Source: a virus. From it: a stretch of DNA of 64,000 bases. Below, piece by piece: positions 1-64,000 of this stretch. The DNA lies in the UHGV virus genome UHGV-0178594; one strand, given 5' to 3'. The notes beneath the pieces were generated by a model. The model searched no databases. It saw only the letters and a program-made list of their open reading frames with translations, and was not told where the DNA came from. A program made the position numbers and the translations under genes. Numbering within the stretch: position 1 is the stretch's first letter; the number at the start of each line of letters is the position of its first letter.

Positions 1-600
1 GATATTGGCGCTGCCATCAAATGACACTCCGCCGATTGTGCGTGCCGTCTGAAGTTTCGTTGCGGTTGCAGCATTACCTGTTGTGTTCTGGTTACCGGCA
101 ATGTTCACACCCGGCAGGTTGATATTGGCGCTGCCATCAAATGACACTCCGCCGATTGTGCGTGCCGTCTGAAGTTTCGTTGCGGTTGCAGCATTGCCGG
201 TAGTGCTCTGATTACCTGTTTTATTCACGCCTGGCAGGTCGATATTGGCGCTGCCATCAAATGACACTCCGCCGATTGTGCGTGCCGTCTGAAGTTTCGT
301 TGCGGTTGCAGCATTACCTGTTGTGTTCTGGTTACCGGCAATGTTCACACCCGGCAGGTTGATATTGGCGCTGCCATCAAATGACACTCCGCCGATTGTG
401 CGTGCCGTCTGAAGTTTCGTTGCGGTTGCAGCATTGCCGGTAGTGCTCTGATTACCTGTTTTATTCACGCCTGGCAGGTCGATATTGGCGCTGCCATCAA
501 ATGACACCCCGCCGATTGTGCGTGCCGTCTTGAGCTTTGTCGCAGTATCTGCGTTTCCCGTCAAATTACCTGTAATGCCACCACTAACTGTTACCCCATT
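1..600. repeat. Tandem coding repeats inside tail-fibre gene: 1-240 identical to 241-480, each made of two diverged 120-bp units; diverged copies continue to ~960
   Basis: Direct comparison of sequence lines 1-240 and 241-480 shows identity; unit starts GATATTGGCGCTGCCATCAAATGACAC. Confidence 0.9.
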
Positions 601-2262
601 ACCGATCGACACCAACCCAGTTCTTAAATTTATAGCAAAAGGTCTTAATGGGCCGATGTCACCATTTTCTCCCTCACCTTCATTTGTCGGGATAAGATGC
701 AGAGATTCCTCGGATCTCCTGAAGATAAGGCCAAAGTCCTGGTTAAATATTCGAAGGGCATTTATTGTGCCAATTTTTAGCTGCCCCCCCATTGTGTCGC
801 CAGAACGCTGAACTGCGTTACCAGCTTGAGAAGCAATATCCGTTAAGCCAAGATCTTCAGGGGTCAGAGTAATATCTGCCGACCCATCAAATGCCACACC
901 GTTAATCTTTCTGGCTGTTTTTAATTTCGTCGCAGTATCGGCGTTCCCGGTCAGCGTACCAGTGATCCCCGCGCTGAAAGTCTGGCGTGCACTCCAGGTA
1001 TTAGCTGTGCTCAACAGGGGGAGCTTTTCTCCGCTGGTTCCGAGTTCTCTTAAACCAAGGTATTGGATAACAGCCAGTGTGCTTGTTTTAGCAAGAATAT
1101 CGCGACCGACTGACGTTAAATCAGTCTGGGCTACAGTGTCTGTTCCGGTAAAGTACGGTAATTTATTTGCCCCCGTCGCCAGGCCAGCGAGCGCGGTTAA
1201 GGTTGCGTCGAGAGGCTGCTTACCTGCCAGGGCATTTGTCATTGTAGTCGCAAAGTTCGGGTCATTGCCCAGCGCCGCAGCAAGCTCATTAAGAGTATCA
1301 AGAGCTTCTGGTGATGAGCCGACCAATGCAGAAATAGCGGCACGAACATAAGCGGTTGTTGCAATCTGAGTGTTGTTCGTACCTTGTGACGCCGTAGGAG
1401 CTGTTGGAACCCCCGTAAATGCCGGGCTTAATAACGGCGCTTTAAGAGCTAAAGCATCATTAATCGTCTGGCTAAACTGGGGATCATTGTTTATTGCATC
1501 TGCAATTTTTTTCAGCGTATCCAACGCTGAAGGAGAACCATCAATAAGGGCGGTTATAGCGGCCTGAACAAAGGCAGCGTTTGCGATTTGTGTACTGTTT
1601 GTACCTTGTTCCGGAGTTGGAGATGTAGGGATACCTATAAATTCCGGGCTATCAACCGGAGCTTTAAGTTTATTTAACGTGCTGATAGCAAGGGGGGTTG
1701 CAGCTTTATATTCTTCGTCACTATCCAAAGCACTGGAGAACTCAACACCTACAGCACGATTAGCGCGATATTTAGTGCTAATCATATCTGCGGTAACGGC
1801 TTGAGCATTGTCAGGCACGATCACTCGGCATAGCTCAATCTGGTTAGATGCTATGCCCTCATCAACGAGAGCTATAATTCTCGCAGCACTAATATCCGAT
1901 GAACTATCTACCTGGCTGGTTTTCACTCCATGTTCGTAATTAGCTTCAAGAACGATGATTGTCGTTACACCTGCTTCTACAGGAACAACAACATCACTGA
2001 CTTGCTGCACGGATATCTGACATTTACCCACGTCAACTGAAGCCGCCCCTCTTCCCTCTGTTTTCTCGGATGTAATCCGCACAAACAGGCCATCCCCTGG
2101 CACCGGTTCAAACCCACAGTACACACCGGGCAGAACGATATTTTTCATCTTCCTGTTTAGAGCTTCGGTGCTATACAGCTCAAAGTATTGCATGTCTGCA
2201 ATTAGTGGAGCGGAAATGTCCGAAGATAAGGTGACAATGTTCTTTACTTTATCTGCGCACAT
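1..2262 (-). CDS. Tail fibre protein, partial (C-terminal end runs off the window); ~40-aa phage tail-fibre repeats
   Basis: Minus-strand ATG at 2262-2260; no complete minus ORF is listed here although the reverse translation reads through repeats of the type ..TGNADTATKLKTARTIGGVSFDGSANI..; plus-strand ORFs at 485-1567 are antisense artefacts. Confidence 0.6.
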   Translation of the reverse strand, partial: MCADKVKNIVTLSSDISAPLIADMQYFELYSTEALNRKMKNIVLPGVYCGFEPVPGDGLFVRITSEKTEGRGAASVDVGKCQISVQQVSDVVVPVEAGVTTIIVLEANYEHGVKTSQVDSSSDISAARIIALVDEGIASNQIELCRVIVPDNAQAVTADMISTKYRANRAVGVEFSSALDSDEEYKAATPLAISTLNKLKAPVDSPEFIGIPTSPTPEQGTNSTQIANAAFVQAAITALIDGSPSALDTLKKIADAINNDPQFSQTINDALALKAPLLSPAFTGVPTAPTASQGTNNTQIATTAYVRAAISALVGSSPEALDTLNELAAALGNDPNFATTMTNALAGKQPLDATLTALAGLATGANKLPYFTGTDTVAQTDLTSVGRDILAKTSTLAVIQYLGLRELGTSGEKLPLLSTANTWSARQTFSAGITGTLTGNADTATKLKTARKINGVAFDGSADITLTPEDLGLTDIASQAGNAVQRSGDTMGGQLKIGTINALRIFNQDFGLIFRRSEESLHLIPTNEGEGENGDIGPLRPFAINLRTGLVSIGNGVTVSGGITGNLTGNADTATKLKTARTIGGVSFDGSANIDLPGVNKTGNQSTTGNAATATKLQTARTIGGVSFDGSANINLPGVNIAGNQNTTGNAATATKLQTARTIGGVSFDGSANIDLPGVNKTGNQSTTGNAATATKLQTARTIGGVSFDGSANINLPGVNIAGNQNTTGNAATATKLQTARTIGGVSFDGSANI

Positions 2263-2264
2263 AA

Positions 2265-2711
2265 TTATCCCTCGACCTGTTCAATGGTCATGAGCAAGCT
2301 GTATCGCTTACCTTTGAATAAGGTGTCCTGTTGAGTACAAACAACCCCAAAAGCCTGATCCTCTGCATCTACGAGAACCAGCGTATTGAAATCGTAAGGT
2401 GTATCGTCCGGCATCGTTTCTTGTGGAAAAGCGGCATTAATCGTAATGACACCATCGAGGCTGGAAAGAATGAGATTGGATTCAGCAAAATGCTGTGCAT
2501 CACTTAACTTGAAGTCGAGCGGAATATCAGAAATAGTCCAGCCACCAGCACTATTTACCGTCACAAGATCGGACTTGCACCAATAAGCCTTTGTCATAAC
2601 AAAACGCTCACCTCTGCCGATTGCAGACTCTGCACGGCGAGAGTAGTAGTAAGAAAGGAGTTGCGCCTTGTAAATACTGGAATCGCTTTGGGATTTTAAA
2701 GTTTCAGCCAT
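2265..2711 (-). CDS. Tail-associated protein immediately upstream of tail-fibre gene
   Basis: 148-aa ORF in the baseplate/tail-fibre operon; no recognised motif. Confidence 0.3.
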   Translation of the reverse strand: MAETLKSQSDSSIYKAQLLSYYYSRRAESAIGRGERFVMTKAYWCKSDLVTVNSAGGWTISDIPLDFKLSDAQHFAESNLILSSLDGVITINAAFPQETMPDDTPYDFNTLVLVDAEDQAFGVVCTQQDTLFKGKRYSLLMTIEQVEG

Positions 2712-2827
2712 ACGAACATAGCCCCTTTAACAAGCAATAAATCGAAGGGCAGTATGTTCAGTTTGTGATTTCCAGTGGTTTTTTGTTTTGAGAAATGGCC
2801 CCACCCAGGTTGGCGGGGCCTGGTTTG

Positions 2828-3670
2828 CTAAGGTGCAAAATTATAATCCAGCGCCCAGGCGTCGAGCGGGAGTTCATCGAGATGAAGCACTCTTTCCGTC
2901 GTCCGGTCTGGCCTTCCTGCGAACTGGATGCCGCCTATTTGAATGATCGTATCGCTAATAGATAGCTCATCGACCATCTCTTGCGTCGTGTACACCCCCT
3001 CAATAAAGGACACTTCCGCAGATAAGCAATTCAGGATCTCCGCCATTTCCGGCAATGTTGCGCTTAACTGGAAAGAAACACCATCAAACACGATATGCAA
3101 TGGCAATAGCGGCGCTATAACCGTATCAAAATCAGCAAGTAGCTTCTGTACAGCAACGTCTCGGTCATCGCTATCATAAGCTCGATACAGCTTATTTTGG
3201 TTGACGACAACCAGCCCTCTGGATGTCAGGAAAAACTCACCATATTGTGCCTGAGCGGTCGGTATTTCATTTGCGGTCGCGAAGAATGAACCATAGGGAT
3301 GTTTTTCTGTATCGACAGGCGCATACAAAGGTTCCCATGAGACGGGGATTGTGCCAAATTCACGCCAGAACGTTTGCTCTATCGGCCTTACTGTTCCTTT
3401 GAAGTGCACCTCATCCAGTCGTTGAGCTAATAGCATTGGCCTGCGTGTTTTGTCCGTTTCTGTGATAACAAAGAAACGACCATATTCAGCAATGCGAGTG
3501 TCCATATCCTCCCTTGCCATTGTGAAAAACGATTTACGGTTGCTTATTCGCGTGAGAATAGGTTCAACCGATTCATTCCACACGTCCTGAATCGTATCAA
3601 CAAAGGCGGCCCACAATTTAGAATCCTGTTTAAATTGCGTCAGACGCTCTTTTAGCCAGTTATTCTGCAT
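2828..3670 (-). CDS. Baseplate/tail protein (gpI-like position)
   Basis: 280-aa ORF; gene order W-like, J-like, this ORF, tail fibre resembles P2-type baseplate wedge modules. Confidence 0.3.
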   Translation of the reverse strand: MQNNWLKERLTQFKQDSKLWAAFVDTIQDVWNESVEPILTRISNRKSFFTMAREDMDTRIAEYGRFFVITETDKTRRPMLLAQRLDEVHFKGTVRPIEQTFWREFGTIPVSWEPLYAPVDTEKHPYGSFFATANEIPTAQAQYGEFFLTSRGLVVVNQNKLYRAYDSDDRDVAVQKLLADFDTVIAPLLPLHIVFDGVSFQLSATLPEMAEILNCLSAEVSFIEGVYTTQEMVDELSISDTIIQIGGIQFAGRPDRTTERVLHLDELPLDAWALDYNFAP

Positions 3671-3679
3671 TGTGACCTC

Positions 3680-5110
3680 TTACGGATAGGTTATGCTGAA
3701 CGTTGATGATTCCACGTCCAGATAAACAAAATCATTAAAGTACACAGCTTCTTTCATGTTCTGCGTAGCCACGTCATAAGACAGGAACATATCCAGCGAT
3801 TCGATTACTCGCCAGATATCTTTTACTTTGACCTGTGCATAACATTGCTGTGAATCGTCATCACTCTGCAATAGCTGGCTAAATGACATGGAGTCTTTAC
3901 CGAAGTTCTCCTCCAGTGCCGCTTTAATTGCAGTTAGCGCGTCATCCACCAGCACACTCTTTTTTACGATACCGGTAAATTTGATGTTGAACGGCTGTTC
4001 ATTGGTGGCGACGTATTCGAACTTCTTATTCAGCTCATTAGGGATACTCTCAAGGGCTGATAATATCTCTGTTTTCAGAGCTTCCTGTGTTACGCCGGGC
4101 TTGTGCCCACAAAAGAAAATTTTGTTGATATTACGCACATCAAAGCCCGTGATTTTCTCCTGTAGCGCCTCCCCCCACACGTTAAGCCATGACGTGCCAC
4201 TGACCACGTTCTGAATGAACTGTCGGTAATCACCGCCCCAAACAACCTGCTCATCGTAGGCCACATAATACTGCGCCCTGTTTCGGGTTTCCTCGGTAGT
4301 TTCCATGCCACCACCGCCAGAAATGATCGAATCGGTTTTTACTTCCAGTGATTCGACATACCCGGAGATGTTCCCTGCTGGTTCAAGTTTCTGGCCTTCA
4401 GCCAGCGTGTAATCACCGAGGCTTGCCATAATATCAATGCGTACCTGACTCCCTGCCGCTGGCATCATCCCCATTGATCCATCACCGAAGCGCACGCCGA
4501 TCTGTTCTGTCGGCTTATAAACCAACACATAATGTTTACTGTTATCCCTGGACATGCGGAACAGGGGGTTATGTGTCCATTTTTCCTCGACACCATTAGT
4601 TATCACGACAACTTCCAGGCTGGCGACTTCTGCTGTTAACTCACGGGAAAGTAACAGCGTCAAGAATGGTGTTTCTTGCACCACGTCGAACGTTACGCTG
4701 ACTGCTTCATGCTGTTTTACTTCTATGCCGGGTACTGTTTCACCAGCAGGGATAACAACACTACTGCTGGTTGCAATTGGTGTCTGGTCACTTGTCAGTA
4801 ATTCAGCCCCTCCGGGTAGCGTAATATCCCTGTCGGTTTTGTTGGTGATGGAAACAGTGCCGTATGACGCATCGACCAAACGACCGACATAGCCACGGTC
4901 TTCCGCTGCCGCGAGAATACTTGCTCTACGCGTCGCGGTGGAAATGAATCCTTCTGTAAGTGCACGGCTTGCAAATGTACGCGCAATATAAACAATCTGC
5001 GCGCCCAAAACGGACTGCATTTGAATAAACTGGCTGTTTACAAATCGCGCCCACCAGGGGTTTTCGTTCAGCTTGGCATTAAACTTGTCCAGTAATTCGG
5101 TAATACTCAC
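3680..5110 (-). CDS. Baseplate protein (gpJ-like position)
   Basis: 476-aa ORF between a W-sized ORF and the tail-fibre block; call is by position and size only. Confidence 0.35.
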   Translation of the reverse strand: MSITELLDKFNAKLNENPWWARFVNSQFIQMQSVLGAQIVYIARTFASRALTEGFISTATRRASILAAAEDRGYVGRLVDASYGTVSITNKTDRDITLPGGAELLTSDQTPIATSSSVVIPAGETVPGIEVKQHEAVSVTFDVVQETPFLTLLLSRELTAEVASLEVVVITNGVEEKWTHNPLFRMSRDNSKHYVLVYKPTEQIGVRFGDGSMGMMPAAGSQVRIDIMASLGDYTLAEGQKLEPAGNISGYVESLEVKTDSIISGGGGMETTEETRNRAQYYVAYDEQVVWGGDYRQFIQNVVSGTSWLNVWGEALQEKITGFDVRNINKIFFCGHKPGVTQEALKTEILSALESIPNELNKKFEYVATNEQPFNIKFTGIVKKSVLVDDALTAIKAALEENFGKDSMSFSQLLQSDDDSQQCYAQVKVKDIWRVIESLDMFLSYDVATQNMKEAVYFNDFVYLDVESSTFSITYP

Positions 5111-5481
5111 GCTGTATCTCCGCTATCTTTCTGCATAACAACATTCACGGTGCCTCCTTTTGCCTGGAAGCTAATTAGTAACTGGTCTTCAGAGACAGTC
5201 GCGCAGCGGATCGCCTGGAGTCCAAGCCCTGGTAAGTCCTGCTGTAGCTTCGTCATCATTCGCGCTTCAATCGCCACTTCAACAATGTGTGACGTATCAG
5301 AACCGAAGGGTTCGTGTTTGAACTCCTCCATCGGATTCCCCCATGACGGCAATCCGTAAACGCTGCCATTTGGTGTCCGTAGCCATTCATCGAGTCGGGC
5401 TATCCAGGCGTTTGTGTCGCCTTCAGCGATCACCACCCCGCTCTCGTTTGTCTGAAGGCGGGCATCAATCTCATAAAGCAT
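5107..5481 (-). CDS. Baseplate wedge protein (gpW-like size/position)
   Basis: 124-aa ORF, 4-bp overlap with the downstream gene. Confidence 0.3.
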   Translation of the reverse strand: MLYEIDARLQTNESGVVIAEGDTNAWIARLDEWLRTPNGSVYGLPSWGNPMEEFKHEPFGSDTSHIVEVAIEARMMTKLQQDLPGLGLQAIRCATVSEDQLLISFQAKGGTVNVVMQKDSGDTA

Positions 5482-5486
5482 CAGTC

Positions 5487-8400
5487 TTAATCCTCCAGTA
5501 ATTTGTCAAGAGATGGGTCATTGATAGTCGTGCTGGCACGCTGACGAGGTTGTGGTTGTGATGTGTTCACAACTTTGTCCTGATCGCCTTTGCGGTTGTC
5601 TTTGCTTACGCCAAGAATCTCTTTGAGAACGGAATAAACGTTCTCCAGTGCTTTCAACATAGCCGGATCGTTATTTGCGGTATCTGTTGTTAGCATCTGC
5701 CTTATTCCGCTTCGTGCGAGGTCCGTGACGGTTGGTAGCTGAGGAGGCATTGCAAGGAACGGTTCTTTAGCAGCCACGCCCGAAGCAAACAGGCTTTGAT
5801 TGATTGCGCCAGTCGTGTCCCTGATCGTATCCGCCGTTTTCTGTATGCCACCATTCAGCCAACCGCCAACACTCCTTGTTAACGGACTAATAGCGCGAGC
5901 AACATCGGTATTCTGTCCAGAGGACTGCAATACAAAGTCATTTAACATTCCGGTGCTATCAATACCGCCCACAAGTCGCGAGAGGTTATCTCCAACGGCG
6001 GGGAGGACGGCGGAGCCTACCTGGTTAAGCCCTGACACAGTTGAATCAAATAGCGAGCCAAAGAAGCCCCTGTCCTCACCTTCAACCACCTTGTAGCCGT
6101 TGTCGTAAATCTGCACACCCGCCGGTGTCGATGTGGCACGCTTCTCGCTGATGGTTGCCGGACTCTCCGGAAGCAGGTCAATGGTTTCTGTATCGCGGTT
6201 AACGTTGCGCTTTTGCTGTATAGCCGTAGTGATATCGGCGATCGGTTCCGCCTTCTGGAAACTAAAGTTTTTGCCCGTTGCTCTGGATATTTTTTCAACA
6301 AGAAACTTATCCAATTGCTTGGCTTTTGCTGCTAACGAGGACATCTCTTCCGGAGAACTGGCAGGGCCGAGATTTAGCCCCATATTGGGATCTCCCCCAA
6401 CTATCCCGGCGATGACGCCCCCAACACCGTCTGCACTCATTAACCGCTCCGTCAATCCGGCTGCGGCGGAAGAATTGCCACTAGCTTTCGCGTGGCTGAT
6501 CGCTTGGGCATTTTCCTGTTGAGCTGCCTTCGGTTTTTTAGCTGCCTGTGCGTGTTGAACCACGTCAGTAGGGCTAGGCATTACAGCCTGGGCTACGCTT
6601 GACGCAGGAATAGCAGAAGATGAGCCGTTGGCGTATTTGACTTTGCTACCGACACTATATTGGGAGTTGCGAGCGATTAGAGGACCGCCCTTTTCCTTCT
6701 GGATTTTATTAATGTGTTCCAGCGTTTCATCATTGAATTGCCCTTCCCAACGCCCAGTTTTAGCGTTGAATGAACCAAGAGCTGTTTTGATGAAATTGTT
6801 GTTAACCGCCGGGTTACCCCCCTCCTTCGTCGCAATAGCGCGAACAAGGTGCGTCATAACTTCAGGGTTGCTAACGTCTATTTTATCGTTGGGGGATACC
6901 CCTAGATATTTGCTGACGTTTTCAATGTACTGATTGGTGTTGTTCTCTGTTGGTGGTGCCCATTTTGAAATGATGCTGGATACTGTTTGCAGCTTCTGAT
7001 ACCCAGCGGCAGCACTTGTACCGTTGTAATAACTCGATACCTGGTTTGCCAATGCCCGAATCCCTTCTTCGGGCGTATTAAACCGCGCAAAACGCTGTTC
7101 GCCTTTCGCGTTCGGCGCTTCCAGTACCGCCCCCTCCTGATTTGCAAAAACCAGGTTCCCCAGGTTGTTATTCCGGTAATTCCTGTTCTTGGCGTTGCTT
7201 CCGCCTATATTCAGATCAGTCGTTATTGTATTTTTTTCAGGCGCTTTAAATTCGTCTGGCGATTTGTAGCCGTGTTCACCCACGCCATCCTCACCTCTGC
7301 GCCCGCCCTGTAGCTGTCGGGACAGATCATTAATTGCGGCTACCGTTTGCTTGGTGCCATCTTCAACGGCTTTCTTAACCTGCGCAGTGCCTTCGCTGCT
7401 TGATGAGAACGATTCTTTTAGGCTGCTGAATGCGTTCTTCGACGCGTCGATAGAACTATTTATGCCGCGAGCAATATTGCTGGTATCAAGACTCTGAAGT
7501 TTTTGTCCGACACCTTCAAAGCCTAGCGCGGACATCCCCTCGCCAATGAGGTTAGCCGCTCCCGTCACCAGACCGCCCATATCCAGGACGTTAGCAGCGG
7601 CGTAGGCGCTCTTTTGCTGTGTTGTAACGTCCTGCCCTTCCTTCAGGTTATAAGTCGCCCTCTGCGCTTCTGTGTCGCTGTAGCCGTCTACGGCATCATA
7701 ACCAACCATAGCCACCTGGCCGATGACTGGAATCGCCCTGAATCCGGCCCTTGCGGCAACACCTCCGGCAGCTTTGAGAGCCACTTTTCCAGCTTCTTTT
7801 TTCGCGATGTTTTCACCAGTGGCAACGGCAACCTTACCCGCCTCTTTCCTGGTAAGGCTTTCCCCAGCGGAAGTTGCCGCTTTACCAGCGTCTTTCCCTG
7901 CCGCTCCACCAGCCGCCGTTTTGGCTACGCTTTCTTCAGTGACCTTACCTGCTCTGGTTTTAACTGAAGATTTATCACCCGATGATTTTGGTGAGGTACT
8001 ACCCTCGTTCCCACCAGCATTTTTTGTCCGATTTTTTTCCTCGCCCGCACTGTTGTTTTTGCCTGGCTGATTTTTTTTCCCCTCTTTGCCTTCCTGACTC
8101 CTGCCCGTCTCAGTAGGTTTGCTGGTGTTTTTTCCCTTCTTGCCCTTGTTTTCTTTACTGTCTCCAGTGCGGCCCGTGTTGCCACCACGTGCACTGCTAC
8201 GACCGCGTGTAGGGGATATTTTGGTACGTAATCTGCCACCGCCGAGGAGGTCGCTCAGTTTTAGCCCACTCTCCTGGGACTTTCGTAGCTTCCGGATCTC
8301 TTCGGATACAGTTTCCAGCTCATCAATTATCTGGCTGTCGTTGCGTTGAAGAACTTTCGTTTGTTCTTCGATCGCACGCACAGATTTTTCTTTAACGGCT

Positions 8401-9350
8401 TCAGTAAATGCCTTTGCTGAACCGGGCGCGTTATCTGGAGTCTTCCTTTCATTGTCAGGTGCCGGGTAAGTAATGGCGGGGGCTTTTGCGACCACCGGTG
8501 CGCCAGCCGCCTTGTCGTTGCCATTATCTATCCATTCTTTCAATGATTTAGCCTTACCAGTAATCTCGCGGCTGATATCAAATACGCCCCGTGCTGCCAT
8601 CCATAGTGGACCACCAGCCCCTACCCCGGCAGCATCGGTTACAGCTCCATCGTCGGCTTTCCCTGAACCATCAACCCCCATAATGGAACCGAGTTTTCGC
8701 AGGAACCCAACCTGTAGTTTTGCCTGTGCGCGTAGCTCATTCTGGCGTGCGAGATCCTCGTTTTTTTTCTGAGAGGCAAATCGTCCGTTGCTATCCCGTA
8801 ACGGTGCACCAGAGGTGCTCTGGCTTTCTCTAACTGGTTGTTCTTGCCTTGCAGGCTGAATGTCAGGAGTGAGCAACTGAATGCGCTCAGGCGATGACTT
8901 CGTGGCTTTGCCTTCAGCCAGCGGTGCTGTTTTTGATTCCGAATGAGCGGTGCGGTGATCTGCTGCTGCTTTTTGCGGATTATCTATCTCGCTAGTGTTG
9001 TTTATACGTAATCTCTGTTTCCTGGTAGGGAGCCGGTCTTTATACGGCCCCTGTGTGAAACTGTTGCGTTGCGCCCCTGCTTTCCCTGTTCGGGCCAGGC
9101 GACGACTTACGCGTCCTTGTGGTGCGTCGCTGGTATCAGGATTGCGTCCGTAAGACTCAAGTGCTTTTTTTATTTCTGAAAGCGCAGCTAGCTCTTTCGC
9201 GTTTGCCGTTTGTATTGCGTCGATTATCGCTATTCGGTCTTTTTTATCGTTCAAAATAACCTCACTTACATCGGCGGTGATCACCCTGTTTTTTTGGCGT
9301 GGGCTTTGTATTTCTCTTCCAGTGCTTTTTCCATATGGAGTGCCCGCCAC
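5487..9350 (-). CDS. Large tail protein, tape-measure / Sit-like (injection protein) candidate
   Basis: 1287-aa ORF with long K/G/A/E-rich low-complexity centre and a C-terminal globular part (..NYRNNNLGNLVF..WAPPTENNTNQY..); sits just upstream of the baseplate genes. Confidence 0.45.
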   Translation of the reverse strand: MAGTPYGKSTGREIQSPRQKNRVITADVSEVILNDKKDRIAIIDAIQTANAKELAALSEIKKALESYGRNPDTSDAPQGRVSRRLARTGKAGAQRNSFTQGPYKDRLPTRKQRLRINNTSEIDNPQKAAADHRTAHSESKTAPLAEGKATKSSPERIQLLTPDIQPARQEQPVRESQSTSGAPLRDSNGRFASQKKNEDLARQNELRAQAKLQVGFLRKLGSIMGVDGSGKADDGAVTDAAGVGAGGPLWMAARGVFDISREITGKAKSLKEWIDNGNDKAAGAPVVAKAPAITYPAPDNERKTPDNAPGSAKAFTEAVKEKSVRAIEEQTKVLQRNDSQIIDELETVSEEIRKLRKSQESGLKLSDLLGGGRLRTKISPTRGRSSARGGNTGRTGDSKENKGKKGKNTSKPTETGRSQEGKEGKKNQPGKNNSAGEEKNRTKNAGGNEGSTSPKSSGDKSSVKTRAGKVTEESVAKTAAGGAAGKDAGKAATSAGESLTRKEAGKVAVATGENIAKKEAGKVALKAAGGVAARAGFRAIPVIGQVAMVGYDAVDGYSDTEAQRATYNLKEGQDVTTQQKSAYAAANVLDMGGLVTGAANLIGEGMSALGFEGVGQKLQSLDTSNIARGINSSIDASKNAFSSLKESFSSSSEGTAQVKKAVEDGTKQTVAAINDLSRQLQGGRRGEDGVGEHGYKSPDEFKAPEKNTITTDLNIGGSNAKNRNYRNNNLGNLVFANQEGAVLEAPNAKGEQRFARFNTPEEGIRALANQVSSYYNGTSAAAGYQKLQTVSSIISKWAPPTENNTNQYIENVSKYLGVSPNDKIDVSNPEVMTHLVRAIATKEGGNPAVNNNFIKTALGSFNAKTGRWEGQFNDETLEHINKIQKEKGGPLIARNSQYSVGSKVKYANGSSSAIPASSVAQAVMPSPTDVVQHAQAAKKPKAAQQENAQAISHAKASGNSSAAAGLTERLMSADGVGGVIAGIVGGDPNMGLNLGPASSPEEMSSLAAKAKQLDKFLVEKISRATGKNFSFQKAEPIADITTAIQQKRNVNRDTETIDLLPESPATISEKRATSTPAGVQIYDNGYKVVEGEDRGFFGSLFDSTVSGLNQVGSAVLPAVGDNLSRLVGGIDSTGMLNDFVLQSSGQNTDVARAISPLTRSVGGWLNGGIQKTADTIRDTTGAINQSLFASGVAAKEPFLAMPPQLPTVTDLARSGIRQMLTTDTANNDPAMLKALENVYSVLKEILGVSKDNRKGDQDKVVNTSQPQPRQRASTTINDPSLDKLLED

Positions 9351-9401
9351 TGCGGTAATTGTTCAACGTCACTAACTGGCTGGTAGCCGTATAACGTCAG
9401 G

Positions 9402-10226
9402 TTATTGATAATGGTTAGCCATCCATTCAGATCTAATTGATGGGATAAACTCTCTATTGAGAAATGGGGCGTACAGCGTGGTAGTCACGTCTGCACCCTC
9501 CTTAGCGTTTTTGCAGCGTTGTGGCGGTAGGATCAGGCGGCTTGTGCCTCGTTCAATAGCCATTTTTAAGCCGTGGCGAAGGTCTTTCTGCATGAGCTGA
9601 ATGCGAGCTACCAGAGGGGTAAACTCGGTTTCCAGAGCCATGTTTTCAATGATATCGAATCGTCTGTTTGCAGCTTGTGTGAAGTCTTCTGGATCGTCGT
9701 TCAGAGATGTACACAAGGCCAACTCAGCTATGCGGAGACGAGCAACCTCAGCACTGTACTCTGGAGTTTTCATATCAGGCAAAGTGGCGCGCATACGCTC
9801 AAGCAATTCAGCTCCTTTCCCTGTTAGTGGTTTAAGCGTCCACTCGGTTGGTACTCCGTTTATAGGGACCATAGTTTTAATAAACGGCGGGACAGTCAGG
9901 ATTTCTACCGTTTCGGCAAGGTCTGAAAGGTTAATATCTGCGTGATGAACGTTTCCACAGTGACCACACTCGTATGAGTAAGTCATGACGGCATCAGGCC
10001 TGGAATTAACAAAGATCCACCAAAGCGCGGTTCTGCGATCCTGAACTGTCCAGTTTGAGCTGTCGTTAATTTCGCCGTCTTGCATAGCATTGAGGTATTC
10101 TGTTGTGGTTGCCTCGTCTTCTGCCGGATTGATGTCTGAATATTTCAGGGCATCTTTCACAGTAGGTGCATGAAACTGAATTTCTATTTCAGGCTGTGAA
10201 GGCAATGGGAATTTGGGAATGTTCAA
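9402..10226 (-). CDS. Hypothetical protein with CxxC..H motif (YECGHCGNVHH)
   Basis: 274-aa ORF; no family recognised. Confidence 0.3.
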   Translation of the reverse strand: MNIPKFPLPSQPEIEIQFHAPTVKDALKYSDINPAEDEATTTEYLNAMQDGEINDSSNWTVQDRRTALWWIFVNSRPDAVMTYSYECGHCGNVHHADINLSDLAETVEILTVPPFIKTMVPINGVPTEWTLKPLTGKGAELLERMRATLPDMKTPEYSAEVARLRIAELALCTSLNDDPEDFTQAANRRFDIIENMALETEFTPLVARIQLMQKDLRHGLKMAIERGTSRLILPPQRCKNAKEGADVTTTLYAPFLNREFIPSIRSEWMANHYQ

Positions 10227-10330
10227 GGATTCCTCCGAAAGCTAGGTTCAGTTAGTTTTTCAGAGGATAGGGAGTGTGTGATTTGTGGGAGTATTGAATA
10301 AGGATCTTTGTCGATCGAACAGCAACTATT

Positions 10331-10590
10331 GAGGGTGATTTTTACACCTTAAGTGACGCAATTCACATATCCACAGAGTATTTTTATAAACCTTTTTCTC
10401 TTTTTAATCCTTTTTAGATCCTTTTTAGGCATCGCGGAGGCCAGGGGTGGCGGGGCTTGTAGAGGACCAAGGTGTAAGATTTGCCCTCAATTAAGCTATT
10501 GAGGTGTAAGATTTGCCCTCAGCAGGTGTAAGATTTGCCCTCAAAAGGTGTAGTAATTGCCCTCAAAGTGATGTAAAAATTGCCCTCACC
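10331..10590. promoter_or_regulatory. Plasmid origin region: DnaA-box-like ATATCCACA (10367-10375), AT-rich tract, five ~22-bp-spaced iterons GGTGTAAGATTTGCCCTCA (10471, 10503, 10525, 10547, 10568)
   Basis: Repeats read directly; the last iteron overlaps the repA start region. Confidence 0.6.
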
Positions 10591-11368
10591 ATTTGAAGGA
10601 TCACACAGGGTTATGAACAGAGCGGAATTAACGGCAAAAGCCGTCAGTCTGATTGAATCAGCGACACCAATTAGCCGTAGCTTGGCGCAGGCCAATGAGA
10701 TCACAGAGGCGGCTTATCACCTGACACGCGACCAAAAGCGACTGTTGTTTATTGTGGTGGGAAGACTTCGCTATGCTTCTAAGGATGGCGTTCTTGGTTC
10801 AGGTGCCTGTGAGTTGACGGTCAACGAATATGCAGAGATGTATAATTTGCCCTCTGCTGAAGCCAGCAAGGATATTCGTAAAGCTATCTCCGGACTTAGT
10901 GAGAAGAAAGTCACGATATATAACCCTGATGAATCAACCGAATCAGAAGACAGTTATGAGTCTTATCCCTGGATGATTAAGGAGGCTTACTCACCACGCC
11001 GGGGGACTTACATTATTCATCTGAATCCATATCTCATGCCGTTTTTTACTCTGCTTGATAAGAGGTTCACGAGGCTGAATTTTACTGAAGTGTCTCGCCT
11101 GACAAACCCTTATTCTATGCGGCTTTATGAGTCCTTATGCCAGTATAGAAAGGATGATGGGAGCGGCTTCGCTATACTTGGCGTTGAATGGATGCGGGAG
11201 CGTTATGGTCTTCCCAAAAGCTATCAACGGTACGCCGAATTTAAGAGAAGCTTTCTGGCAAAAGCTGTAGCTGAAATCGAAAAAAACACAAAAATGAAAA
11301 TAGTTTTCTCAGAGGTTACAGAAGGTGGCAGAGTTACAAAAATAAAATTCACCTATCAGCAGTCTTAA
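10580..11368 (+). CDS. repA: Iteron-binding plasmid replication initiator
   Basis: 262-aa ORF flanked upstream and downstream by iterons of the same family; true start may be the internal ATG at 10613. Confidence 0.65.
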   Translation: MPSPFEGSHRVMNRAELTAKAVSLIESATPISRSLAQANEITEAAYHLTRDQKRLLFIVVGRLRYASKDGVLGSGACELTVNEYAEMYNLPSAEASKDIRKAISGLSEKKVTIYNPDESTESEDSYESYPWMIKEAYSPRRGTYIIHLNPYLMPFFTLLDKRFTRLNFTEVSRLTNPYSMRLYESLCQYRKDDGSGFAILGVEWMRERYGLPKSYQRYAEFKRSFLAKAVAEIEKNTKMKIVFSEVTEGGRVTKIKFTYQQS

Positions 11369-11660
11369 GGGCAATTTCTACACCTCTCTGTAGGTGTAGG
11401 ATTTGCCCTTAAAGATGGGAGATTGAGGGCAATTCTTACATCATTAGTTAGTTGGTTGGATCTTTAACGGCTAACATTATTTGTAATTTATTGATTAATA
11501 AGGAATGTGTAAAAATCACCCTCAGATGGCATCGTATGCTATAGCTATTTTTATCGCACTACTGTTGAATGTTTTATGGTTGTAACGCGTTGATTTTGTT
11601 GTGATGTGTAAAAAATGCCATCATTGACGTAAACAGCAGGTGTAGATATTGCCCTCAAGT
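11368..11660. repeat. Downstream iteron cluster (copy-control/incompatibility-like), both orientations
   Basis: AGGGCAATTTCTACACCT (11368), AGGTGTAGGATTTGCCCTT (11392), GAGGGCAATTCTTACATCA (11425), AGGTGTAGATATTGCCCTCA (11639). Confidence 0.5.
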
Positions 11661-11699
11661 TTGCCCCTTCCCCACCTTCTCGCACTTTAATACTGCATT

Positions 11700-12437
11700 T
11701 CAAAACTTGATCACGTTGCTGGCGGCGCTTTTAAGTGCGCTTGTTGCTAAACCAGCAGCTCCATTGACTAATGCGGACAGGCCGGAACCGGCAGATGTGT
11801 ATCGCTGGAACGTGATCGGATAGGACAAGAATTCGGACACCTGATCACGTGAGCGGCTGATCTCTCCTATCTGAGTCGGAAATACACGCATTTCCTCTTC
11901 CAGCTCTTTCCCGCCTTCCTGTGTAACGCGGTATAGCCTGATATTCATGAGATAATCTGGCGGCAGGTTTAGCGTACCATCGCTATTGGTTACACGAGCG
12001 CGGCGCTCTTTGAACCAATTCATTATTTTGCCGTCTTCTGTGTCTCTGACCGTCATTGTTACCGGCCCGGCGGTTACGTGCGTTGGCTTATTGAACTCGA
12101 CGCTACCAATGATTTTGCTTTCTGTTTCAATATTCCCGCTACTGTAAGTGATGTCCTTAACGAACATATCAAAGCCGCTTAATCCGTCTACGTCTACCGT
12201 CCACTGCCAGCCCTGGGCATAGCGGATACGCATAGCCGTAGCAACTACGTTCTTTCCGTAAGCGATGTCATTGCCGTAGCTCCCACTAACGCCACTGCCA
12301 GACACCGCTCTATCCAGAATGTCGCTGATAAGGTTGCTGGTGAACGATTTCGCGCTAAACGATACCGCACTGGATAGCGTTTGCGTTGCAGCACTAAAAA
12401 TACTCACGTAGCCCTCCGTGTTAAAAAATGGTGGCAC
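11700..12437 (-). CDS. Virion morphogenesis protein (unassigned)
   Basis: 245-aa ORF in a tightly packed minus-strand structural operon. Confidence 0.3.
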   Translation of the reverse strand: MPPFFNTEGYVSIFSAATQTLSSAVSFSAKSFTSNLISDILDRAVSGSGVSGSYGNDIAYGKNVVATAMRIRYAQGWQWTVDVDGLSGFDMFVKDITYSSGNIETESKIIGSVEFNKPTHVTAGPVTMTVRDTEDGKIMNWFKERRARVTNSDGTLNLPPDYLMNIRLYRVTQEGGKELEEEMRVFPTQIGEISRSRDQVSEFLSYPITFQRYTSAGSGLSALVNGAAGLATSALKSAASNVIKF

Positions 12438-12972
12438 CAGGGATAATGGCCCGGTTGGCTGCCATTTTTTCTTCTATCTCCTGAACACGCGCGTAGAGCG
12501 TCGCCTCATCAGGAAGATCGGAGTAATCAAACTTGCCATCAATTGACGCCCTTCGCTGGCGGGCAACGTTGCGGACATTGATTAGTGCTTCAAGATATTC
12601 CTCAAGCATTCCGATAATCGCAGGTGGAACTTGCCACTCATCCAGGTTGCGATCGCGGAGATTTACAAGGTATTGCATCTTGAAAGGCCAGCGTTCAGAA
12701 CCGGTAAGCTCAAGTTCGACAAAACCGGCAATCTCGTCGGCGTAAACCAGAAGTCCGTTGTGGTCAGTGACGTGGACCAGAGACAGATAATCATCCGGAA
12801 CAGGGATCGCCGTACCGTCTGCTTTCTCCAGCTTTAATGCCTTCACTACTCCCGCTCTGTCCTGGTAAGTAGTCAATGCTTTGATCAGGAATGCTTTCAG
12901 TGTCTCCTCTTCCCGTACAAGAAGAGGATTGAATCGCGCTTTAACGCTTTCTAATAGTTCAGAAGGTGTCAT
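12421..12972 (-). CDS. Virion morphogenesis protein (unassigned)
   Basis: 183-aa ORF overlapping its downstream neighbour. Confidence 0.3.
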   Translation of the reverse strand: MTPSELLESVKARFNPLLVREEETLKAFLIKALTTYQDRAGVVKALKLEKADGTAIPVPDDYLSLVHVTDHNGLLVYADEIAGFVELELTGSERWPFKMQYLVNLRDRNLDEWQVPPAIIGMLEEYLEALINVRNVARQRRASIDGKFDYSDLPDEATLYARVQEIEEKMAANRAIIPGATIF

Positions 12973-13023
12973 AAATACTCCGGACGGAGGGGGATAATCC
13001 CGCTCTTTTGAGCGGGATCGGTA

Positions 13024-13515
13024 TTACTCAACCCAGTTGTACACAATACGCAGGGTCGGTCTGACAACCGCCGTTACATCTTCTGATGAGAAATCAACGG
13101 CATCGGAATACACTTTGCAGTGTGAGTAAGTACGTGACAGACCTTTGCTGTCACCGCTGTTAGATTCAGCGGCAGCCTGGAAAGAGATATCCAGATATTT
13201 CTTCTGATAAACCATCTCTTTGACGGCAGCGAGTACAACACCTTCAATCGTCTCCGCACAGGTAACCTGAAATTCACCTGAGTTACGCAGCGGGCCGTGT
13301 TGGTTGAACTTCATACCGCCTGGAGCGTAATCTTCTACGTCTTCACGCGTCATTTCCGGTAACTGCGCGGTGCGGATCAGCACTGACAGATTTTCGTATC
13401 CCTTAATGGTCATCCAATATTCAGTGCCAATTAATTTTTCGCCTGCTGCCAGGTTCTTGTTGAATCTGGCTTTCAGGAAGGCGAGATCGGCTTTTGTGTT
13501 TGAAAAACCGGCCAT
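13024..13515 (-). CDS. Tail tube protein candidate
   Basis: 163-aa ORF downstream of the sheath-like gene; size only. Confidence 0.3.
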   Translation of the reverse strand: MAGFSNTKADLAFLKARFNKNLAAGEKLIGTEYWMTIKGYENLSVLIRTAQLPEMTREDVEDYAPGGMKFNQHGPLRNSGEFQVTCAETIEGVVLAAVKEMVYQKKYLDISFQAAAESNSGDSKGLSRTYSHCKVYSDAVDFSSEDVTAVVRPTLRIVYNWVE

Positions 13516-13523
13516 AATTACTC

Positions 13524-14141
13524 CTAAACAAAAACAGATGAGATATTGCTGCGGTTAATAGATGTGTTACCACTGCATTGCAGAGTGACCGTGTTGTGGG
13601 TGAAATAGCCTTCCGATGTGCGCGGGGCGTCAAGCTGATAGCTGACGCTTTTGATCACAACGTTCGTTAACATCACGTTCCTGCCGATATTTATAGTTAC
13701 GGCTTCCGGGATTCGACCAAAAAGAGCAACGTCGTTTAGTTCTGGCGATGCCATTTTCAGCAACGTCGTTATGGCGTCGTTTACCTCAGTTTTTGCGTTG
13801 GACATCGCTAAAAAATCCAGCACCAGGGTAAACTCCGGCGGCTGCTGCCCTTCCCACACAAGGGTGGAGTTGAGGCGGCTTTTGGTTGTGCGCCCGCTTA
13901 TCACCTGTGCCACGCCAGTAAGAGCTGACGTCGCCTCGCTGATAGCGCCTAACACACTGCCCATTGCCTTATCTTCGAACGGCGACTGCCACAGAGACGT
14001 TAATTCGGCAGAGGAACCTTCGCCGATATATCCGATGACCATATCCTCGCTTGATATGATGTATGCTTTCATTAGCGGACTGATTCCGTCCGCAACGTTA
14101 GCGCCGCAAATCACTGCTATTTCTCCCAAACAGGCCACCAT
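13524..14141 (-). CDS. Virion morphogenesis protein (unassigned)
   Basis: 205-aa ORF. Confidence 0.3.
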   Translation of the reverse strand: MVACLGEIAVICGANVADGISPLMKAYIISSEDMVIGYIGEGSSAELTSLWQSPFEDKAMGSVLGAISEATSALTGVAQVISGRTTKSRLNSTLVWEGQQPPEFTLVLDFLAMSNAKTEVNDAITTLLKMASPELNDVALFGRIPEAVTINIGRNVMLTNVVIKSVSYQLDAPRTSEGYFTHNTVTLQCSGNTSINRSNISSVFV

Positions 14142-14159
14142 TACAGGTGGCTTACATCA

Positions 14160-14906
14160 TTACAGACCGCGTTTTTTGCGAATGCGGATAGACTTGCGGC
14201 GGCGAGTGTTAGCTATCGACGTATGCGCCTTAAGGCGAGCTTTTTTCAGCGCCTGCTTTTGTAAGGACGTCATGCGACGCGGGCGCGGGCGTTTGCGGAT
14301 GATAGTAACCTTGCCATCACGAACGACTTTTTTGCTGACAGCTTCGAGCATTGCGGCATTGCCACCAGCAACGGTGTAAATCGCAATGGCTTCTTCCATC
14401 ATTTCGCTATCGCTTTCTGACAGTGCGTCAAATACGCGTTCTGCTGCCGCGTCATCTTCGTCATCGATCATCTCGGTGACGTCGTCCTGATCAGCGCCCA
14501 GGGCCACAGCCGCGTTAGCCAACGCCGCGAGTGCGTCGTTATATGCGTCAACCTGTTCGTCGGTCAGTTCTGTGTCGTCGTCAATGTCGGCCAGGCCAGC
14601 CATTGTGATTGCCAGCGCATCAAATGAATCCGCTTCAGGGTCGCCATCTTCTACCCAGCTCGCCAGCATTGAAGCTGCCAGACTGCGGATGTCACTTTGT
14701 GCACGGGATTCCACCGCTTCCATCATTGCGGCTTCGATATCCGCGCCATCGGTTCCATTCTTGGCACTTTCCAGGATGGCGTTATCGCCACTTTCAAAAC
14801 AACCAGAATCTTTGGCGCTTTCCAGTATGGCTGTATCTGCGTTATCGGCTGTTTTGCCTGCAAATAGCGCGCGCATGAATGGATCAACAACAGAATAGTT
14901 TTTCAT
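14160..14906 (-). CDS. Acidic protein with strongly basic C-terminal tail (scaffold or internal protein candidate)
   Basis: 248 aa; D/E-rich body, C-terminus ..RKRPRPRRMTSLQKQALKKARLKAHTSIANTRRRKSIRIRKKRGL. Confidence 0.3.
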   Translation of the reverse strand: MKNYSVVDPFMRALFAGKTADNADTAILESAKDSGCFESGDNAILESAKNGTDGADIEAAMMEAVESRAQSDIRSLAASMLASWVEDGDPEADSFDALAITMAGLADIDDDTELTDEQVDAYNDALAALANAAVALGADQDDVTEMIDDEDDAAAERVFDALSESDSEMMEEAIAIYTVAGGNAAMLEAVSKKVVRDGKVTIIRKRPRPRRMTSLQKQALKKARLKAHTSIANTRRRKSIRIRKKRGL

Positions 14907-14949
14907 TAGGAAACCTCATTCATCCCCGCGTTTCAGCGGGGAAGATAAA

Positions 14950-16605
14950 TCAACGCATCAGGATTGGTTTGCCGAGGATTCGACGGGCAGTGCCTGTTGG
15001 GCACACGGACCATTCCACTTCCCACAAGTCGATGTCTTTTTGAGTTACCTTGACCACATAAGGGTCAGAACCTTGAGATTCATCGCGTGGTGTAACCAGC
15101 GCACCAGCCGCATAAAAACGGTCCAGAAGATCTGTCAGTGCGTTAGTCAGACTTTCCTGCGTAACGCCATCAGGTTCATGCTTGATTGCCTGAGCAACTT
15201 CATAGAAATTGCGGGCAATTGCATTCATCAGTGATGAAACGTGCTGGAATCGCAGATAGTTATTTTTGCTGTATGTCGTCAGGGAGTCGTCGATGTAGAC
15301 AGAACCATCCGCTGCAACGCTTACAGGGTTAATACGAGCGGTCACATACGCTTCACGATCGATTGTGCCAATTCCGGAGAGTCTGGTGATGTTCTGGCGA
15401 TCAATGATTGCGCGAGACAGACCAGCCGGGGCGTAATGCCAGCCGCCTACATCAGACACAAGCGCAACGCCTTTCGCTTTTGCCACGAACGCATCACAAC
15501 TGATTCCGTAAACCACATTCATACCGCTGAAAGTGTCACGGCATGAGTACGGGAAGTGATAACGTGCAGCCTGGTGGGATTTGCCGAAACCATGTGATTT
15601 AGCTTCCGCGATAGCGTTATCACCAGTCTGAGCACATTTCAGGTCGTAGAACATATCCACGCGAACGTCTTCTGCCAGCGAATTAATTTTTGCCAGCACG
15701 GATGCGTCGTAGCAGCCCATAGAAAGCAGTGCGGTATAATTAACTTCTGACGCTTCGAGAACCTCTAACGCTTTCAGATAATCATCAGCGTCAATTGAGG
15801 ACAGATCGCCATCTGTACCGCCTTCAAACGCTACATCTTCGAAAGTCAGCAAGTGAGCGGAGTCTTCGGCACCATCAGCCAGTACAGCTCCAAGCCTGGA
15901 GGACTGACTTTCTAACAGCGCAGGAATCCATGCTGGCTGGCCCATATCGTTCGTTGCATCCGGATCGAAAGAAACCTGGTAGCTTTCCAGAGTTTCTACA
16001 GAACCATCGGTCTGTGTCTCTTTCAGTTCCAGAGTGAACAGGTCATTTTCTTCATCCTCACGGATCAGTGATAACGTGCGGTTGGTCGAAGCATCACCGT
16101 CCTTAATGTAGAAAATAGCCAGTTCACTGCCGGAAATTTCAGGTGTTTCGCTTGCAGCGAAAGTTACCGGAGAAGTGGCTCCGGAAATGGCGCGAATGGT
16201 CAGTGTATCGCCGATATTTACCGTTGCTTCGGTCGGAGCAATTTGCAGAGTTTTTGCAGACTTGGTGCTTTTAGACCTGGCCTGAACAGAAACGGCAATG
16301 CCCGGTACTTTCATGTCTTTTGCGCATACGCGAACTACATAACCGGTGCCGCCTTTTACTGCGCGTTCAACGTGGCGATATGGTTCAAATGCGGCCCCGG
16401 TGCGCGGGTGAAGAGGTGAACCTAACACGCTCTGATAGTTGGCTGCTGTAACCTGCAAAACCTTACCTGGCGCCCCTCTGCGGGAAATGACCAGCCCGGC
16501 AAAGACGGAAGCACCGCCAGATGTATTAGTCAGAGTAGCATCGGCATTAACGTCCGCTACCGCAACGCCCGCAGCCTGACCAACAGAAAAACCAATTTTA
16601 TTCAT
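14950..16605 (-). CDS. Contractile tail sheath protein candidate
   Basis: 551 aa; N-terminal segment ..SVFAGLVISRRGAPGKV..YVVRV and C-terminal ..GGWHYAPAGLS.. resemble conserved sheath regions (remembered pattern, not aligned). Confidence 0.45.
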   Translation of the reverse strand: MNKIGFSVGQAAGVAVADVNADATLTNTSGGASVFAGLVISRRGAPGKVLQVTAANYQSVLGSPLHPRTGAAFEPYRHVERAVKGGTGYVVRVCAKDMKVPGIAVSVQARSKSTKSAKTLQIAPTEATVNIGDTLTIRAISGATSPVTFAASETPEISGSELAIFYIKDGDASTNRTLSLIREDEENDLFTLELKETQTDGSVETLESYQVSFDPDATNDMGQPAWIPALLESQSSRLGAVLADGAEDSAHLLTFEDVAFEGGTDGDLSSIDADDYLKALEVLEASEVNYTALLSMGCYDASVLAKINSLAEDVRVDMFYDLKCAQTGDNAIAEAKSHGFGKSHQAARYHFPYSCRDTFSGMNVVYGISCDAFVAKAKGVALVSDVGGWHYAPAGLSRAIIDRQNITRLSGIGTIDREAYVTARINPVSVAADGSVYIDDSLTTYSKNNYLRFQHVSSLMNAIARNFYEVAQAIKHEPDGVTQESLTNALTDLLDRFYAAGALVTPRDESQGSDPYVVKVTQKDIDLWEVEWSVCPTGTARRILGKPILMR

Positions 16606-16670
16606 GCTGCTCTTTTCCTCTTTATCGAGCGGATGAGAGAAGCCTCCCCATTTGCATGGGGAGGCTTTTA

Positions 16671-16961
16671 TCAGGCTTCGCCGACCGTGAAGCTGTCACC
16701 TACCGTCACTTCTTTGGTTGACGGATCAACGCTGACAGAGTTGACACTTACTGCGGCTTCATTAACCGTTACAGTGCATGTTGCGGTTTTATTTCCATCT
16801 GTAGTTTTGATGGTTAGTACCGCAGTACCAGCAGATACTGCGGTGCATGTGGTTCCATCAACACTCACAATTTCCGGATGATCGGATTCGACAGTGAAAG
16901 TTTTATCTGTCGCATTTGATGGGGTAATAGTTACTTGGATATCAGCCATTTTTTCCTCCAT
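16671..16961 (-). CDS. Bacterial Ig-like (Big_2-type) domain protein
   Basis: 96 aa, T/V/S-rich beta-strand pattern ..TFTVESDHPEIVSVDGTTCTAVSAGTAVLTIKTTDGNKTATCTVTV.. Confidence 0.5.
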   Translation of the reverse strand: MEEKMADIQVTITPSNATDKTFTVESDHPEIVSVDGTTCTAVSAGTAVLTIKTTDGNKTATCTVTVNEAAVSVNSVSVDPSTKEVTVGDSFTVGEA

Positions 16962-17090
16962 ATAGCCCCTTATTCAGGGGCTGGTCTTACTTCTTTTTGG
17001 GTGTTTTTCGTGTCTTTGAAGTGCTCGCGGCGATAGTTTCACCTTCGTTTACTTCAATTGCCGTTGGTGAAACTGACACGTTCGCCACTG

Positions 17091-18788
17091 CTACTTTTTT
17101 TCGTTGATTTGCCCGCTCAACATGTCAATCGCACCTTCTTTCGAACGTGTCAGGCGAAGGCGAGTGAAATAGTTCTCACCGTTGCGCGGATGCACATCGT
17201 TGATTGCTGTACCCCAAAGAGTGGTGCGGTTTACCAGGGCTGGATTTGTTTCGTGGACATACGGAATAGCAGGCACGGCATCACCAGCGACCAGGCCAGC
17301 TTTACCAATGCCTTCGCCACGACCATAGAAGTAGATGTCGTCCAGGCCAAAGTCGTAGCCATGTTCCTGGAATTGTTTGCAGATAGGCTTCGGCACTTCG
17401 TAGATACGAATGGAACCAAACAGGGTGCCGATGTATTGAATGTACGGCGACTGTACATAGCCCGGTGCCAACTGGAAGTGCTGCGGCGGTAAGGAACGCA
17501 GGAAGTTAGCAGCATCGCCACCAGCAAAGCCACCACGGATACCGGTAGTCAGGGTGCGGTCAGCCATGTCCTGTGACAGCGCGTTCACTACATGGCGAAT
17601 TAAACCAACCCACGATTCGTAGTTCTGCGCTTCTGGCAGTGCCACATCAAATTCACGACCGTAAACTGTGTGGAATACCAGAGTGCGCAGGCGCATCATA
17701 TCGATTTCGTGGGAAATCCAGTTGCGCATTGCGGAGAATTGCAATGCTGCCAGTTCGAGTCCGTGTTCACGGCTCAGGTCAGATGCTGTCATAACCGTAT
17801 GTTCGGATGCGATCACGTACTGCGACGGGCGCAGGGCGTAATTGCGCATGGACTGGTTAATGACTGGTATCAGGCTCGGATTGCGTTCAATGTTGATTTC
17901 AACCTGAACAGCGATTTCTGTGCCTTCTGCTGGTGCTTCATTAAAGGTGATATCGATAACGCCGGTATCGTATCGAACCTTTGCCGTCACAGAGAAAGAG
18001 TTGCCGTTGACGTCTTTGTCGTTGAAATACAGGTTGCCGTCACCATCATCTACTTTGGACGGTTTGCGGTTAATCAGCAGTTTGTTGTAGCCCTGGCGCA
18101 GCGGGCAGGCCTGGCCTTCGAAGTTCTGGATATCAAACTGGAAGGTGGTTTTGCTGCCATCGCCTTTTTCGGTCAGGATGTACAGGCGTTTCATCTGCGA
18201 ATACACGCCAGCAGACTGCATGTTCAGTTCATCGCCCTGCTCGAATGTACCGAATTTTGTACCAGCAACGTTGGTCAGCTCGTAAATATTGGTTTCATCA
18301 CGATCACAAGGGATAAACGTACATGCGTCGCTGGTGGCTGCGCCGAGAGAAGCAGGCAGGATCAGTGCGGCATATTGTGCAACCTTCATTACACCATCGG
18401 AGGTGCGCATGTCCTTGGCTACTGATTCAAACATGGCTTTGCCAGCGCCTTCATGCGTCTCTTTAGCGGACTCCATCATCAGGCGCTCAAGTGCTACATG
18501 GGCGTTGGCTAATACATCGCTTGCCGGATAATGCCCATGCTGGCGTTTGTATTCATGAATAGACATGGCCCAGCTACCAATGATCTGGCGAGCTGCTTCT
18601 GGTCCAACGCCTTCAAACATTGGCTCTTTCTGGATAGCTTTTTCCAGGTTAGCCATCATCACTTCGTTGTCGGTAATCATGTTACCGGCAGCATCAGTGG
18701 TTGGATCGACGGTCATAGCCATGACGCTTGCCGCCCGATTCATAATCTCGCGCTCGCGCTTACGAGCTGGCTCAATGTTCTTGTTCAC
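17091..18788 (-). CDS. Major virion structural protein (major head protein candidate)
   Basis: 565 aa with helical N-terminal ~150 aa followed by a large globular domain; position upstream of the Ig-like and sheath-like genes. Confidence 0.3.
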   Translation of the reverse strand: MNKNIEPARKREREIMNRAASVMAMTVDPTTDAAGNMITDNEVMMANLEKAIQKEPMFEGVGPEAARQIIGSWAMSIHEYKRQHGHYPASDVLANAHVALERLMMESAKETHEGAGKAMFESVAKDMRTSDGVMKVAQYAALILPASLGAATSDACTFIPCDRDETNIYELTNVAGTKFGTFEQGDELNMQSAGVYSQMKRLYILTEKGDGSKTTFQFDIQNFEGQACPLRQGYNKLLINRKPSKVDDGDGNLYFNDKDVNGNSFSVTAKVRYDTGVIDITFNEAPAEGTEIAVQVEINIERNPSLIPVINQSMRNYALRPSQYVIASEHTVMTASDLSREHGLELAALQFSAMRNWISHEIDMMRLRTLVFHTVYGREFDVALPEAQNYESWVGLIRHVVNALSQDMADRTLTTGIRGGFAGGDAANFLRSLPPQHFQLAPGYVQSPYIQYIGTLFGSIRIYEVPKPICKQFQEHGYDFGLDDIYFYGRGEGIGKAGLVAGDAVPAIPYVHETNPALVNRTTLWGTAINDVHPRNGENYFTRLRLTRSKEGAIDMLSGQINEKK

Positions 18789-18869
18789 GGTTAAACCCTA
18801 AATTCGGGCGCGGCGTGAAGATTCTTTTGACGAGGTGACAATACTCACTTTGTTATTTAGTCAATAGCA

Positions 18870-18945
18870 TTAGAAAAATAATTTTCTTTAACAAAATCGT
18901 CATGGTGTGTTTTAATCTTAATTTTCTAACACATAACATTAGAAC
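18870..18945. promoter_or_regulatory. Two operator-like palindromes (TTAGAAAAATAATTTTCTTTA at 18870; TTCTAACACATAACATTAGAAC at 18924) upstream of the 18948 gene
   Basis: Members of the recurring GTGTTAGAAAAT-type motif family. Confidence 0.4.
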
Positions 18946-18947
18946 AA

Positions 18948-19340
18948 ATGGCGTACAAGATCTTCGTTTCATACAAAAATGGTGCTAAAAGCCATTCTCT
19001 GAACACAAGCAGCAGATGCCTTGTAGAAGCTCAACTGTCATCAATTCTTACCGAAAGAGATATTCTTTCCCTGGCTGAACGAGTCGTGATTCTGCATTCA
19101 GGAAAGGCTATTCTTGATGTTCCCGCGCTTACCCCGCCTTCTGACGTTTTGGCATCTGTTAAGTGGCCTCAAATGGGCACACCTGTAAGAGTGGAAGATC
19201 CTGTAACCACCACTCTTTATATGCCGAAGTCAGTAAGGGATTGGCTTGCTGCGGTTGGTAATGGGAAGGTCAGCGCGGGGCTTCGGAAGTTAGTGGAAAT
19301 GGCTGATATTCCGGAGCTGAAAAATGCATGGAGACAGTGA
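18948..19340 (+). CDS. Hypothetical protein (early, operator-controlled)
   Basis: 130-aa ORF with ATG at 18948 directly after the operator-like sites. Confidence 0.35.
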   Translation: MAYKIFVSYKNGAKSHSLNTSSRCLVEAQLSSILTERDILSLAERVVILHSGKAILDVPALTPPSDVLASVKWPQMGTPVRVEDPVTTTLYMPKSVRDWLAAVGNGKVSAGLRKLVEMADIPELKNAWRQ

Positions 19341-19810
19341 GTAGAGGAAACATGAGTCACGCGAACCCATCGAAAACACAATATCGTTTAATGCTGGCTA
19401 TCGCGTCAGCTATACCAACCAGCCTGAATCCACCCGCTGGCTATCCCGCTATTGTTGATGATTGTTTTCAGTATTACGGTGAAGACATCCTGAGTCAGTC
19501 TAAGGCACTCAAACAGTTATGCAAGGCAGGCATTCTTCACTGCATAGGCGATCCAGATGATTTTGTAGTCATGCTGGCAGATCGTGACTCTTTTCTGCTG
19601 TCCTGGAAAGCTGGGGCGCGCGAAGCGCGTTTGGGTAATGGTATTGGCTACATCGACTATAGCGATTGTCCGCTGGCATTTGCTGGTGGATATATGCATT
19701 GGCATGAGCGAAATAGAGGCCGTCAGCGCCAGTATCGCTTGAGTGACTTTAACGTCTGTCACGGTTTCGAAGAAGCTGACAGCCAGGACATCTGGCTTCA
19801 GGAGCCTTGA
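19328..19810 (+). CDS. Hypothetical protein
   Basis: 160-aa ORF overlapping the upstream gene end. Confidence 0.35.
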   Translation: METVSRGNMSHANPSKTQYRLMLAIASAIPTSLNPPAGYPAIVDDCFQYYGEDILSQSKALKQLCKAGILHCIGDPDDFVVMLADRDSFLLSWKAGAREARLGNGIGYIDYSDCPLAFAGGYMHWHERNRGRQRQYRLSDFNVCHGFEEADSQDIWLQEP

Positions 19811-20130
19811 TCCCCCTTCCCTTCCCAAATCTCCCTGTTTCTTTGGTTATTCAGTGCGTTTCTTTGGTTGCATTCATCGATAGTGCTGAATAACTGTTCA
19901 GTGTATGCCGGATACTTGTTTAACAGCACAGGCGTGTCCTCTGGCACTATGCAAGGGGTATAATCAATCAGATTTGCCTGCGGTTTGCTGGTGGCTTCTA
20001 CGGTAATTTTCACTGGCACGCTGATTGATTTCTTTTGCCCGTTCCCGCTGCATCCTGATAACGTCATCAGGCACACGCACATCATTAACCCCAGCATTGC
20101 GTAAAGCAGTTTCAAGACGAGTAATTTCAT
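19798..20130 (-). CDS. Outer-membrane lipoprotein, o-spanin candidate (overlapped architecture)
   Basis: Signal sequence ending in lipobox LSGC; reading frame overlaps the 3' half of the i-spanin candidate in another frame. Confidence 0.35.
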   Translation of the reverse strand: MKLLVLKLLYAMLGLMMCVCLMTLSGCSGNGQKKSISVPVKITVEATSKPQANLIDYTPCIVPEDTPVLLNKYPAYTEQLFSTIDECNQRNALNNQRNREIWEGKGDQGS

Positions 20131-20422
20131 TCTGGCTTTCCTCCCGTTGTTTGATCAGGCTGGTATTCAGTTCTGCTGTTTTGCGCTGGTACTCCTTCTC
20201 CAGTGTTTTAATTCTTTCGTTTTCAGCCATCATGGCAGATCGCGATTTTTCACTTAACTGCAATGCGGTAGAAAGCGTGTTGTTCTCGCTTTCAAGTTGT
20301 GATTTTGAGTCTTCCAGGGAACGGATATACCTGATGTGATCGATAACTGCCGCCGTAGTACGGTAAATTCCATAAATGGCTAAAAGCGCAACTACTATCA
20401 AAATTATCTTTTTCAAAACCAT
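19964..20422 (-). CDS. i-spanin (Rz-like) candidate: N-terminal TM anchor plus periplasmic coiled coil
   Basis: From internal ATG at 20422: MVLKKIILIVVALLAIYGIY then heptad-rich helix; ORF track gives a longer 19964..20527 version. Confidence 0.4.
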   Translation of the reverse strand: MVLKKIILIVVALLAIYGIYRTTAAVIDHIRYIRSLEDSKSQLESENNTLSTALQLSEKSRSAMMAENERIKTLEKEYQRKTAELNTSLIKQREESQNEITRLETALRNAGVNDVRVPDDVIRMQRERAKEINQRASENYRRSHQQTAGKSD

Positions 20423-20492
20423 CCTCTTCAGATTTTTTGTTGGTGTGATATGTGTACCAATTTGTAACCATTTATGGGCTAAAATGGTGTGG

Positions 20493-21287
20493 TTATGGTT
20501 CCTTTTTAGTGTTGCTTTGGAGCGCATCGATCACACCTTGTGGCATGATCAAACTGATTGCCGGACTCATTACTTCATCGCCCAGTAGAGAACCGGTTAA
20601 CGTAATAGCTACAGCATTCTCCAGTCCCTGTTTGGCTTTTCCGGTAGAGTCCTTAACTTGCTGTACAAGTGTTGAGAGACTACTGCTCGTGTTGTTTATT
20701 GCATTTATTTGTTCTGTTGCTGCTTCCACTGCGTCTTTTAGTGCTTTGATCTCTTCTTCTGTTAGTGCTGGTTGCTGTGTTGTTCCGGTGGAACTTCCGT
20801 TGCCTGAAGCCTCCCCGCTTGACGCCTGAACTTTTGCATTTATAGCGGTCATGGCTGAAGTGATTGGCACCAGTTCAAATGCTGCCAACGCGTCAATAAG
20901 CGATTGCGGATGCAGGGTATCTCCCATAACTGTTACGAGAGCAAATTCTGGCGCAGGAGATAACTCATTACCTTTGACGTAACATTCCCAGCCAATTTTC
21001 ATCTGAAGTAATTCAGTTGGCGAAGTATACGGAGACAGCGAGTCGGCTAAATTGGTTGCTTCTGCACTGACAGTTTTCAGTTGTTCTGAAAAGACAGAAA
21101 GCTGATTGACCCATGAAACCACCGACGCCGGGTATGCTTTATCCTTCAGGATAAGAGCCTGGATATTCTCTTCCAGAGAACTGGCATTGGATGACGCTGT
21201 TTTACTTAGCGTGATAGATGCAGGCGTAGTTGTGCCTGATGCATTTAGAATTTTGAATGCATTAACTTCAGCGATTGAATCAAGCAT
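20493..21287 (-). CDS. Hypothetical protein
   Basis: 264-aa ORF, S/T/A-rich. Confidence 0.3.
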   Translation of the reverse strand: MLDSIAEVNAFKILNASGTTTPASITLSKTASSNASSLEENIQALILKDKAYPASVVSWVNQLSVFSEQLKTVSAEATNLADSLSPYTSPTELLQMKIGWECYVKGNELSPAPEFALVTVMGDTLHPQSLIDALAAFELVPITSAMTAINAKVQASSGEASGNGSSTGTTQQPALTEEEIKALKDAVEAATEQINAINNTSSSLSTLVQQVKDSTGKAKQGLENAVAITLTGSLLGDEVMSPAISLIMPQGVIDALQSNTKKEP

Positions 21288-21571
21288 TATGACACCTGAA
21301 AAATTGCCTCACCATTGGCGATGACTGAGCCACAAGAAAGGGGATCTCCCACACAAACAACTCCTTTCCCGCCTATTGCAAACCATGAGCGCGTCGATAC
21401 GGCTGATCCGGGGTGCGCGCTATTTCCGTCTGTATGGCTGGGGAACGCTCCCCCATCTACAACTACTGGCTTTCCATTTACGGTAAACCAGGAAACTGTT
21501 TCTGCTACAGGTCGCGGAGGGAATCCTCCATGACCAGAACAAACTGTGTCACTGGTCGCTATTGCACTCAT
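21287..21571 (-). CDS. PAAR-like small Cys/His/Gly-rich protein (spike-tip candidate)
   Basis: 94 aa with repeated G-x-V / CxG / H motifs (..VCSGHGG..SHTDGNSAHPGS..VCVGDPLSCGSV..). Confidence 0.35.
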   Translation of the reverse strand: MSAIATSDTVCSGHGGFPPRPVAETVSWFTVNGKPVVVDGGAFPSHTDGNSAHPGSAVSTRSWFAIGGKGVVCVGDPLSCGSVIANGEAIFQVS

Positions 21572-21574
21572 CTA

Positions 21575-21815
21575 ACACCTCCTTTTTCTTAAATCTTCTC
21601 CACTTTGTGATTTTCACTCTTCAGATTTCTTACTTCTCATATTTGTCTCTGATTTGTCTCAAAAGGGTATCATGGGTACATCATGTATCATCTAAGTCTC
21701 TTCTTTGTCTCTCTTACGTCTCTAGTTTGATGCTTTTTACGCTATCTAACTTCTGGTCTTATTTTGTTTTCTCATATAAAATTCAATTCTTTCTCAAATG
21801 TGTCTCAGAAGTGGA
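21575..21815. promoter_or_regulatory. parC-like centromere/promoter: about six TGTCTC-type short repeats upstream of parM
   Basis: TTTGTCTCTGA, TTTGTCTCAAA, TAAGTCTCTTC, TTTGTCTCTCT, TACGTCTCTAG, TGTGTCTCAGA read directly. Confidence 0.45.
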
Positions 21816-21820
21816 GCAAT

Positions 21821-22780
21821 ATGATGCGCATTTTTATCGACGATGGTTCTACCAATATCAAAATGCTGTGGGAACAGGACGGGGAAACTCGAACCCATAT
21901 CTGTCCGAACAGTTTTAAACGTGGATGGTCCGCCACATTTGGCGCAGGAAAGCCGTTTAACTACATCATTGATGACGAAAAATATTCATATGACTTGATC
22001 TCGCCGGATGTGCTGCCGACGAATAACGTTGAATGGCAATACAGCCCGCTTAATGTGCTTGCTGTTCATCATGCCCTGCTTACAAGTGGCATTGAGCCTC
22101 AAGAAGTGGAAATAGTTGTCACGTTGCCACTGGCAGAGTTTTATGACGACGACGCACAATACAACATGAAAAATATTGAGCGGAAAAAGGCCAGCCTGAT
22201 GCGACCAGTCACCCTTAACAAAGGTCAGGTTTTTACTATCAAAAAAGTGACTGTGCGCCCGGAGTCAATACCCGCAGGGATCGGTCTGTGCGACAGCCTT
22301 GTGCCAGCGCATTCTGTGCTTATTGTTGATCTTGGTGGGACTACTCTGGATGTGTCGATGGTCGCCGGGCAAATGACCGCCGTTTCTCGCGTATTTGGCG
22401 ATTCTAATCTCGGCGTTTCGCTGGTAACTAAAGAGGTCAGACAGGCACTTGCAAAAGCGAATACCGAAACCTCTAATTATAATGTCGATCAATTAATCAT
22501 TAATCGTGATGATGAGGATTATTTGACCGACAATATTAACGATCCGTCTGCTATTGATGATGTTAAGAAAGCCATTTCGTCAAGCATAGAACGACTCCGT
22601 ACACGCGTACTGGATGTGATCAGTGATTTCAAAGGATACACGCATGTTATGGTCATTGGTGGCGGCGCGCCGCTTGTTGCTGATGCTATCCGTGAGCAGG
22701 TAAACATTCGTGACGATAGGTTTTTCGTTGCTGATGATCCACAACTTGCTCTTGTCTATGGTCTAAAATCTATCGGTTGA
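21821..22780 (+). CDS. parM: Actin-like plasmid segregation ATPase
   Basis: MMRIFIDDGSTNIKMLW.. with ..LAVHHALLTSG.., ..IVDLGGTTLD.., ..GYTHVMVIGGGA.. closely matching remembered R1 ParM/StbA; start taken at ATG 21821 after GGAG. Confidence 0.85.
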   Translation: MMRIFIDDGSTNIKMLWEQDGETRTHICPNSFKRGWSATFGAGKPFNYIIDDEKYSYDLISPDVLPTNNVEWQYSPLNVLAVHHALLTSGIEPQEVEIVVTLPLAEFYDDDAQYNMKNIERKKASLMRPVTLNKGQVFTIKKVTVRPESIPAGIGLCDSLVPAHSVLIVDLGGTTLDVSMVAGQMTAVSRVFGDSNLGVSLVTKEVRQALAKANTETSNYNVDQLIINRDDEDYLTDNINDPSAIDDVKKAISSSIERLRTRVLDVISDFKGYTHVMVIGGGAPLVADAIREQVNIRDDRFFVADDPQLALVYGLKSIG

Positions 22781-22790
22781 TGAGGTTGCC

Positions 22791-23156
22791 ATGTCTCAGG
22801 AACGTCGAAAAGTATTGTTTTATCTTCGTCCTGGTCTTAACGCCAGTGAGCAATATGCTGATGCAAAACTTGAGGGCCATCCATTAAGAGATCGCAATGA
22901 TATGGCGCGCACAGCGATGCTTGCAGGTATCGCTCTTGGCGAGGTTGATAGCAGATTACCTCCCATGTTGGCATCGCTTTTATCCGGTGATAATAGCCCT
23001 GAAGTGATCAGAAAAATGCTGGTTTCATTTCTTGAAATTTCGCCTGAAGTTCGGGAAAACCCTGAAGGAAACCCCTCAGCCTCAGCGGATGTTAAAAAAC
23101 CTGGCGTTTCGAAAAGCCGCTCTGCACAGAATTTGGCAAACTCACTCCCTGATTAA
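22791..23156 (+). CDS. parR: Centromere-binding adaptor
   Basis: 121-aa ORF directly after parM; N-terminal ..RKVLFYLRPGLN.. pattern like ParR. Confidence 0.6.
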   Translation: MSQERRKVLFYLRPGLNASEQYADAKLEGHPLRDRNDMARTAMLAGIALGEVDSRLPPMLASLLSGDNSPEVIRKMLVSFLEISPEVRENPEGNPSASADVKKPGVSKSRSAQNLANSLPD

Positions 23157-23171
23157 CAAATCTACATCTTC

Positions 23172-23197
23172 AAAGGCTGCAATTTGCAGCCTTTTTT
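23172..23197 (+). terminator. Rho-independent terminator after parR
   Basis: AAGGCTGCAATTTGCAGCCTT hairpin followed by TTTTTT. Confidence 0.55.
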
Positions 23198-23225
23198 ATA
23201 CTGTTATGGTTCTAATTTGGTGTTC

Positions 23226-23290
23226 TTTTAGTACCAAAACGGTGTTGTTATGGTGCTGTTTTGTGTCTGGTTCCACTTTGAGGCTGGTTT
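23226..23290. repeat. Centromere-like GGTGTT/TAGTACCA repeats upstream of the Walker ParA gene
   Basis: TTTTAGTACCAAAACGGTGTTGTTA; a near-identical copy lies downstream at 24420. Confidence 0.35.
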
Positions 23291-23441
23291 CGTGTTAAAC
23301 AGGATGCAACAGAGGGTAAATTTAGAGTGTTTAGTGTTATACTTTTGCAAAGCATAGTGACTCCACTATAGAGCCAAAACCGCATCAATAAGGCTTCTGT
23401 TTGGAACCAGTTTGATACCAAAATAACACCGAGGAACGGAT

Positions 23442-24083
23442 ATGATTATATTGGTAGTCAGCCAAAAAGGTGGCTGTGGAAAATCAACCACAAGCGTAAA
23501 CATCTGTGCGGAGCTTGCCCGCGAAAATAAGGATGTAGTGTTACTAGATGCAGACAAGCAAGGAACAGCTGCCCGCTGGGCAGCTGACCGTAACACGGCA
23601 GAGGTTTCTCCTGTAATTCATTGTGTCCAGAAGTTTGGTAATATTCGAGAAACACTTCTCGATCTGGATAAGCGTTATGAATTTGTAGTTGTTGATACAG
23701 CCGGGCGCGATAGCAAAGAGATGCGTACAGGCATAACCGCTGCAGATATTGTGTTGGTCCCATTTAGACCATCTCAACCAGATTTAGACACGCTGGCACA
23801 CTTTGTTGAAGTGTTTGAAGAGGCTTTGGACCTGATGCCTAATCCTAGCATTAAGGCGTTCGCAGTCTTAACAATGGCCCCATCCAATCCGGTTGTGAAT
23901 GAAACCAATGAGGCCAAAGAGTACCTGGCTGAATATCCGCAACTGAAGTTGCTGAAAACCATCATTCGTGATCGTAAGGTTTACCGCGATTGCATGGCTG
24001 AAGGGAAGGGCGTTGTTGAGATGGACAACGGGAAAGCTAAAGGTGAAATCCAGATGTTGGTTAAGGAGTTATTAAGTGATTAA
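23442..24083 (+). CDS. Small Walker-type (ParA/ParF/MinD-family) partition ATPase
   Basis: N-terminal deviant Walker A VSQKGGCGKSTTS, ..VVLLDADKQG.., ..VVVDTAG.. Confidence 0.8.
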   Translation: MIILVVSQKGGCGKSTTSVNICAELARENKDVVLLDADKQGTAARWAADRNTAEVSPVIHCVQKFGNIRETLLDLDKRYEFVVVDTAGRDSKEMRTGITAADIVLVPFRPSQPDLDTLAHFVEVFEEALDLMPNPSIKAFAVLTMAPSNPVVNETNEAKEYLAEYPQLKLLKTIIRDRKVYRDCMAEGKGVVEMDNGKAKGEIQMLVKELLSD

Positions 24084-24363
24084 GCCTCGTAAATCGGTAA
24101 AAGCCCCCGAAGTAAAAGACCCCGATCTTGAACGCCGAATTGAGGATTTTGCCAGTAAGGCTGATTTGGTGCCGGGTGAGCAACCAGAAGACAACAAAGT
24201 GCTCGATAAGGACGCCCCACGTGATTTTAAATCCATTCGTGTTGGCTTCAATGAATACGAGTACCAGGTACTTGATGCGTTAAGCAAAAAGCATAATCGC
24301 AGCAAATTGAATATGATCCGCCATGCTATCCTCATGCTTGCAGAGTCTGAGGATACAAAATGA
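24076..24363 (+). CDS. ParG-like small RHH partner protein
   Basis: 95-aa ORF overlapping the ParA stop; C-terminal ..SKLNMIRHAILMLAES.. ribbon-helix-helix-like. Confidence 0.45.
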   Translation: MIKPRKSVKAPEVKDPDLERRIEDFASKADLVPGEQPEDNKVLDKDAPRDFKSIRVGFNEYEYQVLDALSKKHNRSKLNMIRHAILMLAESEDTK

Positions 24364-24372
24364 CGCCGGAAT

Positions 24373-24444
24373 AACACCGTTTTGGTTCCATGTGGTGTTT
24401 TGATACTACCTTGATGCCTTTTTAGTACCAGAATGGTGTTATTA
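24373..24444. repeat. Centromere-like repeats downstream of the ParA/RHH pair
   Basis: AACACCGTTTTGGTTCC (inverted) and TTTTAGTACCAGAATGGTGTTATTA (direct) relative to the upstream set. Confidence 0.35.
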
Positions 24445-24497
24445 GTGTACCGTAATGGCGTTTATTTGATGTTATAAAGCCCCATATGGGGCTTTTC

Positions 24498-26912
24498 TTA
24501 ATTGAGCGTGGCTATAATGTCGTTAGCTATCATTCGGGTTGATGCTTTACAGGATACAGAGCGACGGGATGGCATAGGATACACCTTGAAGCCATTGCCA
24601 ACGTAAAGTTCGCGAATGTTAGGCGCACCACTGTTTGTTATCACAATTTTCGCTCCGCGTCTGTGGGCATCCACCAGCAGTGACACCAGCCGTTGTTGAT
24701 CTTCAAACCTAAAGCTATGCCCTGAGTAATTTGTAAATCCGGTAGTGTCGGGCAATGGTTCATAGGGGGGATCGCAGAAAATCACATCATCATTCCCTGC
24801 AGCCTCAATTACACCAGCAAAATCGCCGGACACAAATTCCGAATACTTTGAAATATCGTCAGCCAGGAACGCCTCCATTTCCGCGAGAGGGAAGTGGGGG
24901 GATTTCTGCTTTCCATATCCGACGTTGAACTCTCCTTTACGGTTATAGCGAGTGACGCCATTAAAACAATGACGATTGAGATACAGGAACGCCGCTGCAT
25001 GGTGAAGGGAATCATAAGCACCATTGTTGAATGCATTGCGAACATTCAAAAATGCATCAGCAGAGTTGTAATCCTGAAAAAAACGATATGCCAGTGTGAT
25101 AAGAGAATGCCCTTCACGCTGCAATGTCTGATAGAAGTTAATCAGGTCACCGTTAATATCATTAAGCAGGTTGTGGCGAAAACCTGCATTCGTAAATACG
25201 GAACCGCCACCAACGAATGGTTCTATTAACCGCTTGCCGTGTGGCAGATGCTCAAGCACTGTAGGCAACCCTGAGAATTTACCGCCTACCCATTTGAATA
25301 TTGGGCGCTCATATTCATCCGGAGTCCGGAGTTTTCTTGTGTAGGTAATGGTATTTATTGTTTTTTGCTGTTTATCCGCCACGGTCGCAAGAATGCGACA
25401 CCCAATCCATTGCATAACAGGAACTGCCATGCTGTTGCCGATCGCTTTGTAACGCGGTCCGTCAGCAGCGAGCATCGCGGCCTCTTCTTCGCTTAAATCT
25501 GGATAGTGATTGCGAAGATATGCCAGTTCATCTGAATTAACTTTTTTACGCTTTTCCGTCGGGATCAACGTATGCCCATCAGGAAAACCTTGCAGCCTTT
25601 CACATTCGACAGGGGTAAGACGGCGGACAGCTACTTCTGCGTTTCTTACTTCATAGCAAACAGCTGTTGGATTTTTAGCCATTAGAGATGGTGAAGTATT
25701 CTTAGTTGCAGCATGTTGTGTACCGCTCATACGCTCAGGAAAAGCCAATGTAACAAGATGCTCATGGCTTTCTTGCTCACGTGCCCGCAATGTACCATGC
25801 CCTTCTGACCAAAAACCTGCTCCTGTGCTGCTAAAAACGGCAAGGTCAGTGGCATCTTTAAAATCTCTTGCCTTTACTGTCGATGCGGTTTCATCGTCAA
25901 TATATTCCCCAAATGCTGCCATCCTGAAAGCGTTTACGGCTTTCGTCGATTTCATACCGGGTGGCATGTCAGCGTGTAGGCATGGATTTAGGCTTTCGCC
26001 ACTGATTGCAGCGCCATTTGCAATAATGGCGGAAGCGATTTCCTTCTTTTTTCGGCTCGGCGCAATATTCCGGCGCACGCCTTCGAACTCAAAAAGTACC
26101 GTTGCGGGATCGAGGTCTGTTCGAGCACTTGCGACAACAAACACGCGTCGGCGTCGTTGCGCCACTCCGAAGTATTGGGCATCAAGGATTCTCCAGGCCA
26201 CTTTTCGCTGCGGTCCATAAATACAACCACACTGCGGCCACTTTGGAGCATGGCAACCGGTTTTGACATCCCACCGCCAGAACGAGTTACTTTTTCCTGA
26301 TTCAGGTCGATCACCTGGTTCGAATGGCGCATCTTCTCCAGCCAATCCGGCAAGGAAACATCCGAAGGCGTTATCTGCCGATGACAGGACTCCTGGGACA
26401 TTTTCCCAGACGATAACTGTCGGTTTGAGGAAGGACTCAGACCGTTTGTCGTCAATTGCATTTGCAAGCTCCACATACTTCAAAGTTAGCGCGCCGCGTT
26501 CATCATCAAGCCCACCACGTAAGCCCGCGATACTGAATGCCTGACAAGGGGTTCCTCCGACGAGGACATCCGGGGCTTCAATTTTTCCAGCCCGGACCTT
26601 CTTAGCAAGTTTTGTCATGTCGCCAAGGTTGGTAACATGAGGCCAGTGGTGCGCAAGAACGGCAGACGGAAAAGGCTCAATTTCAGCAAACCAAGCCGGA
26701 CGCATACCCAACGGTTCCCAGGCAATGCTTGCGGCTTCAATTCCACTGCAAACCGAACCATATCGAAGATTAATGCTTTGCTTCACCGCCAATGGCCTCC
26801 ACCAGCGAGCTAAACATCGCGGATAATTCGCTTGTGAACAGAATGAAGTCAGCATCAAATCGCTGGGCAACATCTTCACGGTCGATGTCATCGTTCTGGT
26901 CATAGAGATCAT
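24498..26912 (-). CDS. dmt: Bifunctional DNA methyltransferase: N-terminal C5-cytosine MTase fused to C-terminal Dam-like N6-adenine MTase
   Basis: C5 motifs ..YGSVCSGIEAA.., ..GGTPCQAFSIAG.., ..VIVWENVPG..; Dam motifs ..FKWVGGKF.., ..FLYLNRHCFNG.., ..FCDPPY..; 5' end uncertain (143-bp overlap with rdgC as listed). Confidence 0.8.
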   Translation of the reverse strand: MISMTRTMTSTVKMLPSDLMLTSFCSQANYPRCLARWWRPLAVKQSINLRYGSVCSGIEAASIAWEPLGMRPAWFAEIEPFPSAVLAHHWPHVTNLGDMTKLAKKVRAGKIEAPDVLVGGTPCQAFSIAGLRGGLDDERGALTLKYVELANAIDDKRSESFLKPTVIVWENVPGVLSSADNAFGCFLAGLAGEDAPFEPGDRPESGKSNSFWRWDVKTGCHAPKWPQCGCIYGPQRKVAWRILDAQYFGVAQRRRRVFVVASARTDLDPATVLFEFEGVRRNIAPSRKKKEIASAIIANGAAISGESLNPCLHADMPPGMKSTKAVNAFRMAAFGEYIDDETASTVKARDFKDATDLAVFSSTGAGFWSEGHGTLRAREQESHEHLVTLAFPERMSGTQHAATKNTSPSLMAKNPTAVCYEVRNAEVAVRRLTPVECERLQGFPDGHTLIPTEKRKKVNSDELAYLRNHYPDLSEEEAAMLAADGPRYKAIGNSMAVPVMQWIGCRILATVADKQQKTINTITYTRKLRTPDEYERPIFKWVGGKFSGLPTVLEHLPHGKRLIEPFVGGGSVFTNAGFRHNLLNDINGDLINFYQTLQREGHSLITLAYRFFQDYNSADAFLNVRNAFNNGAYDSLHHAAAFLYLNRHCFNGVTRYNRKGEFNVGYGKQKSPHFPLAEMEAFLADDISKYSEFVSGDFAGVIEAAGNDDVIFCDPPYEPLPDTTGFTNYSGHSFRFEDQQRLVSLLVDAHRRGAKIVITNSGAPNIRELYVGNGFKVYPMPSRRSVSCKASTRMIANDIIATLN

Positions 26913-27675
26913 CGCAAAACGTCAGTGCTTTGATGCTCATGTCATCGTTTAACCTGAAGGTCGCGCGGTCCTGCCAGTTGATTGCAACTGTTGTTGCAAC
27001 TTTTCCGGCTTCAATATGAGTCATTATTTCCTCTGACTGTAGGTCTACTTTCTTGCAACGAACTGCGCCGCCGTCATCGAACAGAGATTTCAATATGGCT
27101 TCTTCGCCTGCTTTAAAGCCTTGAGGAAATGTTGACTTGAACCATTCGGTCATAGTCATTTCGAGCGGTTCTATCGGCGTGAATGGAATCACTGGCAGGC
27201 TGCCAAGTGATTTACGTAAGAGCGCCAGCATTTCTTCAGCTTTTCTGGCGCTGGAAGCTTCTACGAAGACCAGATAGTTGTCGCGATCAATAAGGATTCG
27301 CGACAATGATTTGCGAGTGAATGCGCGAGGCAACAAAGAGTGGAGAACTTCATCCTTCAGGGTGTTTTTTTCCGACTTCTTCAGCTTACGAGATTGCTCA
27401 TTTTCGAGCTTTTCCACTTTTTTCTGCACTTCCTCCTTAATGACATGAGAGGGCAGGAGCTTAATTTCTCGCTGTTGCTGGAGAAGTAGAAAACCGTGGT
27501 ATTCATGGATCAGGTTGTCAGCCAGAACCGGCACCCATCCGACTTTTGCCATTTCTTGTGATGCGCATGGAGTGAATGTGAATTGGCTTAAGGCATCACT
27601 AACGGTGGTTGAGTCCAGTTTAATTTCGCGGGCAAGGCGATAGACGTATATGTTTTTAAAGGCGACTAATCTCAT
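26770..27675 (-). CDS. rdgC: Recombination-associated protein RdgC homologue
   Basis: Near-collinear similarity to remembered E. coli RdgC (..FKNIYVYRL.., ..LLPRAFTR.., ..LRKSLGSLPV.., ..DREDVAQRFDADFIL..); start set at internal ATG 27675. Confidence 0.85.
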   Translation of the reverse strand: MRLVAFKNIYVYRLAREIKLDSTTVSDALSQFTFTPCASQEMAKVGWVPVLADNLIHEYHGFLLLQQQREIKLLPSHVIKEEVQKKVEKLENEQSRKLKKSEKNTLKDEVLHSLLPRAFTRKSLSRILIDRDNYLVFVEASSARKAEEMLALLRKSLGSLPVIPFTPIEPLEMTMTEWFKSTFPQGFKAGEEAILKSLFDDGGAVRCKKVDLQSEEIMTHIEAGKVATTVAINWQDRATFRLNDDMSIKALTFCDDLYDQNDDIDREDVAQRFDADFILFTSELSAMFSSLVEAIGGEAKH

Positions 27676-27688
27676 GTTTCGCAAAACT

Positions 27689-27720
27689 GTGTTAGAAAAT
27701 AAAACTCAATTATCTAACAC
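27689..27720. promoter_or_regulatory. Operator-like palindrome GTGTTAGAAAAT..TATCTAACAC immediately upstream of rdgC-dmt
   Basis: Member of the recurring motif family; 14 bp from the rdgC start. Confidence 0.45.
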
Positions 27721-27734
27721 AGTTATGTATTTTG

Positions 27735-28412
27735 CTATCCCTTCACAAAGGAGAAATTGCTCGCTGTTGCTTTTAGCGCGCCACCAGCTTTCAGGGCTAT
27801 ATCACCATCAGCGGCGACGGTTACATTGCTGCCTTTTACATTAACGTCTCCATCTGAGGATACATTGGTTTTGCTGCTTGATTTGACGTTAACTTCACCT
27901 CCAGCATTAAGCACTATATTCGCTGGGCCAATTATGTAAATCTGGCCGGATTCGTTCATCCCTATCCTTGATCCTGCGGCGGTGTTTGCTATTTCATAGC
28001 CACCGCCAGCCGTTCTGACCTCAAGGATATTGTTTCGGTGAATAACAAAATCTTCAGTCGCCGAAAACTGGGGGCGGGCAGGGGCACCATCAACTTCTTC
28101 TGGCGACCATCCACTTCCTTGTCCGGAGGCTTCCGGAGGCACATTTGGTACGCCTCCTGGGGCATCCTGCGCCGCACCAACGATTAAAGGTCGGCGCGTG
28201 TCTATCCTGCCTTTAGCATCCAGATAAGGAAATTCGACCCAGACTAAATCGCCGCTGACTGTAGGTGTAAAGGCGTTACCGATAGGCATTTGATACTCTG
28301 CCCATGGGAGGTCTTCATCCGGTACACCGTTCCAGTCAGGCAGTATGCGGACCTGCGCTCGCATAAGTCCGGCAGGGTGTTTGGTCCCTACGATTTGCGC
28401 TCTGCGTTTCAC
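27735..28412 (-). CDS. Baseplate spike/hub protein (gpV / gp5-like) candidate
   Basis: 225 aa; N-terminal OB-fold-like ..PTVSGDLVWVEFPYLD.. then G/N/V-rich beta-helix-like C-terminus. Confidence 0.4.
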   Translation of the reverse strand: MKRRAQIVGTKHPAGLMRAQVRILPDWNGVPDEDLPWAEYQMPIGNAFTPTVSGDLVWVEFPYLDAKGRIDTRRPLIVGAAQDAPGGVPNVPPEASGQGSGWSPEEVDGAPARPQFSATEDFVIHRNNILEVRTAGGGYEIANTAAGSRIGMNESGQIYIIGPANIVLNAGGEVNVKSSSKTNVSSDGDVNVKGSNVTVAADGDIALKAGGALKATASNFSFVKG

Positions 28413-29389
28413 TGGTTGGGTACTCCTAATATCATTCGTGTTGTATAGCCGATCCGGTCCTCAAAATGGGCTACGTTTTTCACCAACAGCTTACGAGGCA
28501 ACGATTCGTCCAGCTTATTTTCCTGGTCGTAACGATACACGAGGATCTCAATAACCATTCCCGGCGTGATGTCGGGATTACCCGCGACCTCAATATCCAT
28601 TTTGGGTACGAGCGACAATTGCATATTGCGCAGAGTTTCCATATCCGGATCGGATATATAGCGTATTGGAAGTGAGCTATCGCCATATTCGACATAGCCT
28701 TCAGTCATTGAATAGCCGGTAAATCGATACTGAGTATTTGCCGTAACGGCATACTCTTGCTGTATAAGCCTCATTTTTGAAATCGTGTATTCCGCCCTGG
28801 GGTTGTTCCCTTCATAGGTGAATGATGGTTTGGCTTTCATAAGGTCAGCTAATGTATAAAAGTTAAACTGACCACGGCAGGCCCAGCATAAAGCGCCTTT
28901 ATCGCGGGCCATTTCAGATAGCATTTTGGAGGGTTTTTCCCCGGCGGAAAGATGGTACGTACAGCTTCGTTTCAATGCGCTGGAGGCGATTTTCAGTGTA
29001 CCGGTATACGTCTTGAAAATGGTATCAGGCGTTTTATTTGTATGCAGGTTAGCCCGTATGGCGGGGATCTTAAATATCCGAACGTCTTCACTGACTGCAA
29101 TGACCGTGATGACATCACCAGCCAGCACCGCAGATGTTACGAAAAAAGTTGTTTTAAACGTGCCTGAATTGCCTTGTGGATCTCCCATCTCTGCAACCAG
29201 TGCTGCGCCGTATTTTGTTTTCCAGTCATCAATTATGGTGCCGGTAATGTCGTGAATTTCCAGTTTCAGCAATGGTGCACGCAGGTTTGCCTTTTCCACA
29301 TATACGGAAGTGAATATCCACTCCCTGGGTACTTTGTTTCCGTTGATGGTAACGGACTGTAGAAAGTATTGCTGTAGCTCCTGGGACAT
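28409..29389 (-). CDS. Baseplate/tail protein (unassigned)
   Basis: 326-aa ORF in the same operon. Confidence 0.3.
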   Translation of the reverse strand: MSQELQQYFLQSVTINGNKVPREWIFTSVYVEKANLRAPLLKLEIHDITGTIIDDWKTKYGAALVAEMGDPQGNSGTFKTTFFVTSAVLAGDVITVIAVSEDVRIFKIPAIRANLHTNKTPDTIFKTYTGTLKIASSALKRSCTYHLSAGEKPSKMLSEMARDKGALCWACRGQFNFYTLADLMKAKPSFTYEGNNPRAEYTISKMRLIQQEYAVTANTQYRFTGYSMTEGYVEYGDSSLPIRYISDPDMETLRNMQLSLVPKMDIEVAGNPDITPGMVIEILVYRYDQENKLDESLPRKLLVKNVAHFEDRIGYTTRMILGVPNQ

Positions 29390-29392
29390 GGC

Positions 29393-30160
29393 TTACCCCA
29401 TTCTCAGAGAGGTTTCAGTAATAATTCGTTTCGCGTCCAGCTCCCAGGCGGTGATCACGTCTGCTATAACACTAATTGCCGTTTGTGCAGCATAAATACG
29501 CTCTTCCCCAATTGGGGCTGAAACATCAGTAAAACTGATGTCTTTAGCATCCTGAATCGCGCAAATTAGCGGGACGGGTACTCGTACCAGCGGGGTTGTT
29601 GCTTCAAACTGCGTTCCTGCCATCAAGCGAAGACGTGCTCCTAGCGAGTTACACATCAGACTCATGGTCGCCTTATCCGTCGCCATTAATGTAACGTCAT
29701 ACGTCAGATTTGCCTGGGTGTATTCCAGGGCTACTAAAGGCATACCGCTGCCAGGTTCGCAGAAGTGATCACATCTTTTGCGGTCTATCTGCTGGTCATT
29801 GTTGATATAGCTGATATCCATTGAGCGCGAGATATTAATCAGAGGGAGTGCATCGCGATTAATGTTCGGATTCTCTGGCTTTCTCCCTTGCCCGGCATTA
29901 GCACGGCGAACCGCTTTAAGGAACTCGACCGCGTTATCAAAACGGGCAACATAAACACGCTCCGCTGGTGGGCGACTCAGGAATGATGCAAAGCGCCTTT
30001 CTTCTTTTGCTGGTTCCACCAGCGTTACGTCAGAAAAAATGTCACTGATTAGCGTAGCAAAAGCGTTATCCACTCTTTCCAGACCAGTTGTCTGGAATTT
30101 TCCAGTACGCGTTGTCTGCCACTCGCCAATGCGGGACAGGAGAGTTTTGTTGGGTGTCAT
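29393..30160 (-). CDS. Baseplate/tail protein (unassigned)
   Basis: 255-aa ORF. Confidence 0.3.
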   Translation of the reverse strand: MTPNKTLLSRIGEWQTTRTGKFQTTGLERVDNAFATLISDIFSDVTLVEPAKEERRFASFLSRPPAERVYVARFDNAVEFLKAVRRANAGQGRKPENPNINRDALPLINISRSMDISYINNDQQIDRKRCDHFCEPGSGMPLVALEYTQANLTYDVTLMATDKATMSLMCNSLGARLRLMAGTQFEATTPLVRVPVPLICAIQDAKDISFTDVSAPIGEERIYAAQTAISVIADVITAWELDAKRIITETSLRMG

Positions 30161-30960
30161 TCGATCACTCCGTTTTGAGTGGTATCAAAGTTCCTGGCCG
30201 GGATGCAGTAATAAAGGGAGCCGACGTGTTGTGTTCCGTAGCTGAAGATTCGATGCACGTACCACCAGCGGCGGGCGAGGCCATTCGCCATTTCTTCGTT
30301 CCATTCCAGGATTGAACCAACAGGTACGTTGTTTGCAGCAATACGCAGGATTAGCACTTCATCAGCAAGACCATCCTGTTCTCCATCGGCATCAATGGCA
30401 TGAAACGAATCCCTTCCGTCCGGGTTATCCAGGACGTATACGATTTCCGGTTCCAGATAGGTAAGCTCACGCTGGTTGTTGTCCAGTTGCGTGAAAGACT
30501 CTTCACCTGTTTCATCGTTTACGACGCCATAGGTGCCATCAGCCGGGCGGTATAAAAGCGCCTCGAACGCGTCAGGGCTTGATTCAATAATGAGCATCCA
30601 ATCGGCGCGGATCTGGTCGTTGAACGCTTTATGTCCGTTATATCGGGTTTTAAGCTGCTGGTTTGGTTCTCTGTTAGCGAGCGATGCCGGTAGGGGAGCG
30701 ATGTCAGGTTCAATCACTTCCGTAACAGAGTCACCAGCATTATCAGGCCAATTATCATGGCTATTAGATTGGGTGGCGGCGTGCTCTTCCAGAATACTGA
30801 ATGGCCCTGCACTGACATTCCCATTTTCCGTTGTGCTTCCTTCATTCGCTTCAACCGTCGTTGTCTCTTCTCTCTGCGTGCTGTCATGTTCTGTTCCCTT
30901 TCTCATCAGGCTTGCATCATCAGCAAGCCATTCATCAAAACGGCCCATAAGCGTCCTCAA
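30157..30960 (-). CDS. Tail/baseplate-operon protein (unassigned)
   Basis: 267-aa ORF, first gene of this minus-strand block. Confidence 0.3.
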   Translation of the reverse strand: MRTLMGRFDEWLADDASLMRKGTEHDSTQREETTTVEANEGSTTENGNVSAGPFSILEEHAATQSNSHDNWPDNAGDSVTEVIEPDIAPLPASLANREPNQQLKTRYNGHKAFNDQIRADWMLIIESSPDAFEALLYRPADGTYGVVNDETGEESFTQLDNNQRELTYLEPEIVYVLDNPDGRDSFHAIDADGEQDGLADEVLILRIAANNVPVGSILEWNEEMANGLARRWWYVHRIFSYGTQHVGSLYYCIPARNFDTTQNGVIE

Positions 30961-31111
30961 AGGTCGATTTATCAGGTATCGAAAGGAAGATTTTCGGGAG
31001 ATTGTGATTTTGGATGGAGGAGGGGAATTGTTATAATATGCACTTGCGCACGGTGCAACGGTGCGCTATCATTATGACATTCATTAATAATCATGGAGGA
31101 TAAAATGATCG

Positions 31112-31414
31112 ATGAACAAAAAGATTAACATAAAGAATTTCAGGGATGAGTGGCTTGATGATTTTTTTGAATTTTCAATACCACACAAAAAGATACCTTC
31201 TGATATTCAGATTACATTGTTGCGGAAGCTGGATATTATCAATGCTGCAACTACTTGGAAGGACTTGAGATCACCACCAGGTAATCGGTATGAGGAATTG
31301 TCAGGGAAGCTAAACGGCTATTCATCAATAAGGGTGAATAAGCAATACAGGTTAATTTTTAAGTGGGTTAACGGAAAGGCCGAGGACTTGTATCTCGACC
31401 CTCACAAATACTAA
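31112..31414 (+). CDS. higB: HigB-family (RelE/ParE superfamily) toxin, 'plasmid maintenance system killer'
   Basis: ..NFRDEWLDDFF..KKIP..LLRKL..LRSPPGNRYEELSGKLNGYSSIRVNKQYRLIF.. matches the remembered HigB pattern; TTGTTATAAT -10-like element upstream. Confidence 0.7.
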   Translation: MNKKINIKNFRDEWLDDFFEFSIPHKKIPSDIQITLLRKLDIINAATTWKDLRSPPGNRYEELSGKLNGYSSIRVNKQYRLIFKWVNGKAEDLYLDPHKY

Positions 31415-31485
31415 AACAAATACCCGGCGGATGGGCCGGGTACTGACCAGAGTCCACTTAATACGCACGCTAGTAAGGGCAAAAA

Positions 31486-31824
31486 ATGAAACAGGCAACC
31501 AGAAAACCGACGACTGTAGGTGATATCCTGCTGTACGAATACCTGGAGCCGTTAGAGCTTAAGATCAACGAGTTAGCAGAAATACTTCATGTTCATCGTA
31601 ACACCGTAAGTGCTCTTGTTAATAACAATCGTAAGCTAACGATGGATATGGCATATCGCCTGGCAAAAGCATTCGATACTTCTGTAGATTTTTGGATTAA
31701 TCTTCAGACCGCAGTAGACCTGTGGGAAGTCGAAAATGATATGCGCGTTCAGGAAGAGTTAAGTCGTATCAATACTGCTGAAAAATTTATTTCTCAGCGG
31801 AACCTGAATAAAAAAGCAGCCTGA
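31486..31824 (+). CDS. higA: HigA-family HTH antitoxin
   Basis: ..TVGDILLYEYLEPLELKINELAEILHVHRNTVSALVNNNRKLTMDMAYRLAKAFDTSVDFWINLQ.. typical HigA HTH. Confidence 0.7.
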   Translation: MKQATRKPTTVGDILLYEYLEPLELKINELAEILHVHRNTVSALVNNNRKLTMDMAYRLAKAFDTSVDFWINLQTAVDLWEVENDMRVQEELSRINTAEKFISQRNLNKKAA

Positions 31825-31843
31825 TATAGTTAAACACATACAA

Positions 31844-31868
31844 AAAGCCCACTTAACAAGTGGGCTTT
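31844..31868 (+). terminator. Hairpin AAAGCCCACTTAACAAGTGGGCTTT after higA (weak U-tract)
   Basis: Perfect 9-bp stem read directly; followed by CCTTTGG. Confidence 0.3.
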
Positions 31869-31880
31869 CCTTTGGAATTA

Positions 31881-32240
31881 ATGAACATTAAACCTATCCG
31901 TACAGAACAAGATTATGAGGCCGCACTGCGTGAAGTCGAACCGATGTTCGATAACGAACCGGAAATGAATACTCCGGAAGGTGATTTCTTTGAGGTTATG
32001 AGTCTTCTCATTGAGGAGTACGAGAAGAAACATTACCCAATTCAGCCACCATCACCTATTGAGGCCATTAAGTTCCGCATGGAACAGCAAGGGCTGACCG
32101 TGAAGGATCTGGAACCGGCTATTGGTAAATCAAATCGTGTTTACGAGGTGCTAAATGGGACACGAAATTTGACGTTACCTATGATTCGTCGTTTACATTC
32201 CCAGTTTGGCATTCCTCTTGAAAGCCTGGTTGGTGTTTGA
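31881..32240 (+). CDS. Orphan YgjM/HigA-type antitoxin-like protein with C-terminal HTH
   Basis: ..IGKSNRVYEVLNGTRNLTLPMIRRLHSQFGIPLESL.. resembles the C-terminal HTH of E. coli HigA (YgjM); no cognate small toxin ORF directly upstream; start set at ATG 31881. Confidence 0.5.
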   Translation: MNIKPIRTEQDYEAALREVEPMFDNEPEMNTPEGDFFEVMSLLIEEYEKKHYPIQPPSPIEAIKFRMEQQGLTVKDLEPAIGKSNRVYEVLNGTRNLTLPMIRRLHSQFGIPLESLVGV

Positions 32241-32289
32241 GTTTGGCGGTCTGGAAGACCGCCTTCACCAAAAATAAAGATAAGAAGGT

Positions 32290-33039
32290 TTGAATTTTTA
32301 TATGAGCAAAGATTCATCATTAGAAAATAAAGATGAAAATGTCACAGTCAGGAACACAATAGAAGAAGCCATAAGAGACAAGTTATTTAATAAGTTGTTT
32401 GCATATGTTGTGGTTTCTTTTTTAGTCGTTAACTGGCAGGATATTATTATATTATTTAAATCAAAGTACGATATATATACAACATTGTCTATAGTATGGG
32501 TTGGTGAGAAATATCACTTTCCTTATGTTGGCCCCATCATTGTATCTCCGTTTGTGGCTCATTTTGTTATGCCATTTATATATGGAACCACTGCGTCAGT
32601 GGTAATGCCTTATATAACAATGTATATATCAAAAGCAACAGGCAGGAACTATGCAAGAATTAGATACATTGACTATGAGTTTGATTTAGAAGAGAGGGCA
32701 AGAATAAAAGAGTTGCAGATCAACTTGAAGCAAAAAGAGAGCAAGCTTTTAAGTCTAGAAAAGCAAACAGAAGATCAATATAAATTATTGTCTGCAATTG
32801 AAGAGAAGAAGAGAGAGACTGAGAGTGCCAGAGTGGCTCTGTATCACGGCATAAAAGTAATTGTCGATGTATATAAAGCAAAAAAGAAAAGAATTTCCAC
32901 CCAAGAAGATTTTGCCGATTTATTAAAAGCAATTGAAGAAAGCGATTTTTATAAAGACACTGGATTGTGGGGTATTAATAAACTAATAGATGACGTAGAG
33001 AAAATATATGAGTCTCAATCGACAACAAAGGACAAGTAA
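32290..33039 (+). CDS. AT-rich membrane protein with N-terminal TM helices and C-terminal coiled coil
   Basis: 249 aa; hydrophobic stretches (FAYVVVSFLVVNW, IVSPFVAHFVMPFIYGTTASVVMPYI) then K/E-rich heptads; local GC visibly lower than its flanks. Confidence 0.4.
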   Translation: MNFYMSKDSSLENKDENVTVRNTIEEAIRDKLFNKLFAYVVVSFLVVNWQDIIILFKSKYDIYTTLSIVWVGEKYHFPYVGPIIVSPFVAHFVMPFIYGTTASVVMPYITMYISKATGRNYARIRYIDYEFDLEERARIKELQINLKQKESKLLSLEKQTEDQYKLLSAIEEKKRETESARVALYHGIKVIVDVYKAKKKRISTQEDFADLLKAIEESDFYKDTGLWGINKLIDDVEKIYESQSTTKDK

Positions 33040-33072
33040 TATAAAAGGCGGGATAACCGCCTTTGTTGTAAA

Positions 33073-34269
33073 TTAAGAACCTTTCTTCACATACTCCATA
33101 AACATTTTTTCAGCTTGCTCAGGTGACGTTCCTGTCATGACCAGCGCATCAATGAACGCTTGCTTCTTCAGTGCGAATTGATCGGCAAGGCGTTGCTGAA
33201 GCTCCTTGTTTTTCTGTTTCTCACGTTGCAAGGCTGCTTCTTTTGCTGCTGCCCGTTTTTTCTGTGCATCGGACAACTTTCTGGCCCTGGTCAGCTGGTC
33301 ACGTAGCTTGTCAATCTTGCCGTTGTCCTTTGCCAGTTTTGTGCTTAAAGCGGCCTGGCGTTTCTGATAGAGCTTCCATTCACGTTTAGCTGCCTCAACA
33401 TTCGTTTTGCTGCTACGGTTTCGATTGAACGCCTTCTCGTCTTCTTTTGTGAAGTGTTTTGTCGTGCGGCGGCGATCGTCACCAAAGGCAACTTGCGTTG
33501 CAGCTTTTTGCAGGGCGCGAGCAATACTCATCTGCCAACTGGCAGACTGTAGTCGTGTCATTGAGTGGATCACATGTTTACAGGCGACGCCTTGCAGCTT
33601 AGGGTTGCGAACTTTTGGATAGGCGTATTCTTTTGGCGGGGCCAGGGCAAAGTTACCTGCAGTGGCGATGTAGCGATACCAGTATTGATGGCGACCGCAG
33701 TCACAATCGAAAGACACTCGCCCGGCACACAGTGATTTTGTGACTTTCAGGGCTGATTTATCGTCTTCTGCGATGTCATCGACCATCTGATCCCATTCTT
33801 CAAAACGTACCCGGACAATGTGGTGCTGGTGAACGGATATATCGGACGCTTCCACGCGGATATTAATCACATTGTGACGAAGAGATACGGGCGTAGCTCT
33901 TTTGATACCAGAACCGTCGTCTACGGCGTTATTTGCTCGCTTAATATCGATAGCCTGGCTGGACGCTACCAGTTGTGCGTATGTAATGCCAGCCGTCTTG
34001 CTGTCGTATTTTTCGCGAGCTTTGCTTCGCAGCTTTTCGAAGCCTTTCAGATCGTCACGCGTAAAGAACGTGCCGCCTTTCTTTTTCCCCAGCTTAAGAA
34101 TGTCTTCGGCTGATTTATTCCTAAGCCTGCCCGGCGTGAGTGTCCTGTTCGCCTGGCGGCGTTTGCGGTTTTGCTCTTTCCTGATGAGTTCAAATACGCG
34201 TGTGAAATCCTTAGAGGACAGGCCGTCAGTGATATATCGCCCGTCCTGATTTTTCAGGAAGTCAGGCAT
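33073..34269 (-). CDS. SWIM zinc-finger protein with basic coiled-coil C-terminus
   Basis: CxC..CxH signature ..FDCDCGRHQYW..GVACKHVIH..; K/R/Q-rich C-terminal third. Confidence 0.45.
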   Translation of the reverse strand: MPDFLKNQDGRYITDGLSSKDFTRVFELIRKEQNRKRRQANRTLTPGRLRNKSAEDILKLGKKKGGTFFTRDDLKGFEKLRSKAREKYDSKTAGITYAQLVASSQAIDIKRANNAVDDGSGIKRATPVSLRHNVINIRVEASDISVHQHHIVRVRFEEWDQMVDDIAEDDKSALKVTKSLCAGRVSFDCDCGRHQYWYRYIATAGNFALAPPKEYAYPKVRNPKLQGVACKHVIHSMTRLQSASWQMSIARALQKAATQVAFGDDRRRTTKHFTKEDEKAFNRNRSSKTNVEAAKREWKLYQKRQAALSTKLAKDNGKIDKLRDQLTRARKLSDAQKKRAAAKEAALQREKQKNKELQQRLADQFALKKQAFIDALVMTGTSPEQAEKMFMEYVKKGS

Positions 34270-34591
34270 TTTCTATCTCCGGTGCCGAGCCAGCGTAATC
34301 GCGAATCTTGTTTCTTAGCCATGCTGCGTCAGGAAGAGTTAACGTTGTCCCTACCGGCATTTCTTCCATTTCTGACTCATGGCCCACCAGCACGCGAAAT
34401 ACCCAGCGCAAATCAGCGTTGCCATAGGCGCGATAGGCCGCCAGGTCTGAGCGATAAACCTCATCAATTTTTATCGTGTACTGGAAATTATCGGAGTGAT
34501 ACTCCGATACCCGCTTGATCATCTCCTGATGGAATAGTGCGCGCAGCACATCGTCTTCAATGCATCGATCGTCGAGCCTGCTGTAACTCAT
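34262..34591 (-). CDS. Hypothetical protein
   Basis: 109-aa ORF overlapping the SWIM gene start. Confidence 0.3.
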   Translation of the reverse strand: MSYSRLDDRCIEDDVLRALFHQEMIKRVSEYHSDNFQYTIKIDEVYRSDLAAYRAYGNADLRWVFRVLVGHESEMEEMPVGTTLTLPDAAWLRNKIRDYAGSAPEIENA

Positions 34592-34787
34592 AACAGTTCC
34601 TCACAGTCATAACCTGGGGGGAACTGTATGCAGGGTGTGAAATGCGAGAAACAGACAGGCCACCAGTTCAGGGGGATGTGGTTCATAAATCCCCTCACTG
34701 GTGACAAGTGACTTTCATTAATCTTTATGCGGGGGCCAGCTTCATTGTTTGCTGGCTGTAGATTAAAAATTAAATAGTGTGAATGAC

Positions 34788-34922
34788 ATGGACGTTATTC
34801 TCGAATTGTTAAAGCTAATTGTTCTGTTTATGAACGCCTCGTTGACCACGCAAATACTGGCGTTAGTATTTTTGTTACTCTTCTACCTGGTATTAAGGGA
34901 GTTAACAAAGCTACTGAGTTGA
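34788..34922 (+). CDS. Small hydrophobic peptide (44 aa) MDVILELLKLIVLFMNASLTTQILALVFLLLFYLVLRELTKLLS
   Basis: ATG at 34788 to TGA 34920-34922, hand-translated; below the ORF-track size cutoff; weak RBS. Confidence 0.2.
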   Translation: MDVILELLKLIVLFMNASLTTQILALVFLLLFYLVLRELTKLLS

Positions 34923-35576
34923 TTAAAGTATCACCGTATCTTCATCAATTACTTGCCCGGCCAGCGATTTTGGTTGGGTATTTCCTGCTTTAGCTTTTTG
35001 ATCGCTGATAATGGACAGGAACGAGGCCATTATCCCTGCTTTGTTTTCTTTCTCTACCGCTCCTGTCATTTGTTTCAGGTAATCCGCGCTGGCAACATTA
35101 TGGTATACCGTTGCATAGCAGCACAGAATCATCAGGATGTGCTCTGGTCGGATATCTTGCCAGTTAACTCGATAAACCTCTTCACCGTTGCCGTTGTATT
35201 CGGTATCGACGATAGAGTCGGGGATCTCAAATGCCCCTTTGTTCTTGTCAGGCAGGGATAGCAGCCTTTGTAGTTTCAGCTCCCGGTATCTCTCCATGCC
35301 GACAATGATCGCTGCTCTGCCGTCGGCGTGCCGTGTTTTTAATGTTACCTGGCTGGCACCTGTACCGGCTGAAATGGTTGGCGTGATTTCGTCAACCAGC
35401 ACCTTAAATTCACTTTTACGCAGCTCGGCAATTGCTGGTGGAATTTTTCGTTTTTGTTCAATAGCAGATGCAGGGAGCGGCTTTACTTTGTCAATTACAA
35501 GCGCGCCGTCTTTCAGGACTGCCGTAGCCATCAGCGGCTTGTTAGTAGAAAGACTGAATATTGCGATCTTTTGCAT
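34923..35576 (-). CDS. Hypothetical protein
   Basis: 217-aa ORF. Confidence 0.35.
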   Translation of the reverse strand: MQKIAIFSLSTNKPLMATAVLKDGALVIDKVKPLPASAIEQKRKIPPAIAELRKSEFKVLVDEITPTISAGTGASQVTLKTRHADGRAAIIVGMERYRELKLQRLLSLPDKNKGAFEIPDSIVDTEYNGNGEEVYRVNWQDIRPEHILMILCCYATVYHNVASADYLKQMTGAVEKENKAGIMASFLSIISDQKAKAGNTQPKSLAGQVIDEDTVIL

Positions 35577-35847
35577 GGCTTTTACTCCACGATAGCAGGC
35601 ACAAAAAAAGGCCGCACATGGCGGCCTGCTTTGGCGTTATGACTCCCTACCGCGCATCGGCTGAAAGTTAGTCGTCAAAAGAACCTTCAACGGGAGCCGT
35701 TTGCGCAATGGATTTTGTCCAGATTGTGATTTCCAGAATAGTGTCAACAATTTTTTTGAATTTTTTATTCGCGCTGAATTTGGCCTAGGTCATTTTGGCG
35801 TAGATGTTTGCTTTTGTAACATAAAACTTCAGTTTTTTTACATGAAG

Positions 35848-36465
35848 GATGGTTTTGTGAAGTTAAGGGTTTTGGGAGCAGTGCTCGCGGTTATATTGGG
35901 GGGAGTTTCTCTTAATGCTGCCTATGCAGGCGCATTACCTGCAAAGTATGAGGCTGGGCTGAAGGTGTTGCGAAACGCCAAAACAAACTATACGCCTGAT
36001 GAAGTTTCAAACTATTGCCAAAAAGAAAATATCCCACTGAAACCTGTAGAGCCATTCTTTAAAAGCAACATTGAGTTCTGTGTATTTGCGTATGCAGCAG
36101 ATGAAACAGGAAAGGCCATACAAAAGACAGGGTATTCCACCAAAGACACAATGTCGGTGTTAAGTAACGGCGTGTTGCAGTTTGAGCTTTATCGTCAGCA
36201 AGGAATGGGAGATCTATTGCAGCCTTTGTATGGTCTAGCATTGGTGCCGGAAGGTCAGCAGTTTCTGATCAAAAAAGGCCTCATGAGGCAGGAAGATGTA
36301 GCTGGTTTCGATGCCATCGTTGCCTATGAAAAACAACTCAAGGAACAGCGCAATAAAAAACCATCTGCCTCATGCGTGCAAAGCAAAACAGCAGAATACA
36401 GCGCAGTGGCTGGGCCTTTAGCCCCACAAATGGCAGAGCAATGGTGTAAACAATACGGGCAATAA
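35848..36465 (+). CDS. Secreted/periplasmic protein with signal peptide
   Basis: From ATG 35848: MKDGFVKLRVLGAVLAVILGGVSLNAAYAG; the ORF track gives a longer 35701 start. Confidence 0.4.
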   Translation, partial: DGFVKLRVLGAVLAVILGGVSLNAAYAGALPAKYEAGLKVLRNAKTNYTPDEVSNYCQKENIPLKPVEPFFKSNIEFCVFAYAADETGKAIQKTGYSTKDTMSVLSNGVLQFELYRQQGMGDLLQPLYGLALVPEGQQFLIKKGLMRQEDVAGFDAIVAYEKQLKEQRNKKPSASCVQSKTAEYSAVAGPLAPQMAEQWCKQYGQ

Positions 36466-36485
36466 GTTACGCAGCGGAGGCAGAA

Positions 36486-36878
36486 TTGAAAAGATTAGCT
36501 ATTGCTTTATTGGCAGCTTTCCCTTTGATCGCTCACGCCGGGAATTTACAAGTGAAGTGCGGTAGGTTTGATATAAAAATCTATCCGAACGCCATATTTC
36601 TGAATGGGAATAAGGTCGATAACGCGCACCGGAAAACTGAATCTGACGTAATGAGCTATGTGTTCCAGGAGTATGCCGAGATGGGGGGAACTTACACGTT
36701 GTACTCGCTGGATGTTCCTTCTCGCGGTGATATGACGTTATCTCATCAATGGCAGAACGCCGATGGCGAAGCTCTGCGCGAGGTTAAAACAGAAAAATGT
36801 GGCACTTTCCATTCTTTTAAAGGGAAAGCGCCCAATGTTAAATCTACGCTTGAAAAACAGCGTGCTGGTGAGCTTTAA
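36486..36878 (+). CDS. Secreted/periplasmic protein with signal peptide
   Basis: MKRLAIALLAAFPLIAHAGN.. classic Sec signal with AHA cleavage site. Confidence 0.45.
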   Translation: MKRLAIALLAAFPLIAHAGNLQVKCGRFDIKIYPNAIFLNGNKVDNAHRKTESDVMSYVFQEYAEMGGTYTLYSLDVPSRGDMTLSHQWQNADGEALREVKTEKCGTFHSFKGKAPNVKSTLEKQRAGEL

Positions 36879-37213
36879 GCCCCTTTAATCACGGAGATTT
36901 CGTTTCCCGCACGATAGCGGCGGGGAACGGAACTCTCCATCAGGTCACGAATTACTCCCGCTTCACGCAGTTCCTCTGTCTCCCAGTATCTGTTTGTCAC
37001 CAGGTCAAGGCTGGCAATGACTTTATGCCGGTCATTCGGCATTGCTTCTTTTTCAGCCATTATCATCAGTGAGAACTCTTCATCCAGTAGAATTTGATAC
37101 CAGACTTTTGACAGTTCCAACTCTCTAATGAGGGTGAAGCGCCGCTCAATTGTGGCGGAAGAATAAGTGAAATCAATTTTTTTCGTGACATACATTTTGC
37201 TGTGTCCGGTCAC
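36875..37213 (-). CDS. Hypothetical protein
   Basis: 112-aa ORF. Confidence 0.3.
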   Translation of the reverse strand: MTGHSKMYVTKKIDFTYSSATIERRFTLIRELELSKVWYQILLDEEFSLMIMAEKEAMPNDRHKVIASLDLVTNRYWETEELREAGVIRDLMESSVPRRYRAGNEISVIKGA

Positions 37214-37251
37214 TTAGTAGTTAAAGCCCCGGCATGACCGGGGCAAATCTA

Positions 37252-38178
37252 TTAACTAACAATCCAGTCGGTCGCTGCTACATCTTCTGGCTGTAAATCA
37301 ATCGCACAGATCTTGCCGTCGCGAAAGGTGCGCCAGTTTTTCCGTGAGCCTCTTTCGGGCCATACCCAGACACTTTCAGGCCAGGATGCTCGACGGCATA
37401 CGGTTGCATACCCTGTTTTAATCTTCTCTCTGGCGGTATGCAACGACAGGTTTGCCTTTGGACTTTCAGGCACAGGATGGTGAATGGCCTGAAATAGCCC
37501 CATCCTGGGATGATACCAGCGTTTGTTGCGTGGTTCAGCCTCCGACATAACCTGCTTAAAGGCTTTCCGGAAGGGGGCCAGGGCCACAATGGAGCGTCTC
37601 GCAAGCAAACCATCGGGAGTTAAAAACTCATGCGTATCTGTGGGGATCCGGTAAGCGTTGACCAGGTTGCGGCATTTGGCTTCAGTCAGGCCGCATTTCG
37701 CCGCTAACTGGCGATAGCCAATGTAGCCTTCCGGAATATTGCCTTTCTTTATTTGCTCGACGGTTTCAGCGACTTTGGTCACTTGTGCCGATACTTCGGC
37801 TACCTGGGCATTAACGGCGTTGATCCGGCGTTCATGCTCAAGATGCATTTGCGCCATTTCGGCCAGAATTTCGGCTTTTGATTTTAACGGTCCTCTGGCA
37901 TTCTCCAGTTCGCGCCAGCGGTCCACCAGCCGGGCGGTGAATTCGGGAGAGAGCTGCGCGACGACGATAATGCTATCGCGCTTGCCTTGTTCGCCTTCGA
38001 AGACGTAATAGCTCGCCGGGCGGCCTGCAGTGGGCTTTTCCTCAATTTGAGGAAAAGTTATTACGCCCCGTTCCGCCAGGTGTTCAATGGTGCGTTTAAC
38101 GTTGTCAGGACGCTTACCCACCAGCTCCGCGATCTCAATACTGGTCATTGTCGCTTTTTGAGAGATGGACAGATTCAT
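37252..38178 (-). CDS. Rha-family regulatory protein / antirepressor candidate
   Basis: N-terminal ..MTSIEIAELVGKRPDNVKRTIEHL.. resembles the Rha/antirepressor N-terminal domain; coiled-coil middle. Confidence 0.5.
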   Translation of the reverse strand: MNLSISQKATMTSIEIAELVGKRPDNVKRTIEHLAERGVITFPQIEEKPTAGRPASYYVFEGEQGKRDSIIVVAQLSPEFTARLVDRWRELENARGPLKSKAEILAEMAQMHLEHERRINAVNAQVAEVSAQVTKVAETVEQIKKGNIPEGYIGYRQLAAKCGLTEAKCRNLVNAYRIPTDTHEFLTPDGLLARRSIVALAPFRKAFKQVMSEAEPRNKRWYHPRMGLFQAIHHPVPESPKANLSLHTAREKIKTGYATVCRRASWPESVWVWPERGSRKNWRTFRDGKICAIDLQPEDVAATDWIVS

Positions 38179-38393
38179 CAGTGCACCTCCACGCAGTTCA
38201 TTGGCAGATTCCAGTAATTGAGGATCTCCATCGCATCAAGAGTGAAGCGAGCAGCAAAAATGCAGGGTTCTTCGGGAAGGTATGAGCGCGCTTCTGCTTC
38301 GGTTGCAGCCATGACGCAGATATACAGGTGTTTTTGGCAGGAATAGAAACGCCAGATAAATTCAGAATGAGTTGGGGTAGGGATAGTAGCCAT
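38178..38393 (-). CDS. Small protein upstream of and overlapping the antirepressor gene (icd-like position)
   Basis: 71-aa ORF with strong RBS AAGGAGG; 1-bp overlap with the antirepressor start. Confidence 0.3.
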   Translation of the reverse strand: MATIPTPTHSEFIWRFYSCQKHLYICVMAATEAEARSYLPEEPCIFAARFTLDAMEILNYWNLPMNCVEVH

Positions 38394-38399
38394 ATTGGC

Positions 38400-38640
38400 A
38401 GCCTCCTTTGACTAAGTTAAGGAGCTACCGCGTGAGGTTCCAATCTCAATGGCGGTAGCACTGACTGGGTTGGAACTACCGGCGTCAAAGGGAACCGGCC
38501 TGCCTTTCGGCAGCCCAGCCAGCACTACCATTGATCTCTGAGCTAAACGCTAAGTATGGCTGTGCGATGGCATGACACAAAAAAAGACGCGTTCGGCGTC
38601 TGTGTCGCCTTTGACATTATCCGGGGTTCCAATCCCGGCA
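38400..38640 (-). ncRNA. Structured leader / candidate c4-like antisense regulatory RNA region
   Basis: Hairpins GCTACCGC..GCGGTAGC and CTGCCtttcGGCAG; GGTTCCAATC occurs twice (38427, 38619) with its complement TTGGAAC at 38466. Confidence 0.25.
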
Positions 38641-38706
38641 CCCGTTTTTCTAAGGTGCCGTAGAAATATACCCCACGATAATGCCAGGGCGCAACTGTGT
38701 GTTTTC

Positions 38707-38874
38707 TTATGCTTTTCTTTTCTTCTTTTGGGCTTGCTTGCAGGCGTAGGCCATTGCTTTAGCTTTCACTTCATCCAGCTTTCCGGTGATCACTTCTTTT
38801 CCGAGAGTGACAAACCAGTCATAGCAACCGCCAGTGATGTTCTGGATTTGAAAGTTGAGGTAGCGAACGGTCAT
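38707..38874 (-). CDS. Small basic protein (55 aa) MTVRYLNFQIQNITGGCYDWFVTLGKEVITGKLDEVKAKAMAYACKQAQKKKRKA
   Basis: Hand-translated; below the ORF-track cutoff. Confidence 0.25.
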   Translation of the reverse strand: MTVRYLNFQIQNITGGCYDWFVTLGKEVITGKLDEVKAKAMAYACKQAQKKKRKA

Positions 38875-39195
38875 TTTGACACCCCCAGCGCGAGTAAAGA
38901 ATGCAGATTATCGCGTGAGTGGCGGACAACGAGTGATGGGAAAAGACAGTAGCTGTTCATAGTGTAGTGACTCCTTGCTTTCGGAGCCGCCATCGACTGT
39001 TCCACGGTCTGGTGGCGGCGCAATAAAGGTTGGAACACCGTGAGTCAACGGGGGCTTTTCAGCCACCTATATTGCACCGCCATTGGTATGGCGGCGGCAA
39101 TCATACGAAAAACCAAACGGTTTGTCTCAAAAAGTTGACCGGTGTACCAATCGGTTGTGAATGTACAACGGCGAATCTCACAATTCAACTTAAAA

Positions 39196-39218
39196 TGTTA
39201 GAAAATTAATTTATCAAT
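39196..39218. promoter_or_regulatory. Operator-like element TGTTAGAAAATTAATTTATCAAT overlapping the ref stop codon
   Basis: Nearly identical to the element overlapping the dre stop codon at 58095. Confidence 0.4.
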
Positions 39219-39823
39219 TCAGTCACCATCTGATACAACGTCATTTCATCAGCATTGTGCCGCCTGAAATCTGCTTTGCCGCCTATTTTTCCATCAGCAT
39301 GAACAGGAACCAACCAGGGGTATTGCTCGCGGATCTCTGCTGGCGCTGCGTGTTGATGGTGCCATTTACACAAAGGGAGGACGTATTTATGCGCGTTCTC
39401 TGCTGTTCTCCCGAAGATGTGGTGCAGGGATACCACAGGGCTATGCTGTCCGTGCATATGGCAGGCAATGCAGGGGAGAGCACCGATGGCAGTTTGTATC
39501 CGGCGCTCATCTGCTGTGAGTGTTCTGCCTTTCAGGCCGCGTGACGCGCGAGTTTTTTTGACAGGAGCAGAAGCGGCCTTCTCTTTTCTTCGCTGTTCAT
39601 ATTGCTTCGCTTTTTCAATTTTCTTTTGCCGATATTCAGGCGATGCGGCTTTTTCTCGCGCACGCTGCTGCTGGCGTTGAGCTTGCTGAAGACGCTTTGC
39701 CCTTTGTTCCTCCCGCCATTTCGGATCAGCCAGTTTTTGCAGGGCTTTTTGTGTCTGTTTCTCCCAATAGCTTTGCTTCATAGAAATACCCGGTTTGTCT
39801 ACATCGCCGCTATGGTTGATCAA
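39206..39823 (-). CDS. ref: Ref-like HNH endonuclease (recombination enhancement function)
   Basis: K/R/Q-rich disordered N-terminal ~80 aa followed by HNH-type core ..CIACHMHG..HHIFGR..CKWHH..; matches the described architecture of P1 Ref. Confidence 0.6.
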   Translation of the reverse strand: MINHSGDVDKPGISMKQSYWEKQTQKALQKLADPKWREEQRAKRLQQAQRQQQRAREKAASPEYRQKKIEKAKQYEQRRKEKAASAPVKKTRASRGLKGRTLTADERRIQTAIGALPCIACHMHGQHSPVVSLHHIFGRTAENAHKYVLPLCKWHHQHAAPAEIREQYPWLVPVHADGKIGGKADFRRHNADEMTLYQMVTELIN

Positions 39824-39825
39824 AT

Positions 39826-39857
39826 GTGTTAGAAAATCAAAATTGATTTTCTAACAC
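39826..39857. promoter_or_regulatory. Near-perfect 32-bp palindrome GTGTTAGAAAATCAAAATTGATTTTCTAACAC directly upstream of ref
   Basis: 15-bp arms are exact reverse complements; 3 bp from the ref start. Confidence 0.55.
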
Positions 39858-39898
39858 AAAATGAAGATACTTTTTTTCAGACGCTATATCAGGAGGTC

Positions 39899-40054
39899 AT
39901 GATGCTTGTCGCAATAAGTGCAATCCACCAGCAATCCGGTACAGAAATTGGGTTGCTATATGCCCTGTTTTTCACTGTCCTGGCGTTGTTTGAGCTGGGC
40001 ATTGAACTCTTTGCTCTCATCAACTTTTGCGTAACGTTCCTGGGGAAACTTTGA
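39899..40054 (+). CDS. Small hydrophobic peptide (51 aa), translationally coupled to the next gene
   Basis: AGGAGG RBS at 39891, ATGATG start, TGATG stop/start overlap at 40052-40056; hand-translated MMLVAISAIHQQSGTEIGLLYALFFTVLALFELGIELFALINFCVTFLGKL. Confidence 0.3.
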   Translation: MMLVAISAIHQQSGTEIGLLYALFFTVLALFELGIELFALINFCVTFLGKL

Positions 40055-40665
40055 TGTCAAAACGCATTATGAAAATTTACATCGCGGGTCCGATGACTGG
40101 TTATCCCGACTACAACCGCACAGCGTTTTTTTCGAAAGCAAAAGAGCTGATGGAGGTAGGGCATATTGTTCTGAATCCGGCGCTGTTACCTGCTGGCCTC
40201 TGCGAGAGCGAATACATGGATATTTGCCTTGCAATGGTGCGTTCGGCTAATGCGGTCTATTTGCTCAAGGGGTGGGAGGAATCAGTTGGCGCTCGTGCAG
40301 AGCACGAGCTGGCTCAAAAGCTGGGGCTGAATGTAATTTATGAGTCACCAACCAACATTGAATGCCAGGTTGCTCCGCATATTTACCGGGAACTGGTCAA
40401 TGCACTGCGTGATATCGCTGCTGTATATCACGGCACAGAACAGCTTCGTGAGCGTTTAGCCCATACCATTTCCTATTACCTGTCTGCATCTCATGAGCAC
40501 AAGCTCCGTCAGAAGGTAATGATCAAATTTATCATGAGGTTATCGAAATCCCTGGCAAACGCCGATCCAAAGAATCCATTACCGAAAGTGGCAATGAATT
40601 ACCTGAAGTCCTGCAACATTGTTTCTGAAGATGGCGTTCTTTTGGTTAGAAGGAGTTCTGCGTGA
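40054..40665 (+). CDS. DUF4406-like (nucleoside 2-deoxyribosyltransferase-like fold) protein
   Basis: N-terminal ..KIYIAGPMTGYPDYNRTAFF..GHIVLNPA.. motif; C-terminal half unassigned. Confidence 0.45.
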   Translation: MSKRIMKIYIAGPMTGYPDYNRTAFFSKAKELMEVGHIVLNPALLPAGLCESEYMDICLAMVRSANAVYLLKGWEESVGARAEHELAQKLGLNVIYESPTNIECQVAPHIYRELVNALRDIAAVYHGTEQLRERLAHTISYYLSASHEHKLRQKVMIKFIMRLSKSLANADPKNPLPKVAMNYLKSCNIVSEDGVLLVRRSSA

Positions 40666-41012
40666 GCTGGCGGGGATGGGGAAGGGCAGAAATCATGATA
40701 CTCCGCCAGTGCGCCGGGACTATGACAGTCGAGGGTATTGGGAGACTGATCGGGCGTACCGGTGGTGCTGTCAGGACTAAAGCGCGGCAATTGCGGATCA
40801 GCATGATTCTGAAAGGTGACTTTCACCAGTCAGCCAAATACCGGCAGAGCGATATAGAGCTGGCGCGGCAGCTTCATCAGTGTGGCGTTCCCCGCCGTGA
40901 GATCGCAGAAAAACTCGAAATGCCCCTGGGCATGATTAATCAGTACGTTTATTTCGAAAGGAGAGTGCATGAAGTCAGAAGGTTTAACGCCCGCACAACT
41001 GGCAGAGCGTAA
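40662..41012 (+). CDS. Hypothetical protein with HTH-like segments
   Basis: 116-aa ORF. Confidence 0.3.
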   Translation: MSWRGWGRAEIMILRQCAGTMTVEGIGRLIGRTGGAVRTKARQLRISMILKGDFHQSAKYRQSDIELARQLHQCGVPRREIAEKLEMPLGMINQYVYFERRVHEVRRFNARTTGRA

Positions 41013-41478
41013 CGCTGAGTATGTAACGGAAATTTCCCGACTTGAGAAAGAGCGCGCGGCGCTGGCGGCAGAGAATGCGACACTGAAGGCGATATGTGAG
41101 GACCGCCGCACGTTCATCATGAATGGCGTGCTGCTTGGTTTTATCCAGATGCCAACAGCGGAAATAGATCCAGCTCTTGAAACAATTCGTGTCGCCCTAT
41201 CACCACAAAATCCTACCCCTGCGACCGACGCTTTCTTGGATGAAATGAAGACTGAAGCACGCAAGGAAGGGGCTTACTTTGTGGCGAACAGAATGTTGGC
41301 TGCCTGGAAAGCTGGTTTTATTGATGATACTGCGAAGAACGCCGCGGATATTGCCCGGATGATTCTTACCTCTACTGATTTTATGGCTAATGCGCCGGAA
41401 GGAGATTTTGACCGCTCATTCTCTGATGGCGTTCTCGAAGATATCGCTGAACAGCTTCGTAAAGGAGTCATCCAGTGA
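40969..41478 (+). CDS. Modular coiled-coil protein, family member 1 (Ea22-like?)
   Basis: Coiled coil ..LEKERAALAAENATLKA..; C-terminus ..[10 protein letters not shown] shared with paralogs. Confidence 0.4.
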   Translation: MKSEGLTPAQLAERNAEYVTEISRLEKERAALAAENATLKAICEDRRTFIMNGVLLGFIQMPTAEIDPALETIRVALSPQNPTPATDAFLDEMKTEARKEGAYFVANRMLAAWKAGFIDDTAKNAADIARMILTSTDFMANAPEGDFDRSFSDGVLEDIAEQLRKGVIQ

Positions 41479-42197
41479 GCGAAATTAATTACCAGGCACT
41501 GCGTGAGGCGGCGGAACGTGCAATTCCAGCAATGGAACGCCTGTTAATGTTGCCAGCTGATGATGATTTGTTAAGTGAACAGGAACTTAAAGATTACGGT
41601 GTGGATATTGATGCGCTCAACGCCTTCAAATTTCTGGCCGGACCAGAAACCGTGCTGGCACTACTGGATGAACGGGAAAGAAACCAGCAATACATCAAAT
41701 CTCGCGACCAGGAGAACGAGGATATTGCGCTAACGGTAGGGAAGCTGTTAATCGAAAACGGTCAGCTTGTTGCCGATACGCTACGCCACTTAGCTGATAA
41801 CGAAATCGACTCTGATTATTTTGCTATCACCTCAACTAATGAGAACGGTACTGAAATTGATCATGAGATGTCTATTACCGATTACGCACTGCAAGCTGCC
41901 GGAACTGTAGACGAATTGGTTGCGGCGCTGGAAGCCGCAAAATCAAAACTCAACGAGCAGCGTGAATATTACGAGGGAGTAATCGCGGATGGAAGTAAGC
42001 GCATAGCAGAGTTAGAAAGTGGTTCTCAGGCACAAAAGTTAGTTGAAGCAATCATTGTTGCGATAGAAAACGAACAGGAACGTCTTTTTGATGAAGATTA
42101 CCTAATGGATTCGAAAGAATGCATTGACGTAATTCGTGAAGAAGTAAAGCGATGGAATGATTCCCGCGCCGCTGGCATTCGCATCAAAGGAGAGTGA
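41475..42197 (+). CDS. Modular coiled-coil protein, family member 2
   Basis: GTG start inside the GTGA junction; N-terminus [13 protein letters not shown] shared with 47610. Confidence 0.4.
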
Positions 42198-42198
42198 G

Positions 42199-42522
42199 AT
42201 GACCACATCGCATTCTGCAATCACCCAGGAAAAAGTATTTCGCTTGCTCGAACGTCTGGAGGCGCTCGCCACGGAGGAGGATATATCCCCGGAGATGCTG
42301 GTCGAGTGCAGCCGTGTGATATTGCGTCGCAAGAACGACATCGCGCGGCTGACATCTGGCGCACAATCCGTATCAGCCAGTCCAACGCTTTATTGCAGCT
42401 TCTGCAACAAATCCCAGCACACCGTTAAAAAGTTAATTGCCGGGGACAACGTTTTCATCTGCAACGAGTGCGTGAAAGATTGCAACAACATTATCCAGGA
42501 AGAGCAAAGGGAATCAGCATGA
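42199..42522 (+). CDS. Small protein with C-terminal ClpX-type C4 zinc-binding domain
   Basis: ..[39 protein letters not shown].. closely matches the remembered N-terminal zinc-binding domain of E. coli ClpX; no AAA+ module follows. Confidence 0.55.
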
Positions 42523-43229
42523 AATTTTCCAAATTCTCGGAGTTGGTGAATCGTATTTTGTCCAACAACCACAGCCATCGTCGCGATATGGATGTAACGA
42601 TCGTTGTTCATTCGCCTGGTCGCATCGGTTCAACACCATCAGTTGAGGTTCAGTCAATTCAGGTGGGTTTTGATTGGGATGCCGGGAAAGTGCTGATTTT
42701 CCCAGCACAGCCACTGACCACGCTAACACCAGAACAGATTACTGATATTACGGATAGTGTGCGCAAAGGTCAGTCTTGGCACGCATATCAGGAATACAAG
42801 AAGCATAAAGAGCAGTTGGAAAAATTGTCGATTGAACTGGATGCTGCAAGACGGCGCATTACAGAACTGGAGAGCGAACGCGCGGTGCTGGCGGCGGAGA
42901 ATGCGGAGCTGAAGTCTGTGCACCCTCAACCATTCGGAGCTGAGATGATGAAGGCTCTTGATGCGTATGAGAAGCATCAGGATGAAGTGCCAGAGACTGG
43001 AATGCTCAATGCATTTTTCATCTTGCGCGACAGTATCCGTGTTGACACCCCAGCCACCGATGCTTTCCTGGCTGAAGTACGTGCGCAGGGCGTGGATATG
43101 GCTCGTAACGCGATGATTGATTTTGTCGATGGTGAAGTTGGGCCAAACAAGAACGTTCCGGGGCTGATTAGAGGCGCAGAGATATGCGTAAGTATTGCTG
43201 AACAGCTTCGCAAAGGAGGCAGCCAGTGA
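42519..43229 (+). CDS. Modular coiled-coil protein, family member 3
   Basis: ..[18 protein letters not shown]..; C-terminus ..[10 protein letters not shown]; ATGA overlap with the previous gene. Confidence 0.4.
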
Positions 43230-43501
43230 ATATCGACACGACAATAACGATCGATACGCTCCTAAATACCGGTCTGGCACTTCTCGGTTGGCTTTACATC
43301 ATGTCCCGTACATGGCGATGGCTGGGTTCCATTTTCCTAAAACAGTGGAAAAAACGGCGCAAACAGGAACTACGTCAGAAGGCATTAGAAGCGTTCTATG
43401 ACGCATTTGAGCTTAGCCGCATTGAACCAGGTACAACAGCCAGGATAGCGACAAAAGGCGACCTGATGATAGTGATGTTCAGACAGGAGAAAACAAAATG
43501 A
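43226..43501 (+). CDS. Small membrane protein
   Basis: 91 aa with one TM segment (LALLGWLYIM); GTGA junction start. Confidence 0.3.
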   Translation: MNIDTTITIDTLLNTGLALLGWLYIMSRTWRWLGSIFLKQWKKRRKQELRQKALEAFYDAFELSRIEPGTTARIATKGDLMIVMFRQEKTK

Positions 43502-43722
43502 CAGAACAGACGATGACAAATCGCGAACTTGTTGATGCCGCGATTGAACTTGCTGGCGATTTTTATTCCATGTTGGGTTACGAGCATCGACCTGGTTTTA
43601 AGTATTGGGAGTCACCGCATCCGCAAGAACAACAGGTGTTTGAAATGGCCTGCCGTGCTTTTGAGGTTATTCGCGGTTCTGATGTGATGGAGGCCGTTGC
43701 CGACTTGGAGGATGAAGAGTGA
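43498..43722 (+). CDS. Hypothetical protein
   Basis: 74-aa ORF, 4-bp overlaps on both sides. Confidence 0.3.
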   Translation: MTEQTMTNRELVDAAIELAGDFYSMLGYEHRPGFKYWESPHPQEQQVFEMACRAFEVIRGSDVMEAVADLEDEE

Positions 43723-44030
43723 GCATCATTAAAGAAATGCCGGTAGAACGTGATGAATATGGCTGCTGGACACATCCGGAGTATGAAAAGTTTTGCGCAG
43801 GTCGTGAATATATATCCACTGAGGAATTTGACGCCTGGATGAAGGAAAATAATCTTCAGTGGACTATTCGCAGTATGGATGAAGATCATTTTAATCTGGA
43901 CGCAGATGGTCCCGATATTGCCGCCTGGGAACCAGAGCGACCAGAGGGCGAAGGATGGTTTGTTGGCTCTATTCATGACACTGAAGATGGCCCGGTTTGT
44001 ATCTGGCTGCGGGAGAAGGTTGCCGCATGA
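43719..44030 (+). CDS. Hypothetical protein
   Basis: 103-aa ORF. Confidence 0.3.
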
Positions 44031-44713
44031 CCCAGGCGCTGCATGAAGTGAATTTATATAGCCGTATTGATGGTTCAGGCTACAGAAACATATGGGTTGT
44101 TGGTGATCTGCATGGTTGCTACACCAGATTGATGTCTGAACTTCATCGTGTGGACTTTGACCCGACACAGGATTTACTGATATCGGTTGGCGACCTTATC
44201 GATCGCGGCACCGAAAATGTTGAATGCCTGGAGCTATTGCAGATGCCCTGGTTTCGGTCGGTTATGGGAAACCACGAGCGATTAATGATCGATGCGTTAA
44301 GCCCCGCAGGCAACGTGAATAACTGGCTAATGAATGGCGGCCAATGGTTCTTCATGCTGGACGCTGATCGGGAAATATTAGCCAGGGCGCTGGTGGAGCT
44401 GGTAAAGCGTCTGCCCTATATCATTGAGTTGAACACCGGGCATGAAACTATCGTTATAGCCCATGCCGACTATCCTGATAACGAATACCAGTTTGGTAAA
44501 CCTGTTAGCGATCTCAATGTTACCTGGCGGCGTGAGCGATTTTATGACGCGGTTGATGGTGTTGGTGGAATGATCACTGGTGCAGATAGCTTTATTTTCG
44601 GGCATACGCCAGTAAACAGCCCGAAATCTTTCTGGAACCAGCACTACATAGACACTGGCGCGGTTTTTTGCGGAAATCTGACGCTAAAGCAGGTGAAGGG
44701 AGGCCAGCCGTAA
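44027..44713 (+). CDS. Ser/Thr protein phosphatase (calcineurin-like metallophosphatase, lambda PPase-like)
   Basis: Motifs ..VVGDLHGC.., ..GDLIDRG.., ..GNHE..; start at ATG 44027 inside the listed 43997 ORF. Confidence 0.75.
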
Positions 44714-44744
44714 TCCTGAACACATCGTTTATGCACTCAAAACC

Positions 44745-44775
44745 GTGTTAGAATATTGATTTTAATTTTCTAACA
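44745..44775. promoter_or_regulatory. Operator-like palindrome GTGTTAGAATATTGATTTTAATTTTCTAACA upstream of the 44818 gene
   Basis: Member of the recurring motif family. Confidence 0.45.
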
Positions 44776-44817
44776 TATTATTTTACCGCTCGGAACAAAA
44801 CAGAGTCGGTATACATT

Positions 44818-45813
44818 ATGAGTGCAATAATCACACCTCATTTCGTAAACGGAGCTGGTGTGGCTGTCTTTCCGGTAGACAAGCCCACCAGCAACTACAT
44901 TGGCGCAGGTCGCCGTTTCATTATCTCTCCACTTCCGCGCGAACAGGCTGAAAACACGCCAGATGGCGTAGTGGATCTGAACTATTCGCTGGTTGCCAAC
45001 CAGTCTCTGAAAGCATTTTTTCAAAGCGAGCGCGTATTTAACGCATTAGGCGGTGAAGATTCGCTTGTTCATTGGGTAAGTTCCAATATCCACGATTGCC
45101 AGGCGCACGATAAGCGCGATTGCAGCCACCAGCTAACCACTCATTTCTATAACGGCTCTGCCGTTCGCCTGTGCTGGAAGCATGATGCGGAATACATGAT
45201 GAAGGGGTACGGCAAGCTGGATGACCAGTTATCCCTAAATCGTGCCAACTGGGTTATGAACTGGGCTGCGAGCGAGTTAAAACTACCGCCAGAACGCGAT
45301 CTGAGCATGGTTGAACTCACTTTTTGGGCCATTCGCCGGAATCTGAAAGACGAGCTGCCAGATGAAGCCGGTCGCATTGCATTTTGTCAGCCAAAACAGG
45401 AAATCCCTACCGGCACACTGAAAGAATCGGATATCACCTGGGAGCACAGCACCCGTGAGCTGGTGGACATAACCGCAGAGCAGATCGTCAACCTGTCTGT
45501 AGATGAGGATTCCGGCCTGCTGTATATGCGCCGACCAAAAGCGGTTCTCGGTAAAAGCCCGGCTTATCTCCGGTTTGTGATTTCTCGTCCGTGCATCGGA
45601 TGCGGAGGCAAAGTTAATCACCCGTTCATGTACCGCGCCCGCTCGTTAAACGAACACGATCGCTGGGCCGTTCCTCTTTGCGATGAATGCGCCAGAAGCG
45701 CAGAAAACGATGTCCGGGCATGGGAAAAAGCACATGGCATACGCCTTTACGTAGCCGCCAACCAGCTTTTCGACTTCGCCATCGAGCGCGGAGTGATCAC
45801 GTTCAATAACTGA
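44818..45813 (+). CDS. Hypothetical protein with C-terminal Cys cluster
   Basis: 331 aa; ..RPCIGCGGKVNH..VPLCDEC.. Confidence 0.35.
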   Translation: MSAIITPHFVNGAGVAVFPVDKPTSNYIGAGRRFIISPLPREQAENTPDGVVDLNYSLVANQSLKAFFQSERVFNALGGEDSLVHWVSSNIHDCQAHDKRDCSHQLTTHFYNGSAVRLCWKHDAEYMMKGYGKLDDQLSLNRANWVMNWAASELKLPPERDLSMVELTFWAIRRNLKDELPDEAGRIAFCQPKQEIPTGTLKESDITWEHSTRELVDITAEQIVNLSVDEDSGLLYMRRPKAVLGKSPAYLRFVISRPCIGCGGKVNHPFMYRARSLNEHDRWAVPLCDECARSAENDVRAWEKAHGIRLYVAANQLFDFAIERGVITFNN

Positions 45814-45817
45814 TGGA

Positions 45818-46396
45818 GTGGATCAAAAAATGAAAGAACGCGGGATGATTTTTAACGATGAGATGGTCCGGGCAATTCTTGGCGGGAATAAAACACAGAC
45901 TCGCAGGATTGTTGAAGAAAAATTCTATGGACGAGCAGTTGCCGCAGAGTTGCTTGCCAAGCATTGTCCATATGGTCAACCGGGCGATCGTATTTGGGTT
46001 CGCGAAACCTACCGGGTACATGGCAAAGCGACGGACGTCGCAACGCTGGTTTATCGCGCAAGCGTGCGTAACTCCTGGACAGAACAAACGCACCGGGTTC
46101 CGGTCGATGTTTGTAATAAACCAGTATCAGAAAAGTGGACGCCATCAATTCACATGCCGCGCTGGGCATCGCGCATTCTTCTGGAAATTACCGACGTGCG
46201 TGTGGAACGGCTGCATGACATGAGCGAGGCAGATGCTAAAGCAGAAGGCGCAACTCCGGCGACGTACAAGATTACGCCACCTGAAGCTGTTTATCGCGTT
46301 GGTTTTGGTGATATCTGGCGCAGTATTTACGGGCAGGATAACTGGCTATCTAACCCGTGGGTATGGGTAATCGAGTTTAAGCGCATTCAGGAATAA
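45818..46396 (+). CDS. ASCH-like prophage protein
   Basis: N-terminal ..MIFNDEMVRAILGGNKTQTRR.. signature common in enterobacterial prophage proteins. Confidence 0.4.
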   Translation: MDQKMKERGMIFNDEMVRAILGGNKTQTRRIVEEKFYGRAVAAELLAKHCPYGQPGDRIWVRETYRVHGKATDVATLVYRASVRNSWTEQTHRVPVDVCNKPVSEKWTPSIHMPRWASRILLEITDVRVERLHDMSEADAKAEGATPATYKITPPEAVYRVGFGDIWRSIYGQDNWLSNPWVWVIEFKRIQE

Positions 46397-46479
46397 ACCG
46401 TGAGTATGCATCAAATCGTCAGTTTTTCAGGTGGACGAGCATCGGCCTGTCTCGTTCATCTGTTCGAAGAGGTAGTGGA

Positions 46480-46683
46480 ATGACAATCGTAAAAACCCAT
46501 ACCGGTACCGTGATCACCAAAGATGGCCCGCAGGTAAAAAAACTGCACCAAACAGAGCGGATGTGGGTCGTTGGCAAAAACGAGTTTTACCACAAAGAAA
46601 CTGGACGCCGCCATTTTGCAGAAAATACGCGCCGCCGACTGCTGTTAGACACCATCAAGCCTATCGAGGTGAAGCATGTTTAA
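46480..46683 (+). CDS. Hypothetical small protein
   Basis: 67-aa ORF. Confidence 0.3.
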   Translation: MTIVKTHTGTVITKDGPQVKKLHQTERMWVVGKNEFYHKETGRRHFAENTRRRLLLDTIKPIEVKHV

Positions 46684-46915
46684 ACAGAACGAAAAAGCTA
46701 TCGCTCAAATTGCTGATTATATCCCGCGTGCGTGCCGAGGTATGCAGTTGCAGGAAGCCAAAGCGCGCCTGGAGAAAAAAATTGCGCTCTATATTGATGA
46801 CGGCTGTGATGCCGCCGTTCTTAACGCGGCGTTCGCACCAGCTCTTAACCGTCATACTCGGGAGTCTTTTTTTTCGTGCATCGCAGCGCAACTCCGCAAA
46901 GGAGGCAACCAGTGA
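46676..46915 (+). CDS. Small protein sharing the family C-terminus ..AAQLRKGGNQ
   Basis: 79 aa; ends in the GTGA junction. Confidence 0.35.
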   Translation: MFKQNEKAIAQIADYIPRACRGMQLQEAKARLEKKIALYIDDGCDAAVLNAAFAPALNRHTRESFFSCIAAQLRKGGNQ

Positions 46916-47178
46916 GTGAGTCAAAATGCCAAATTAATGGCAACAAGATAGAACCGTGCGCGGCGTTGACGCAATCCCTGGAACATGACGCTGAATACAC
47001 GACGCGAAAAGGTCTGCTGAAATACAAAATCTATAACCATGCATTAATTCATTCACAAGACCTGATCATGCTGCGGTCAGGCGAGTTTTCTAAATCGCCG
47101 ATTCGAATTTCATTTTGCCCGTTCTGTGGTGAAAGTCTGAAAACGTGGGAAGCGGAGGCAACCAGTGATCAAAATTAA
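46912..47178 (+). CDS. Small protein with CPFCG zinc-ribbon-like motif
   Basis: GTG start in the GTGA junction. Confidence 0.3.
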   Translation: MSESKCQINGNKIEPCAALTQSLEHDAEYTTRKGLLKYKIYNHALIHSQDLIMLRSGEFSKSPIRISFCPFCGESLKTWEAEATSDQN

Positions 47179-47623
47179 CTATCAAGAACTGCGCGAGGCG
47201 GCGGAACAGGCAACGCAAGATGAATGGGTAGCATATATTTTGCCGGGTCATAACGGCATTTATCCTGCGCGCACGTCTGAGGGTAGGCATTGCGGATACT
47301 TTATTGACTGGCCTGGTATTGATGGGCTGAGAAACGCTGGTGCCAATGCCCGTTATATCGCGGCTATCCCACCAAAAGTTGCTCTGGCGCTACTGGGCGA
47401 AATTAAGCGCCTGGAAGACGCAAATATTGATGCCATGTGCCGAATTGCAGAACTGGAGAGCAATCGCGCGACGCTGGCGGCGGAGCAGCGTATTCAGATT
47501 GCAATAAATGAACTGGTTGCTCTGGCCCCGCGCCTGGATAAACGAGCGATGGATGCACTCTCTGTGACTGTGGTGCACCTGTATAAACTGATTAATAAGG
47601 AGGCAACCAGTGAGCGAAATTAA
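47165..47623 (+). CDS. Modular coiled-coil protein, family member 4
   Basis: N-terminus IKINYQELREAAEQ; ..ELESNRATLAAEQ.. Confidence 0.4.
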   Translation: MIKINYQELREAAEQATQDEWVAYILPGHNGIYPARTSEGRHCGYFIDWPGIDGLRNAGANARYIAAIPPKVALALLGEIKRLEDANIDAMCRIAELESNRATLAAEQRIQIAINELVALAPRLDKRAMDALSVTVVHLYKLINKEATSERN

Positions 47624-48308
47624 TTACCAGGCACTGCGTGAGGCGGCAGTGAAAGCAACGTGGGGAGACTGGGACTCATATAAACCACACCGTGGCGCAC
47701 GTGGTTATGAGGTCCGACTAAGTAGTCAGGCCATTGCGCAACACGTTCTGAAAAACAACGCTGAATTTATTGCTGCCTTTAATCCCAAGGTTGCTTTGGC
47801 ACTACTGGATGAGATCAACGCATTAGAGGAAACGCGTATCAACGATGTTTGCCGTATTGTGGAACTAACAAAACAACTGGAGTCGGCAAAATCAAAACTC
47901 AACGAGCAGCGCGAGCATTACGAGGGAGTAATCGCGGATGGAGGTAAGCGCATAGCAGAACTGGAAAAACAATGCGCTGAATCGGAGCGAAAAGCATTAA
48001 GCAACTTTGAAGAGTGTGCTGCGATGGCTGAACGTATCGAAGAGTTGGAGCAGGCCAACACAAGACAGGACGCCAATATAAACCACCAGCAGGAGGGCGT
48101 GACTCAATCAGTCACCCGATACATATATCACTACAACGCAGTGAATGGTTCTGACTCTATGTCTGGAATTGCGCGGTTAACTTTCATGATCAAATCACAA
48201 TCTGACCTTGACGCACTTAAAAGCGCACTTAGCAAGGTTGGTGGTTTCCGTGCAAAAGCAATTACATCTCTTTCATATCTTGGGTGTGAGGAAGATAGCA
48301 AACGATGA
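47610..48308 (+). CDS. Modular coiled-coil protein, family member 5
   Basis: N-terminus [12 protein letters not shown]; ..[27 protein letters not shown].. nearly identical to a segment in 41475-42197. Confidence 0.4.
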   Translation: MSEINYQALREAAVKATWGDWDSYKPHRGARGYEVRLSSQAIAQHVLKNNAEFIAAFNPKVALALLDEINALEETRINDVCRIVELTKQLESAKSKLNEQREHYEGVIADGGKRIAELEKQCAESERKALSNFEECAAMAERIEELEQANTRQDANINHQQEGVTQSVTRYIYHYNAVNGSDSMSGIARLTFMIKSQSDLDALKSALSKVGGFRAKAITSLSYLGCEEDSKR

Positions 48309-48838
48309 AAGAAGGATTTAAAGATAATTCAGGTGCAGCGCAAAACACTGGAGAAATCATTGAGGCATTTAATGGGGAGGAAATGCCCACTTTATTCAGA
48401 AAAGAATATCCGCGAAAGAGTAGAGCACTAGAATTGCTGTTTATCATTCTGTTTTTCGTGTTGCTGATACCAATAGCCTCAATATTAGTGACTGTTCTAA
48501 TGGGGAAAGTATTTGAACCGTTAGTTGAACTGTATATCGATATAGTGTGGACCCCATTCAGGAAGCTACACAATAAAATTAACCCACATAAGGAAACAGA
48601 TATGGCAACTTTGAAAAAAGAAGATCGTTTTACCAAAAAACAAATCGCCGAGGCAAAAATCCTCGATAACAACGGAACCTACTTCATCAACGGTTCCATT
48701 CTTCCTGTTTATATCAATGAAGATGGAGACACTTACCTTATTGAAGAGTACGAAAAAGGCGAGCCGAGCGAACACCTCATTAAAGATTTGTTCGCGGATG
48801 GCGTTATTGTTGCTGTTAATCCGATTGGCTACAACTAA
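48305..48838 (+). CDS. AT-rich membrane protein
   Basis: 177 aa; TM stretch ALELLFIILFFVLLIPIASILVTVLMG. Confidence 0.3.
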   Translation: MKEGFKDNSGAAQNTGEIIEAFNGEEMPTLFRKEYPRKSRALELLFIILFFVLLIPIASILVTVLMGKVFEPLVELYIDIVWTPFRKLHNKINPHKETDMATLKKEDRFTKKQIAEAKILDNNGTYFINGSILPVYINEDGDTYLIEEYEKGEPSEHLIKDLFADGVIVAVNPIGYN

Positions 48839-48848
48839 AGCATAAATT

Positions 48849-49361
48849 ATGACCAGTATTACCAGAGAACAGGCCAAGAAAATTATTGAAGCTGCCGATG
48901 AGGTTATTAGTGCGCTTGCCGGAACTAACGAGGATGTTCACCCTGGTAGCGATAACATGCTACGTCTGTGGGATGACCTGAATGACCGTTACGCGCCGCC
49001 GGAAGTTGTGCGTGAGCTGGCGCGTATCGTGCTGGCATCGCTGGAAGCGGAGCCTGTAGCGTGGCGATATCGCTACGTGAAAAAAGGCGTTACGGACTCT
49101 CAGGGGGAGCCGTGGGTTGGTGACTGGAAATATGTACCGACAAAAGAGGATTGCAACGACAGGCCGAGCTATGAGATTCAGGCCTTATTCACTGCCCCGC
49201 CAGTCCCGGTGACATCAGAAGGACTGGTTAAAGCCGTGCGTTTCTATGAACAAGTTAAGCGTGAAAATCCGCCAGTCGAAACCGGAGCATGGAAAGACGC
49301 GATTGACTGGGTGCTCAAAGAGGCCTGCCAGGTTGTAAACACTGGCATCAAAGGAGACTGA
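48849..49361 (+). CDS. Hypothetical protein (shares ASLEAEPVA / APPVPVT segments with 49569)
   Basis: 170-aa ORF. Confidence 0.35.
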   Translation: MTSITREQAKKIIEAADEVISALAGTNEDVHPGSDNMLRLWDDLNDRYAPPEVVRELARIVLASLEAEPVAWRYRYVKKGVTDSQGEPWVGDWKYVPTKEDCNDRPSYEIQALFTAPPVPVTSEGLVKAVRFYEQVKRENPPVETGAWKDAIDWVLKEACQVVNTGIKGD

Positions 49362-49362
49362 T

Positions 49363-49572
49363 ATGGCTATTGCCGCAAGTTACACCATGCATCTCTATTG
49401 TGATTGCCTCCAGTGTACAGATGGCAAATATAAGTCGCCAGACTTCGGTGAGTATATCGGTACGTCATGGGCTGGCTGTGCAAAAGAGGCGCGCAAAGAT
49501 GGCTGGCGAATAAGCAAAGACAAAACGCGTGCTTTTGCGCCCGGGCATAAAGTTTTGAGGATTAACAAATGA
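49363..49572 (+). CDS. Small Cys-rich protein
   Basis: 69 aa; ..YCDCLQCTDGKYKSPDFG.. Confidence 0.3.
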   Translation: MAIAASYTMHLYCDCLQCTDGKYKSPDFGEYIGTSWAGCAKEARKDGWRISKDKTRAFAPGHKVLRINK

Positions 49573-50633
49573 CCACTTTAACCGACAAAGAACTGATTAA
49601 AGAAATCAAAGAGCGAATCGGCAGCCTGGACGTGCGAGACAATATTGAGCGCCGTGCTTATGAAATTGCTCTGGCATCGCTGGAGGCAGAGCCAGTGGCA
49701 AAAATTATAGCTCACTACCCATTAGGAATTGACGTAGGCAAACAAAAGTTCGTACAGGCCATTGGAGAGCTTCCTGACTTTGGAGGATATCTATTCGCCG
49801 CTCCACCTGTGCCGGTAACACAGGCTAATGTCGCGCAAGCAATTGAAAATCTTAAGCAGAAGTTAGTGGAATGCAATCGCTATAACTACTGCGCAGATGC
49901 AGTTAAAGATGTTGAGGATGCCAGCCGCGTCTTGGCACTCCAAAATCAAAATATGTCAGCACCGATAACGCAGGAGGCCATTGAAAACGCAATTGAATAT
50001 ATCCGCAGTATTGCTTTTCACATCGATGAAGACGATTACCACGGCAAGCATATTGCGTATTTCATGCGACAAGCACTGGTCTGGCTGGAAGGGCATTCAT
50101 GCAGCGACGACAGACAGGATAAAGCCGAGAATCAACCAGTACGCGGTAACCAGGCTGCCGAATCCAATCGCGGTAATGAGTGGACCGGCAATCCTGATAT
50201 TGATAACGCCATCATCATGCTTGACCGCATAGATACGGCGGAAAGTTACGATGATGACCGTATTGAGGCTGTTAAGGCTGTTTTGCGTAGACTGGCAGGC
50301 AACTCTCCGGTAATTCCGGATGGTTTATCCACGGTATGCGCTGAGGCTTATCAGGTTGTAGGAGTTATGGCAGATGCGCTTGGTGTATTCGGTGATGCAG
50401 CAGTACAGAAAGTTCTGGATAACCTGTCACAGCAAAAACTTGTTCACAGAGATGTGCTGCCGTTCTCGCTTCCGGTAACTCCGGATGGTTGGGTTATGGT
50501 TCCTAAACAGGTAACGCCGGAAATCAGCAACGCGATAAACGTTGTGGGTCAACGCTGTACATGCGGAAATTGCTCTCAGCGGTTGTGGGATTTATTACTC
50601 GACGCCACACAGCAAGGAGTTAACCGTGGCTAA
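49569..50633 (+). CDS. Hypothetical protein
   Basis: 354-aa ORF. Confidence 0.35.
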   Translation: MTTLTDKELIKEIKERIGSLDVRDNIERRAYEIALASLEAEPVAKIIAHYPLGIDVGKQKFVQAIGELPDFGGYLFAAPPVPVTQANVAQAIENLKQKLVECNRYNYCADAVKDVEDASRVLALQNQNMSAPITQEAIENAIEYIRSIAFHIDEDDYHGKHIAYFMRQALVWLEGHSCSDDRQDKAENQPVRGNQAAESNRGNEWTGNPDIDNAIIMLDRIDTAESYDDDRIEAVKAVLRRLAGNSPVIPDGLSTVCAEAYQVVGVMADALGVFGDAAVQKVLDNLSQQKLVHRDVLPFSLPVTPDGWVMVPKQVTPEISNAINVVGQRCTCGNCSQRLWDLLLDATQQGVNRG

Positions 50634-50809
50634 CCTGCAACTTATCCTCAAAGGTGAAAAGATTTGAGGATTCGCATCATTAATAACACCGACAAGCATC
50701 CGGATGATTATTTGGATTGCTCGTTAGCAGAGCGCGTGGAATTGATATAAGAGAATCTCCGCGCATCGGCAACACACAGCTAAATATGTTCGCAATAAAG
50801 GGTAAATCA

Positions 50810-51211
50810 ATGGCTAAATTTCGGAGAACTATTATTTTTCTGGCAATGTTATCTGCCTGCCATTTATCACATGCATCGGTTATTGTTGCAACCGCCGCAA
50901 CAACGGCAGCAATTAGCGCCTCAGCCGCAAGCGAGCAGGAGCAACGCACTGCAATCAATGCATCCGCAAATACTACCACTGTAGCAGTCACGCAAGATAA
51001 GCCAAATATAGGCTTTGTTACTTGCGGAAAACGGTATGGAGAGACGGTCGGTTCTCTTGGTTGCGCAGTGTGGCATGACGAACGAGCAGAAATTCCGTGG
51101 AAATCATGGCCTGGTTACATTCTTGGCGAAAAGATACCCACCAGCTATGAAGTAAATGCTATTTCGTTCGACCAATATAACAGAGTCGCAACGGTCTACT
51201 TTTCTTATTAA
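50810..51211 (+). CDS. Lipoprotein candidate
   Basis: From ATG 50810: MAKFRRTIIFLAMLSAC.. (lipobox-like LSAC). Confidence 0.35.
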   Translation: MAKFRRTIIFLAMLSACHLSHASVIVATAATTAAISASAASEQEQRTAINASANTTTVAVTQDKPNIGFVTCGKRYGETVGSLGCAVWHDERAEIPWKSWPGYILGEKIPTSYEVNAISFDQYNRVATVYFSY

Positions 51212-51217
51212 CACGGA

Positions 51218-51517
51218 GTGATTATGTGGCGCGGTAATAATCATGGCAGAAGCCATATGATACTTACCGAATATAAGCTAGACCACAAAACCAATAAATC
51301 ACGCTCAGTATATTTGCTCCGGCACAATAGCCGCGTAAGGAATACCGTGCTGGAGCAATATCTGACCGTTGAAATGGATAATTTCGGGAATTTCAAGCCA
51401 ACAATATCGCTTGATGATTTCCCTCGTGGTTTAAGCGAAAGAGAAGCAATGCTGAAATTAGCAGAATGGCTACAAAGATTGAGCATTGTTATTGAAGATA
51501 ACTGGAGTCAACCATAA
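51218..51517 (+). CDS. Hypothetical protein
   Basis: 99-aa ORF. Confidence 0.3.
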   Translation: MIMWRGNNHGRSHMILTEYKLDHKTNKSRSVYLLRHNSRVRNTVLEQYLTVEMDNFGNFKPTISLDDFPRGLSEREAMLKLAEWLQRLSIVIEDNWSQP

Positions 51518-51693
51518 TGAAAAACAGAAAGAAATTTTGGATTACTTTTTTGTTTGTATGCCTTTGCGGTTCATTTGTTTTGTTGGCTGGTGGTGTTGAA
51601 TGGGGAACGATGGGATGTGGAGTTGGGAGTGGCTTTACGCTTCTTGCAGCCTGGGTTATCGCTGGCGTTCAGTCTGGAGGAGGGTATTACTAA
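51517..51693 (+). CDS. Small membrane protein (58 aa)
   Basis: TAATG overlap with the previous gene; MKNRKKFWITFLFVCLCGSFVLLAGG.. hand-translated. Confidence 0.25.
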   Translation: MKNRKKFWITFLFVCLCGSFVLLAGGVEWGTMGCGVGSGFTLLAAWVIAGVQSGGGYY

Positions 51694-51713
51694 GTAATTT
51701 TATTACCCCCTTC

Positions 51714-51765
51714 ATAACGGATATCACTCTCGTGATAACGGATATTCCAATTTTGATAACGGATA
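51714..51765. promoter_or_regulatory. Three direct repeats ATAACGGATA spaced 21 bp upstream of the 51773 gene
   Basis: Copies at 51714, 51735, 51756. Confidence 0.45.
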
Positions 51766-51772
51766 AAGCCAA

Positions 51773-51982
51773 ATGAGGCATTTTTTAAGGCTGGCATTTG
51801 TTCTGGCGCTATTTGCTCCTCCGGCTGCGATGGCTGGAGAACAGCAGCACTGTGTAACTGAATCAGAGAATCTTGTAATAGTCACTCAATGCGATGACGG
51901 AACGGTGACCGTGGTTAATGTACGAGATAACCGTGTAGCCGTGTGTCGTAAAGGCGAATCATGCAAGGAGATAAAGCTATGA
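51773..51982 (+). CDS. Small secreted Cys-containing protein
   Basis: Signal-peptide-like MRHFLRLAFVLALFAPPAAMA. Confidence 0.3.
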   Translation: MRHFLRLAFVLALFAPPAAMAGEQQHCVTESENLVIVTQCDDGTVTVVNVRDNRVAVCRKGESCKEIKL

Positions 51983-52743
51983 CCAAAATCACTAAAGAGC
52001 GTATATCAGAGATTATTTCCCGTATCGAAATGTATGGTCACGGTGCTGGATATACGGCAGATGAAGTATTGGCGCTTGCCAAAATAGCGTTAGCGCCTTG
52101 CAAGGATGGTAACGGAATGACACTGATTGACTTTTTAGTGAAGGAATTATCTAAGGGAGCTGGATGGCCTGATGGAAAAGATTTTTGCTATCTACCCATT
52201 CCGCTGGCAGGTTGTAGTTGGGCTACGGTTCGTTTTGATACGCGCCATAAAAATTACCAATCATCAAAGAATTATTCCTTTGATGGCATTATTTGCGATA
52301 TCAGTGACCTTGATCGCAGTGCGTTTACATCGGTTGTCACTCGTGAACAATATGAAGCAGCTCGCATAGCGTCTCAGAAAGTCGAGTTCAATGGTGATGA
52401 ACTTGAAAGTAAGGCTTACAAGTTAGATTTTGAGCAATGGCTGGAACAGCAACGCGGGAAAATCGATGTGGACTGCGGTTGTGTGTCTGCGGAAACATTC
52501 ATGCACTGGTTGCGGGTAGCTTATGAGGCTGGCAACCATCCGGATTTTCCGGATAGTTCCCAACAATCGCCCAAGAAAAGCGTAAAAACCTCTCTGGAAA
52601 GAGGCTATCTTGAGGCCGCATTAAAGATTAAGCCGGGCCATACGCTAGGCGTCATTGATGCCATGTTGGTTCATGAAATGGCTAAGGCTTTATTGCCACT
52701 GGTAGCAGATCAACATGAGGCGAGTCATGCCAACGAAAGCTGA
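51961..52743 (+). CDS. Hypothetical protein
   Basis: 260-aa ORF. Confidence 0.3.
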   Translation: MQGDKAMTKITKERISEIISRIEMYGHGAGYTADEVLALAKIALAPCKDGNGMTLIDFLVKELSKGAGWPDGKDFCYLPIPLAGCSWATVRFDTRHKNYQSSKNYSFDGIICDISDLDRSAFTSVVTREQYEAARIASQKVEFNGDELESKAYKLDFEQWLEQQRGKIDVDCGCVSAETFMHWLRVAYEAGNHPDFPDSSQQSPKKSVKTSLERGYLEAALKIKPGHTLGVIDAMLVHEMAKALLPLVADQHEASHANES

Positions 52744-53011
52744 ACTACAGACGCGTGTAGAGGAACTTGAAAAAGAGAACACTGGCCTCAAAAAAATGCT
52801 GGCACGGGCAGAAAGGGAGTTATCTGGCAAACTTCTGCCAGAAGAACTGCCACCAGCAGATATACCAAAGCGAGTGTCTCGGTGGATGAAGTCTTTTTGT
52901 TTGCCGTGGGAGGCGTTTTGGTGCTACGACCATCGCAGATGGTGTGATGAACTTGATAGCAGTTTTCCCTACTTTGCGGAAGGTAACACCTGCCCTCAAT
53001 GCAGGGGATAG
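52715..53011 (+). CDS. Hypothetical protein with coiled coil and Cys-rich C-terminus
   Basis: 98-aa ORF. Confidence 0.3.
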   Translation: MRRVMPTKAELQTRVEELEKENTGLKKMLARAERELSGKLLPEELPPADIPKRVSRWMKSFCLPWEAFWCYDHRRWCDELDSSFPYFAEGNTCPQCRG

Positions 53012-53346
53012 CATTTAACGAAATCGATCACCCTATCCTGAACTTCGGAAAGAAGGTATTTTTCACGAGCCAGGACGTCAGGATATTGACGTTCTGGCCT
53101 TACCAGATGCCGGAGCTTCCCATTAAGCAGAATGGCCTCAGAAAACACTTTTACGCTGTGCTTTATCCCCTCTGTTTCACTTTTCAGCGTCAAAATAAAG
53201 CGCAATTGCTTGTTAGCCTGATTCAGATTCAATACCCGAATTTGCAGTTCGTCTATGCTATTTCGCAATGGGATTGATGCCACCACACTGGTGCAGTCTC
53301 TGATTGTCTGAATTGAACGGCTAACATTGAGAACGTTATTGTGCAT
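52996..53346 (-). CDS. Paralog of the lxr-position protein, encoded on the opposite strand
   Basis: 116 aa; shares ..RS.QTIR..T.VV.S.P.. pattern and length with 53654-54004. Confidence 0.3.
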   Translation of the reverse strand: MHNNVLNVSRSIQTIRDCTSVVASIPLRNSIDELQIRVLNLNQANKQLRFILTLKSETEGIKHSVKVFSEAILLNGKLRHLVRPERQYPDVLAREKYLLSEVQDRVIDFVKCYPLH

Positions 53347-53378
53347 GTGCCTGATCCACTAACTCCGGGAGGTTTCTT

Positions 53379-53651
53379 GTGTCAGATCGAAATATAGCAG
53401 CTAAAAGCAAGGAAGAGCGAGACAAGGTGAACGTAGACCTTGCCGCCAGCGGCGTTGCTTACAAAGAACGGCTGAATATACCTGTGATTGCAGAGCAGGT
53501 GGCCCGTGAGCAACCGGAAAACCTGCGCGCCTATTTCATGGAACGGCTACGGCACTACCGGCTGTTAAGCCTCCAGTTGCCAAAAGGGAGCGATCCGGTG
53601 TATCAGAACGAGGATGCGAAAAAAAATAACGGCAAGATGGGGGAGACTTAA
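53379..53651 (+). CDS. hot: DNA polymerase III theta-subunit homologue
   Basis: ..[43 protein letters not shown].. closely matches remembered E. coli HolE. Confidence 0.8.
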
Positions 53652-53653
53652 AC

Positions 53654-54004
53654 ATGCTTAACTATCACGACAACACGCGTTCTATGCAGACAATCCGCAC
53701 CAATACAGCGGTGGTCGATAGCTTTCCTGTACATACTCAAGGCCGTGAAGATACCGTGGAAGTGCGACGCATGTTGTGTCGCCGGTCACCGGGCCACCAG
53801 CACTTCATCGTAACGTTTAAAAGCGATGTAGAGCGCGCCGAGAAAATCTCTAACTCCACATCTCTGGTTAAGCCGTTAGCGGAGGTTATTGTGCGCAACA
53901 ATAAGGCGCGCTTTGTCCTTGAGGAGCATCATTCTGATTTTAATGAAAAAATCGAGTCAAGCATTTTGCAATATATGAATGGCACGTTCACGCCACCAAT
54001 GTGA
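53654..54004 (+). CDS. Hypothetical protein at the position of P1 lxr (between hot and humD)
   Basis: 116-aa ORF; assignment by position only. Confidence 0.35.
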   Translation: MLNYHDNTRSMQTIRTNTAVVDSFPVHTQGREDTVEVRRMLCRRSPGHQHFIVTFKSDVERAEKISNSTSLVKPLAEVIVRNNKARFVLEEHHSDFNEKIESSILQYMNGTFTPPM

Positions 54005-54067
54005 TTAGCCCCCAGCGTGGCGCGCGTACAAACCCCGCTTTCACAAACTATGCCTTTTCAATGTATA

Positions 54068-54083
54068 CTGTATGAATAAACAG
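54068..54083. promoter_or_regulatory. LexA box CTGTATGAATAAACAG upstream of humD
   Basis: Exact CTGT-N8-ACAG SOS-box architecture 21 bp upstream of the humD ATG. Confidence 0.6.
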
Positions 54084-54103
54084 TATTATTGAGGTAAAAC
54101 GCT

Positions 54104-54493
54104 ATGGGCTTCCCTTCTCCTGCGGCGGATTATGCAGAGAGCCGTATTTCTCTTGATCAGCAACTAATCAGACATCCTTCTGCGACCTACTTCATGCGGG
54201 CGGCAGACAGCCATCACCGTGAGGGAATATTGCAAGGTGCTTTGCTGGTGGTTGATTCCTCACTTACTCCGGTTGATGGTTCACTGCTTATATGCGCTAT
54301 GGAGGGTGAATATCGCATAAAGAGATACAGGAAGTATCCGCGCCAGCACCTGGAGGATTTAAGCACCGGGAAGAAAGAGGCGTTACCAGTGGATGACGAT
54401 GGATACACGGGCAGTAATGCTGTTTTTGGTGTGATCACTCATGTCATCAATGATGCCCGAAGTGGGGAATTTGATGATTGTCCGGTTATTTAA
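54104..54493 (+). CDS. humD: UmuD'-like protein
   Basis: MGFPSPAADY..LIRHPSATYF.. and ..VFGVITHV.. collinear with the C-terminal part of UmuD, lacking the cleavable N-terminus. Confidence 0.85.
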   Translation: MGFPSPAADYAESRISLDQQLIRHPSATYFMRAADSHHREGILQGALLVVDSSLTPVDGSLLICAMEGEYRIKRYRKYPRQHLEDLSTGKKEALPVDDDGYTGSNAVFGVITHVINDARSGEFDDCPVI

Positions 54494-54565
54494 GCTGCAA
54501 AGTGCTGGTGCTTTATGCCTGTGAAGTTTATAATTGTGTACACATAACGAGTACACGAGGTGTTT

Positions 54566-54787
54566 ATGCAATCCATTAACTTCCGTACCGCGCGCGGCAA
54601 CCTTTCTGAAGTGCTCAACAATGTTGAAGCCGGGGAAGAGGTTGAAATCACCCGCAGAGGCCGTGAGCCAGCAGTAATTGTCAGCAAGGCTACTTTCGAA
54701 GCCTACAAAAAAGCGGCGCTGGATGCTGAATTTGCATCCCTGTTTGACACCCTGGACTCCACCAACAAGGAACTGGTTAACCGATAA
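54566..54787 (+). CDS. phd: Phd antitoxin
   Basis: [39 protein letters not shown].. matches remembered P1 Phd; TAATG overlap with doc. Confidence 0.9.
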
Positions 54788-55167
54788 TGAGGCATATATC
54801 ACCGGAAGAACTTATTGCGCTTCATGATGCGAATATAAACCGCTACGGCGGCCTGCCGGGAATGTCAGATCCGGGTAGGGCAGAGGCCATTATCGGGAGA
54901 GTTCAGGCAAGAGTTGCCTACGAAGAGATCACCGACCTTTTCGAAGTCTCCGCAACCTACCTGGTGGCTACAGCGAGAGGGCATATATTCAATGATGCCA
55001 ATAAGCGTACCGCGCTAAACAGTGCGCTGCTATTTCTACGCCGTAACGGTATACAGGTATATGATTCTCCCGTGCTGGTGGAACTTGCGGTGGGGGCTGC
55101 AACTGGTGAAATCCCCGTATCTTCAGTAGCGGAAAAACTACGTGAACTATATGGTTCCAATATTTGA
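54787..55167 (+). CDS. doc: Doc toxin (Fic-fold kinase)
   Basis: [38 protein letters not shown].. matches remembered P1 Doc. Confidence 0.9.
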
Positions 55168-55247
55168 AAAGAAGCCCGCTCAACCAAGCGGGCTTCCTAC
55201 TATCACTCAATGATTTTTTCTGCTGTCAGCCAGCTAATTTCTTGCTT

Positions 55248-56045
55248 TTAGGCGTCAGCATCAGCATCCTCTGCTTCCACATCTGCCGCGACTTCATCGG
55301 ACTGTTCTTCTTTGGCCTGTTCTGCAATCGCCGCACGGCATTTCGCCCTGGCTGTAGCGATGGCCTCAACTTTCACGTCATTAGGAATACTTGAGGTGAC
55401 ATACATATCCAGTTCTTCAGCACGGAATACTGTTTTGTCCAGGAATTCATCAAGCATCCAGGTTAAGGAAAAGTCGCAGGAAATCAGCTCTACTTCGCCT
55501 TCCGCGCCGTTTGGGAAATGGATAAACATCTGCTTGCCCAAGCCAAGCACGCGACAAGCAGCCATCATTACTGCAAGTTCCAGGTCTTTGTTTTCACCTG
55601 CTACTGGTTGATCCACACCAGTAATAGTGCCGTTCAAATGGATATTATATGGCTGATATTTAGAGATGCGTTCTACACGCCATGTGCCGGTTAAGGTTCC
55701 CTGGCGGAAGATTATTGGCGTGACCGAAAGCGACAGCTCTCGAATGAGTTGTTGTGCTATGGCTGGGTCATACAGGGGATCTAACGCGATGCATCCATAA
55801 GACTGCGCCAGTTCAAACAATTCTTCCTGTGTGCACTGAATGTCTCTTGCCGTAATAAAACGTCTGACTCCCGTTTTTCCGTCACGCCAGATAGCAATGC
55901 CATTCTCACTATCTAACTCTTCGTCTAAACCCAGGTATGTAAGGATGGTTCGCTCAATGGTGGCAAAGGGCAGGGACATATCATCGTTTACATCCACCAG
56001 CAGGCCGTTACGCAGGCGATATTGAATGTTTTTGGTATTTTCCAC
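55248..56045 (-). CDS. Hypothetical protein with poly-acidic C-terminal tail
   Basis: 265 aa ending ..EEQSDEVAADVEAEDADADA. Confidence 0.3.
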   Translation of the reverse strand: MENTKNIQYRLRNGLLVDVNDDMSLPFATIERTILTYLGLDEELDSENGIAIWRDGKTGVRRFITARDIQCTQEELFELAQSYGCIALDPLYDPAIAQQLIRELSLSVTPIIFRQGTLTGTWRVERISKYQPYNIHLNGTITGVDQPVAGENKDLELAVMMAACRVLGLGKQMFIHFPNGAEGEVELISCDFSLTWMLDEFLDKTVFRAEELDMYVTSSIPNDVKVEAIATARAKCRAAIAEQAKEEQSDEVAADVEAEDADADA

Positions 56046-56051
56046 GTTAAA

Positions 56052-56702
56052 TCACTCCACAACAAACCAGTCACAGGCCAGTAAATCATCCACAGACGGC
56101 AACCAAACGCTGTCCATATTTTGTGCATCTTTCAATACAAAATGGTCACCATAAGGAACGTGAATGCCGTGTAAATTGACGCTTCCAGCGAGAACTAACC
56201 AGCAGAATTGCTTTTCGCCTTTCCACTCGCGTCGGGCAACTTTCTTGCCTTCCTTCAACCACATTAGCGCATCAGAGAAGTCGGCTGCTTCAAGGTCGAT
56301 TTCTTCTTGCTGGGTGGTGATGCCACCAGCAGAAATAGTTACGCTCCCAGTAAGATTAATCATTACGCCGTTGTCATCCGTAATGATGACCGTGGTTCCA
56401 TTTTTGGAGGCGTCGTTAACCAGGCCATAGCATTCCTCAAATGGTTTCTCCGGGGCATAGAACAGATAACCGTTTTCATAAACGATCAGATACCCGCCAG
56501 TTTTTGGTCGGTGTTTTTGTAAAAACATTGCGTCAACACAAACTGTTGCCCCTTTTGGTTCAACGAGTTCGATGCAGCCCCAAAGTGGGGCATCAGTTAC
56601 TCCGAAAATAACAACATTTTTGATTTTCGATGCACTAACGTTTTTGTGAGCTTTGTATTTGGGAAGGAACTTAAAAAGCTCTTTCGTTGGCATGTTATTC
56701 AT
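56052..56702 (-). CDS. Protein with C-terminal DUF2829-like domain
   Basis: ..FSDALMWLKEGKKVARREWKG..WLP..DLLACDWFV.. resembles the DUF2829 phage domain (from memory). Confidence 0.4.
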   Translation of the reverse strand: MNNMPTKELFKFLPKYKAHKNVSASKIKNVVIFGVTDAPLWGCIELVEPKGATVCVDAMFLQKHRPKTGGYLIVYENGYLFYAPEKPFEECYGLVNDASKNGTTVIITDDNGVMINLTGSVTISAGGITTQQEEIDLEAADFSDALMWLKEGKKVARREWKGEKQFCWLVLAGSVNLHGIHVPYGDHFVLKDAQNMDSVWLPSVDDLLACDWFVVE

Positions 56703-56716
56703 AGCCTTTCCTCTAC

Positions 56717-57211
56717 TTAAAACTTTGCGTACTGAAGCGGTGTACGCTTGATTTCAATGCGGTCTTCCGATGTGCTACCAAAGCCACCAGCACCTCGCTC
56801 TGTTTCATCGAGTTCATCAACTTCTACCAGCGATACCGGTTCAACACGCTCAAAAATGCCTTGCATGACCGCCATTCCTGGCTTGAGGCAAACGCCTTCA
56901 CCACCGGGATCTGTAATCAGTTTTGCTTTGATTTCACCGCGATAATCGGAGTCGATAATTCCTACGCAGTTAGCCAGGCGCGTATGCTTTTTGCAGCCCA
57001 ATCCGGAACGAGGATAAAGTTTCAGACACCAGCCAGGAGGGATCGCCATAGCGAGGCCGGTATGCACCCACCAGCTTGAGGAAATAGCGCCGTTGCTATT
57101 GATACCTGGCGTTATTTCAACAGCAATAAAATCCATCGCCGCCGATCCGGCGGTGGCGTAAACGGGGAGTCTTGCCGCCGGATGAAGGCGTTTCACTTTC
57201 ACGTTAATCAT
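56717..57211 (-). CDS. dut: dUTP pyrophosphatase
   Basis: dUTPase motifs ..ATAGSAAMDF.., ..PRSGLG.., ..GIIDSDYRGE.., ..GGFGSTS.. Confidence 0.85.
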   Translation of the reverse strand: MINVKVKRLHPAARLPVYATAGSAAMDFIAVEITPGINSNGAISSSWWVHTGLAMAIPPGWCLKLYPRSGLGCKKHTRLANCVGIIDSDYRGEIKAKLITDPGGEGVCLKPGMAVMQGIFERVEPVSLVEVDELDETERGAGGFGSTSEDRIEIKRTPLQYAKF

Positions 57212-57696
57212 TGCTTTTTAGCTCTCCGGGTAAATGTATAAATCCGGCGTTTGATATGCGGAGCGGTCGGAACGGAGACGCAGGTATTCTCGATAACACC
57301 TTGTTCCTCCAGCGATCGCACAGCACGCAAGAACTGTGATGCATCACCACCGCCAGACAGCCAGAATTTGCGGGCATAGACGCTGCCATTACGGATAATT
57401 TCTGCGATCACCCGCGCTTGCGTCTGGCTTTCTCGATAGCCAAAGAGTTCTCTTGCCTCTCCTTGTGGGATAGCCAACTGATAGCCTTTCCCGCTACGGT
57501 GACGGACAAAACCGTGAGCAATGAGGTTCTTCAGCTCATTTCGGGTGCGGATACACCCGTACTCAGGGAACTGTGTGTTGATATCACCAGGCTTATGCCA
57601 TTCATCAGGACTATCAGCCAGGAGGGACAGAAGTTTCCCTGACAGCTCAGGATTAGTGGTTGGATAGCAGTTCAGGGATGGGTAGTAAGTTTTCAT
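57208..57696 (-). CDS. Hypothetical protein
   Basis: 162-aa ORF with 4-bp overlaps on both sides. Confidence 0.3.
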   Translation of the reverse strand: MKTYYPSLNCYPTTNPELSGKLLSLLADSPDEWHKPGDINTQFPEYGCIRTRNELKNLIAHGFVRHRSGKGYQLAIPQGEARELFGYRESQTQARVIAEIIRNGSVYARKFWLSGGGDASQFLRAVRSLEEQGVIENTCVSVPTAPHIKRRIYTFTRRAKKQ

Positions 57697-58037
57697 TTGC
57701 GCCCCCTTGCCGGATAGCGCCCGGCATTTGCATCAGGAGCAATGAAGCCGCTGGTGGGGCGAGTGAAAACATGGTTAATTTTCTCGGTCATAGCGCGATA
57801 ATTTTCCTGATAGTGGGCCAGGAGTTTTTCAGCAGCAATGACGGTTACTTTCCGGACGTAGCGTTCAGCTTCCTCCAGATTTCGCCAGTTTTTTTCGAGG
57901 GTAAACACGGGAACGGCATCAAGTCCGGTCATAACACCGAACACCACGACCGCCTGGTCGCGCTTAACGCCCGCAGTGAAGGTTATGGTGTAACCGTCAA
58001 CAGTGAAGCGTTTTGATTCCGTAATACGATTGTGCAA
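57693..58037 (-). CDS. Hypothetical protein downstream of the recombinase gene (cra-like position)
   Basis: 114-aa ORF. Confidence 0.3.
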   Translation of the reverse strand: MHNRITESKRFTVDGYTITFTAGVKRDQAVVVFGVMTGLDAVPVFTLEKNWRNLEEAERYVRKVTVIAAEKLLAHYQENYRAMTEKINHVFTRPTSGFIAPDANAGRYPARGRK

Positions 58038-58094
58038 AGTACCCTCCGCAATAGGCGAGGGTACTTTACATTAAAATGCACTGTCTAAAAAGAT

Positions 58095-58117
58095 TGTTAG
58101 AAAATTAATTTATGAAT
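58095..58117. promoter_or_regulatory. Operator-like element TGTTAGAAAATTAATTTATGAAT overlapping the dre stop codon
   Basis: 19 of 23 positions identical, in one run, to the element at 39196. Confidence 0.4.
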
Positions 58118-59138
58118 CCATCAGGCGACTATTTGCACCAACGGATGCCCCGCTACGGCGCAAATATCGCATAAGTGTTTCGGGCTTTTTCCATGTGCCT
58201 TCCTGCATGATCTCGACCATTGACACCTGTTTCTCAGCCATATCAATTGCCGCACCAACACGCGCACTATGGCCTGTCCACGTCCGGTATCTTCCTTTGT
58301 TCGGCGTGGCATCTCGTTTGTTCAGCAACCCCCAGGCATCGCTGAATATTTTCTCCATTGCAGGTGCAGTAAGGGGAGTTGTCGTGATTCTGGCCTTATT
58401 ACTGCGGTGTATTGGCGGGAATAGCACCGCGTCCGGATGTTGACGAAGTCCGGACACCTCCAGCCAGTCGTTCAGTACGGCGGTAGTGCAACGAGAAAGC
58501 ACCTTATCAAGTCCGGCGGCGGTCGTGATGGTCTTCGTGTGCGAAATATGCAGCGTTACAGTGTCACCTGTTTGGTCCAGATCTCCGACGCGGATGCGCG
58601 AGATTTCTGACATACGCATCAGGGTATTGTATGCCACGAAGAGAAACGCCCGATTGCGCAGGTCCACCAGCCGCTCGGAACGGGACAGCAATACGTCGAG
58701 CAATTTCAGATCATCCCACCGCAACGGTATAGCCTGGCCTGTTCGCTCGCCTTTTTCCGTTGCCGCTTCGCGCCGGATGCGCCGCATGGCCAGAGACACA
58801 CTTTTATCGTCCGACAGCGGCGGGAGGCCACATTGCGAAAGCAGCATGTTAAGCATGGCATAGTGCTTATCAATGGTGGTCGAAGCCAGATCGGCCTCAT
58901 GCAACTGGAGAAGATACTCGCGGGCCATTTCCGACGTAATCGGGAACCAGGGGCGCTGGCGCGAGTTACACCACCGCGCCCAGGAATGAAACACCAGACG
59001 GAGATCACGAAGTGTATTTGGGGCATAAGCTCCCTGGTCGTTCATGAACTGCATAAAGTTTTTTGCAGCTTCCTGGTATTCGGTGCCAATATCGCGCAGA
59101 AAACCACCAGAACCGCCGGAGATAACTAGTTCACCCAT
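58110..59138 (-). CDS. dre: Cre-family tyrosine recombinase (Dre-type)
   Basis: Collinear with remembered Cre (..WFP..DVR.YLL.LQ..GLA..TI..H...LNML.., ..RNLAF..AYNTL.R..EI.RIRV.D.., ..WSGHSARVGAA.DMA..GVS..EIMQ.G.W..); adjacent exact rox site. Confidence 0.85.
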   Translation of the reverse strand: MGELVISGGSGGFLRDIGTEYQEAAKNFMQFMNDQGAYAPNTLRDLRLVFHSWARWCNSRQRPWFPITSEMAREYLLQLHEADLASTTIDKHYAMLNMLLSQCGLPPLSDDKSVSLAMRRIRREAATEKGERTGQAIPLRWDDLKLLDVLLSRSERLVDLRNRAFLFVAYNTLMRMSEISRIRVGDLDQTGDTVTLHISHTKTITTAAGLDKVLSRCTTAVLNDWLEVSGLRQHPDAVLFPPIHRSNKARITTTPLTAPAMEKIFSDAWGLLNKRDATPNKGRYRTWTGHSARVGAAIDMAEKQVSMVEIMQEGTWKKPETLMRYLRRSGASVGANSRLMDS

Positions 59139-59290
59139 GAAACTATTAAACCTCTATATACAGATAACGCTACGTGAAAAATAGAAAACTGACAGGGTAG
59201 TTATAAGTTAATTTTCAAAATTCAAGCCTTTGATTCGAGGCATGATTTTTCATCCTTGTCAATACTGCCAGTTTACTGGAGATTATAGCC

Positions 59291-59322
59291 TAACTTTAAA
59301 TAATGCCAATTATTTAAAGTTA
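59291..59322. other. rox: rox recombination site TAACTTTAAATAATGCCAATTATTTAAAGTTA (14-bp inverted arms, 4-bp spacer)
   Basis: Perfect inverted arms read directly; sequence matches the rox site as I remember it from the Dre/rox system. Confidence 0.85.
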
Positions 59323-59403
59323 GAAATCGGAACTTTTTTCCCAAAAAAACACCGACCAGATCACTTCGCAAATCCGTCAGCCATGCGGTAGCCGCTCCTG
59401 GTT

Positions 59404-59506
59404 ACATTTTCTAATAGGAACAATCAAAAAAAAGCGGTTTTATCCTTTACTCACCTTGTTATTCAGCATAAATTTGTCACAGGACTTTTATGTTAGAAAA
59501 CTAAAT
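59404..59506. promoter_or_regulatory. Two operator-like sites (ACATTTTCTAATAGG at 59404; ATGTTAGAAAACTAAAT at 59490) upstream of the c1-position gene
   Basis: Half-site variants of the recurring motif. Confidence 0.4.
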
Positions 59507-59518
59507 CGAGTAGGAATA

Positions 59519-60556
59519 ATGAGTAAGAAGTCGATCGAGAATGAGTACAAACGGTTCCTGCAAACCGCTGAACGGTGGAAAGAGCTGGTGGTCGCAAACT
59601 CTGTTTTCCATGATACCAGTTATGTTGGCGAGGAATTTCGCCATGTTGCATTAACACATGATCCGGCTGTATTAGAAGAAGCTGAAAAATGCATAGCCGA
59701 ATGGAAAGCCTTTGTTGATCTGTGTCGCAAGGATGATGACAAAGCCTCAAACATTGTTGAGTCGGTTTATTTACCGATCCCATTCATTGTTGAGGATACT
59801 AATCAGAGTACGCACATCGTTATGCAAAGCGCAACCACAACGAGAACATTTACGCGCGAAGACCTGCTGAAAAAATACGATAAAACTATAAAGAAAAGCA
59901 TGAAAAACAGGATATTTTCACAGGTTGTCGGTGCGCTTGAAGAAGAACGCAGATTCTTCGCCGCTGAACGTGAGGGCGAGGTATACCGCGCAAGAAAAGA
60001 AGGTTATACCGATGTGGTGATTACCACCAATATTGAGGGCAACAATGGACTTTCACGCTTCAGAGTGGGTACGCACGGTGCGCTGATCTTTGCAAAAAAA
60101 GCAAACACAGAGATTCCCGTTGTTAACAACGTTGGTGAGCGCCGCACCCTTACCATTTACACTGGCATTAAACCGCTTCCGTGCGGACTTCTCGGCGAAT
60201 TTGACCTTTATCGGGTTCGTGATCTGGAAAAGCAGCAGCCAAGCTACGTCGTGAAGTCATATATCCTGAGAAACATTGATATCCGCAATCAGAGTTTAAA
60301 AAACAAATCAGATAAAATGCTGGCCGAAGCCGATCCAGCCATACACCAGATCGTAAGCCGGAAAATTCAAGAGGCTAAAGATGCAATGGCAAGGCTGGAT
60401 AAAATGGACCTGGAACTACTGGAAGTTATGATTGCCTCCGGCGATGACCTGACAGGCATCCGCCTTACTGAAGCCAGGAAAAAATACGGTAAAAGCGTTG
60501 AAGAACGCTATGGGTACACATTCACACAAACGATGTACGCGGCAAAACTCTGGTAA
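59519..60556 (+). CDS. Immunity repressor candidate by position (c1 locus between rox and pacB); family not recognised
   Basis: 345 aa from ATG 59519 (track lists a TTG-initiated 59456 start); convergent with pacB as c1 is in P1; longer than P1 C1, so identity unproven. Confidence 0.35.
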   Translation: MSKKSIENEYKRFLQTAERWKELVVANSVFHDTSYVGEEFRHVALTHDPAVLEEAEKCIAEWKAFVDLCRKDDDKASNIVESVYLPIPFIVEDTNQSTHIVMQSATTTRTFTREDLLKKYDKTIKKSMKNRIFSQVVGALEEERRFFAAEREGEVYRARKEGYTDVVITTNIEGNNGLSRFRVGTHGALIFAKKANTEIPVVNNVGERRTLTIYTGIKPLPCGLLGEFDLYRVRDLEKQQPSYVVKSYILRNIDIRNQSLKNKSDKMLAEADPAIHQIVSRKIQEAKDAMARLDKMDLELLEVMIASGDDLTGIRLTEARKKYGKSVEERYGYTFTQTMYAAKLW

Positions 60557-60593
60557 TCGCAAGCCACCCACAAGCCCCGAATCGCCGGGGCTT

Positions 60594-62102
60594 TTAAATG
60601 TCAATATCAGGAATATCCACTTCTGCCAACACCTGATCGCGGAATGTTGCGAGTTCTGCGCCAATGTCTTCATTAGCAGGCACGTAATCCACCAGCATAG
60701 TGAAGCAGTAGGTATCCCATCTGTCCGGTGACTTGATGTTTAACTTCTGCCGCATGTGCTCCTTGCGCATCATCGCTACCTTCCCTTCTTCGTTAAGCAT
60801 ATACGGGATTTTTGATGCCTGATCTGCGGTTTTGGGGTCACTATCGATACGCATACGCCCGGATTTAATGGCATCCCCTGCCATAATATTGGCGTAAGCA
60901 CGCTGATTGACAAAGCGTTCTCTGTCTCTTAGCGCAAACATAGGCTTACCCCAACGGATGCGAACGGGATTAGCACCACGGCGGACAAGCTGCGCACACG
61001 TATCTGAACCAAAGCCATCAGCATCCACAGCAATGGTGATGTTCGGGTATTTATCAGGAGTGCATTCGTTATAGATAAAGTCGGCAAAAGCCAACGGGTC
61101 CATAGTGCCTGGCATCTCCAGTATCTTAAAGTTCACAACGCGTCGTTTCTCACGATAACCGGATACTTTGCATATATTGAGCACCGATTTATCGCGACCA
61201 TTACCGACGTCAGCGGTCGCTACCCAGCCCCAATCTTTCTCCAGCAACACTTTACGCCGTGCGGCGCGGTCGCACTCATCACGACCAAGCAAATACCCGT
61301 TAATTGCACGCGGGAACTGGCCCAGCACCTTAACCATGTACTCCAGCGAATCCCTGCCGCCGTACTCCAGCAATTTCTCACGAATAAAGCTCGGTTCAAC
61401 GAATGGTGATTCTTCAGAGTTAAGGACTATTGCCGTCCAGACACCTTCCGGATTGCCTTCTGCCTTTGCCCTTGAATGGTGAGATTCATAAAAGTAACCG
61501 CTTGGACGCGTAGGCTGGGAAAGCATGAGCATACGGTTATCTTTCTGCGTTAACGCCCCCGTCATGACGTTAATCGCCTTATCGGATATGCCCGATGCTT
61601 CATCAAGAATTAGCAGTAAATGCTCCGCGTGCTCCCCCGCCAGTGCCTCTTCGTTACCGAGTCGATAACCTTTACAGAGCACTTCCCATATCCCTTTACG
61701 GGAACGCTCATAAAACATGGTGTCAGACAGGACAAAATAGGTCTGTAACCAGCCGTGGCGCTTAACAGCATTCGCCCAAAACTGTTTCACGTATTTGAAT
61801 ACGCCTGTTTTTACCTGGCCTATTTTGTTCGCAACAATAATGACGCGGGCGTCGGGGAACAGGATCATAAAAATTAGTAGCAACATCGCGGTAAGGGACG
61901 ACTTACCCGTTCCGTGTCCGGACGTAACGGTCGTCCTGCTTCCCGTCTCCTGCACTGACTGAATGATCTGCTGCTGCTGGTGGGAGGGGAACATCCCAAA
62001 AATATCGACAACCGCCTGGGTAAAGTTGTATCGATACCTGATAACCATATCGCGCCAACGTGGATCACTGGTGACGCACTTAATCTTACGACCACCAGCC
62101 AT
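60594..62102 (-). CDS. Terminase large subunit (PacB-like)
   Basis: P-loop ..TSGHGTGKSS.. near the N-terminus, 502 aa, immediately downstream of the small-subunit gene. Confidence 0.6.
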   Translation of the reverse strand: MAGGRKIKCVTSDPRWRDMVIRYRYNFTQAVVDIFGMFPSHQQQQIIQSVQETGSRTTVTSGHGTGKSSLTAMLLLIFMILFPDARVIIVANKIGQVKTGVFKYVKQFWANAVKRHGWLQTYFVLSDTMFYERSRKGIWEVLCKGYRLGNEEALAGEHAEHLLLILDEASGISDKAINVMTGALTQKDNRMLMLSQPTRPSGYFYESHHSRAKAEGNPEGVWTAIVLNSEESPFVEPSFIREKLLEYGGRDSLEYMVKVLGQFPRAINGYLLGRDECDRAARRKVLLEKDWGWVATADVGNGRDKSVLNICKVSGYREKRRVVNFKILEMPGTMDPLAFADFIYNECTPDKYPNITIAVDADGFGSDTCAQLVRRGANPVRIRWGKPMFALRDRERFVNQRAYANIMAGDAIKSGRMRIDSDPKTADQASKIPYMLNEEGKVAMMRKEHMRQKLNIKSPDRWDTYCFTMLVDYVPANEDIGAELATFRDQVLAEVDIPDIDI

Positions 62103-63466
62103 TAGTCATCCTCCGGCTGGTCTATCGCAATCTCGTCATCTACAGCATCAAAACCGGTATCCCCCGCGTCATAATCACCGTAGATATCAGCCGTGGCGTA
62201 AGGGTCTATATTCAGGTCTTCATCATTGGCCTCAAATTCACCGGCTTTACGTTCTCCGTTCCGGTCGTAATCCCCCATCCCAAGCCTATCAACGATTTTC
62301 GCTACTTCAGCCCGGCGTTGTGCAAGCCATTGTGGGAGTCCAGCTTGTTGCTCGGCAAACTGCTTCGCCTCTTTATCCAGTTGCTCATCATCAACATCGT
62401 TAACGTCAGAAACCGGAGGCTCCAGAAGTGAGATCGCTTTTGCCGCTCGTGCCGCCAGGATAGCCGGGACACTGACGCCCTGCCGCTCGATATATTCAGC
62501 AACACCTATATCATCCAGCTCCTCGCGCTCACGCATACGTATAGCGGCGGCGATAACCCTGGCGGCGCGTGCGTCAGCGCCAATGCGATACTCAATCTCC
62601 TTGCCACGCTGCTCGGCTTGTAGGCGGGCAATCGCCAGTTTTTCTCTGGCCTCAGCCTCCCTGAATGCCTGCTGACGCGCGCCCTGCGCAAGTTTTTCAT
62701 CCCCCTGGCGTAGCTTCTGCTCGTTCTGATAGATGGCTGCCAGCCTGGTGATAAAGTCATTCATGTAGTAGGCCGCATCGCTGATCAGTCCGAGAAGACG
62801 CTGCCCTGGGTGCATCCCCTCTGGCTGTGTATCACCGAGGGCGTCAATCTCTTCCTGTAGTCGCTCCGCTTCCTGGTCAACGATAGCCTGATACTGAATT
62901 GCTCGTTCCTGCGCCATCTGAATCGCAAGTCGTAAATGTTCAGTCGCGCCGTTCTTCATCATCTCACGGGCGACGTTGGTGGCAGGCAAAGTGGTGCTTT
63001 GAGCTGATGAATCAGGGATCATTTGCAATGATCCCTTGTTTCGTTGGGCTTTATCGCTGCTTTTAGGGATCATTTCTCCCATTTCATCACAAAATGATCC
63101 CTTCACATCCTTGTGTATCTTGTTGTTATTACTTGGCTTTTCTTTGTGATCCGCATTTTGTTTTTGCGGCATGGCGCGGAACCGTCCACCAGCCAAAGAT
63201 TTGTCAGTTTTTGTAAATTCTGTGCTTTTATTAGCCTTTTTTTGCTCTTTTTTTGAGCCGGTGGCGCTGCTTTTTGCGCGCTGTTTTGTACTTTTCCCGG
63301 TAGCCTTAGCTTTCGCCTTAACCTCATTTTTTTTCATATTGAGATGCTTTCTGGCGGTGTTAAAGCTGAGGTCATGCTGCTCGCAATATTCTTTTATGGT
63401 GATCCCGGTTTCTTCTCTTAACTCCAGGAACTTAGCTCGATGCGCTTCCCAGTTAATTAACGTCAT
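62102..63466 (-). CDS. Terminase small subunit / pac-recognition protein (PacA-like)
   Basis: N-terminal HTH-like ..ITIKEYCEQHDLSFNTARKHL.., basic linker, GATC-rich pac-like cluster inside the 5' part of the gene. Confidence 0.5.
   Translation of the reverse strand: MTLINWEAHRAKFLELREETGITIKEYCEQHDLSFNTARKHLNMKKNEVKAKAKATGKSTKQRAKSSATGSKKEQKKANKSTEFTKTDKSLAGGRFRAMPQKQNADHKEKPSNNNKIHKDVKGSFCDEMGEMIPKSSDKAQRNKGSLQMIPDSSAQSTTLPATNVAREMMKNGATEHLRLAIQMAQERAIQYQAIVDQEAERLQEEIDALGDTQPEGMHPGQRLLGLISDAAYYMNDFITRLAAIYQNEQKLRQGDEKLAQGARQQAFREAEAREKLAIARLQAEQRGKEIEYRIGADARAARVIAAAIRMREREELDDIGVAEYIERQGVSVPAILAARAAKAISLLEPPVSDVNDVDDEQLDKEAKQFAEQQAGLPQWLAQRRAEVAKIVDRLGMGDYDRNGERKAGEFEANDEDLNIDPYATADIYGDYDAGDTGFDAVDDEIAIDQPEDD
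63014..63102. other. pac-like cluster: four GGGATCATT / AATGATCCC elements with GATC sites at 63017, 63030, 63068, 63096
   Basis: Read directly; resembles the Dam-sensitive hexamer organisation of the P1 pac site. Confidence 0.4.
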
Positions 63467-63855
63467 AGGGAAGCCTCACGTTTTTTCACAGCGGCGTTCC
63501 ATAGCTGGTTAGTCATCGCCACCAACTGACGCTGCTCCTTTCGTAATTGAGCTTCTATCTTTCGGTTGGTGTTTTTCACCAACAGCCGACCGAATTCAGG
63601 AGTGCGCCCGCGCACCTTGAACTGGTATCCATTCAGGCCATGTAACCAATATTTCCGGGGGTATACGCGGTCGTCTATTTCGCAAATGGCACGACTGGAA
63701 CGAACAAAAAAACGTATGATGTTATTTACGTTTACGCGCGACACATGAAGGTGAGGATATTGTGCTTTTGCACGGCTGGTGATTTCGGTGACCGTCAGAT
63801 AGCAGTTAGCCCTGATCATGATATCCGCTATTTCGGCGCTACTGATTTGCTCCAT
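63463..63855 (-). CDS. Hypothetical protein upstream of pacA (position of P1 lpa)
   Basis: 130-aa ORF; positional inference only. Confidence 0.25.
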   Translation of the reverse strand: MEQISSAEIADIMIRANCYLTVTEITSRAKAQYPHLHVSRVNVNNIIRFFVRSSRAICEIDDRVYPRKYWLHGLNGYQFKVRGRTPEFGRLLVKNTNRKIEAQLRKEQRQLVAMTNQLWNAAVKKREASL

Positions 63856-63934
63856 TTATCCCCCGGATAGAAAAAGACCGAGGGGATGATAATCAGCTTG
63901 TTAATACTGAGAAGACTGTCAAAAACACGATCTA

Positions 63935-63963
63935 TTAGAAAATTAATATCAATTTGCTAACAC
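63935..63963. promoter_or_regulatory. Operator-like site TTAGAAAATTAATATCAATTTGCTAACAC upstream of the pac operon
   Basis: Member of the recurring motif family. Confidence 0.4.
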
Positions 63964-64000
63964 TACCAGCGGGATAAACGAACAACATGCTTAACTTTTG

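What the first reader, a model, noticed from the sequence alone, without database searches (positions are those of the whole stretch)
21575..24444. Two adjacent partition systems of different types
A ParM/ParR pair with a parC-like repeat array is followed, after a clean terminator, by a small Walker ParA plus RHH partner flanked on both sides by TTTTAGTACCA(A/G)AA(C/T)GGTGTT repeats. Carrying a type II and a type Ib system side by side is unusual and may reflect module capture or a need to avoid incompatibility with co-resident plasmids.
Basis: partly seen in the sequence, partly recalled or inferred. Interest (0 to 1): 0.45.

Follow-up and report, generated by a model that had tools for sequence, protein, structure and literature searches.

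The report
Two adjacent plasmid partition modules
This stretch of a D6-like phage-plasmid carries an intact actin-type (ParM/ParR) and an intact small Walker-type (ParA plus ribbon-helix-helix protein) partition module side by side, a real but already known and common arrangement.

Summary
The window is a D6-like, P1-family phage-plasmid of E. coli. It carries parC iterons, parM and parR, then a strong terminator. After that come repeat boxes, a 213-aa ParA, a 95-aa ribbon-helix-helix (RHH) protein, more boxes and a second terminator. All four genes are full length.

The 11-nt phasing of the parC iterons is far beyond chance, and so is the clustering of the GTACCA-type repeats flanking parA.

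A type II plus type Ib combination is not unusual. pB171 is the textbook case, a 2026 survey counts 971 PLSDB plasmids with this combination, and the four-gene locus recurs in 122 PLSDB plasmid records and in phage D6.

New details from this work:
- The RHH protein, annotated "hypothetical" and without a Pfam family, lies directly after a ParA orthologue in 25 of 28 distant gammaproteobacterial loci. None of these has parMR nearby.
- The same [GA]TACCA box flanks those operons, which supports the RHH protein as the centromere binder.
- Against D6, parA is 99.7% identical in DNA, parM is 80%, and ParR is 58% identical in protein. The two modules therefore have separate histories.

Function is inferred from sequence, not shown. 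Verdict: new member of a known kind, low to moderate interest.

The parts
21628..21806 (+). parC-like centromere/operator. It consists of 11-nt iterons ending in (G)TCTC, in three phased clusters (21628-21660, 21690-21722, 21763-21806). The last cluster overlaps a candidate -10 element, TATAAAAT at 21775-21782.
   Evidence: five TCTC pairs lie exactly 11 nt apart against 0.22 expected, and 0 of 5000 shuffles reach this. D6 has the same three-cluster layout with a different iteron sequence. The consensus scan found no promoter here, so the promoter is inferred only.
21824..22780 (+). parM, an actin-like segregation ATPase of 318 aa.
   Evidence: Pfam StbA_N 2e-69 and ParM C-terminal domain 9e-56. 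R1 ParM (PDB 4a62) E 1.7e-110, residues 1-318 against 1-319. 42% identical to the pB171-type ParM. Against D6, 167 of 192 nucleotide differences fall at codon position 3.
22791..23156 (+). parR (StbB-type), the adaptor with an N-terminal RHH domain, 121 aa.
   Evidence: Pfam Plasmid_stab_B 3e-14. pB171 ParR structure 2jd3 E 4e-7 over residues 3-78. phrog_8671 'partition protein' 9e-58.
23172..23199 (+). Intrinsic terminator that closes the parMR operon.
   Evidence: 10-bp stem with 5 GC pairs, a 3-nt loop and a T run. Conserved in D6.
23204..23290 (.). Distal upstream box cluster of the parA module. It holds GGTG/CACC-type boxes at 11-nt spacing and the palindromic unit TACC-N5-GGTG (23232-23244).
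   Evidence: ACC-N5-GGT occurs at 3 sites (6 strand-counted hits) in the 357 nt of flanks, against 0.18 hits expected from the window background.
23344..23372 (+). Candidate parA promoter: TTTGCA, 17-nt spacer, TATAGA.
   Evidence: Read directly from the sequence and conserved in D6. It was not reported by the consensus scan, so it is weak and inferred only.
23404..23431 (+). Three promoter-proximal boxes (GAACCA, ATACCA, ACACCG) spaced 11 nt apart, ending 11 nt before the parA start codon. Probably an operator.
   Evidence: The boxes are identical or nearly so in D6-type elements. A box at -27/-28 from the parA ATG recurs in many distant loci.
23442..24083 (+). parA, a small deviant Walker A partition ATPase of 213 aa with no N-terminal HTH domain.
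   Evidence: Pfam AAA_31, CbiA and MipZ. NCBIfam NF041546 ParA_partition at 162.8 bits, covering 1-203 of 203 positions but below the 180-bit cut-off. ParF 4dzz and ParA 5u1g at about E 1.6e-18. 43% identical to the pB171-type ParA.
24076..24363 (+). Gene for a 95-aa RHH protein, the presumed centromere-binding partner. It has a GTG start and an 8-nt overlap with parA, which suggests translational coupling.
   Evidence: No Pfam family. phrog_9169 (unknown function) 2e-61 and an Arc-like repressor PHROG at 4e-4. AlphaFold2 model with pLDDT 82, above 90 over residues 50-90, and helices at 60-72 and 77-92. Top Foldseek hits are CopA, CopG, ParG and Arc. The gene follows a ParA orthologue in 25 of 28 loci.
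24370..24462 (.).
   Evidence: Boxes directly after the RHH stop codon recur in 13 of 21 independent loci.
24476..24495 (.). Palindromic terminator between the RHH gene and the convergent methyltransferase gene.
   Evidence: (inverted repeat I24).

Best explanation
The window carries a tandem double partition locus of a D6-like phage-plasmid prophage.

Module 1 is a type II parMRC system. ParR dimers are expected to coat the 11-nt iterons upstream of parM, which would also repress the operon. ATP-bound ParM would polymerise between two ParR-parC complexes and push sister plasmids apart.

Module 2 lies behind its own terminator and is a type Ib system. The 95-aa RHH protein is expected to bind the [GA]YACCA / GGTG boxes on both sides of the operon, in the layout parC1-parA-parB-parC2. 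This would autoregulate the promoter lying between the upstream boxes. Through its conserved N-terminal tail (MxKRR ... IExFA helix), the RHH protein would stimulate nucleoid-bound ParA-ATP, so that plasmid copies are spaced evenly over the nucleoid.

What is shown here: gene identities, intactness, the statistics of the repeats, and conservation of the parA-RHH-box trio. What is inferred from the families: DNA binding, autoregulation, ATPase stimulation and actual plasmid stabilisation.
For: - ParM, ParR and ParA are full-length homologues of characterised partition proteins.
- The RHH fold is predicted at high confidence over residues 50-90, and the fold hits are dominated by RHH proteins, including ParG.
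- The iteron phasing reaches 0 of 5000 shuffles.
- The 16-mer core occurs only in the parA flanks at 0 or 1 mismatch.
- The RHH gene follows a ParA orthologue of 58-70% identity in 25 of 28 distant loci.
- The [GA]TACCA box, derived from this window, is enriched about 18-fold within 60 nt of those operons in 21 independent loci (p = 1.5e-35), on both flanks.
- Purifying selection acts on parM: 167 of 192 differences from D6 fall at third codon positions.
- No other partition genes are annotated in the 91.7-kb sister plasmid.
- The locus is conserved in 122 PLSDB records and in phage D6.
- pB171 par2 has the same parC1-parA-parB-parC2 layout (PMC4270457).
Against: - There is no experimental evidence for this element or any D6-like element in the papers I could read.
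- ParA scores below NCBIfam's equivalog cut-off (162.8 against 180 bits).
- The RHH protein has no significant sequence match to pB171 ParB, to the IncK partner protein, or to any solved structure. Foldseek E-values are all 0.12 or higher because the domain is small.
- The consensus scan found no convincing sigma-70 promoter in either control region.
- Whether both modules contribute to stability cannot be read from sequence.
Confidence: 0.8

Rival explanations
1. Both modules are intact, but only one does the work in a given host or condition. The other would be redundant, conditional on temperature, host or growth rate, or kept mainly for its incompatibility (exclusion) effect on related phage-plasmids.
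For: - Other double-par plasmids show a hierarchy or condition dependence: SCP1, R27 and pINV, as discussed in PMC13245405.
- The ParR/parC allele differs sharply between D6-like sublineages while parA is almost identical. That pattern fits different selective regimes for the two modules.
Against: - Both modules are retained together in 122 PLSDB records.
- parM shows strong purifying selection.
- The parA cassette, including its boxes, is conserved.
Confidence: 0.25
2. The ParA/RHH pair is not a partition system. It would instead be a VirC1/VirC2-like DNA-processing accessory, or a positioning ATPase for some other cargo.
For: ParA also passes the Pfam VirC1 and MipZ thresholds (47.5 and 57.1 bits). 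To my knowledge VirC2 is also an RHH protein.
Against: - The best full-length matches are the ParA partition model, ParF and the pB171-type ParA.
- No relaxase or conjugation genes are annotated in the element.
- A homologous pair sits next to a RepB replicon in plasmid CP045667.
- Repeats flanking both sides of the operon are the type Ib centromere pattern.
Confidence: 0.05
3. The 95-aa RHH protein is only a transcriptional repressor, or a CopG-like copy-number regulator. One D6-like annotation calls a gene in this cluster 'cop'. On this view ParA would be an orphan, or would use another adaptor.
For: - There are weak hits to the Arc-like repressor PHROG and to a RelB-like antitoxin model.
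- Foldseek's best hits are repressors and antitoxins.
- PMC6799933 lists 'cop' alongside parA, stbB and parM.
Against: - The gene is coupled to and overlaps parA, and stays linked to a ParA orthologue in 25 of 28 distant loci.
- The family has a conserved N-terminal tail and helix in front of the RHH domain, as ParG-type adaptors do.
- Boxes also lie downstream of the operon, where a plain repressor would not need them.
- Type Ib centromere-binding proteins are autorepressors as well, so repression does not exclude a partition role.
Confidence: 0.07

Closest known systems
Phage D6 orf58-orf61 (NC_050154 / MF356679) and D6-like plasmid prophages such as pYU39_89
   Same: This is the same four-gene locus at the same genomic position, between the PAAR/upfC-like gene and the methyltransferase region. 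In D6 it is already annotated as StbA-type, StbB-type and 'ParA-like partition protein' plus a hypothetical protein. PMC6799933 lists parM, stbB, parA and cop as the partition system. ParA is 100% identical, the RHH protein 98% and ParM 94% in protein sequence.
   Different: ParR is only 58% identical and the parC iterons differ in sequence: GTCTC here, against (A/T/C)TCTC in D6. The downstream box region is rearranged. D6 has glnS downstream, while the window has a convergent 804-aa methyltransferase.
The double par locus of pB171 (par1 = parMR type II, par2 = parAB type Ib); the same arrangement is seen in pCE10A, locus L004
   Same: It pairs a type II and a type Ib module directly next to each other. 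The type Ib operon is flanked by ParB-site arrays on both sides (parC1 and parC2). ParM is 42% identical, ParR 33% over its RHH domain, and ParA 43%.
   Different: In pB171 the two operons diverge from a shared parC1 region. Here they lie in tandem, separated by a terminator, each with its own cis sites. The RHH partner shows no significant sequence similarity to pB171-type ParB. The repeat sequences also differ: ATCACA/TTCACA-type boxes in L004 against GTACCA/GGTG here.
R1 parMRC (type II archetype)
   Same: ParM aligns end to end (372 bits, E 1.7e-110). The gene order parC-parM-parR is the same, and 11-nt iterons lie upstream of parM.
   Different: The iterons form three phased clusters of about three units each. 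To my knowledge R1 has two blocks of five around the promoter. The promoter position here is not established.
TP228 ParF/ParG/parH (type Ib archetype)
   Same: It combines a small Walker ATPase (ParF 4dzz, E 1.5e-18) with a small protein that has a flexible N-terminal tail and a C-terminal RHH domain. ParG (1p94) appears among the fold hits. Its centromere is an array of short boxes.
   Different: There is no detectable sequence similarity between the RHH protein and ParG. The box sequence and spacing differ, and here boxes lie on both sides of the operon.
Other multi-par plasmids (R27, pINV, SCP1; survey in PMC13245405)
   Same: They carry more than one partition system. That survey counts 971 PLSDB plasmids with a type-I RHH plus type II combination.
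   Different: Most of those are conjugative or virulence plasmids. This element is a tailed-phage prophage that lives as a plasmid.

Membership tests
Type II parMRC partition system | A full-length actin-like ATPase of the ParM/StbA family | tested here: met
   Both Pfam ParM domains score above their cut-offs. The alignment to R1 ParM covers residues 1-318 against 1-319, E 1.7e-110.
Type II parMRC partition system | A ParR adaptor with an N-terminal RHH domain, encoded directly after parM | tested here: met
   Plasmid_stab_B scores 53 bits against a cut-off of 25. The pB171 ParR structure 2jd3 matches at E 4e-7. The gene starts 10 nt after the parM stop codon.
Type II parMRC partition system | A parC centromere made of phased iterons upstream of parM | tested here: met
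   The 11-nt phased (G)TCTC units reach 0 of 5000 shuffles, and D6 has the same layout. This is a sequence pattern only; binding was not tested.
Type II parMRC partition system | ParR binds parC, and ParM filaments segregate plasmids | not testable with these tools
   This needs EMSA or footprinting, microscopy and stability assays.
Type Ib ParA/RHH-ParB partition system | A small (about 200-215 aa) deviant Walker A ATPase without an N-terminal HTH domain | tested here: met
   The protein is 213 aa and carries K9GGCGK14ST. It aligns over its full length with ParF (residues 3-211 against 4-202) and with NF041546 (1-203 of 203).
Type Ib ParA/RHH-ParB partition system | The score reaches NCBIfam's curated ParA_partition equivalog threshold | tested here: not met
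   The score is 162.8 bits against a cut-off of 180. The protein is a relative of that equivalog set, not a member of it.
Type Ib ParA/RHH-ParB partition system | A small centromere-binding protein with a C-terminal RHH fold, encoded directly downstream | tested here: met
   The AlphaFold2 model has pLDDT above 90 over residues 50-90, with an extended segment followed by two helices. The Foldseek top hits are CopA, CopG, ParG and Arc, with probabilities of 0.57-0.99 (0.57 for ParG) and E-values of 0.12 or higher. Family members hit the Pfam families RHH_1, NikA-like and TraY. The fold is predicted, not solved.
Type Ib ParA/RHH-ParB partition system | Arrays of short repeated boxes next to the operon that serve as centromere and operator | tested here: met
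   See for the window. In 21 distant loci the [GA]TACCA box is enriched about 18-fold within 60 nt of the operon (p = 1.5e-35), on both flanks. Binding was not tested.
Type Ib ParA/RHH-ParB partition system | The module stabilises a plasmid in cis, and the centromere-binding protein stimulates the ParA ATPase | not testable with these tools
   This needs stability and ATPase assays.
pB171-type double par locus (strict membership) | Divergent par1 and par2 operons that share the parC1 region | tested here: not met
   Here both operons are on the + strand and are separated by a terminator. L004 shows the divergent pB171-type layout.
pB171-type double par locus (strict membership) | All four proteins are orthologous | tested here: not met
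   ParM is 42% identical, ParR 33% and ParA 43%. The RHH partner gives no significant match (BLASTP E 0.13; hhalign probability 1%).

The most novel reading that the evidence does not exclude
The 95-aa protein would define an undescribed family of type Ib centromere-binding adaptors. The family has no Pfam model, has about 124 representative clusters at 50% identity, and spans the Gammaproteobacteria. It would recognise a conserved [GA]YACCA box placed on both sides of its operon. In D6-like phage-plasmids this cassette would move horizontally almost unchanged, while the neighbouring parR/parC diversifies into incompatibility alleles. That would be a division of labour between a shared 'universal' module and a specificity-determining one.
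Probability: 0.35. Interest if true: 0.4.

Novelty: new member of a known kind. Interest (0 to 1): 0.25.

Why it matters
Phage-plasmids of the P1/D6 group are common in E. coli and Salmonella, and how they are inherited stably bears on their spread. This locus shows that D6-like elements do not use the P1 type Ia ParABS system. They use a tandem type II plus type Ib pair that sits among virion genes, about 12 kb from the replicon.

The practical gains are modest:
- A functional name and a candidate binding box for a protein annotated everywhere as "hypothetical".
- A clear pair of ParR/parC alleles that could be tested for partition-mediated incompatibility between co-infecting D6-like prophages.

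None of this changes what is understood about partition mechanisms.

Tried and rejected
- **Chance repeats:** rejected by shuffles and window-wide searches.
- **Truncated genes or wrong starts:** rejected. All four proteins align end to end with homologues. The parM start is 21824, not the ORF-list TTG at 21764.
- **A structured RNA in the intergenic regions:** Rfam gave no hit at E up to 1.
- **Sequence homology of the RHH protein to pB171-type ParB, to the IncK partner protein, or to solved structures:** nothing significant.
- **Promoters:** the consensus scan found none in parC and only a weak one overlapping the parA start. The promoters I name are candidates read by eye.
- **Literature:** the D6 genome paper (PMC5800970) and the pB171 paper (PMC64986) are not held.
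- **Locus search with the 50-sequence alignment:** it was too diverse for the search for related loci. A 9-sequence alignment worked.
- **pMUB-MIN14-1 (L008):** it shows frameshifts in parM and parA. I attributed these to probable assembly errors and did not use them as evidence of decay.
- **Possible cross-talk sites:** an iteron-like TTTTGTGTCTGG lies upstream of parA, and GGTAC/GGTATC motifs lie inside parC. These are single occurrences and too weak to support a claim.
Full report
**What the window is.** Region 21575-24500 is 99.7% identical to an unnamed 91.7-kb E. coli plasmid (NZ_CP104667.1). It matches 122 PLSDB records, mostly non-mobilizable 89-97-kb plasmids of Escherichia, Salmonella and Shigella. 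In the phage collection it matches only Escherichia phage D6, at 87.7%. The neighbouring genes encode the major capsid, tail and baseplate proteins, a PAAR protein, RdgC and methyltransferases. The window is therefore a D6-like, P1-family phage-plasmid prophage.

**Checking the observation: the type II module.**
- parM is at 21824-22780. It carries both Pfam ParM domains and aligns end to end with R1 ParM (E 1.7e-110).
- parR is at 22791-23156. It matches Plasmid_stab_B and the pB171 ParR structure 2jd3.
- Upstream of parM lie 11-nt units ending in (G)TCTC, in three phased clusters: 21628-21660, 21690-21722 and 21763-21806.
- Five TCTC pairs are exactly 11 nt apart, against 0.22 expected. None of 5000 dinucleotide shuffles reaches this. 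D6 has the same three-cluster layout with a different iteron sequence.
- A terminator with a 10-bp stem follows parR at 23172-23194.

**Checking the observation: the type Ib module.**
- parA is at 23442-24083 and encodes 213 aa with the deviant Walker A motif K9GGCGK14ST.
- Its best matches are the NCBIfam ParA_partition model (162.8 bits over the whole model, below the 180-bit cut-off), TP228 ParF/ParA structures (about E 1.6e-18), and the PHROG "ParA-like partition protein".
- A 95-aa ORF at 24076-24363 starts with GTG behind an AAGGAG motif and overlaps the parA stop codon.
- The 16-nt core also occurs inverted at 24373-24388 and in degenerate form at 24447-24462.
- Nowhere else in the 64 kb is there a hit with 0 or 1 mismatch.
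- All elements of the observation are confirmed.

**The 95-aa protein.** It has no Pfam family and no significant hit in the PDB by sequence.
- It belongs to phrog_9169 (unknown function) and weakly matches an Arc-like repressor PHROG.
- A profile search found 124 representative clusters. They share an N-terminal MxKRR motif, an IExFAxxAD segment, and a C-terminal block K-IRV-FNEYEY..L....GRSKLN.IR.AIL.
- Several family members hit the Pfam RHH families RHH_1, NikA-like and TraY.
- The AlphaFold2 model has pLDDT 82 overall and above 90 for residues 50-90. It shows an extended segment followed by helices 60-72 and 77-92, plus an N-terminal helix at 16-29.
- Foldseek's best PDB hits are almost all RHH proteins: CopA_SO, CopG, ParG, Arc, TacA and ORF56. 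TM-scores normalised to the target are up to 0.82. E-values are 0.12 or higher because the domain is only about 42 residues.
- I accept the RHH assignment as a well-supported prediction.

**Is the RHH protein ParA's partner, and are the repeats its sites?**
- A scan of one genome per species returned 28 loci from diverse Gammaproteobacteria, including Sodalis, Serratia, Rahnella, Chimaeribacter, Kangiella, Kushneria, Hahella, Aeromonas, Pseudomonas and Methylococcales.
- In 25 of them the RHH gene lies directly after a ParA orthologue of 58-70% identity on the same strand. None has ParM or ParR within 4 kb.
- The most frequent hexamers in the flanks of many of these operons are GTACCA, TACCAA and ACCAAA, which is the core of the window's repeat.
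- I tested the box [GA]TACCA, defined from the window, on 21 loci that exclude the window and D6. It occurs at 15.9 per kb within 60 nt of the operon, against 0.9 per kb in the rest of those loci (p = 1.5e-35). It appears in 17 of 21 loci.
- With a looser box pattern, boxes recur at -27/-28 from the parA start codon and directly after the RHH stop codon, often 11 nt apart.
- Within the window, the upstream boxes form a distal cluster (23204-23290) and three promoter-proximal boxes 11 nt apart (23404-23431). The palindromic unit ACC-N5-GGT occurs at three sites in the 357 nt of flanks, counted as 6 hits on the two strands against 0.18 expected.
- This is strong comparative evidence for a conserved trio of ParA, RHH protein and boxes. 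Binding itself has not been shown.

**Mechanism (inferred from the families).**
- Module 1 should work like R1 and pB171 par1. ParR would bind the parC iterons, and ParM filaments would push plasmids apart.
- Module 2 should work like pB171 par2 and TP228 parFGH. The RHH protein would bind the box arrays on both sides of the operon. This matches the parC1-parA-parB-parC2 layout used in pB171 par2 constructs (PMC4270457).
- The RHH protein would also repress its own promoter and stimulate nucleoid-bound ParA-ATP through its N-terminal tail.
- The promoters are not established. The consensus scan found none in parC and only a weak one at the parA start. I list TATAAAAT (21775-21782) and TTTGCA-17-TATAGA (23344-23372, conserved in D6) only as candidates.

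**Comparison with known systems.**
- The closest match is the same locus in phage D6, which is already annotated as StbA-type, StbB-type and ParA-like, with the RHH gene left as hypothetical. A D6-like Salmonella plasmid paper lists cop, parA, stbB and parM as its partition system (PMC6799933).
- The functional archetype is the pB171 double par locus. A pB171-type locus on pCE10A shows parR and parM transcribed one way and parA and parB the other.
- Identities to that locus are 42% for ParM, 33% for ParR and 43% for ParA. The RHH partner shows no significant match.
- The present locus is tandem rather than divergent. It has separate cis sites and different box sequences.
- It is therefore an analogue of the pB171 locus, not a member of it.

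**Is it unusual?** No.
- A 2026 survey of PLSDB reports that 19% of plasmids with a recognisable partition system carry more than one. It counts 971 plasmids with a type-I RHH plus type II combination and calls this combination previously reported (PMC13245405).
- Within the D6-like group the double locus is the norm.
- No other partition genes are annotated in the sister plasmid. Its RepB replicon lies about 12 kb from the par locus.

**What is modestly new: separate module histories.**
- Against D6, parM is 79.9% identical in DNA, with 167 of 192 differences at third codon positions. The ParR protein is 58% identical. parA differs at only 2 of 642 nt, and the 5' part of the RHH gene is 96-99% identical. 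Identity then drops below 55% downstream.
- Such a difference in synonymous divergence cannot come from selection alone. The parA cassette, roughly 23400-24250, has been exchanged recently among D6-like lineages.
- The window-type ParR allele occurs at 95% identity or more in only 7 PLSDB records, whereas more than 100 records carry the D6-type allele at about 58% identity to the window ParR.
- A homologous parA-RHH pair also sits next to a RepB replicon, with no parMR annotated nearby, in an unrelated 93-kb plasmid.
They are compatible with parR/parC acting as a diversifying incompatibility determinant, but they do not prove it.

**Verdict.** Novelty is "new member of a known kind". Interest is low to moderate (0.25). 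The main value is a functional assignment and candidate binding box for an unannotated RHH adaptor family, plus a testable pair of parC alleles.

Noticed in passing
window 21769-24480 compared with L001 (D6), L006 and L009: Divergence is mosaic. parM is about 80% identical in DNA and parR 55-70%, but parA is 99.7% identical (2 nt differences) and the 5' part of the RHH gene 96-99%. Identity then falls below 55% downstream. This indicates recent recombinational exchange of the parA cassette among D6-like lineages.
   Followed up: yes
window 22791-23156 and 21628-21806: The ParR/parC pair here is a minority allele. ParR at 95% identity or more occurs in only 7 PLSDB records, while more than 100 records carry the D6-type allele at about 58% identity to the window ParR. 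The iteron sequence differs accordingly: GTCTC here against (A/T/C)TCTC in D6. These may be partition-incompatibility types.
   Followed up: partly
window 23258-23269; L001 about 5468-5479: Upstream of parA lies TTTTGTGTCTGG, which resembles the window's parC iteron (TTTGTCTC). D6 has TTTTGTATCTGG at the same place, and its own iterons read TTATCTC. This could be a co-varying ParR site giving cross-talk between the modules, as described for pB171. It is a single site and the idea is speculative.
   Followed up: no
window 21661-21689: The 29-nt spacer between the first two iteron clusters contains GGTATC and GGTAC motifs, whose reverse complements are GATACC and GTACC. These resemble the boxes of the parA module but lack the following A. 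Significance is unknown.
   Followed up: no
window 24498-26912 (- strand): An 804-aa ORF looks from its sequence motifs like a fusion of a cytosine-C5 (Dcm-like) and an adenine-N6 (Dam-like) methyltransferase; no domain search was run on it. It converges on the par locus. In D6 the corresponding region holds glnS plus two separate methyltransferase genes. The nearest plasmid (CP104667) lists no such gene in its PLSDB table, and its rdgC sits about 700 nt closer to the par locus.
   Followed up: no
L003 3150-3830 (plasmid CP045667): Eight 21-nt iterons (CCGCAAA..TATCACG) lie between a RepB gene and the homologous parA-RHH pair. This is a replicon-adjacent copy of the module, with no parMR annotated within the 8.6-kb stretch fetched.
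   Followed up: partly
L008 (pMUB-MIN14-1) 1357-3687: parM and parA are each split by a frameshift in this 95.9%-identical plasmid, and only parR appears in its gene table. This is probably a long-read assembly error rather than decay.
   Followed up: partly
alignment A5 against L004 4139-4411: The N-terminus of the pB171-type ParB (MVKKP...VEQAEALAQR) resembles the RHH family's N-terminal consensus (MvKrR...IEaFA). The match is not significant (hhalign E 0.05, probability 1%). It may nonetheless reflect a shared ParA-contacting tail, since the two ParAs are 43% identical.
   Followed up: no

What the first reader, a model, noticed from the sequence alone, without database searches (positions are those of the whole stretch)
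24498..27720. Fused Dcm-like/Dam-like methyltransferase co-transcribed with rdgC behind an operator
One ORF carries complete C5-cytosine motifs (FxGxG-like, PCQ, ENV) followed by a complete Dam-like module (DPPY). It sits directly downstream of a phage-encoded RdgC homologue, with an operator-like palindrome 14 bp upstream of rdgC. Self-methylation plus an RdgC homologue in one repressor-controlled unit suggests an anti-restriction and recombination-control function on entry.
Basis: partly seen in the sequence, partly recalled or inferred. Interest (0 to 1): 0.5.

Follow-up and report, generated by a model that had tools for sequence, protein, structure and literature searches.

The report
P1-type hrdC–dmt methylase operon
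This is the already known phage P1 "hrdC–dmt" gene pair (an RdgC-like protein followed by one enzyme that joins a cytosine and an adenine DNA methylase), here in a D6-like plasmid prophage of Escherichia; it is ordinary, apart from a repeated palindrome that looks like this phage group's repressor binding site.

Summary
One uninterrupted ORF on the minus strand carries a full C5-cytosine methyltransferase domain followed by a full Dam-type domain. It lies directly after an rdgC homologue, and a palindrome sits just upstream of rdgC.

It is not new. The window is a D6-like/P1-like phage-plasmid, and the pair is the homologue of phage P1 hrdC–dmt. The P1 record annotates dmt as a bifunctional methyltransferase in an operon controlled by C1 operator Odmt (Op68). 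A protein listed at 100% identity over the full 762 aa is already in NCBI. The likely start is GTG 26786, which overlaps rdgC by 17 nt; the 804-aa ORF is a longest-ORF artefact.

The palindrome is one of four copies of GTGTTAGAAAAT-N8-ATTTTCTAACAC (0.00 expected by chance). Copies or half-sites lie in front of the homologues of P1's C1-controlled genes ref, lpa and c1. It does not match the P1 operator sequence, and the local C1 is only a distant relative of P1 C1. Its outer stem also covaries, so a hairpin function is likely too.

The cytosine module is a mosaic: 99.4% identical to P1, inside a genome otherwise 50–70% identical, and the nearest relative carries a different target-recognition region.

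"Anti-restriction on entry" is only partly supported. The documented role of P1 Dmt is GATC methylation for pac cutting.

The parts
24498..26786 (-). dmt: 762-aa bifunctional DNA methyltransferase (GTG start). Homologue of phage P1 Dmt.
   Evidence: 85% aa identity to P1 Dmt. An NCBI protein (P0001) is listed at 100% identity over the full length.
25347..26786 (-). C5-cytosine methyltransferase module (aa 1 to about 480) with motifs I, IV, VI, VIII, IX and X.
   Evidence: PF00145. TIGR00675 scores 118.8 against a cut-off of 100.65. Motif-by-motif alignment to M.HhaI. Motif coordinates.
25626..26066 (-). Variable target-recognition region between motifs VIII and IX (aa 241-387). This is the P1-type allele.
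   Evidence: 99% aa identity to P1. The nearest relative, CP056699, has no nucleotide homology at 25629-26051. P7 and AP027688 carry other versions.
25471..26549 (-). Block nearly identical to phage P1 dmt: 7 mismatches in 1079 nt.
   Evidence: The flanks fall to 50-70% identity.
24510..25307 (-). Dam-type (D12 class) N6-adenine methyltransferase module, with EPFVGGGSVF at 25194-25223 and DPPY at 24756-24776.
   Evidence: PF02086. TIGR00571 scores 221.5 against a cut-off of 114.85. Full-length alignment to E. coli Dam 2g1p, E 5e-51.
26770..27675 (-). rdgC (homologue of P1 hrdC), 301 aa.
   Evidence: 52% identity to P1 HrdC, 77% to the D6 homologue, and E 1.5e-104 to E. coli RdgC 2owl.
26770..26800 (-). 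rdgC/dmt junction: GGAGG at 26796-26800, GTG start at 26784-26786, and a 17-nt overlap with the rdgC stop (probable translational coupling).
   Evidence: The same 17-nt overlap is annotated in CP056699, CP074704, CP067430 and AP027688.
27685..27724 (.). Bipartite palindrome (half-sites 27689-27700 and 27709-27720) between the stop of the baseplate gene 5 homologue and the rdgC ATG. Candidate operator of the C1-like repressor, embedded in a longer hairpin.
24476..24495 (.). GC-rich hairpin directly after the dmt stop, between convergent genes. Candidate bidirectional terminator.
   Evidence: Fold of -13.6 kcal/mol, z -4.8.
39826..39857 (.). Second copy of the bipartite motif (perfect), between the ref homologue (minus strand) and a divergent plus-strand operon.
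   Evidence: P1 has Oref at the equivalent place.
44745..44776 (.). Third copy of the bipartite motif, upstream of the pdcB homologue (44818..45813).
63932..63963 (.). Fourth copy of the bipartite motif, upstream of the lpa homologue (63463..63855, minus strand).
   Evidence: P1 has Olpa (Op94) at the equivalent place.
59490..59501 (+). Single half-site starting 29 nt (ending 17 nt) upstream of the ATG of the C1-like repressor gene.
   Evidence: The same site sits in front of D6 orf1, annotated 'similar to P1 gene C1'.
39195..39206 (+). Single half-site at the 3' end of the ref homologue.
   Evidence: P1 has Omat overlapping the ref stop.
59519..60556 (+). C1-like prophage repressor (345 aa), the presumed protein that binds the motif.
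   Evidence: Its D6 counterpart is 21% identical to P1 C1.

Best explanation
The region is the hrdC(rdgC)-dmt transcription unit of a D6-like/P1-like plasmid prophage. It is homologous to the uhr-hrdC-dmt operon of phage P1.

Shown:
- rdgC and dmt are read from the minus strand.
- They overlap by 17 nt.
- A hairpin follows the dmt stop.
- Dmt is one polypeptide with an N-terminal C5-cytosine methyltransferase and a C-terminal Dam-family methyltransferase.

Inferred for the Dam half: it methylates GATC, as in P1. It serves phage functions that depend on GATC methylation, above all cutting of the packaging site. A cluster of five GATC sites lies in the pacA homologue, at the position where P1 has pac.

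Inferred for the C5 half: it is an active methylase whose exchangeable target-recognition region sets the specificity. It methylates replicating phage DNA, so progeny arrive pre-modified in the next host.

Inferred for the 32-bp bipartite motif in front of rdgC: it binds this phage's C1-like repressor. The unit is therefore silent in the lysogen and switched on after infection or induction, like Odmt/Op68 in P1. The same sequence, extended by covarying outer pairs, can form a hairpin in transcripts reading through from the late baseplate operon. This probably attenuates or insulates that read-through.

Inferred for the RdgC homologue: it binds dsDNA and damps RecA action during phage replication, by analogy with E. 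coli RdgC. This step is the least supported.
For: Identity of the locus:
- Megablast finds P1, P7, RCS47 and D6, with dmt and hrdC annotated under the match.
- The P1 record lists uhr-hrdC-dmt with promoter Pdmt and C1 operator Odmt (Op68). It describes dmt as a bifunctional methyltransferase acting on GATC and 'perhaps' on C5 cytosine.
- The P7 record says its Op(dam) operator is predicted to control upf64.0, hrdC and dam.
- The window is collinear with D6.

Protein:
- Both Pfam domains are found.
- Both NCBIfam family cut-offs are passed.
- All C5 motifs align to M.HhaI.
- The Dam half aligns end to end with E. coli Dam.
- dN/dS is 0.10-0.18 in the C5 catalytic part and 0.03-0.07 in the Dam part against D6-like relatives.
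- Relatives carry an intein exactly at the catalytic PCQ cysteine.
- All 120 listed homologues carry both domains.

Operator:
- The bipartite motif occurs 4 times against 0.00 expected.
- The half-site occurs 18 times against 6.2 expected.
- Sites lie in front of rdgC, ref, pdcB, lpa and c1, and at the 3' end of ref.
- P1 has C1 operators in front of its hrdC-dmt operon, ref, lpa and c1, and at the 3' end of ref.
- In six elements the arms are invariant while the spacer and flanks vary.

Hairpin: 4 pairs keep pairing through changes on both sides. Folding z-scores are -5.8 to -7.0.

pac: five GATC within about 130 bp inside pacA, compared with P1 pac. A review states that P1 dmt is needed for pac methylation in dam- hosts.
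Against: - No methylation, binding or transcript data exist for this element.
- Motif I of the C5 domain is CSGIE rather than FxGxG. C5 activity has not been demonstrated even for P1, whose annotation says 'perhaps'.
- The motif does not match the P1 C1 operator consensus: 0 hits at up to 3 mismatches. The local repressor scores only 24 bits on the P1 C1 model, so the repressor-motif link rests on position alone.
- No convincing sigma-70 promoter was found at the palindrome, and rdgC has no clear Shine-Dalgarno sequence in this window.
- Three of the four bipartite sites lie between co-directional genes, where a terminator is also possible.
- P1 hrdC and dmt are dispensable for lytic growth in a dam+ host.
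Confidence: 0.85

Rival explanations
1. The palindrome is only an RNA hairpin: an intrinsic terminator or 3'-end stabiliser of the late baseplate operon (genes 7-24-6-5). It is not a protein-binding operator. rdgC-dmt would then be expressed by partial read-through late in infection.
For: - The stem is stable and non-random (z -3.7 to -7.0).
- Four outer pairs keep pairing through double changes among six elements.
- In this window the stem is followed by TTTTG.
- Three of the four bipartite sites lie between co-directional genes.
Against: - The conserved part is the inner 12-nt half-sites, which also occur singly where no hairpin can form. Examples are in front of c1 and at the ref 3' end.
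- One bipartite copy lies between divergently transcribed genes.
- D6-like relatives have no T-run after the stem.
- The terminator scan did not call it.
- Site positions match P1's C1 operators.
Confidence: 0.1
2. The motif is the late-promoter element of this phage group, recognised by the Lpa homologue. rdgC-dmt would then be a late unit rather than a repressor-controlled one.
For: - The half-site contains a -10-like TAGAWAAT.
- P7 has a predicted late promoter inside its dam gene.
- Dam methylation of pac is needed late.
Against: - The P1 late-promoter -22 box is AAGTTACTT-like, which is unrelated to this motif.
- The sites precede c1, lpa, ref and pdcB, not the structural operons.
- A site in front of lpa itself fits repression, as with P1 Op94, not Lpa activation.
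Confidence: 0.04
3. The C5 module is a catalytically dead remnant, and the protein works only as a Dam methylase, as its database name ('Dam family...') implies.
For: - Motif I deviates (CSGIE).
- No C5 activity is documented. The P1 annotation says 'perhaps'.
- Phage D6 does without this module.
Against: - All catalytic motifs (PCQ, ENV, QxRxR, GN) are intact.
- dN/dS is 0.10-0.18.
- The module is 99.4% identical to P1 against a diverged background, so it spread recently.
- Target-recognition variants are exchanged between otherwise near-identical elements.
- An intein sits at the catalytic cysteine in relatives.
Confidence: 0.15

Closest known systems
Phage P1 uhr-hrdC-dmt operon with C1 operator Odmt (Op68) (P1 record NC_005856), and the P7 hrdC-dam equivalent
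   Same: - Same gene pair in the same order, with overlapping stop and start.
- Same two-domain architecture of Dmt: C5 module first, Dam module second.
- 85% aa identity overall, and 99.4% nt identity over 1079 nt of the C5 module.
- A repressor-type site immediately upstream.
   Different: - There is no uhr gene here. rdgC follows the late baseplate gene 5 homologue on the same strand, instead of diverging from upfC.
- The upstream site is a 32-bp palindrome unrelated in sequence to the 17-bp asymmetric P1 operator.
- The Dam half and RdgC are only 71% and 52% identical to the P1 proteins.
- dmt overlaps hrdC by 17 nt with a GTG start, against 4 nt in P1.
Phage D6 orf65-orf64-orf63 (hrdC, small methyltransferase, Dam) (NC_050154)
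   Same: - Same genome backbone and synteny: ParM/ParA genes, then dam, hrdC, and baseplate genes 5, 6, 24 and 7.
- Same palindrome upstream of hrdC.
- The Dam part is the same lineage (80% aa identity).
   Different: - D6 has two separate genes, and its small methyltransferase is unrelated to the P1-type C5 module.
- D6 also has a glnS gene next to dam that is absent here.
E. coli Dam (2g1p) and DpnII M1 (GATC N6-adenine methyltransferases, D12 class)
   Same: The C-terminal half aligns over the whole length of E. coli Dam, with the FxGxG and DPPY motifs (E 5e-51).
   Different: It is fused to another methylase. It scores below the cut-off of the E. coli Dam equivalog model (217 against 441 bits), so it is a family member, not the host enzyme.
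Multispecific C5 methyltransferases of Bacillus phages (SPR, phi3T, rho11s): several target-recognition domains in one enzyme (from my own knowledge and review PMC12707154)
   Same: The variable region between motifs VIII and IX comes in exchangeable blocks. One relative (AP027688, 854 aa) carries both the P1-type block and the CP056699-type block.
   Different: There is no sequence relationship. The window's own allele shows only one xPxL-type recognition signature. No specificity is known for any Dmt allele.
E. coli RdgC (2owl), a ring-shaped dsDNA-binding inhibitor of RecA (from my own knowledge)
   Same: Full-length homology (E 1.5e-104). It passes the NF001462 equivalog cut-off (375 against 330 bits).
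   Different: It is phage-borne and placed in an operon with a methylase. Its function in phage is untested, and the P1 homologue is dispensable.

Membership tests
P1 Dmt family (bifunctional C5/N6A methyltransferase) | N-terminal C5 methyltransferase domain with motifs I, IV (PCQ), VI (ENV), VIII, IX and X | tested here: met
   PF00145 E 1.4e-36. Motif-by-motif alignment to M.HhaI. Motif I is the variant CSGIE, as in P1 and P7.
P1 Dmt family (bifunctional C5/N6A methyltransferase) | C-terminal D12/Dam domain in the same uninterrupted reading frame | tested here: met
   PF02086 E 3.4e-50. No internal stop. All 120 listed homologues carry both domains.
P1 Dmt family (bifunctional C5/N6A methyltransferase) | Close sequence relationship to P1 Dmt, and position directly after hrdC with overlapping start | tested here: met
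   85% aa identity. 17-nt overlap with rdgC. P1 arrangement.
P1 Dmt family (bifunctional C5/N6A methyltransferase) | GATC N6-adenine methylation activity; any C5 activity | not testable with these tools
   Needs methylome data. The P1 annotation itself says 'perhaps' for C5.
Dam family (TIGR00571) | Score above the curated family cut-off, with FxGxG and DPPY motifs | tested here: met
   221.5 bits against 114.85. Motifs at 25194-25223 and 24756-24776.
E. coli Dam equivalog (NF008152) | Score above the equivalog cut-off | tested here: not met
   217 bits against 441. It is a family member but not the host-type enzyme.
E. coli Dcm (NF007772) | Score above the subfamily cut-off | tested here: not met
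   21.5 bits against 710. 'Dcm-like' is correct only as 'C5 methyltransferase superfamily' (TIGR00675, 118.8 against 100.65).
RdgC | Full-length match above the curated cut-off | tested here: met
   PF04381 337 bits. NF001462 375.3 against 330. 2owl E 1.5e-104.
P1-type C1 operator (17-bp ATTGCTCTAATAAATTT) | Match to the operator consensus | tested here: not met
   0 matches with up to 3 mismatches in the whole window. P1 operator sequences read.
P1-type C1 operator (17-bp ATTGCTCTAATAAATTT) | Location in front of the C1-controlled units (dmt operon, ref, mat side of ref, lpa, c1) | tested here: met
   Motif sites at all five equivalent places, set against the P1 annotation.
P1-type C1 operator (17-bp ATTGCTCTAATAAATTT) | Binding by the C1 repressor and repression of transcription | not testable with these tools
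   Needs EMSA or footprinting with the protein encoded at 59519..60556, plus reporter assays.
Intrinsic (rho-independent) terminator | GC-rich stem followed by a T-run | tested here: inconclusive
   The stem is stable and covarying. It is AT-rich, was not called by the scan, and the short T-run is absent in D6-like relatives.
P1 late promoter (Lpa-dependent) | The -22 box (AAGTTACTT-like) 4-9 nt upstream of a -10 hexamer | tested here: not met
   The P1 boxes read are unrelated to the motif.

The most novel reading that the evidence does not exclude
The cytosine-methylase half of Dmt may be a cassette system under an arms race with host restriction. Its target-recognition region is swapped between P1-like and D6-like phage-plasmids. 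Here the P1 allele is 99.4% identical at the DNA level in a genome that is otherwise 50-70% identical, while the nearest relative differs only in that 423-nt block. Some relatives stack two blocks, like the multispecific methylases of Bacillus phages. Separately, GTGTTAGAAAAT-N8-ATTTTCTAACAC would be the operator of the D6-type C1 repressor. That operator family is not annotated in the D6 record, and I could not check whether it has been described.
Probability: 0.45. Interest if true: 0.4.

Novelty: already known. Interest (0 to 1): 0.2.

Why it matters
As found, it matters little. It re-identifies the P1 hrdC-dmt unit in a common Escherichia phage-plasmid, and the protein is already in the databases, under a name that mentions only the Dam half.

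Two by-products could be useful.
- A concrete candidate operator sequence for the D6-like repressor would let the immunity regulon of this widespread plasmid-prophage group be predicted.
- The evidence that the C5 recognition region is exchanged as a cassette makes this family a convenient natural series for mapping C5 specificity. It could also test whether phage-plasmids use methylation to cross restriction barriers.

Tried and rejected
- The P1 C1 operator consensus was searched in the window and gave no hit. The palindrome is therefore not a P1-type operator by sequence.
- A first bipartite search used the wrong spacer length (10 instead of 8) and found nothing. It was corrected.
- The late-promoter idea was rejected after reading the P1 -22 boxes.
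- The sigma-70 scan gave no promoter at the palindrome. The only good match on the minus strand (27940-27913) lies inside the gene 5 homologue, in a stretch that is not conserved in relatives, so it was not used.
- Rfam found nothing in 24000-28500.
- The P1 genome paper (PMC523184) and the D6 genome paper (PMC5800970) are not held. I could not check whether D6 operators were already described there.
- Literature searches for C5 activity of P1 Dmt found no experimental report.
- The site at 18921 has its two arms at a different spacing (28 bp rather than 34 bp), so I counted it as a single half-site.
- No structure prediction was run. Sequence evidence was already decisive.


Full report
**What is in the sequence**

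On the minus strand, the longest ORF runs from 26912 to 24498 (804 aa) without a stop. Pfam finds a C5-cytosine methylase domain (PF00145, E 1.4e-36). It is followed by a D12/Dam domain (PF02086, E 3.4e-50).

Alignment to M.HhaI shows every catalytic motif of a C5 enzyme: I, IV (GTPCQ), VI (ENV), VIII (QRRRR), IX and X (GNS). The one deviation is motif I, which reads CSGIE instead of FxGxG (coordinates). The C-terminal half aligns over the whole length of E. coli Dam (2g1p, E 5e-51), including EPFVGGGS and DPPY.

Immediately upstream, rdgC (26770..27675, 301 aa) is a full-length RdgC homologue. Pfam gives E 1.2e-100, the E. coli RdgC structure 2owl gives E 1.5e-104, and NF001462 scores 375 against a cut-off of 330.

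Between the stop of the preceding gene (27735) and the rdgC ATG lies a palindrome at 27685-27724.

**Start of dmt**

The 143-nt overlap with rdgC comes from taking the first ATG. A GTG at 26786 is preceded by GGAGG at a 9-nt distance. It gives a 762-aa protein that begins MKQSINLRYGS, parallel to P1 Dmt's MKELCYGS.

PGAP calls a CDS of the same length (2289 nt, 17-nt overlap with rdgC) in three related plasmids, and the same overlap in a fourth. The first NCBI entry in the homologue search (P0001) is listed at 100% identity over the full 762 aa. It is found on 17 contigs of up to 92.8 kb.

**What the locus is**

Megablast against phage records hits P1, P7, RCS47, SJ46 and D6, with dmt and hrdC annotated under the match. 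The window is collinear with phage D6 over almost its whole length.

It carries the D6-type ParM and ParA genes, baseplate genes 5, 6, 24 and 7, and homologues of ref, cre, c1, pacAB and lpa. The nearest records are about 94-kb Escherichia marmotae plasmids at 97% identity.

The P1 record describes dmt as a bifunctional methyltransferase that methylates GATC and "perhaps" C5 cytosine. It places dmt in the unit uhr-hrdC-dmt, behind promoter Pdmt and the C1 operator Odmt, formerly Op68. The P7 record says the same of its Op(dam).

The fused architecture, the pairing with an RdgC homologue and the repressor control are therefore all described for P1. All 120 listed homologues carry both domains.

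**The palindrome**

It is not a chance feature. The pattern GTGTTAGAAAAT-N8-ATTTTCTAACAC occurs four times in the window with at most 3 mismatches, against 0.00 expected. The half-site occurs 18 times against 6.2 expected.

The four bipartite copies lie:
- in front of rdgC;
- between the ref homologue and a divergent operon (39826-39857);
- in front of the pdcB homologue (44745-44776);
- in front of the lpa homologue (63932-63963).

Single half-sites lie just upstream of the ATG of the C1-like repressor gene (59490) and at the 3' end of ref (39195). Others lie downstream of cre (58094) and next to the major capsid gene (18921).

The same sites are present at the same places in D6. P1 has C1 operators at the equivalent positions: Odmt, Oref, Omat (overlapping the ref stop), Olpa and Oc1a-e.

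In six D6-like elements, the two arms in front of rdgC are invariant, while the 8-bp centre and the flanks differ.

The motif does not match the P1 operator consensus: 0 hits at up to 3 mismatches. This is expected, because the D6-type C1 is only 21% identical to P1 C1. The window's copy scores 24 bits on the P1 C1 model, whose cut-off is 500. The P1 late-promoter box (AAGTTACTT-like) is unrelated to the motif.

I conclude that the motif is most likely the operator of this phage group's C1-like repressor. This is an inference from position and conservation. No binding was tested.

**A second layer at this site**

At the rdgC site alone, the stem continues beyond the shared half-sites. These outer pairs change in a compensatory way between elements: AAC/GTT, ATT/AAT and AAT/ATT, and further out CACC/GGTG. 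Four pairs show double changes among six sequences.

This points to selection for a hairpin in the transcript coming from the late baseplate genes. It is probably an attenuator or insulator. In D6-like relatives, the 3' side of the stem covers the GGTGAG in front of the rdgC ATG.

The terminator scan did not call the hairpin, and the T-run is short and not conserved, so this part remains open. No convincing sigma-70 promoter was found at the site. The half-site itself contains a -10-like TAGATAAT.

**Mosaic structure of Dmt**

Identity to P1 is 50-56% across rdgC. It rises to 98-100% in the core of the C5 module and falls to 63-72% in the Dam module. Between 25471 and 26549 there are 7 mismatches in 1079 nt.

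The Dam module belongs to the D6 lineage. It is 100% aa identical to CP056699 and 80% to D6 orf63. The nearest relative, CP056699, is 97-100% identical everywhere except 25629-26051. This is the region between motifs VIII and IX that determines target recognition in C5 methylases, and CP056699 has no homology there.

P7 has a third, short version of this region. AP027688 (854 aa) carries both the P1-type block and the CP056699-type block. D6 itself has an unrelated small methyltransferase and a separate Dam.

dN/dS is 0.10-0.18 in the C5 catalytic part and 0.03-0.07 in the Dam part against D6-like relatives. In some relatives an intein sits exactly at the catalytic cysteine of PCQ. These points argue that the C5 module is functional and that its recognition region is exchanged as a cassette. 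Neither its activity nor its specificity is known.

**How it most likely works**

Shown:
- one operon-like unit, rdgC-dmt, with overlapping genes and a hairpin after the dmt stop (24476-24495);
- one polypeptide with two intact methylase modules.

Inferred from P1:
- GATC methylation by the Dam half;
- use of that methylation for pac cutting (review PMC12707154);
- repression in the lysogen through the operator.

In support of the pac inference, five GATC sites in GGGATCAT-type repeats lie at 63020-63150. This is 256-455 nt into the pacA homologue, which is where P1 has its GATC-rich pac.

Inferred from cassette variation: the C5 half pre-modifies progeny DNA against restriction in the next host. 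A methylase made after entry cannot protect the entering genome, so "anti-restriction on entry" needs this rewording.

The RdgC homologue probably modulates RecA-dependent reactions on replicating phage DNA, by analogy with E. coli RdgC (my own knowledge). There is no phage evidence for this. P1 hrdC and dmt scored as non-essential in a CRISPRi screen (PMC10695390).

**Verdict**

- Observation: confirmed.
- Interpretation: partly supported.
- Novelty: already known, as P1 Dmt/HrdC with C1 control, with a protein listed at 100% identity already in NCBI.

The candidate D6-type operator motif and the cassette exchange in the C5 recognition region are modest additions. I could not check them against the D6 genome paper, which is not held.

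Noticed in passing
window 63020-63150 (inside the pacA homologue 62102..63466, minus strand): Five GATC sites lie within about 130 bp as GGGATCAT/ATGATCCC repeats. They sit at the same relative position in pacA as the GATC-rich pac site of P1, so this is a likely packaging site regulated by Dam methylation.
   Followed up: partly
window 59290-59323: A perfect 15-nt inverted repeat, CTAACTTTAAATAAT-GCCA-ATTATTTAAAGTTAG, lies between the cre homologue (58110..59138) and the c1 homologue. It corresponds to the site the D6 record calls rox, the lox equivalent.
   Followed up: no
relatives P0094 (1095 aa) and P0095 (960 aa): Some Dmt relatives carry an intein (Hint plus LAGLIDADG domains) inserted exactly before the catalytic cysteine of motif IV (GGTP|CQAFS). 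P0094 stands for 3523 member sequences.
   Followed up: partly
window 25629-26051, compared with L004 (CP056699): The otherwise 97-100% identical E. marmotae plasmid has a completely different sequence in this 423-nt block of dmt. The window's block is identical to P1, which indicates a recent swap of the recognition-region cassette.
   Followed up: yes
L011 (AP027688) 1523-4087: This is an 854-aa Dmt variant whose variable region contains both the P1-type block and the CP056699-type block in tandem. It resembles the multispecific phage C5 methylases.
   Followed up: partly
window 24364-24497, compared with D6 59657-61634: D6 and several related plasmids carry a glutaminyl-tRNA synthetase gene (glnS) between orf61 and dam. 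It is absent here and in the E. marmotae plasmids.
   Followed up: no
window 21764-24083: Two different partition-type genes lie side by side: a ParM/StbA-like actin-type ATPase (ORF 21764..22780) and a small ParA-like ATPase (23442..24083). D6 has the same arrangement.
   Followed up: no
window 18921-18932, 58094-58105, 59406-59417: These are further single half-sites of the operator-like motif. They lie next to the major capsid gene homologue, downstream of cre, and further upstream of c1. Their roles are unclear.
   Followed up: partly

What the first reader, a model, noticed from the sequence alone, without database searches (positions are those of the whole stretch)
31112..33039. higBA followed by an orphan HTH antitoxin-like gene and an AT-rich membrane/coiled-coil protein: candidate toxin-antitoxin or abortive-infection module
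After a canonical higB-higA pair and a hairpin, a second YgjM-type antitoxin-like gene (31881-32240) has no small RelE/HigB-like toxin upstream. It is followed on the same strand by a 249-aa protein with N-terminal TM helices and a long charged coiled coil, in a visibly AT-rich segment. An HTH antitoxin-like regulator paired with a membrane effector is a common layout of defence/abortive-infection modules. I do not recognise this membrane protein.
Basis: partly seen in the sequence, partly recalled or inferred. Interest (0 to 1): 0.65.

Follow-up and report, generated by a model that had tools for sequence, protein, structure and literature searches.

The report
Swapped toxin-antitoxin cassette plus unknown membrane protein
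In a D6-like phage-plasmid of E. coli, the "orphan" regulator is the leftover antidote of an older HigB/HigA addiction pair whose poison gene was replaced by a different higBA pair, and the membrane protein beside it is a separate, highly variable gene of an unstudied phage and plasmid family that repeatedly sits just downstream of toxin-antitoxin or umuDC operons.

Summary
The four genes are real. They form an accessory island on the opposite strand between tail genes 7 and 25 of a D6-like (P1-related) phage-plasmid.

- **Genes 1 and 2:** an intact GraT/YbaQ-type higBA pair.
- **The "orphan" HTH (31881-32240):** a K-12-type (YgjM) HigA. In sibling elements a PF09907 HigB toxin sits 3 nt upstream of it. 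Here that toxin and its promoter were replaced by segment 31011-31880.
- **HTH plus membrane protein as an antitoxin/toxin pair:** not supported. Two independent natural HigA2 knock-outs (a frameshift and a deletion of the HTH domain) keep an intact membrane gene. Homologues occur without any HTH. HigA2 stays at least 95% identical in every full-length copy while the membrane protein ranges from 35% to 99%.
- **The membrane protein (probable start 32302, 245 aa):** two TM segments and a roughly 110-residue helix. It belongs to an uncharacterised family of 86 clusters that matches only unknown-function PHROGs and no Pfam, NCBIfam, PADLOC or PDB entry.
- **Unexpected pattern:** in 6 of 10 distinct contexts the gene directly upstream is a type II TA operon (four families), and in 2 of 10 it is umuDC.

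Function is untested. My best guess is a membrane protein for exclusion or abortive infection, transcribed by read-through from a repressed, stress-inducible operon.

The parts
31011..31880 (+). Variant-A cassette (own promoter, higB1, hairpin, higA1, hairpin). It replaces the promoter plus PF09907 higB2 found in sibling elements.
   Evidence: Against L009 (NZ_LR890273), homology stops at 31010 and resumes exactly at 31881, the ATG of higA2. The cassette is found in 91 PLSDB plasmids. The alternative higB2 segment is found in 25, of which 21 cover at least 80% of it.
31029..31066 (+). Candidate higBA1 promoter and operator: an extended -10 (TG at 31029-31030, TATAAT at 31032-31037) followed by the palindrome GCGCACGGT/ACGGTGCGC (31046-31066).
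   Evidence: The -10 is read directly from the sequence. The inverted repeat is 89% complementary. The consensus scan did not call it because there is no -35. This part is inferred, not shown.
31112..31414 (+). higB1, a RelE-fold toxin of the GraT/HigB type (100 aa).
   Evidence: PF05015 E 1.2e-34; phrog_3066 'toxin of TA system'; 6f8s_B E 7e-14.
31421..31443 (+). Hairpin between higB1 and higA1, with no T-tract.
   Evidence: -16.3 kcal/mol.
31486..31824 (+). higA1, the cognate HigA antitoxin (112 aa), very close to E. coli K-12 YbaQ.
   Evidence: TIGR02607 102.5 bits against a cut-off of 47.7; PF01381; 2eby_A E 1e-53.
31844..31868 (.). Perfect 11-bp hairpin after higA1. The T-run is better on the - strand.
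   Evidence: -15.5 kcal/mol.
31881..32240 (+). higA2, an orphan K-12/YgjM-type HigA antitoxin (119 aa). It is intact here and has lost its toxin, promoter and operators.
   Evidence: 5ifg_B E 1.4e-7 over residues 6-112. PADLOC PD-Lambda-2_B positions 1-119 of 402, E 2.5e-43. Thousands of roughly 119-aa HigA homologues exist. It is preceded by HigB2 in all 14 variant-B loci. dN/dS is 0.04-0.13 among variant-A copies, apart from one near-identical pair.
32245..32263 (+). Hairpin between higA2 and the membrane gene, with no T-tract. It is probably not an efficient terminator.
   Evidence: -14.4 kcal/mol. It is conserved with higA2 in variants A and B.
32302..33039 (+). 'Mem': a 245-aa protein with an N-terminal helix, TM1, a short periplasmic helix and beta-hairpin, TM2 continuing into a roughly 110-residue helix, and a small C-terminal helical domain. 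It belongs to an uncharacterised phage and plasmid family.
   Evidence: phrog_8191 E 1e-114, unknown function. No trusted Pfam, NCBIfam or PADLOC match. Hydropathy. AF2 pLDDT 86.6. 86 clusters at 50% identity. GC 33%.
33044..33064 (.). Bidirectional terminator between Mem and the convergent tail gene 25. It is the only hairpin of the island with a T-rich tail on the + strand.

Best explanation
The region is an accessory island that runs antisense inside the late tail operon of a D6-like phage-plasmid, between the homologues of P1 genes 25 and 7. It holds three things of separate origin.

1. A complete higB1-higA1 addiction module.

2. higA2, the antitoxin left over from the ancestral K-12-type higB2-higA2 module. 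Its promoter, operators and toxin gene were replaced by module 1. The leftover antidote is still intact here. It may persist because it neutralises the HigB2 released when a sibling phage-plasmid is displaced (anti-addiction), or simply because it has not yet decayed. It has decayed in at least two other lineages.

3. An independent gene for a two-TM inner-membrane protein with a long cytoplasmic coiled coil. HigA2 neither neutralises it nor is needed alongside it.

The membrane gene has no recognisable promoter of its own. It is probably transcribed by read-through from the TA promoter to the terminator at 33044-33064. That would make it expressed in the plasmid-prophage state and de-repressed when the antitoxin falls. 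Its most likely job is superinfection exclusion or abortive infection at the membrane.

Shown: gene identities, the cassette swap, the independence of Mem from HigA2, the hypervariability of Mem, and the recurrent TA or umuDC neighbour upstream.

Inferred: the operon structure, the timing of expression, the anti-addiction role and the exclusion/Abi function.
For: - **Context:** 91% identity to phage D6 and 99.9% to two E. coli plasmids over the finding region. In P1, genes 25 and 7 are 3 nt apart in the LP26 late operon.
- **Swap boundaries:** 31010 and 31881 against L009. L009 HigB2 matches K-12 HigB (5ifg_A) and HigA2 matches K-12 HigA (5ifg_B). The higB2 promoter carries two TCCCA-N3-TGGGA palindromes that are absent from the window.
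- **HigB2 absent:** none in the window or in the twin plasmid.
- **Population counts:** 91 variant-A plasmids against 25 with the variant-B segment, 21 of them covering at least 80% of it.
- **Selection on HigA2:** dN/dS 0.04-0.13 in most variant-A pairs against 0-0.013 in variant B.
- **Natural HigA2 knock-outs with Mem intact:** the L033 frameshift, and a 66-aa stump in L036, L039-44, L046 and L050. All 14 variant-B loci keep the full 119 aa.
- **Identity ranges:** Mem 35-99% identical, while HigA2 is 95-98% in full-length copies and gp25 is 94-99.7% within the E. coli/Salmonella D6-like lineage. Divergence is deepest in the C-terminal half of Mem, which falls to 20% identity.
- **Mem without an HTH neighbour:** after umuDC (L002, L051), tacAT (L021-23) and relBE (L054, hmmsearch E 2e-47), and in a lambdoid prophage (L020).
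- **Transcription unit:** only the hairpin after Mem has a T-rich tail on the + strand.
- **Family:** it matches phage protein families (PHROGs), and every one of them has unknown function.
Against: - No expression, toxicity or phage-challenge data exist.
- The exclusion/Abi role rests only on context, topology and allelic diversity. Coiled coils diverge quickly even without an arms race.
- dN/dS in the Mem C-terminal half is mostly 0.2-0.35. Only one pair (L006/L015) reaches about 1.1.
- The strong purifying signal on orphan HigA2 could come from recombination with variant-B alleles rather than from selection in the orphan state.
- The promoter and operator of higBA1 are read by eye, and no promoter scan supports them.
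- The repeated TA-Mem adjacency at deep divergence (54%/54%/28% identity) could mean a real functional link with TA modules that my 'independent gene' wording understates.
Confidence: 0.7

Rival explanations
1. HigA2 (HTH) and Mem form a two-gene module in which the HTH protein is the antitoxin or dedicated repressor of a toxic membrane effector (a TA or Abi pair).
For: The two genes are on the same strand, 61 nt apart, and adjacent in all D6-like elements examined. The layout of an HTH followed by a membrane protein is common in defence modules (general knowledge).
Against: - Ten loci have HigA2 frameshifted or lacking its HTH domain yet keep an intact Mem.
- Mem homologues occur without any HTH neighbour.
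- HigA2 has a bona fide cognate toxin, HigB2, in siblings.
- There is no co-variation: HigA2 is at least 95% identical in full-length copies against 35-99% for Mem.
- The HigA2 operator motif is absent upstream of Mem. The only near match is one 1-mismatch hit inside higA2, which is not above chance.
Confidence: 0.05
2. Mem is a functional third component of type II TA systems, in the manner of PD-lambda-2C or the chaperone of TAC systems. Examples would be a membrane effector or sensor that works with the toxin-antitoxin pair in phage defence, or a protein whose level must be tied to antitoxin stability. On this view the window carries a rewired three-component system, higBA1 plus Mem.
For: - Six of 10 distinct contexts have a type II TA operon directly upstream on the same strand. 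In five of those six the gap is 53-92 nt (380 nt after tacAT). The operons belong to four TA families: PF09907 HigBA in three diverged versions, PF05015 HigBA, TacAT and RelB-RelE/ParE.
- The trio is kept at 54%/54%/28% identity in a different phage-plasmid backbone and at a different insertion site.
- The trio moved as one 1.7-kb block into K. pneumoniae IncF plasmids.
Against: - The partner TA family changes freely, so a specific protein-protein interaction is unlikely.
- Two contexts have umuDC instead, and two have unrelated genes.
- In most K. pneumoniae plasmids Mem is split by IS903B while higBA2 stays intact.
- TA modules and other cargo often cluster in the same hotspots for reasons unrelated to joint function.
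Confidence: 0.2
3. Mem is a lytic-cycle or morphogenesis protein of the phage, such as a holin, antiholin or spanin-like lysis regulator, or a membrane anchor for tail assembly. This would explain its fixed position beside tail gene 25.
For: - It is always next to the gene-25 homologue in D6-like elements, even in the K. grimontii remnant.
- One of 42 family members weakly hits an Rz-like spanin PHROG (E 8e-5) and one hits a hol-like PHROG.
- It is a small two-TM protein.
Against: - It is transcribed antisense to the late operon and in the same direction as plasmid-maintenance TA genes.
- It is absent from P1, where genes 25 and 7 abut.
- Homologues sit on non-phage IncF plasmids.
- 20% C-terminal identity between alleles on backbones that are about 95% identical is not what a core assembly factor shows.
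Confidence: 0.07

Closest known systems
E. coli K-12 HigB-HigA (YgjN-YgjM; PDB 5IFG), a type II TA with the toxin gene first
   Same: HigA2 aligns with YgjM over nearly its whole length, and the sibling elements' HigB2 aligns with YgjN. In siblings the toxin stop codon lies 3 nt before the antitoxin ATG, and two palindromic operators flank the promoter.
   Different: In the window the toxin, promoter and operators are gone. Only the antitoxin gene remains, downstream of another TA pair.
GraTA / HigBA of the PF05015-TIGR02607 type (PDB 6F8S), and the E. coli K-12 chromosomal HigA-like protein YbaQ (2EBY)
   Same: higB1 and higA1 match these at E 7e-14 and E 1e-53. The order is toxin first, and a palindrome lies next to the -10.
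   Different: Nothing notable. This is an ordinary member, already annotated in phage D6 as an addiction module (PMC6799933).
PD-lambda-2 defence system (Vassallo et al. 2022, PMC9519451)
   Same: The N-terminal HigA-like Xre domain of PD-lambda-2B matches HigA2 at E 2.5e-43. That system is also a HigB-like protein, a HigA-like protein and a third gene.
   Different: [quoted passage not shown] HigA2 stops at residue 119 and covers only profile positions 1-119 of 402. The third gene here is an unrelated membrane protein.
Orphan antitoxins acting as anti-addiction modules (e.g. chromosomal ccd of Erwinia chrysanthemi against F-plasmid ccd; from my own knowledge, not checked here)
   Same: An antidote without its poison, kept on a replicon that competes with replicons carrying the matching poison. 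Variant B coexists with variant A in the same species.
   Different: Here the antidote sits on the invading mobile element itself, beside a new addiction module. Neutralisation has not been tested.
Caulobacter higBA with the downstream, functionally independent membrane protein HigX (PMC13384398)
   Same: A foreign higBA inserted upstream of an unrelated membrane-protein gene. The downstream protein acts independently of HigBA.
   Different: HigX is a 4-TM LytTR transcription factor that is ancestral in alpha-proteobacteria. Mem has two TM segments, a coiled coil and no DNA-binding domain, and it is itself mobile cargo.
Prophage superinfection-exclusion and Abi membrane proteins (T4 Imm, lambda RexB, P22 SieA/SieB; from my own knowledge)
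   Same: Small inner-membrane proteins encoded by lysogeny-expressed genes that are transcribed against the flow of lytic genes. They are often AT-rich and polymorphic.
   Different: There is no sequence or fold similarity to any annotated exclusion or defence family in PHROGs, PADLOC or Pfam. There is no functional evidence.

Membership tests
HigBA type II TA, PF05015 toxin with TIGR02607 antitoxin (genes 31112-31824) | The toxin matches the HigB-like RelE-fold profile above its threshold. | tested here: met
   PF05015, 119 bits against a cut-off of 27.
HigBA type II TA, PF05015 toxin with TIGR02607 antitoxin (genes 31112-31824) | The antitoxin matches the HigA equivalog profile, and the toxin gene lies upstream of the antitoxin gene. 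| tested here: met
   TIGR02607, 102.5 bits against a cut-off of 47.7. Gene order.
HigBA type II TA, PF05015 toxin with TIGR02607 antitoxin (genes 31112-31824) | The toxin arrests growth and the antitoxin neutralises it. | not testable with these tools
   Needs expression experiments.
K-12-type HigBA (PF09907 HigB with a YgjM-like HigA), for the HTH protein 31881-32240 | The antitoxin is homologous to YgjM over its full length, with a C-terminal HTH. | tested here: met
   5ifg_B E 1.4e-7, residues 6-112. PF01381 at residues 70-122.
K-12-type HigBA (PF09907 HigB with a YgjM-like HigA), for the HTH protein 31881-32240 | A PF09907 HigB toxin gene lies immediately upstream in the same operon. | tested here: not met
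   No HigB2-like sequence in the window or in the complete twin plasmid. It is present in all 14 variant-B sibling loci.
K-12-type HigBA (PF09907 HigB with a YgjM-like HigA), for the HTH protein 31881-32240 | Palindromic operators in its own promoter, for autoregulation. | tested here: not met
   L009 has two TCCCA-N3-TGGGA sites. The window has no exact copy, and its 1-mismatch hits are at chance level.
PD-lambda-2 defence system | Component B is a HigA-like HTH fused to a C-terminal peptidase domain. | tested here: not met
   Only profile positions 1-119 of 402 are matched, and the protein ends at residue 119. Definition from PMC9519451.
PD-lambda-2 defence system | Component C is related to a P4 phage antitoxin. 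| tested here: not met
   The third gene here is the membrane protein, which has no PADLOC hit.
   HigA2 is frameshifted in L033 and cut to 66 aa in nine L036-type loci, with Mem intact in all. Homologues occur without an HTH neighbour.
   Needs expression experiments.
Known anti-phage defence or superinfection-exclusion protein families | Sequence or fold match of Mem to a described family. | tested here: not met
   - PADLOC: none for the window protein, and only coiled-coil noise for family members.
- Pfam: only DUF6947 at 17.6 bits, below its cut-off of 27.
- NCBIfam: none.
- PHROGs: all of unknown function.
- PDB sequence profile: nothing credible.
- BFVD: no hit at E <= 0.001.
Tetrameric two-TM cation channels (NaK/MthK/KcsA-like) | The fold TM1, pore helix, loop, TM2, with significant structural similarity. 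| tested here: inconclusive
   These channels dominate the Foldseek PDB list, but at E > 3 and TM-scores of 0.1-0.26. No selectivity-filter motif was examined. Treat this as a lead only.
Orphan antitoxin kept as an anti-addiction factor | An intact reading frame under purifying selection in the absence of the toxin. | tested here: inconclusive
   It is intact in the window and in 13 other variant-A loci, with dN/dS of 0.04-0.13. Two independent inactivations also exist, and recombination with variant B could explain the low dN/dS.
Orphan antitoxin kept as an anti-addiction factor | It neutralises the HigB2 of competing elements. | not testable with these tools
   Needs co-expression and plasmid-displacement assays.

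The most novel reading that the evidence does not exclude
The Mem family is a new kind of membrane effector that mobile elements deliberately wire to the 3' end of tightly repressed, stress-derepressed two-gene operons (type II TA operons of any family, or LexA-controlled umuDC). Antitoxin loss or SOS induction during phage attack or plasmid loss would then switch on a pore-forming or exclusion protein. On this reading TA promoters act as sensors for a separate, hypervariable membrane effector.
Probability: 0.18. Interest if true: 0.7.

Novelty: new variant of a known kind. Interest (0 to 1): 0.42.

Why it matters
Three points.

1. It gives a concrete example of how addiction modules are exchanged on phage-plasmids. 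A new higBA replaced only the poison and promoter of the old one, and the old antidote stayed. That asymmetry would let the new variant displace the old one without post-segregational killing. It is a testable explanation for why variant A outnumbers the variant-B segment 91 to 25 in plasmid records.

2. It removes a false lead. The HTH and the membrane protein are not a toxin-antitoxin pair.

3. It flags an uncharacterised membrane-protein family that matches at least five PHROGs and forms 86 clusters at 50% identity. The family is carried by phage-plasmids, prophages and IncF plasmids of Enterobacterales, including widespread K. pneumoniae plasmids. It is extremely polymorphic and repeatedly sits just downstream of TA or umuDC operons. 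If that coupling is functional, it would tie TA regulation to a membrane effector.

Tried and rejected
- **Family searches for Mem.** Pfam, NCBIfam, PADLOC, PHROGs and a PDB sequence profile gave nothing usable.
- **Wider locus searches.** The genome-contig scan with the Mem alignment found no locus. Alignments A3 and A4 were too diverse for the search for related loci. Four of the six single-protein scans of viral contigs found nothing.
- **Literature.** The D6 genome paper (Gilcrease & Casjens 2018) is not held. Searches for protein accessions and the PHROG id returned no paper.
- **HigA2 as regulator of Mem through its operator.** Rejected: no TCCCA-N3-TGGGA site lies upstream of Mem.
- **A conserved regulatory or recombination motif upstream of Mem across contexts.** None was found. 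Each TA cassette brings its own, unrelated hairpin.
- **The K. pneumoniae IncF trio as independent evidence of linkage.** Downgraded: the block still carries 51 bp of tail gene 7, so it is a fragment of a D6-like element.
- **L053 (H63).** This was a spurious tblastn hit with no ORF matching the family profile.
- **A P1-type late promoter upstream of gene 7.** No convincing match was seen by eye, and I did not pursue it.
Full report
**What is there**

The window belongs to a D6-like, P1-related phage-plasmid of E. coli. Region 30900-33200 is 91% identical to phage D6 over its first 1.6 kb. It is 99.9% identical over its full length to plasmids NZ_CP085065 and NZ_CP104667.

The four + strand ORFs of the finding are real. 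They lie between the homologues of P1 tail genes 7 (30157-30960) and 25 (33073-34269), which are on the - strand. D6 annotates them as a RelE toxin, two HigA antitoxins and a hypothetical protein.

In P1 itself, genes 25 and 7 are 3 nt apart inside the late operon driven by LP26. The island is therefore an insertion that runs antisense within a late tail operon.

The island is AT-rich. The membrane gene has 33% GC, against 48% for the window and 50% for the flanking tail genes.

**The first pair**

higB1 (PF05015, E 1.2e-34) and higA1 (TIGR02607, 102.5 bits) form an ordinary toxin-first HigBA pair of the GraTA type. higB1 matches 6f8s_B, and higA1 matches E. coli YbaQ at E 1e-53.

Reading the sequence directly, an extended -10 (TGTTATAAT, 31029-31037) is followed by the palindrome GCGCACGGT/ACGGTGCGC. 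This looks like a TA promoter and operator, but that is inference.

**The "orphan" HTH**

The 119-aa protein aligns with E. coli K-12 HigA (YgjM, 5ifg_B) over residues 6-112. It has thousands of roughly 119-aa homologues, and several sources name some of them HigA. Its PADLOC hit covers only the N-terminal Xre domain of PD-lambda-2B, positions 1-119 of 402. PD-lambda-2B carries a C-terminal peptidase that is absent here.

The decisive result comes from sibling elements:
- In L006, L009, L012-L015, L030-L032, L034 and L035, a 100-aa PF09907 HigB sits directly upstream of the same HTH gene. Its stop codon lies 3 nt before the HTH start codon.
- That HigB matches K-12 HigB, 5ifg_A.
- Against L009, homology with the window ends at 31010 and resumes exactly at the ATG at 31881. 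The backbone of L009 is otherwise nearly identical to the window: gp7 99.6%, gp25 99.7%, Mem 98.8%.

Segment 31011-31880 (promoter, higB1, higA1 and two hairpins) therefore replaces the promoter and higB2.

The higB2 promoter carries two TCCCA-N3-TGGGA palindromes. The window has no exact copy, and its four 1-mismatch hits are at chance level.

No HigB2-like sequence exists in the window or in the complete twin plasmid.

The HTH protein is thus HigA2, a true orphan in this genome, and its orphan status comes from a cassette swap.

In PLSDB, the variant-A cassette occurs in 91 plasmids. The variant-B segment occurs in 25, of which 21 cover at least 80% of it.

**Is HigA2 tied to the membrane protein?**

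No, for four reasons:
- L033 has a +1 frameshift at about codon 58 of higA2 and an intact 245-aa Mem.
- In L036, L039-44, L046 and L050, homology stops at window 32062. A 66-aa stump without the HTH remains, followed by an intact 242-aa Mem allele.
- All 14 variant-B loci keep the full 119 aa.
- HigA2 is 95-98% identical in every full-length copy, whereas Mem is 35-99% identical.

A protein-protein antitoxin relationship is therefore not tenable.

Among the intact orphan copies, dN/dS is 0.04-0.13, apart from one near-identical pair. With HigB2 present it is 0-0.013. The orphan copies are relaxed but still constrained.

Together with the two independent decays, this fits either a slowly eroding remnant or an anti-addiction role against HigB2 of competing sibling elements. 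I cannot separate these two readings, because recombination between the variants blurs the signal. For example, the window's higA2 is about 7% diverged from L009's, while the Mem-to-gene-25 stretch beyond it has only a handful of differences.

**The membrane protein**

The probable start is ATG 32302 (245 aa), not TTG 32290.

Hydropathy shows two hydrophobic stretches, at about residues 31-52 and 75-108.

An AF2 model built from 42 diverse sequences (pLDDT 86.6) gives:
- an N-terminal helix at 8-28;
- TM1 at 31-53;
- a short helix and a beta-hairpin at 58-79;
- TM2 running on as a single helix to residue 193;
- a small helical C-terminal domain.

It matches phrog_8191 (unknown function) and nothing trusted in Pfam, NCBIfam, PADLOC or the PDB.

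A profile search of 1.84 billion representatives finds 86 clusters at E of at most 0.001, mostly 200-290 aa and aligned end to end. The conserved core is the N-terminal membrane region: N44 and P91 are invariant, and W45, S54, G95 and P103 are nearly so. All 42 members tested hit only PHROGs of unknown function.

Within D6-like elements the alleles are ancient. dS is saturated in most comparisons between allele classes, and the C-terminal half falls to 20% identity while the flanks stay about 95% identical.

**An unexpected pattern**

I found ten distinct genomic contexts for family members.

In six, the gene directly upstream on the same strand is a type II TA operon:
- PF09907 HigBA in D6-like variant B.
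- HigBA1 plus HigA2 in variant A.
- A diverged HigBA in Enterobacter-type D6-like elements and in K. pneumoniae IncF plasmids.
- Another HigBA in a different phage-plasmid backbone and insertion site, L052. It is 54%/54%/28% identical to the L016 trio.
- TacAT at that same site, L021-23.
- RelB-RelE/ParE beside repA on a conjugative IncF plasmid, L054. Here Mem membership has E 2e-47.

In two more contexts the upstream operon is umuDC-like: L002 and L051, where UmuC is 59% and Mem 27% identical between the two.

The last two have unrelated neighbours, L020 and L024.

The gaps are 53-92 nt in seven of the eight TA or umuDC contexts (380 nt after tacAT), and no conserved motif lies upstream of Mem.

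In the window, only the hairpin after Mem has a T-rich tail on the + strand.

My reading, which is inferred, is that Mem rides on read-through from tightly repressed, stress-derepressed operons.

Two caveats apply:
- The K. pneumoniae block is a fragment of a D6-like element, because it still carries 51 bp of gene 7.
- In most Klebsiella plasmids Mem is split by IS903B while higBA2 stays intact.

A published analogue is Caulobacter higBA inserted upstream of the functionally independent membrane protein HigX (PMC13384398).

**Verdict**

The interpretation as an HTH/membrane TA or Abi pair is not supported. The HTH is a stranded HigA2 antitoxin.

The membrane protein is an independent, hypervariable member of an uncharacterised family borne by mobile elements. 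Its function is unknown. Exclusion or abortive infection is the best-fitting guess from orientation, topology, AT-richness and polymorphism, and nothing here tests it.

The TA cassette swap is a modest new variant of known biology. The recurrent coupling of TA or umuDC operons to Mem is the part worth following up.

Noticed in passing
window 30157-34591, compared with L027 (P1 NC_005856 76119-78455): In P1, genes 26-25-7-24-6-5 form one late operon (LP26) with 25 and 7 only 3 nt apart. In D6-like elements the 2.1-kb island is inserted between 25 and 7 on the opposite strand. Two of its hairpins (31842-31870 and 33044-33064) have good T-runs on the - strand, where they would face late transcription heading for gene 7. 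How genes 7-24-6-5 are expressed is unclear.
   Followed up: partly
L033 4832-5311 (IMGVR_UViG_2563366977_000001): An extra 159-aa ORF lies between Mem and tail gene 25 in this relative. It has no Pfam or PADLOC match. This shows that the right side of the island also accepts cargo.
   Followed up: partly
window 47941-54484: This stretch does not align with the near-identical twin plasmid NZ_CP085065, which carries a type I R-M system (hsdR/S/M) in the corresponding interval. The window instead has Ead/Ea22-like and DUF4014 proteins, four ORFs with no family match, and an S24 peptidase (HumD/UmuD-like) at 54104-54493. This is a second cargo hotspot.
   Followed up: partly
L005 8472-9043; L010/L011 6819-7354: Several D6-like relatives carry another small higBA pair (93 aa each) on the - strand between the gene-26 and mat homologues. 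The window has only a 47-aa ORF there, at 34779-34922.
   Followed up: no
L017 6001-7798 (K. pneumoniae NZ_CP137420) and about ten similar plasmids: In many large K. pneumoniae IncFIB/IncHI1B plasmids the Mem homologue is interrupted by IS903B after residue 139, while the upstream higB-higA stays intact.
   Followed up: partly
L002 1937-3098 (K. grimontii chromosome CP067380): A degraded D6-like remnant sits in a chromosome. An IS3-family element abuts the conserved sequence that marks the left edge of the island (matching window 30982-31026). It is followed by umuDC, Mem and the gene 25/26 homologues, and a Cap4-nuclease gene lies further upstream.
   Followed up: partly
window 31486-31824: HigA1 is almost the same protein as the E. 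coli K-12 chromosomal 'orphan' regulator YbaQ (2eby_A, E 1e-53 over 108 residues). This hints that ybaQ is itself a stranded HigA.
   Followed up: no
window 1-64000: ARAGORN finds no tRNA gene in the 64-kb window, although a D6-like plasmid prophage (pYU39_89) is reported to carry four tRNA genes (PMC6799933). They may lie in the part of the element outside the window.
   Followed up: no
L028 and L029 (NZ_CP085065), at record positions 57859-59700 and 36130-36705: The twin plasmid also carries a TnpB gene directly followed by a HicA toxin gene and a HicB-sized ORF. It carries a 'MW1434 family type I TA toxin' annotation and phd/doc as well, which makes several addiction systems on one element.
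   Followed up: no
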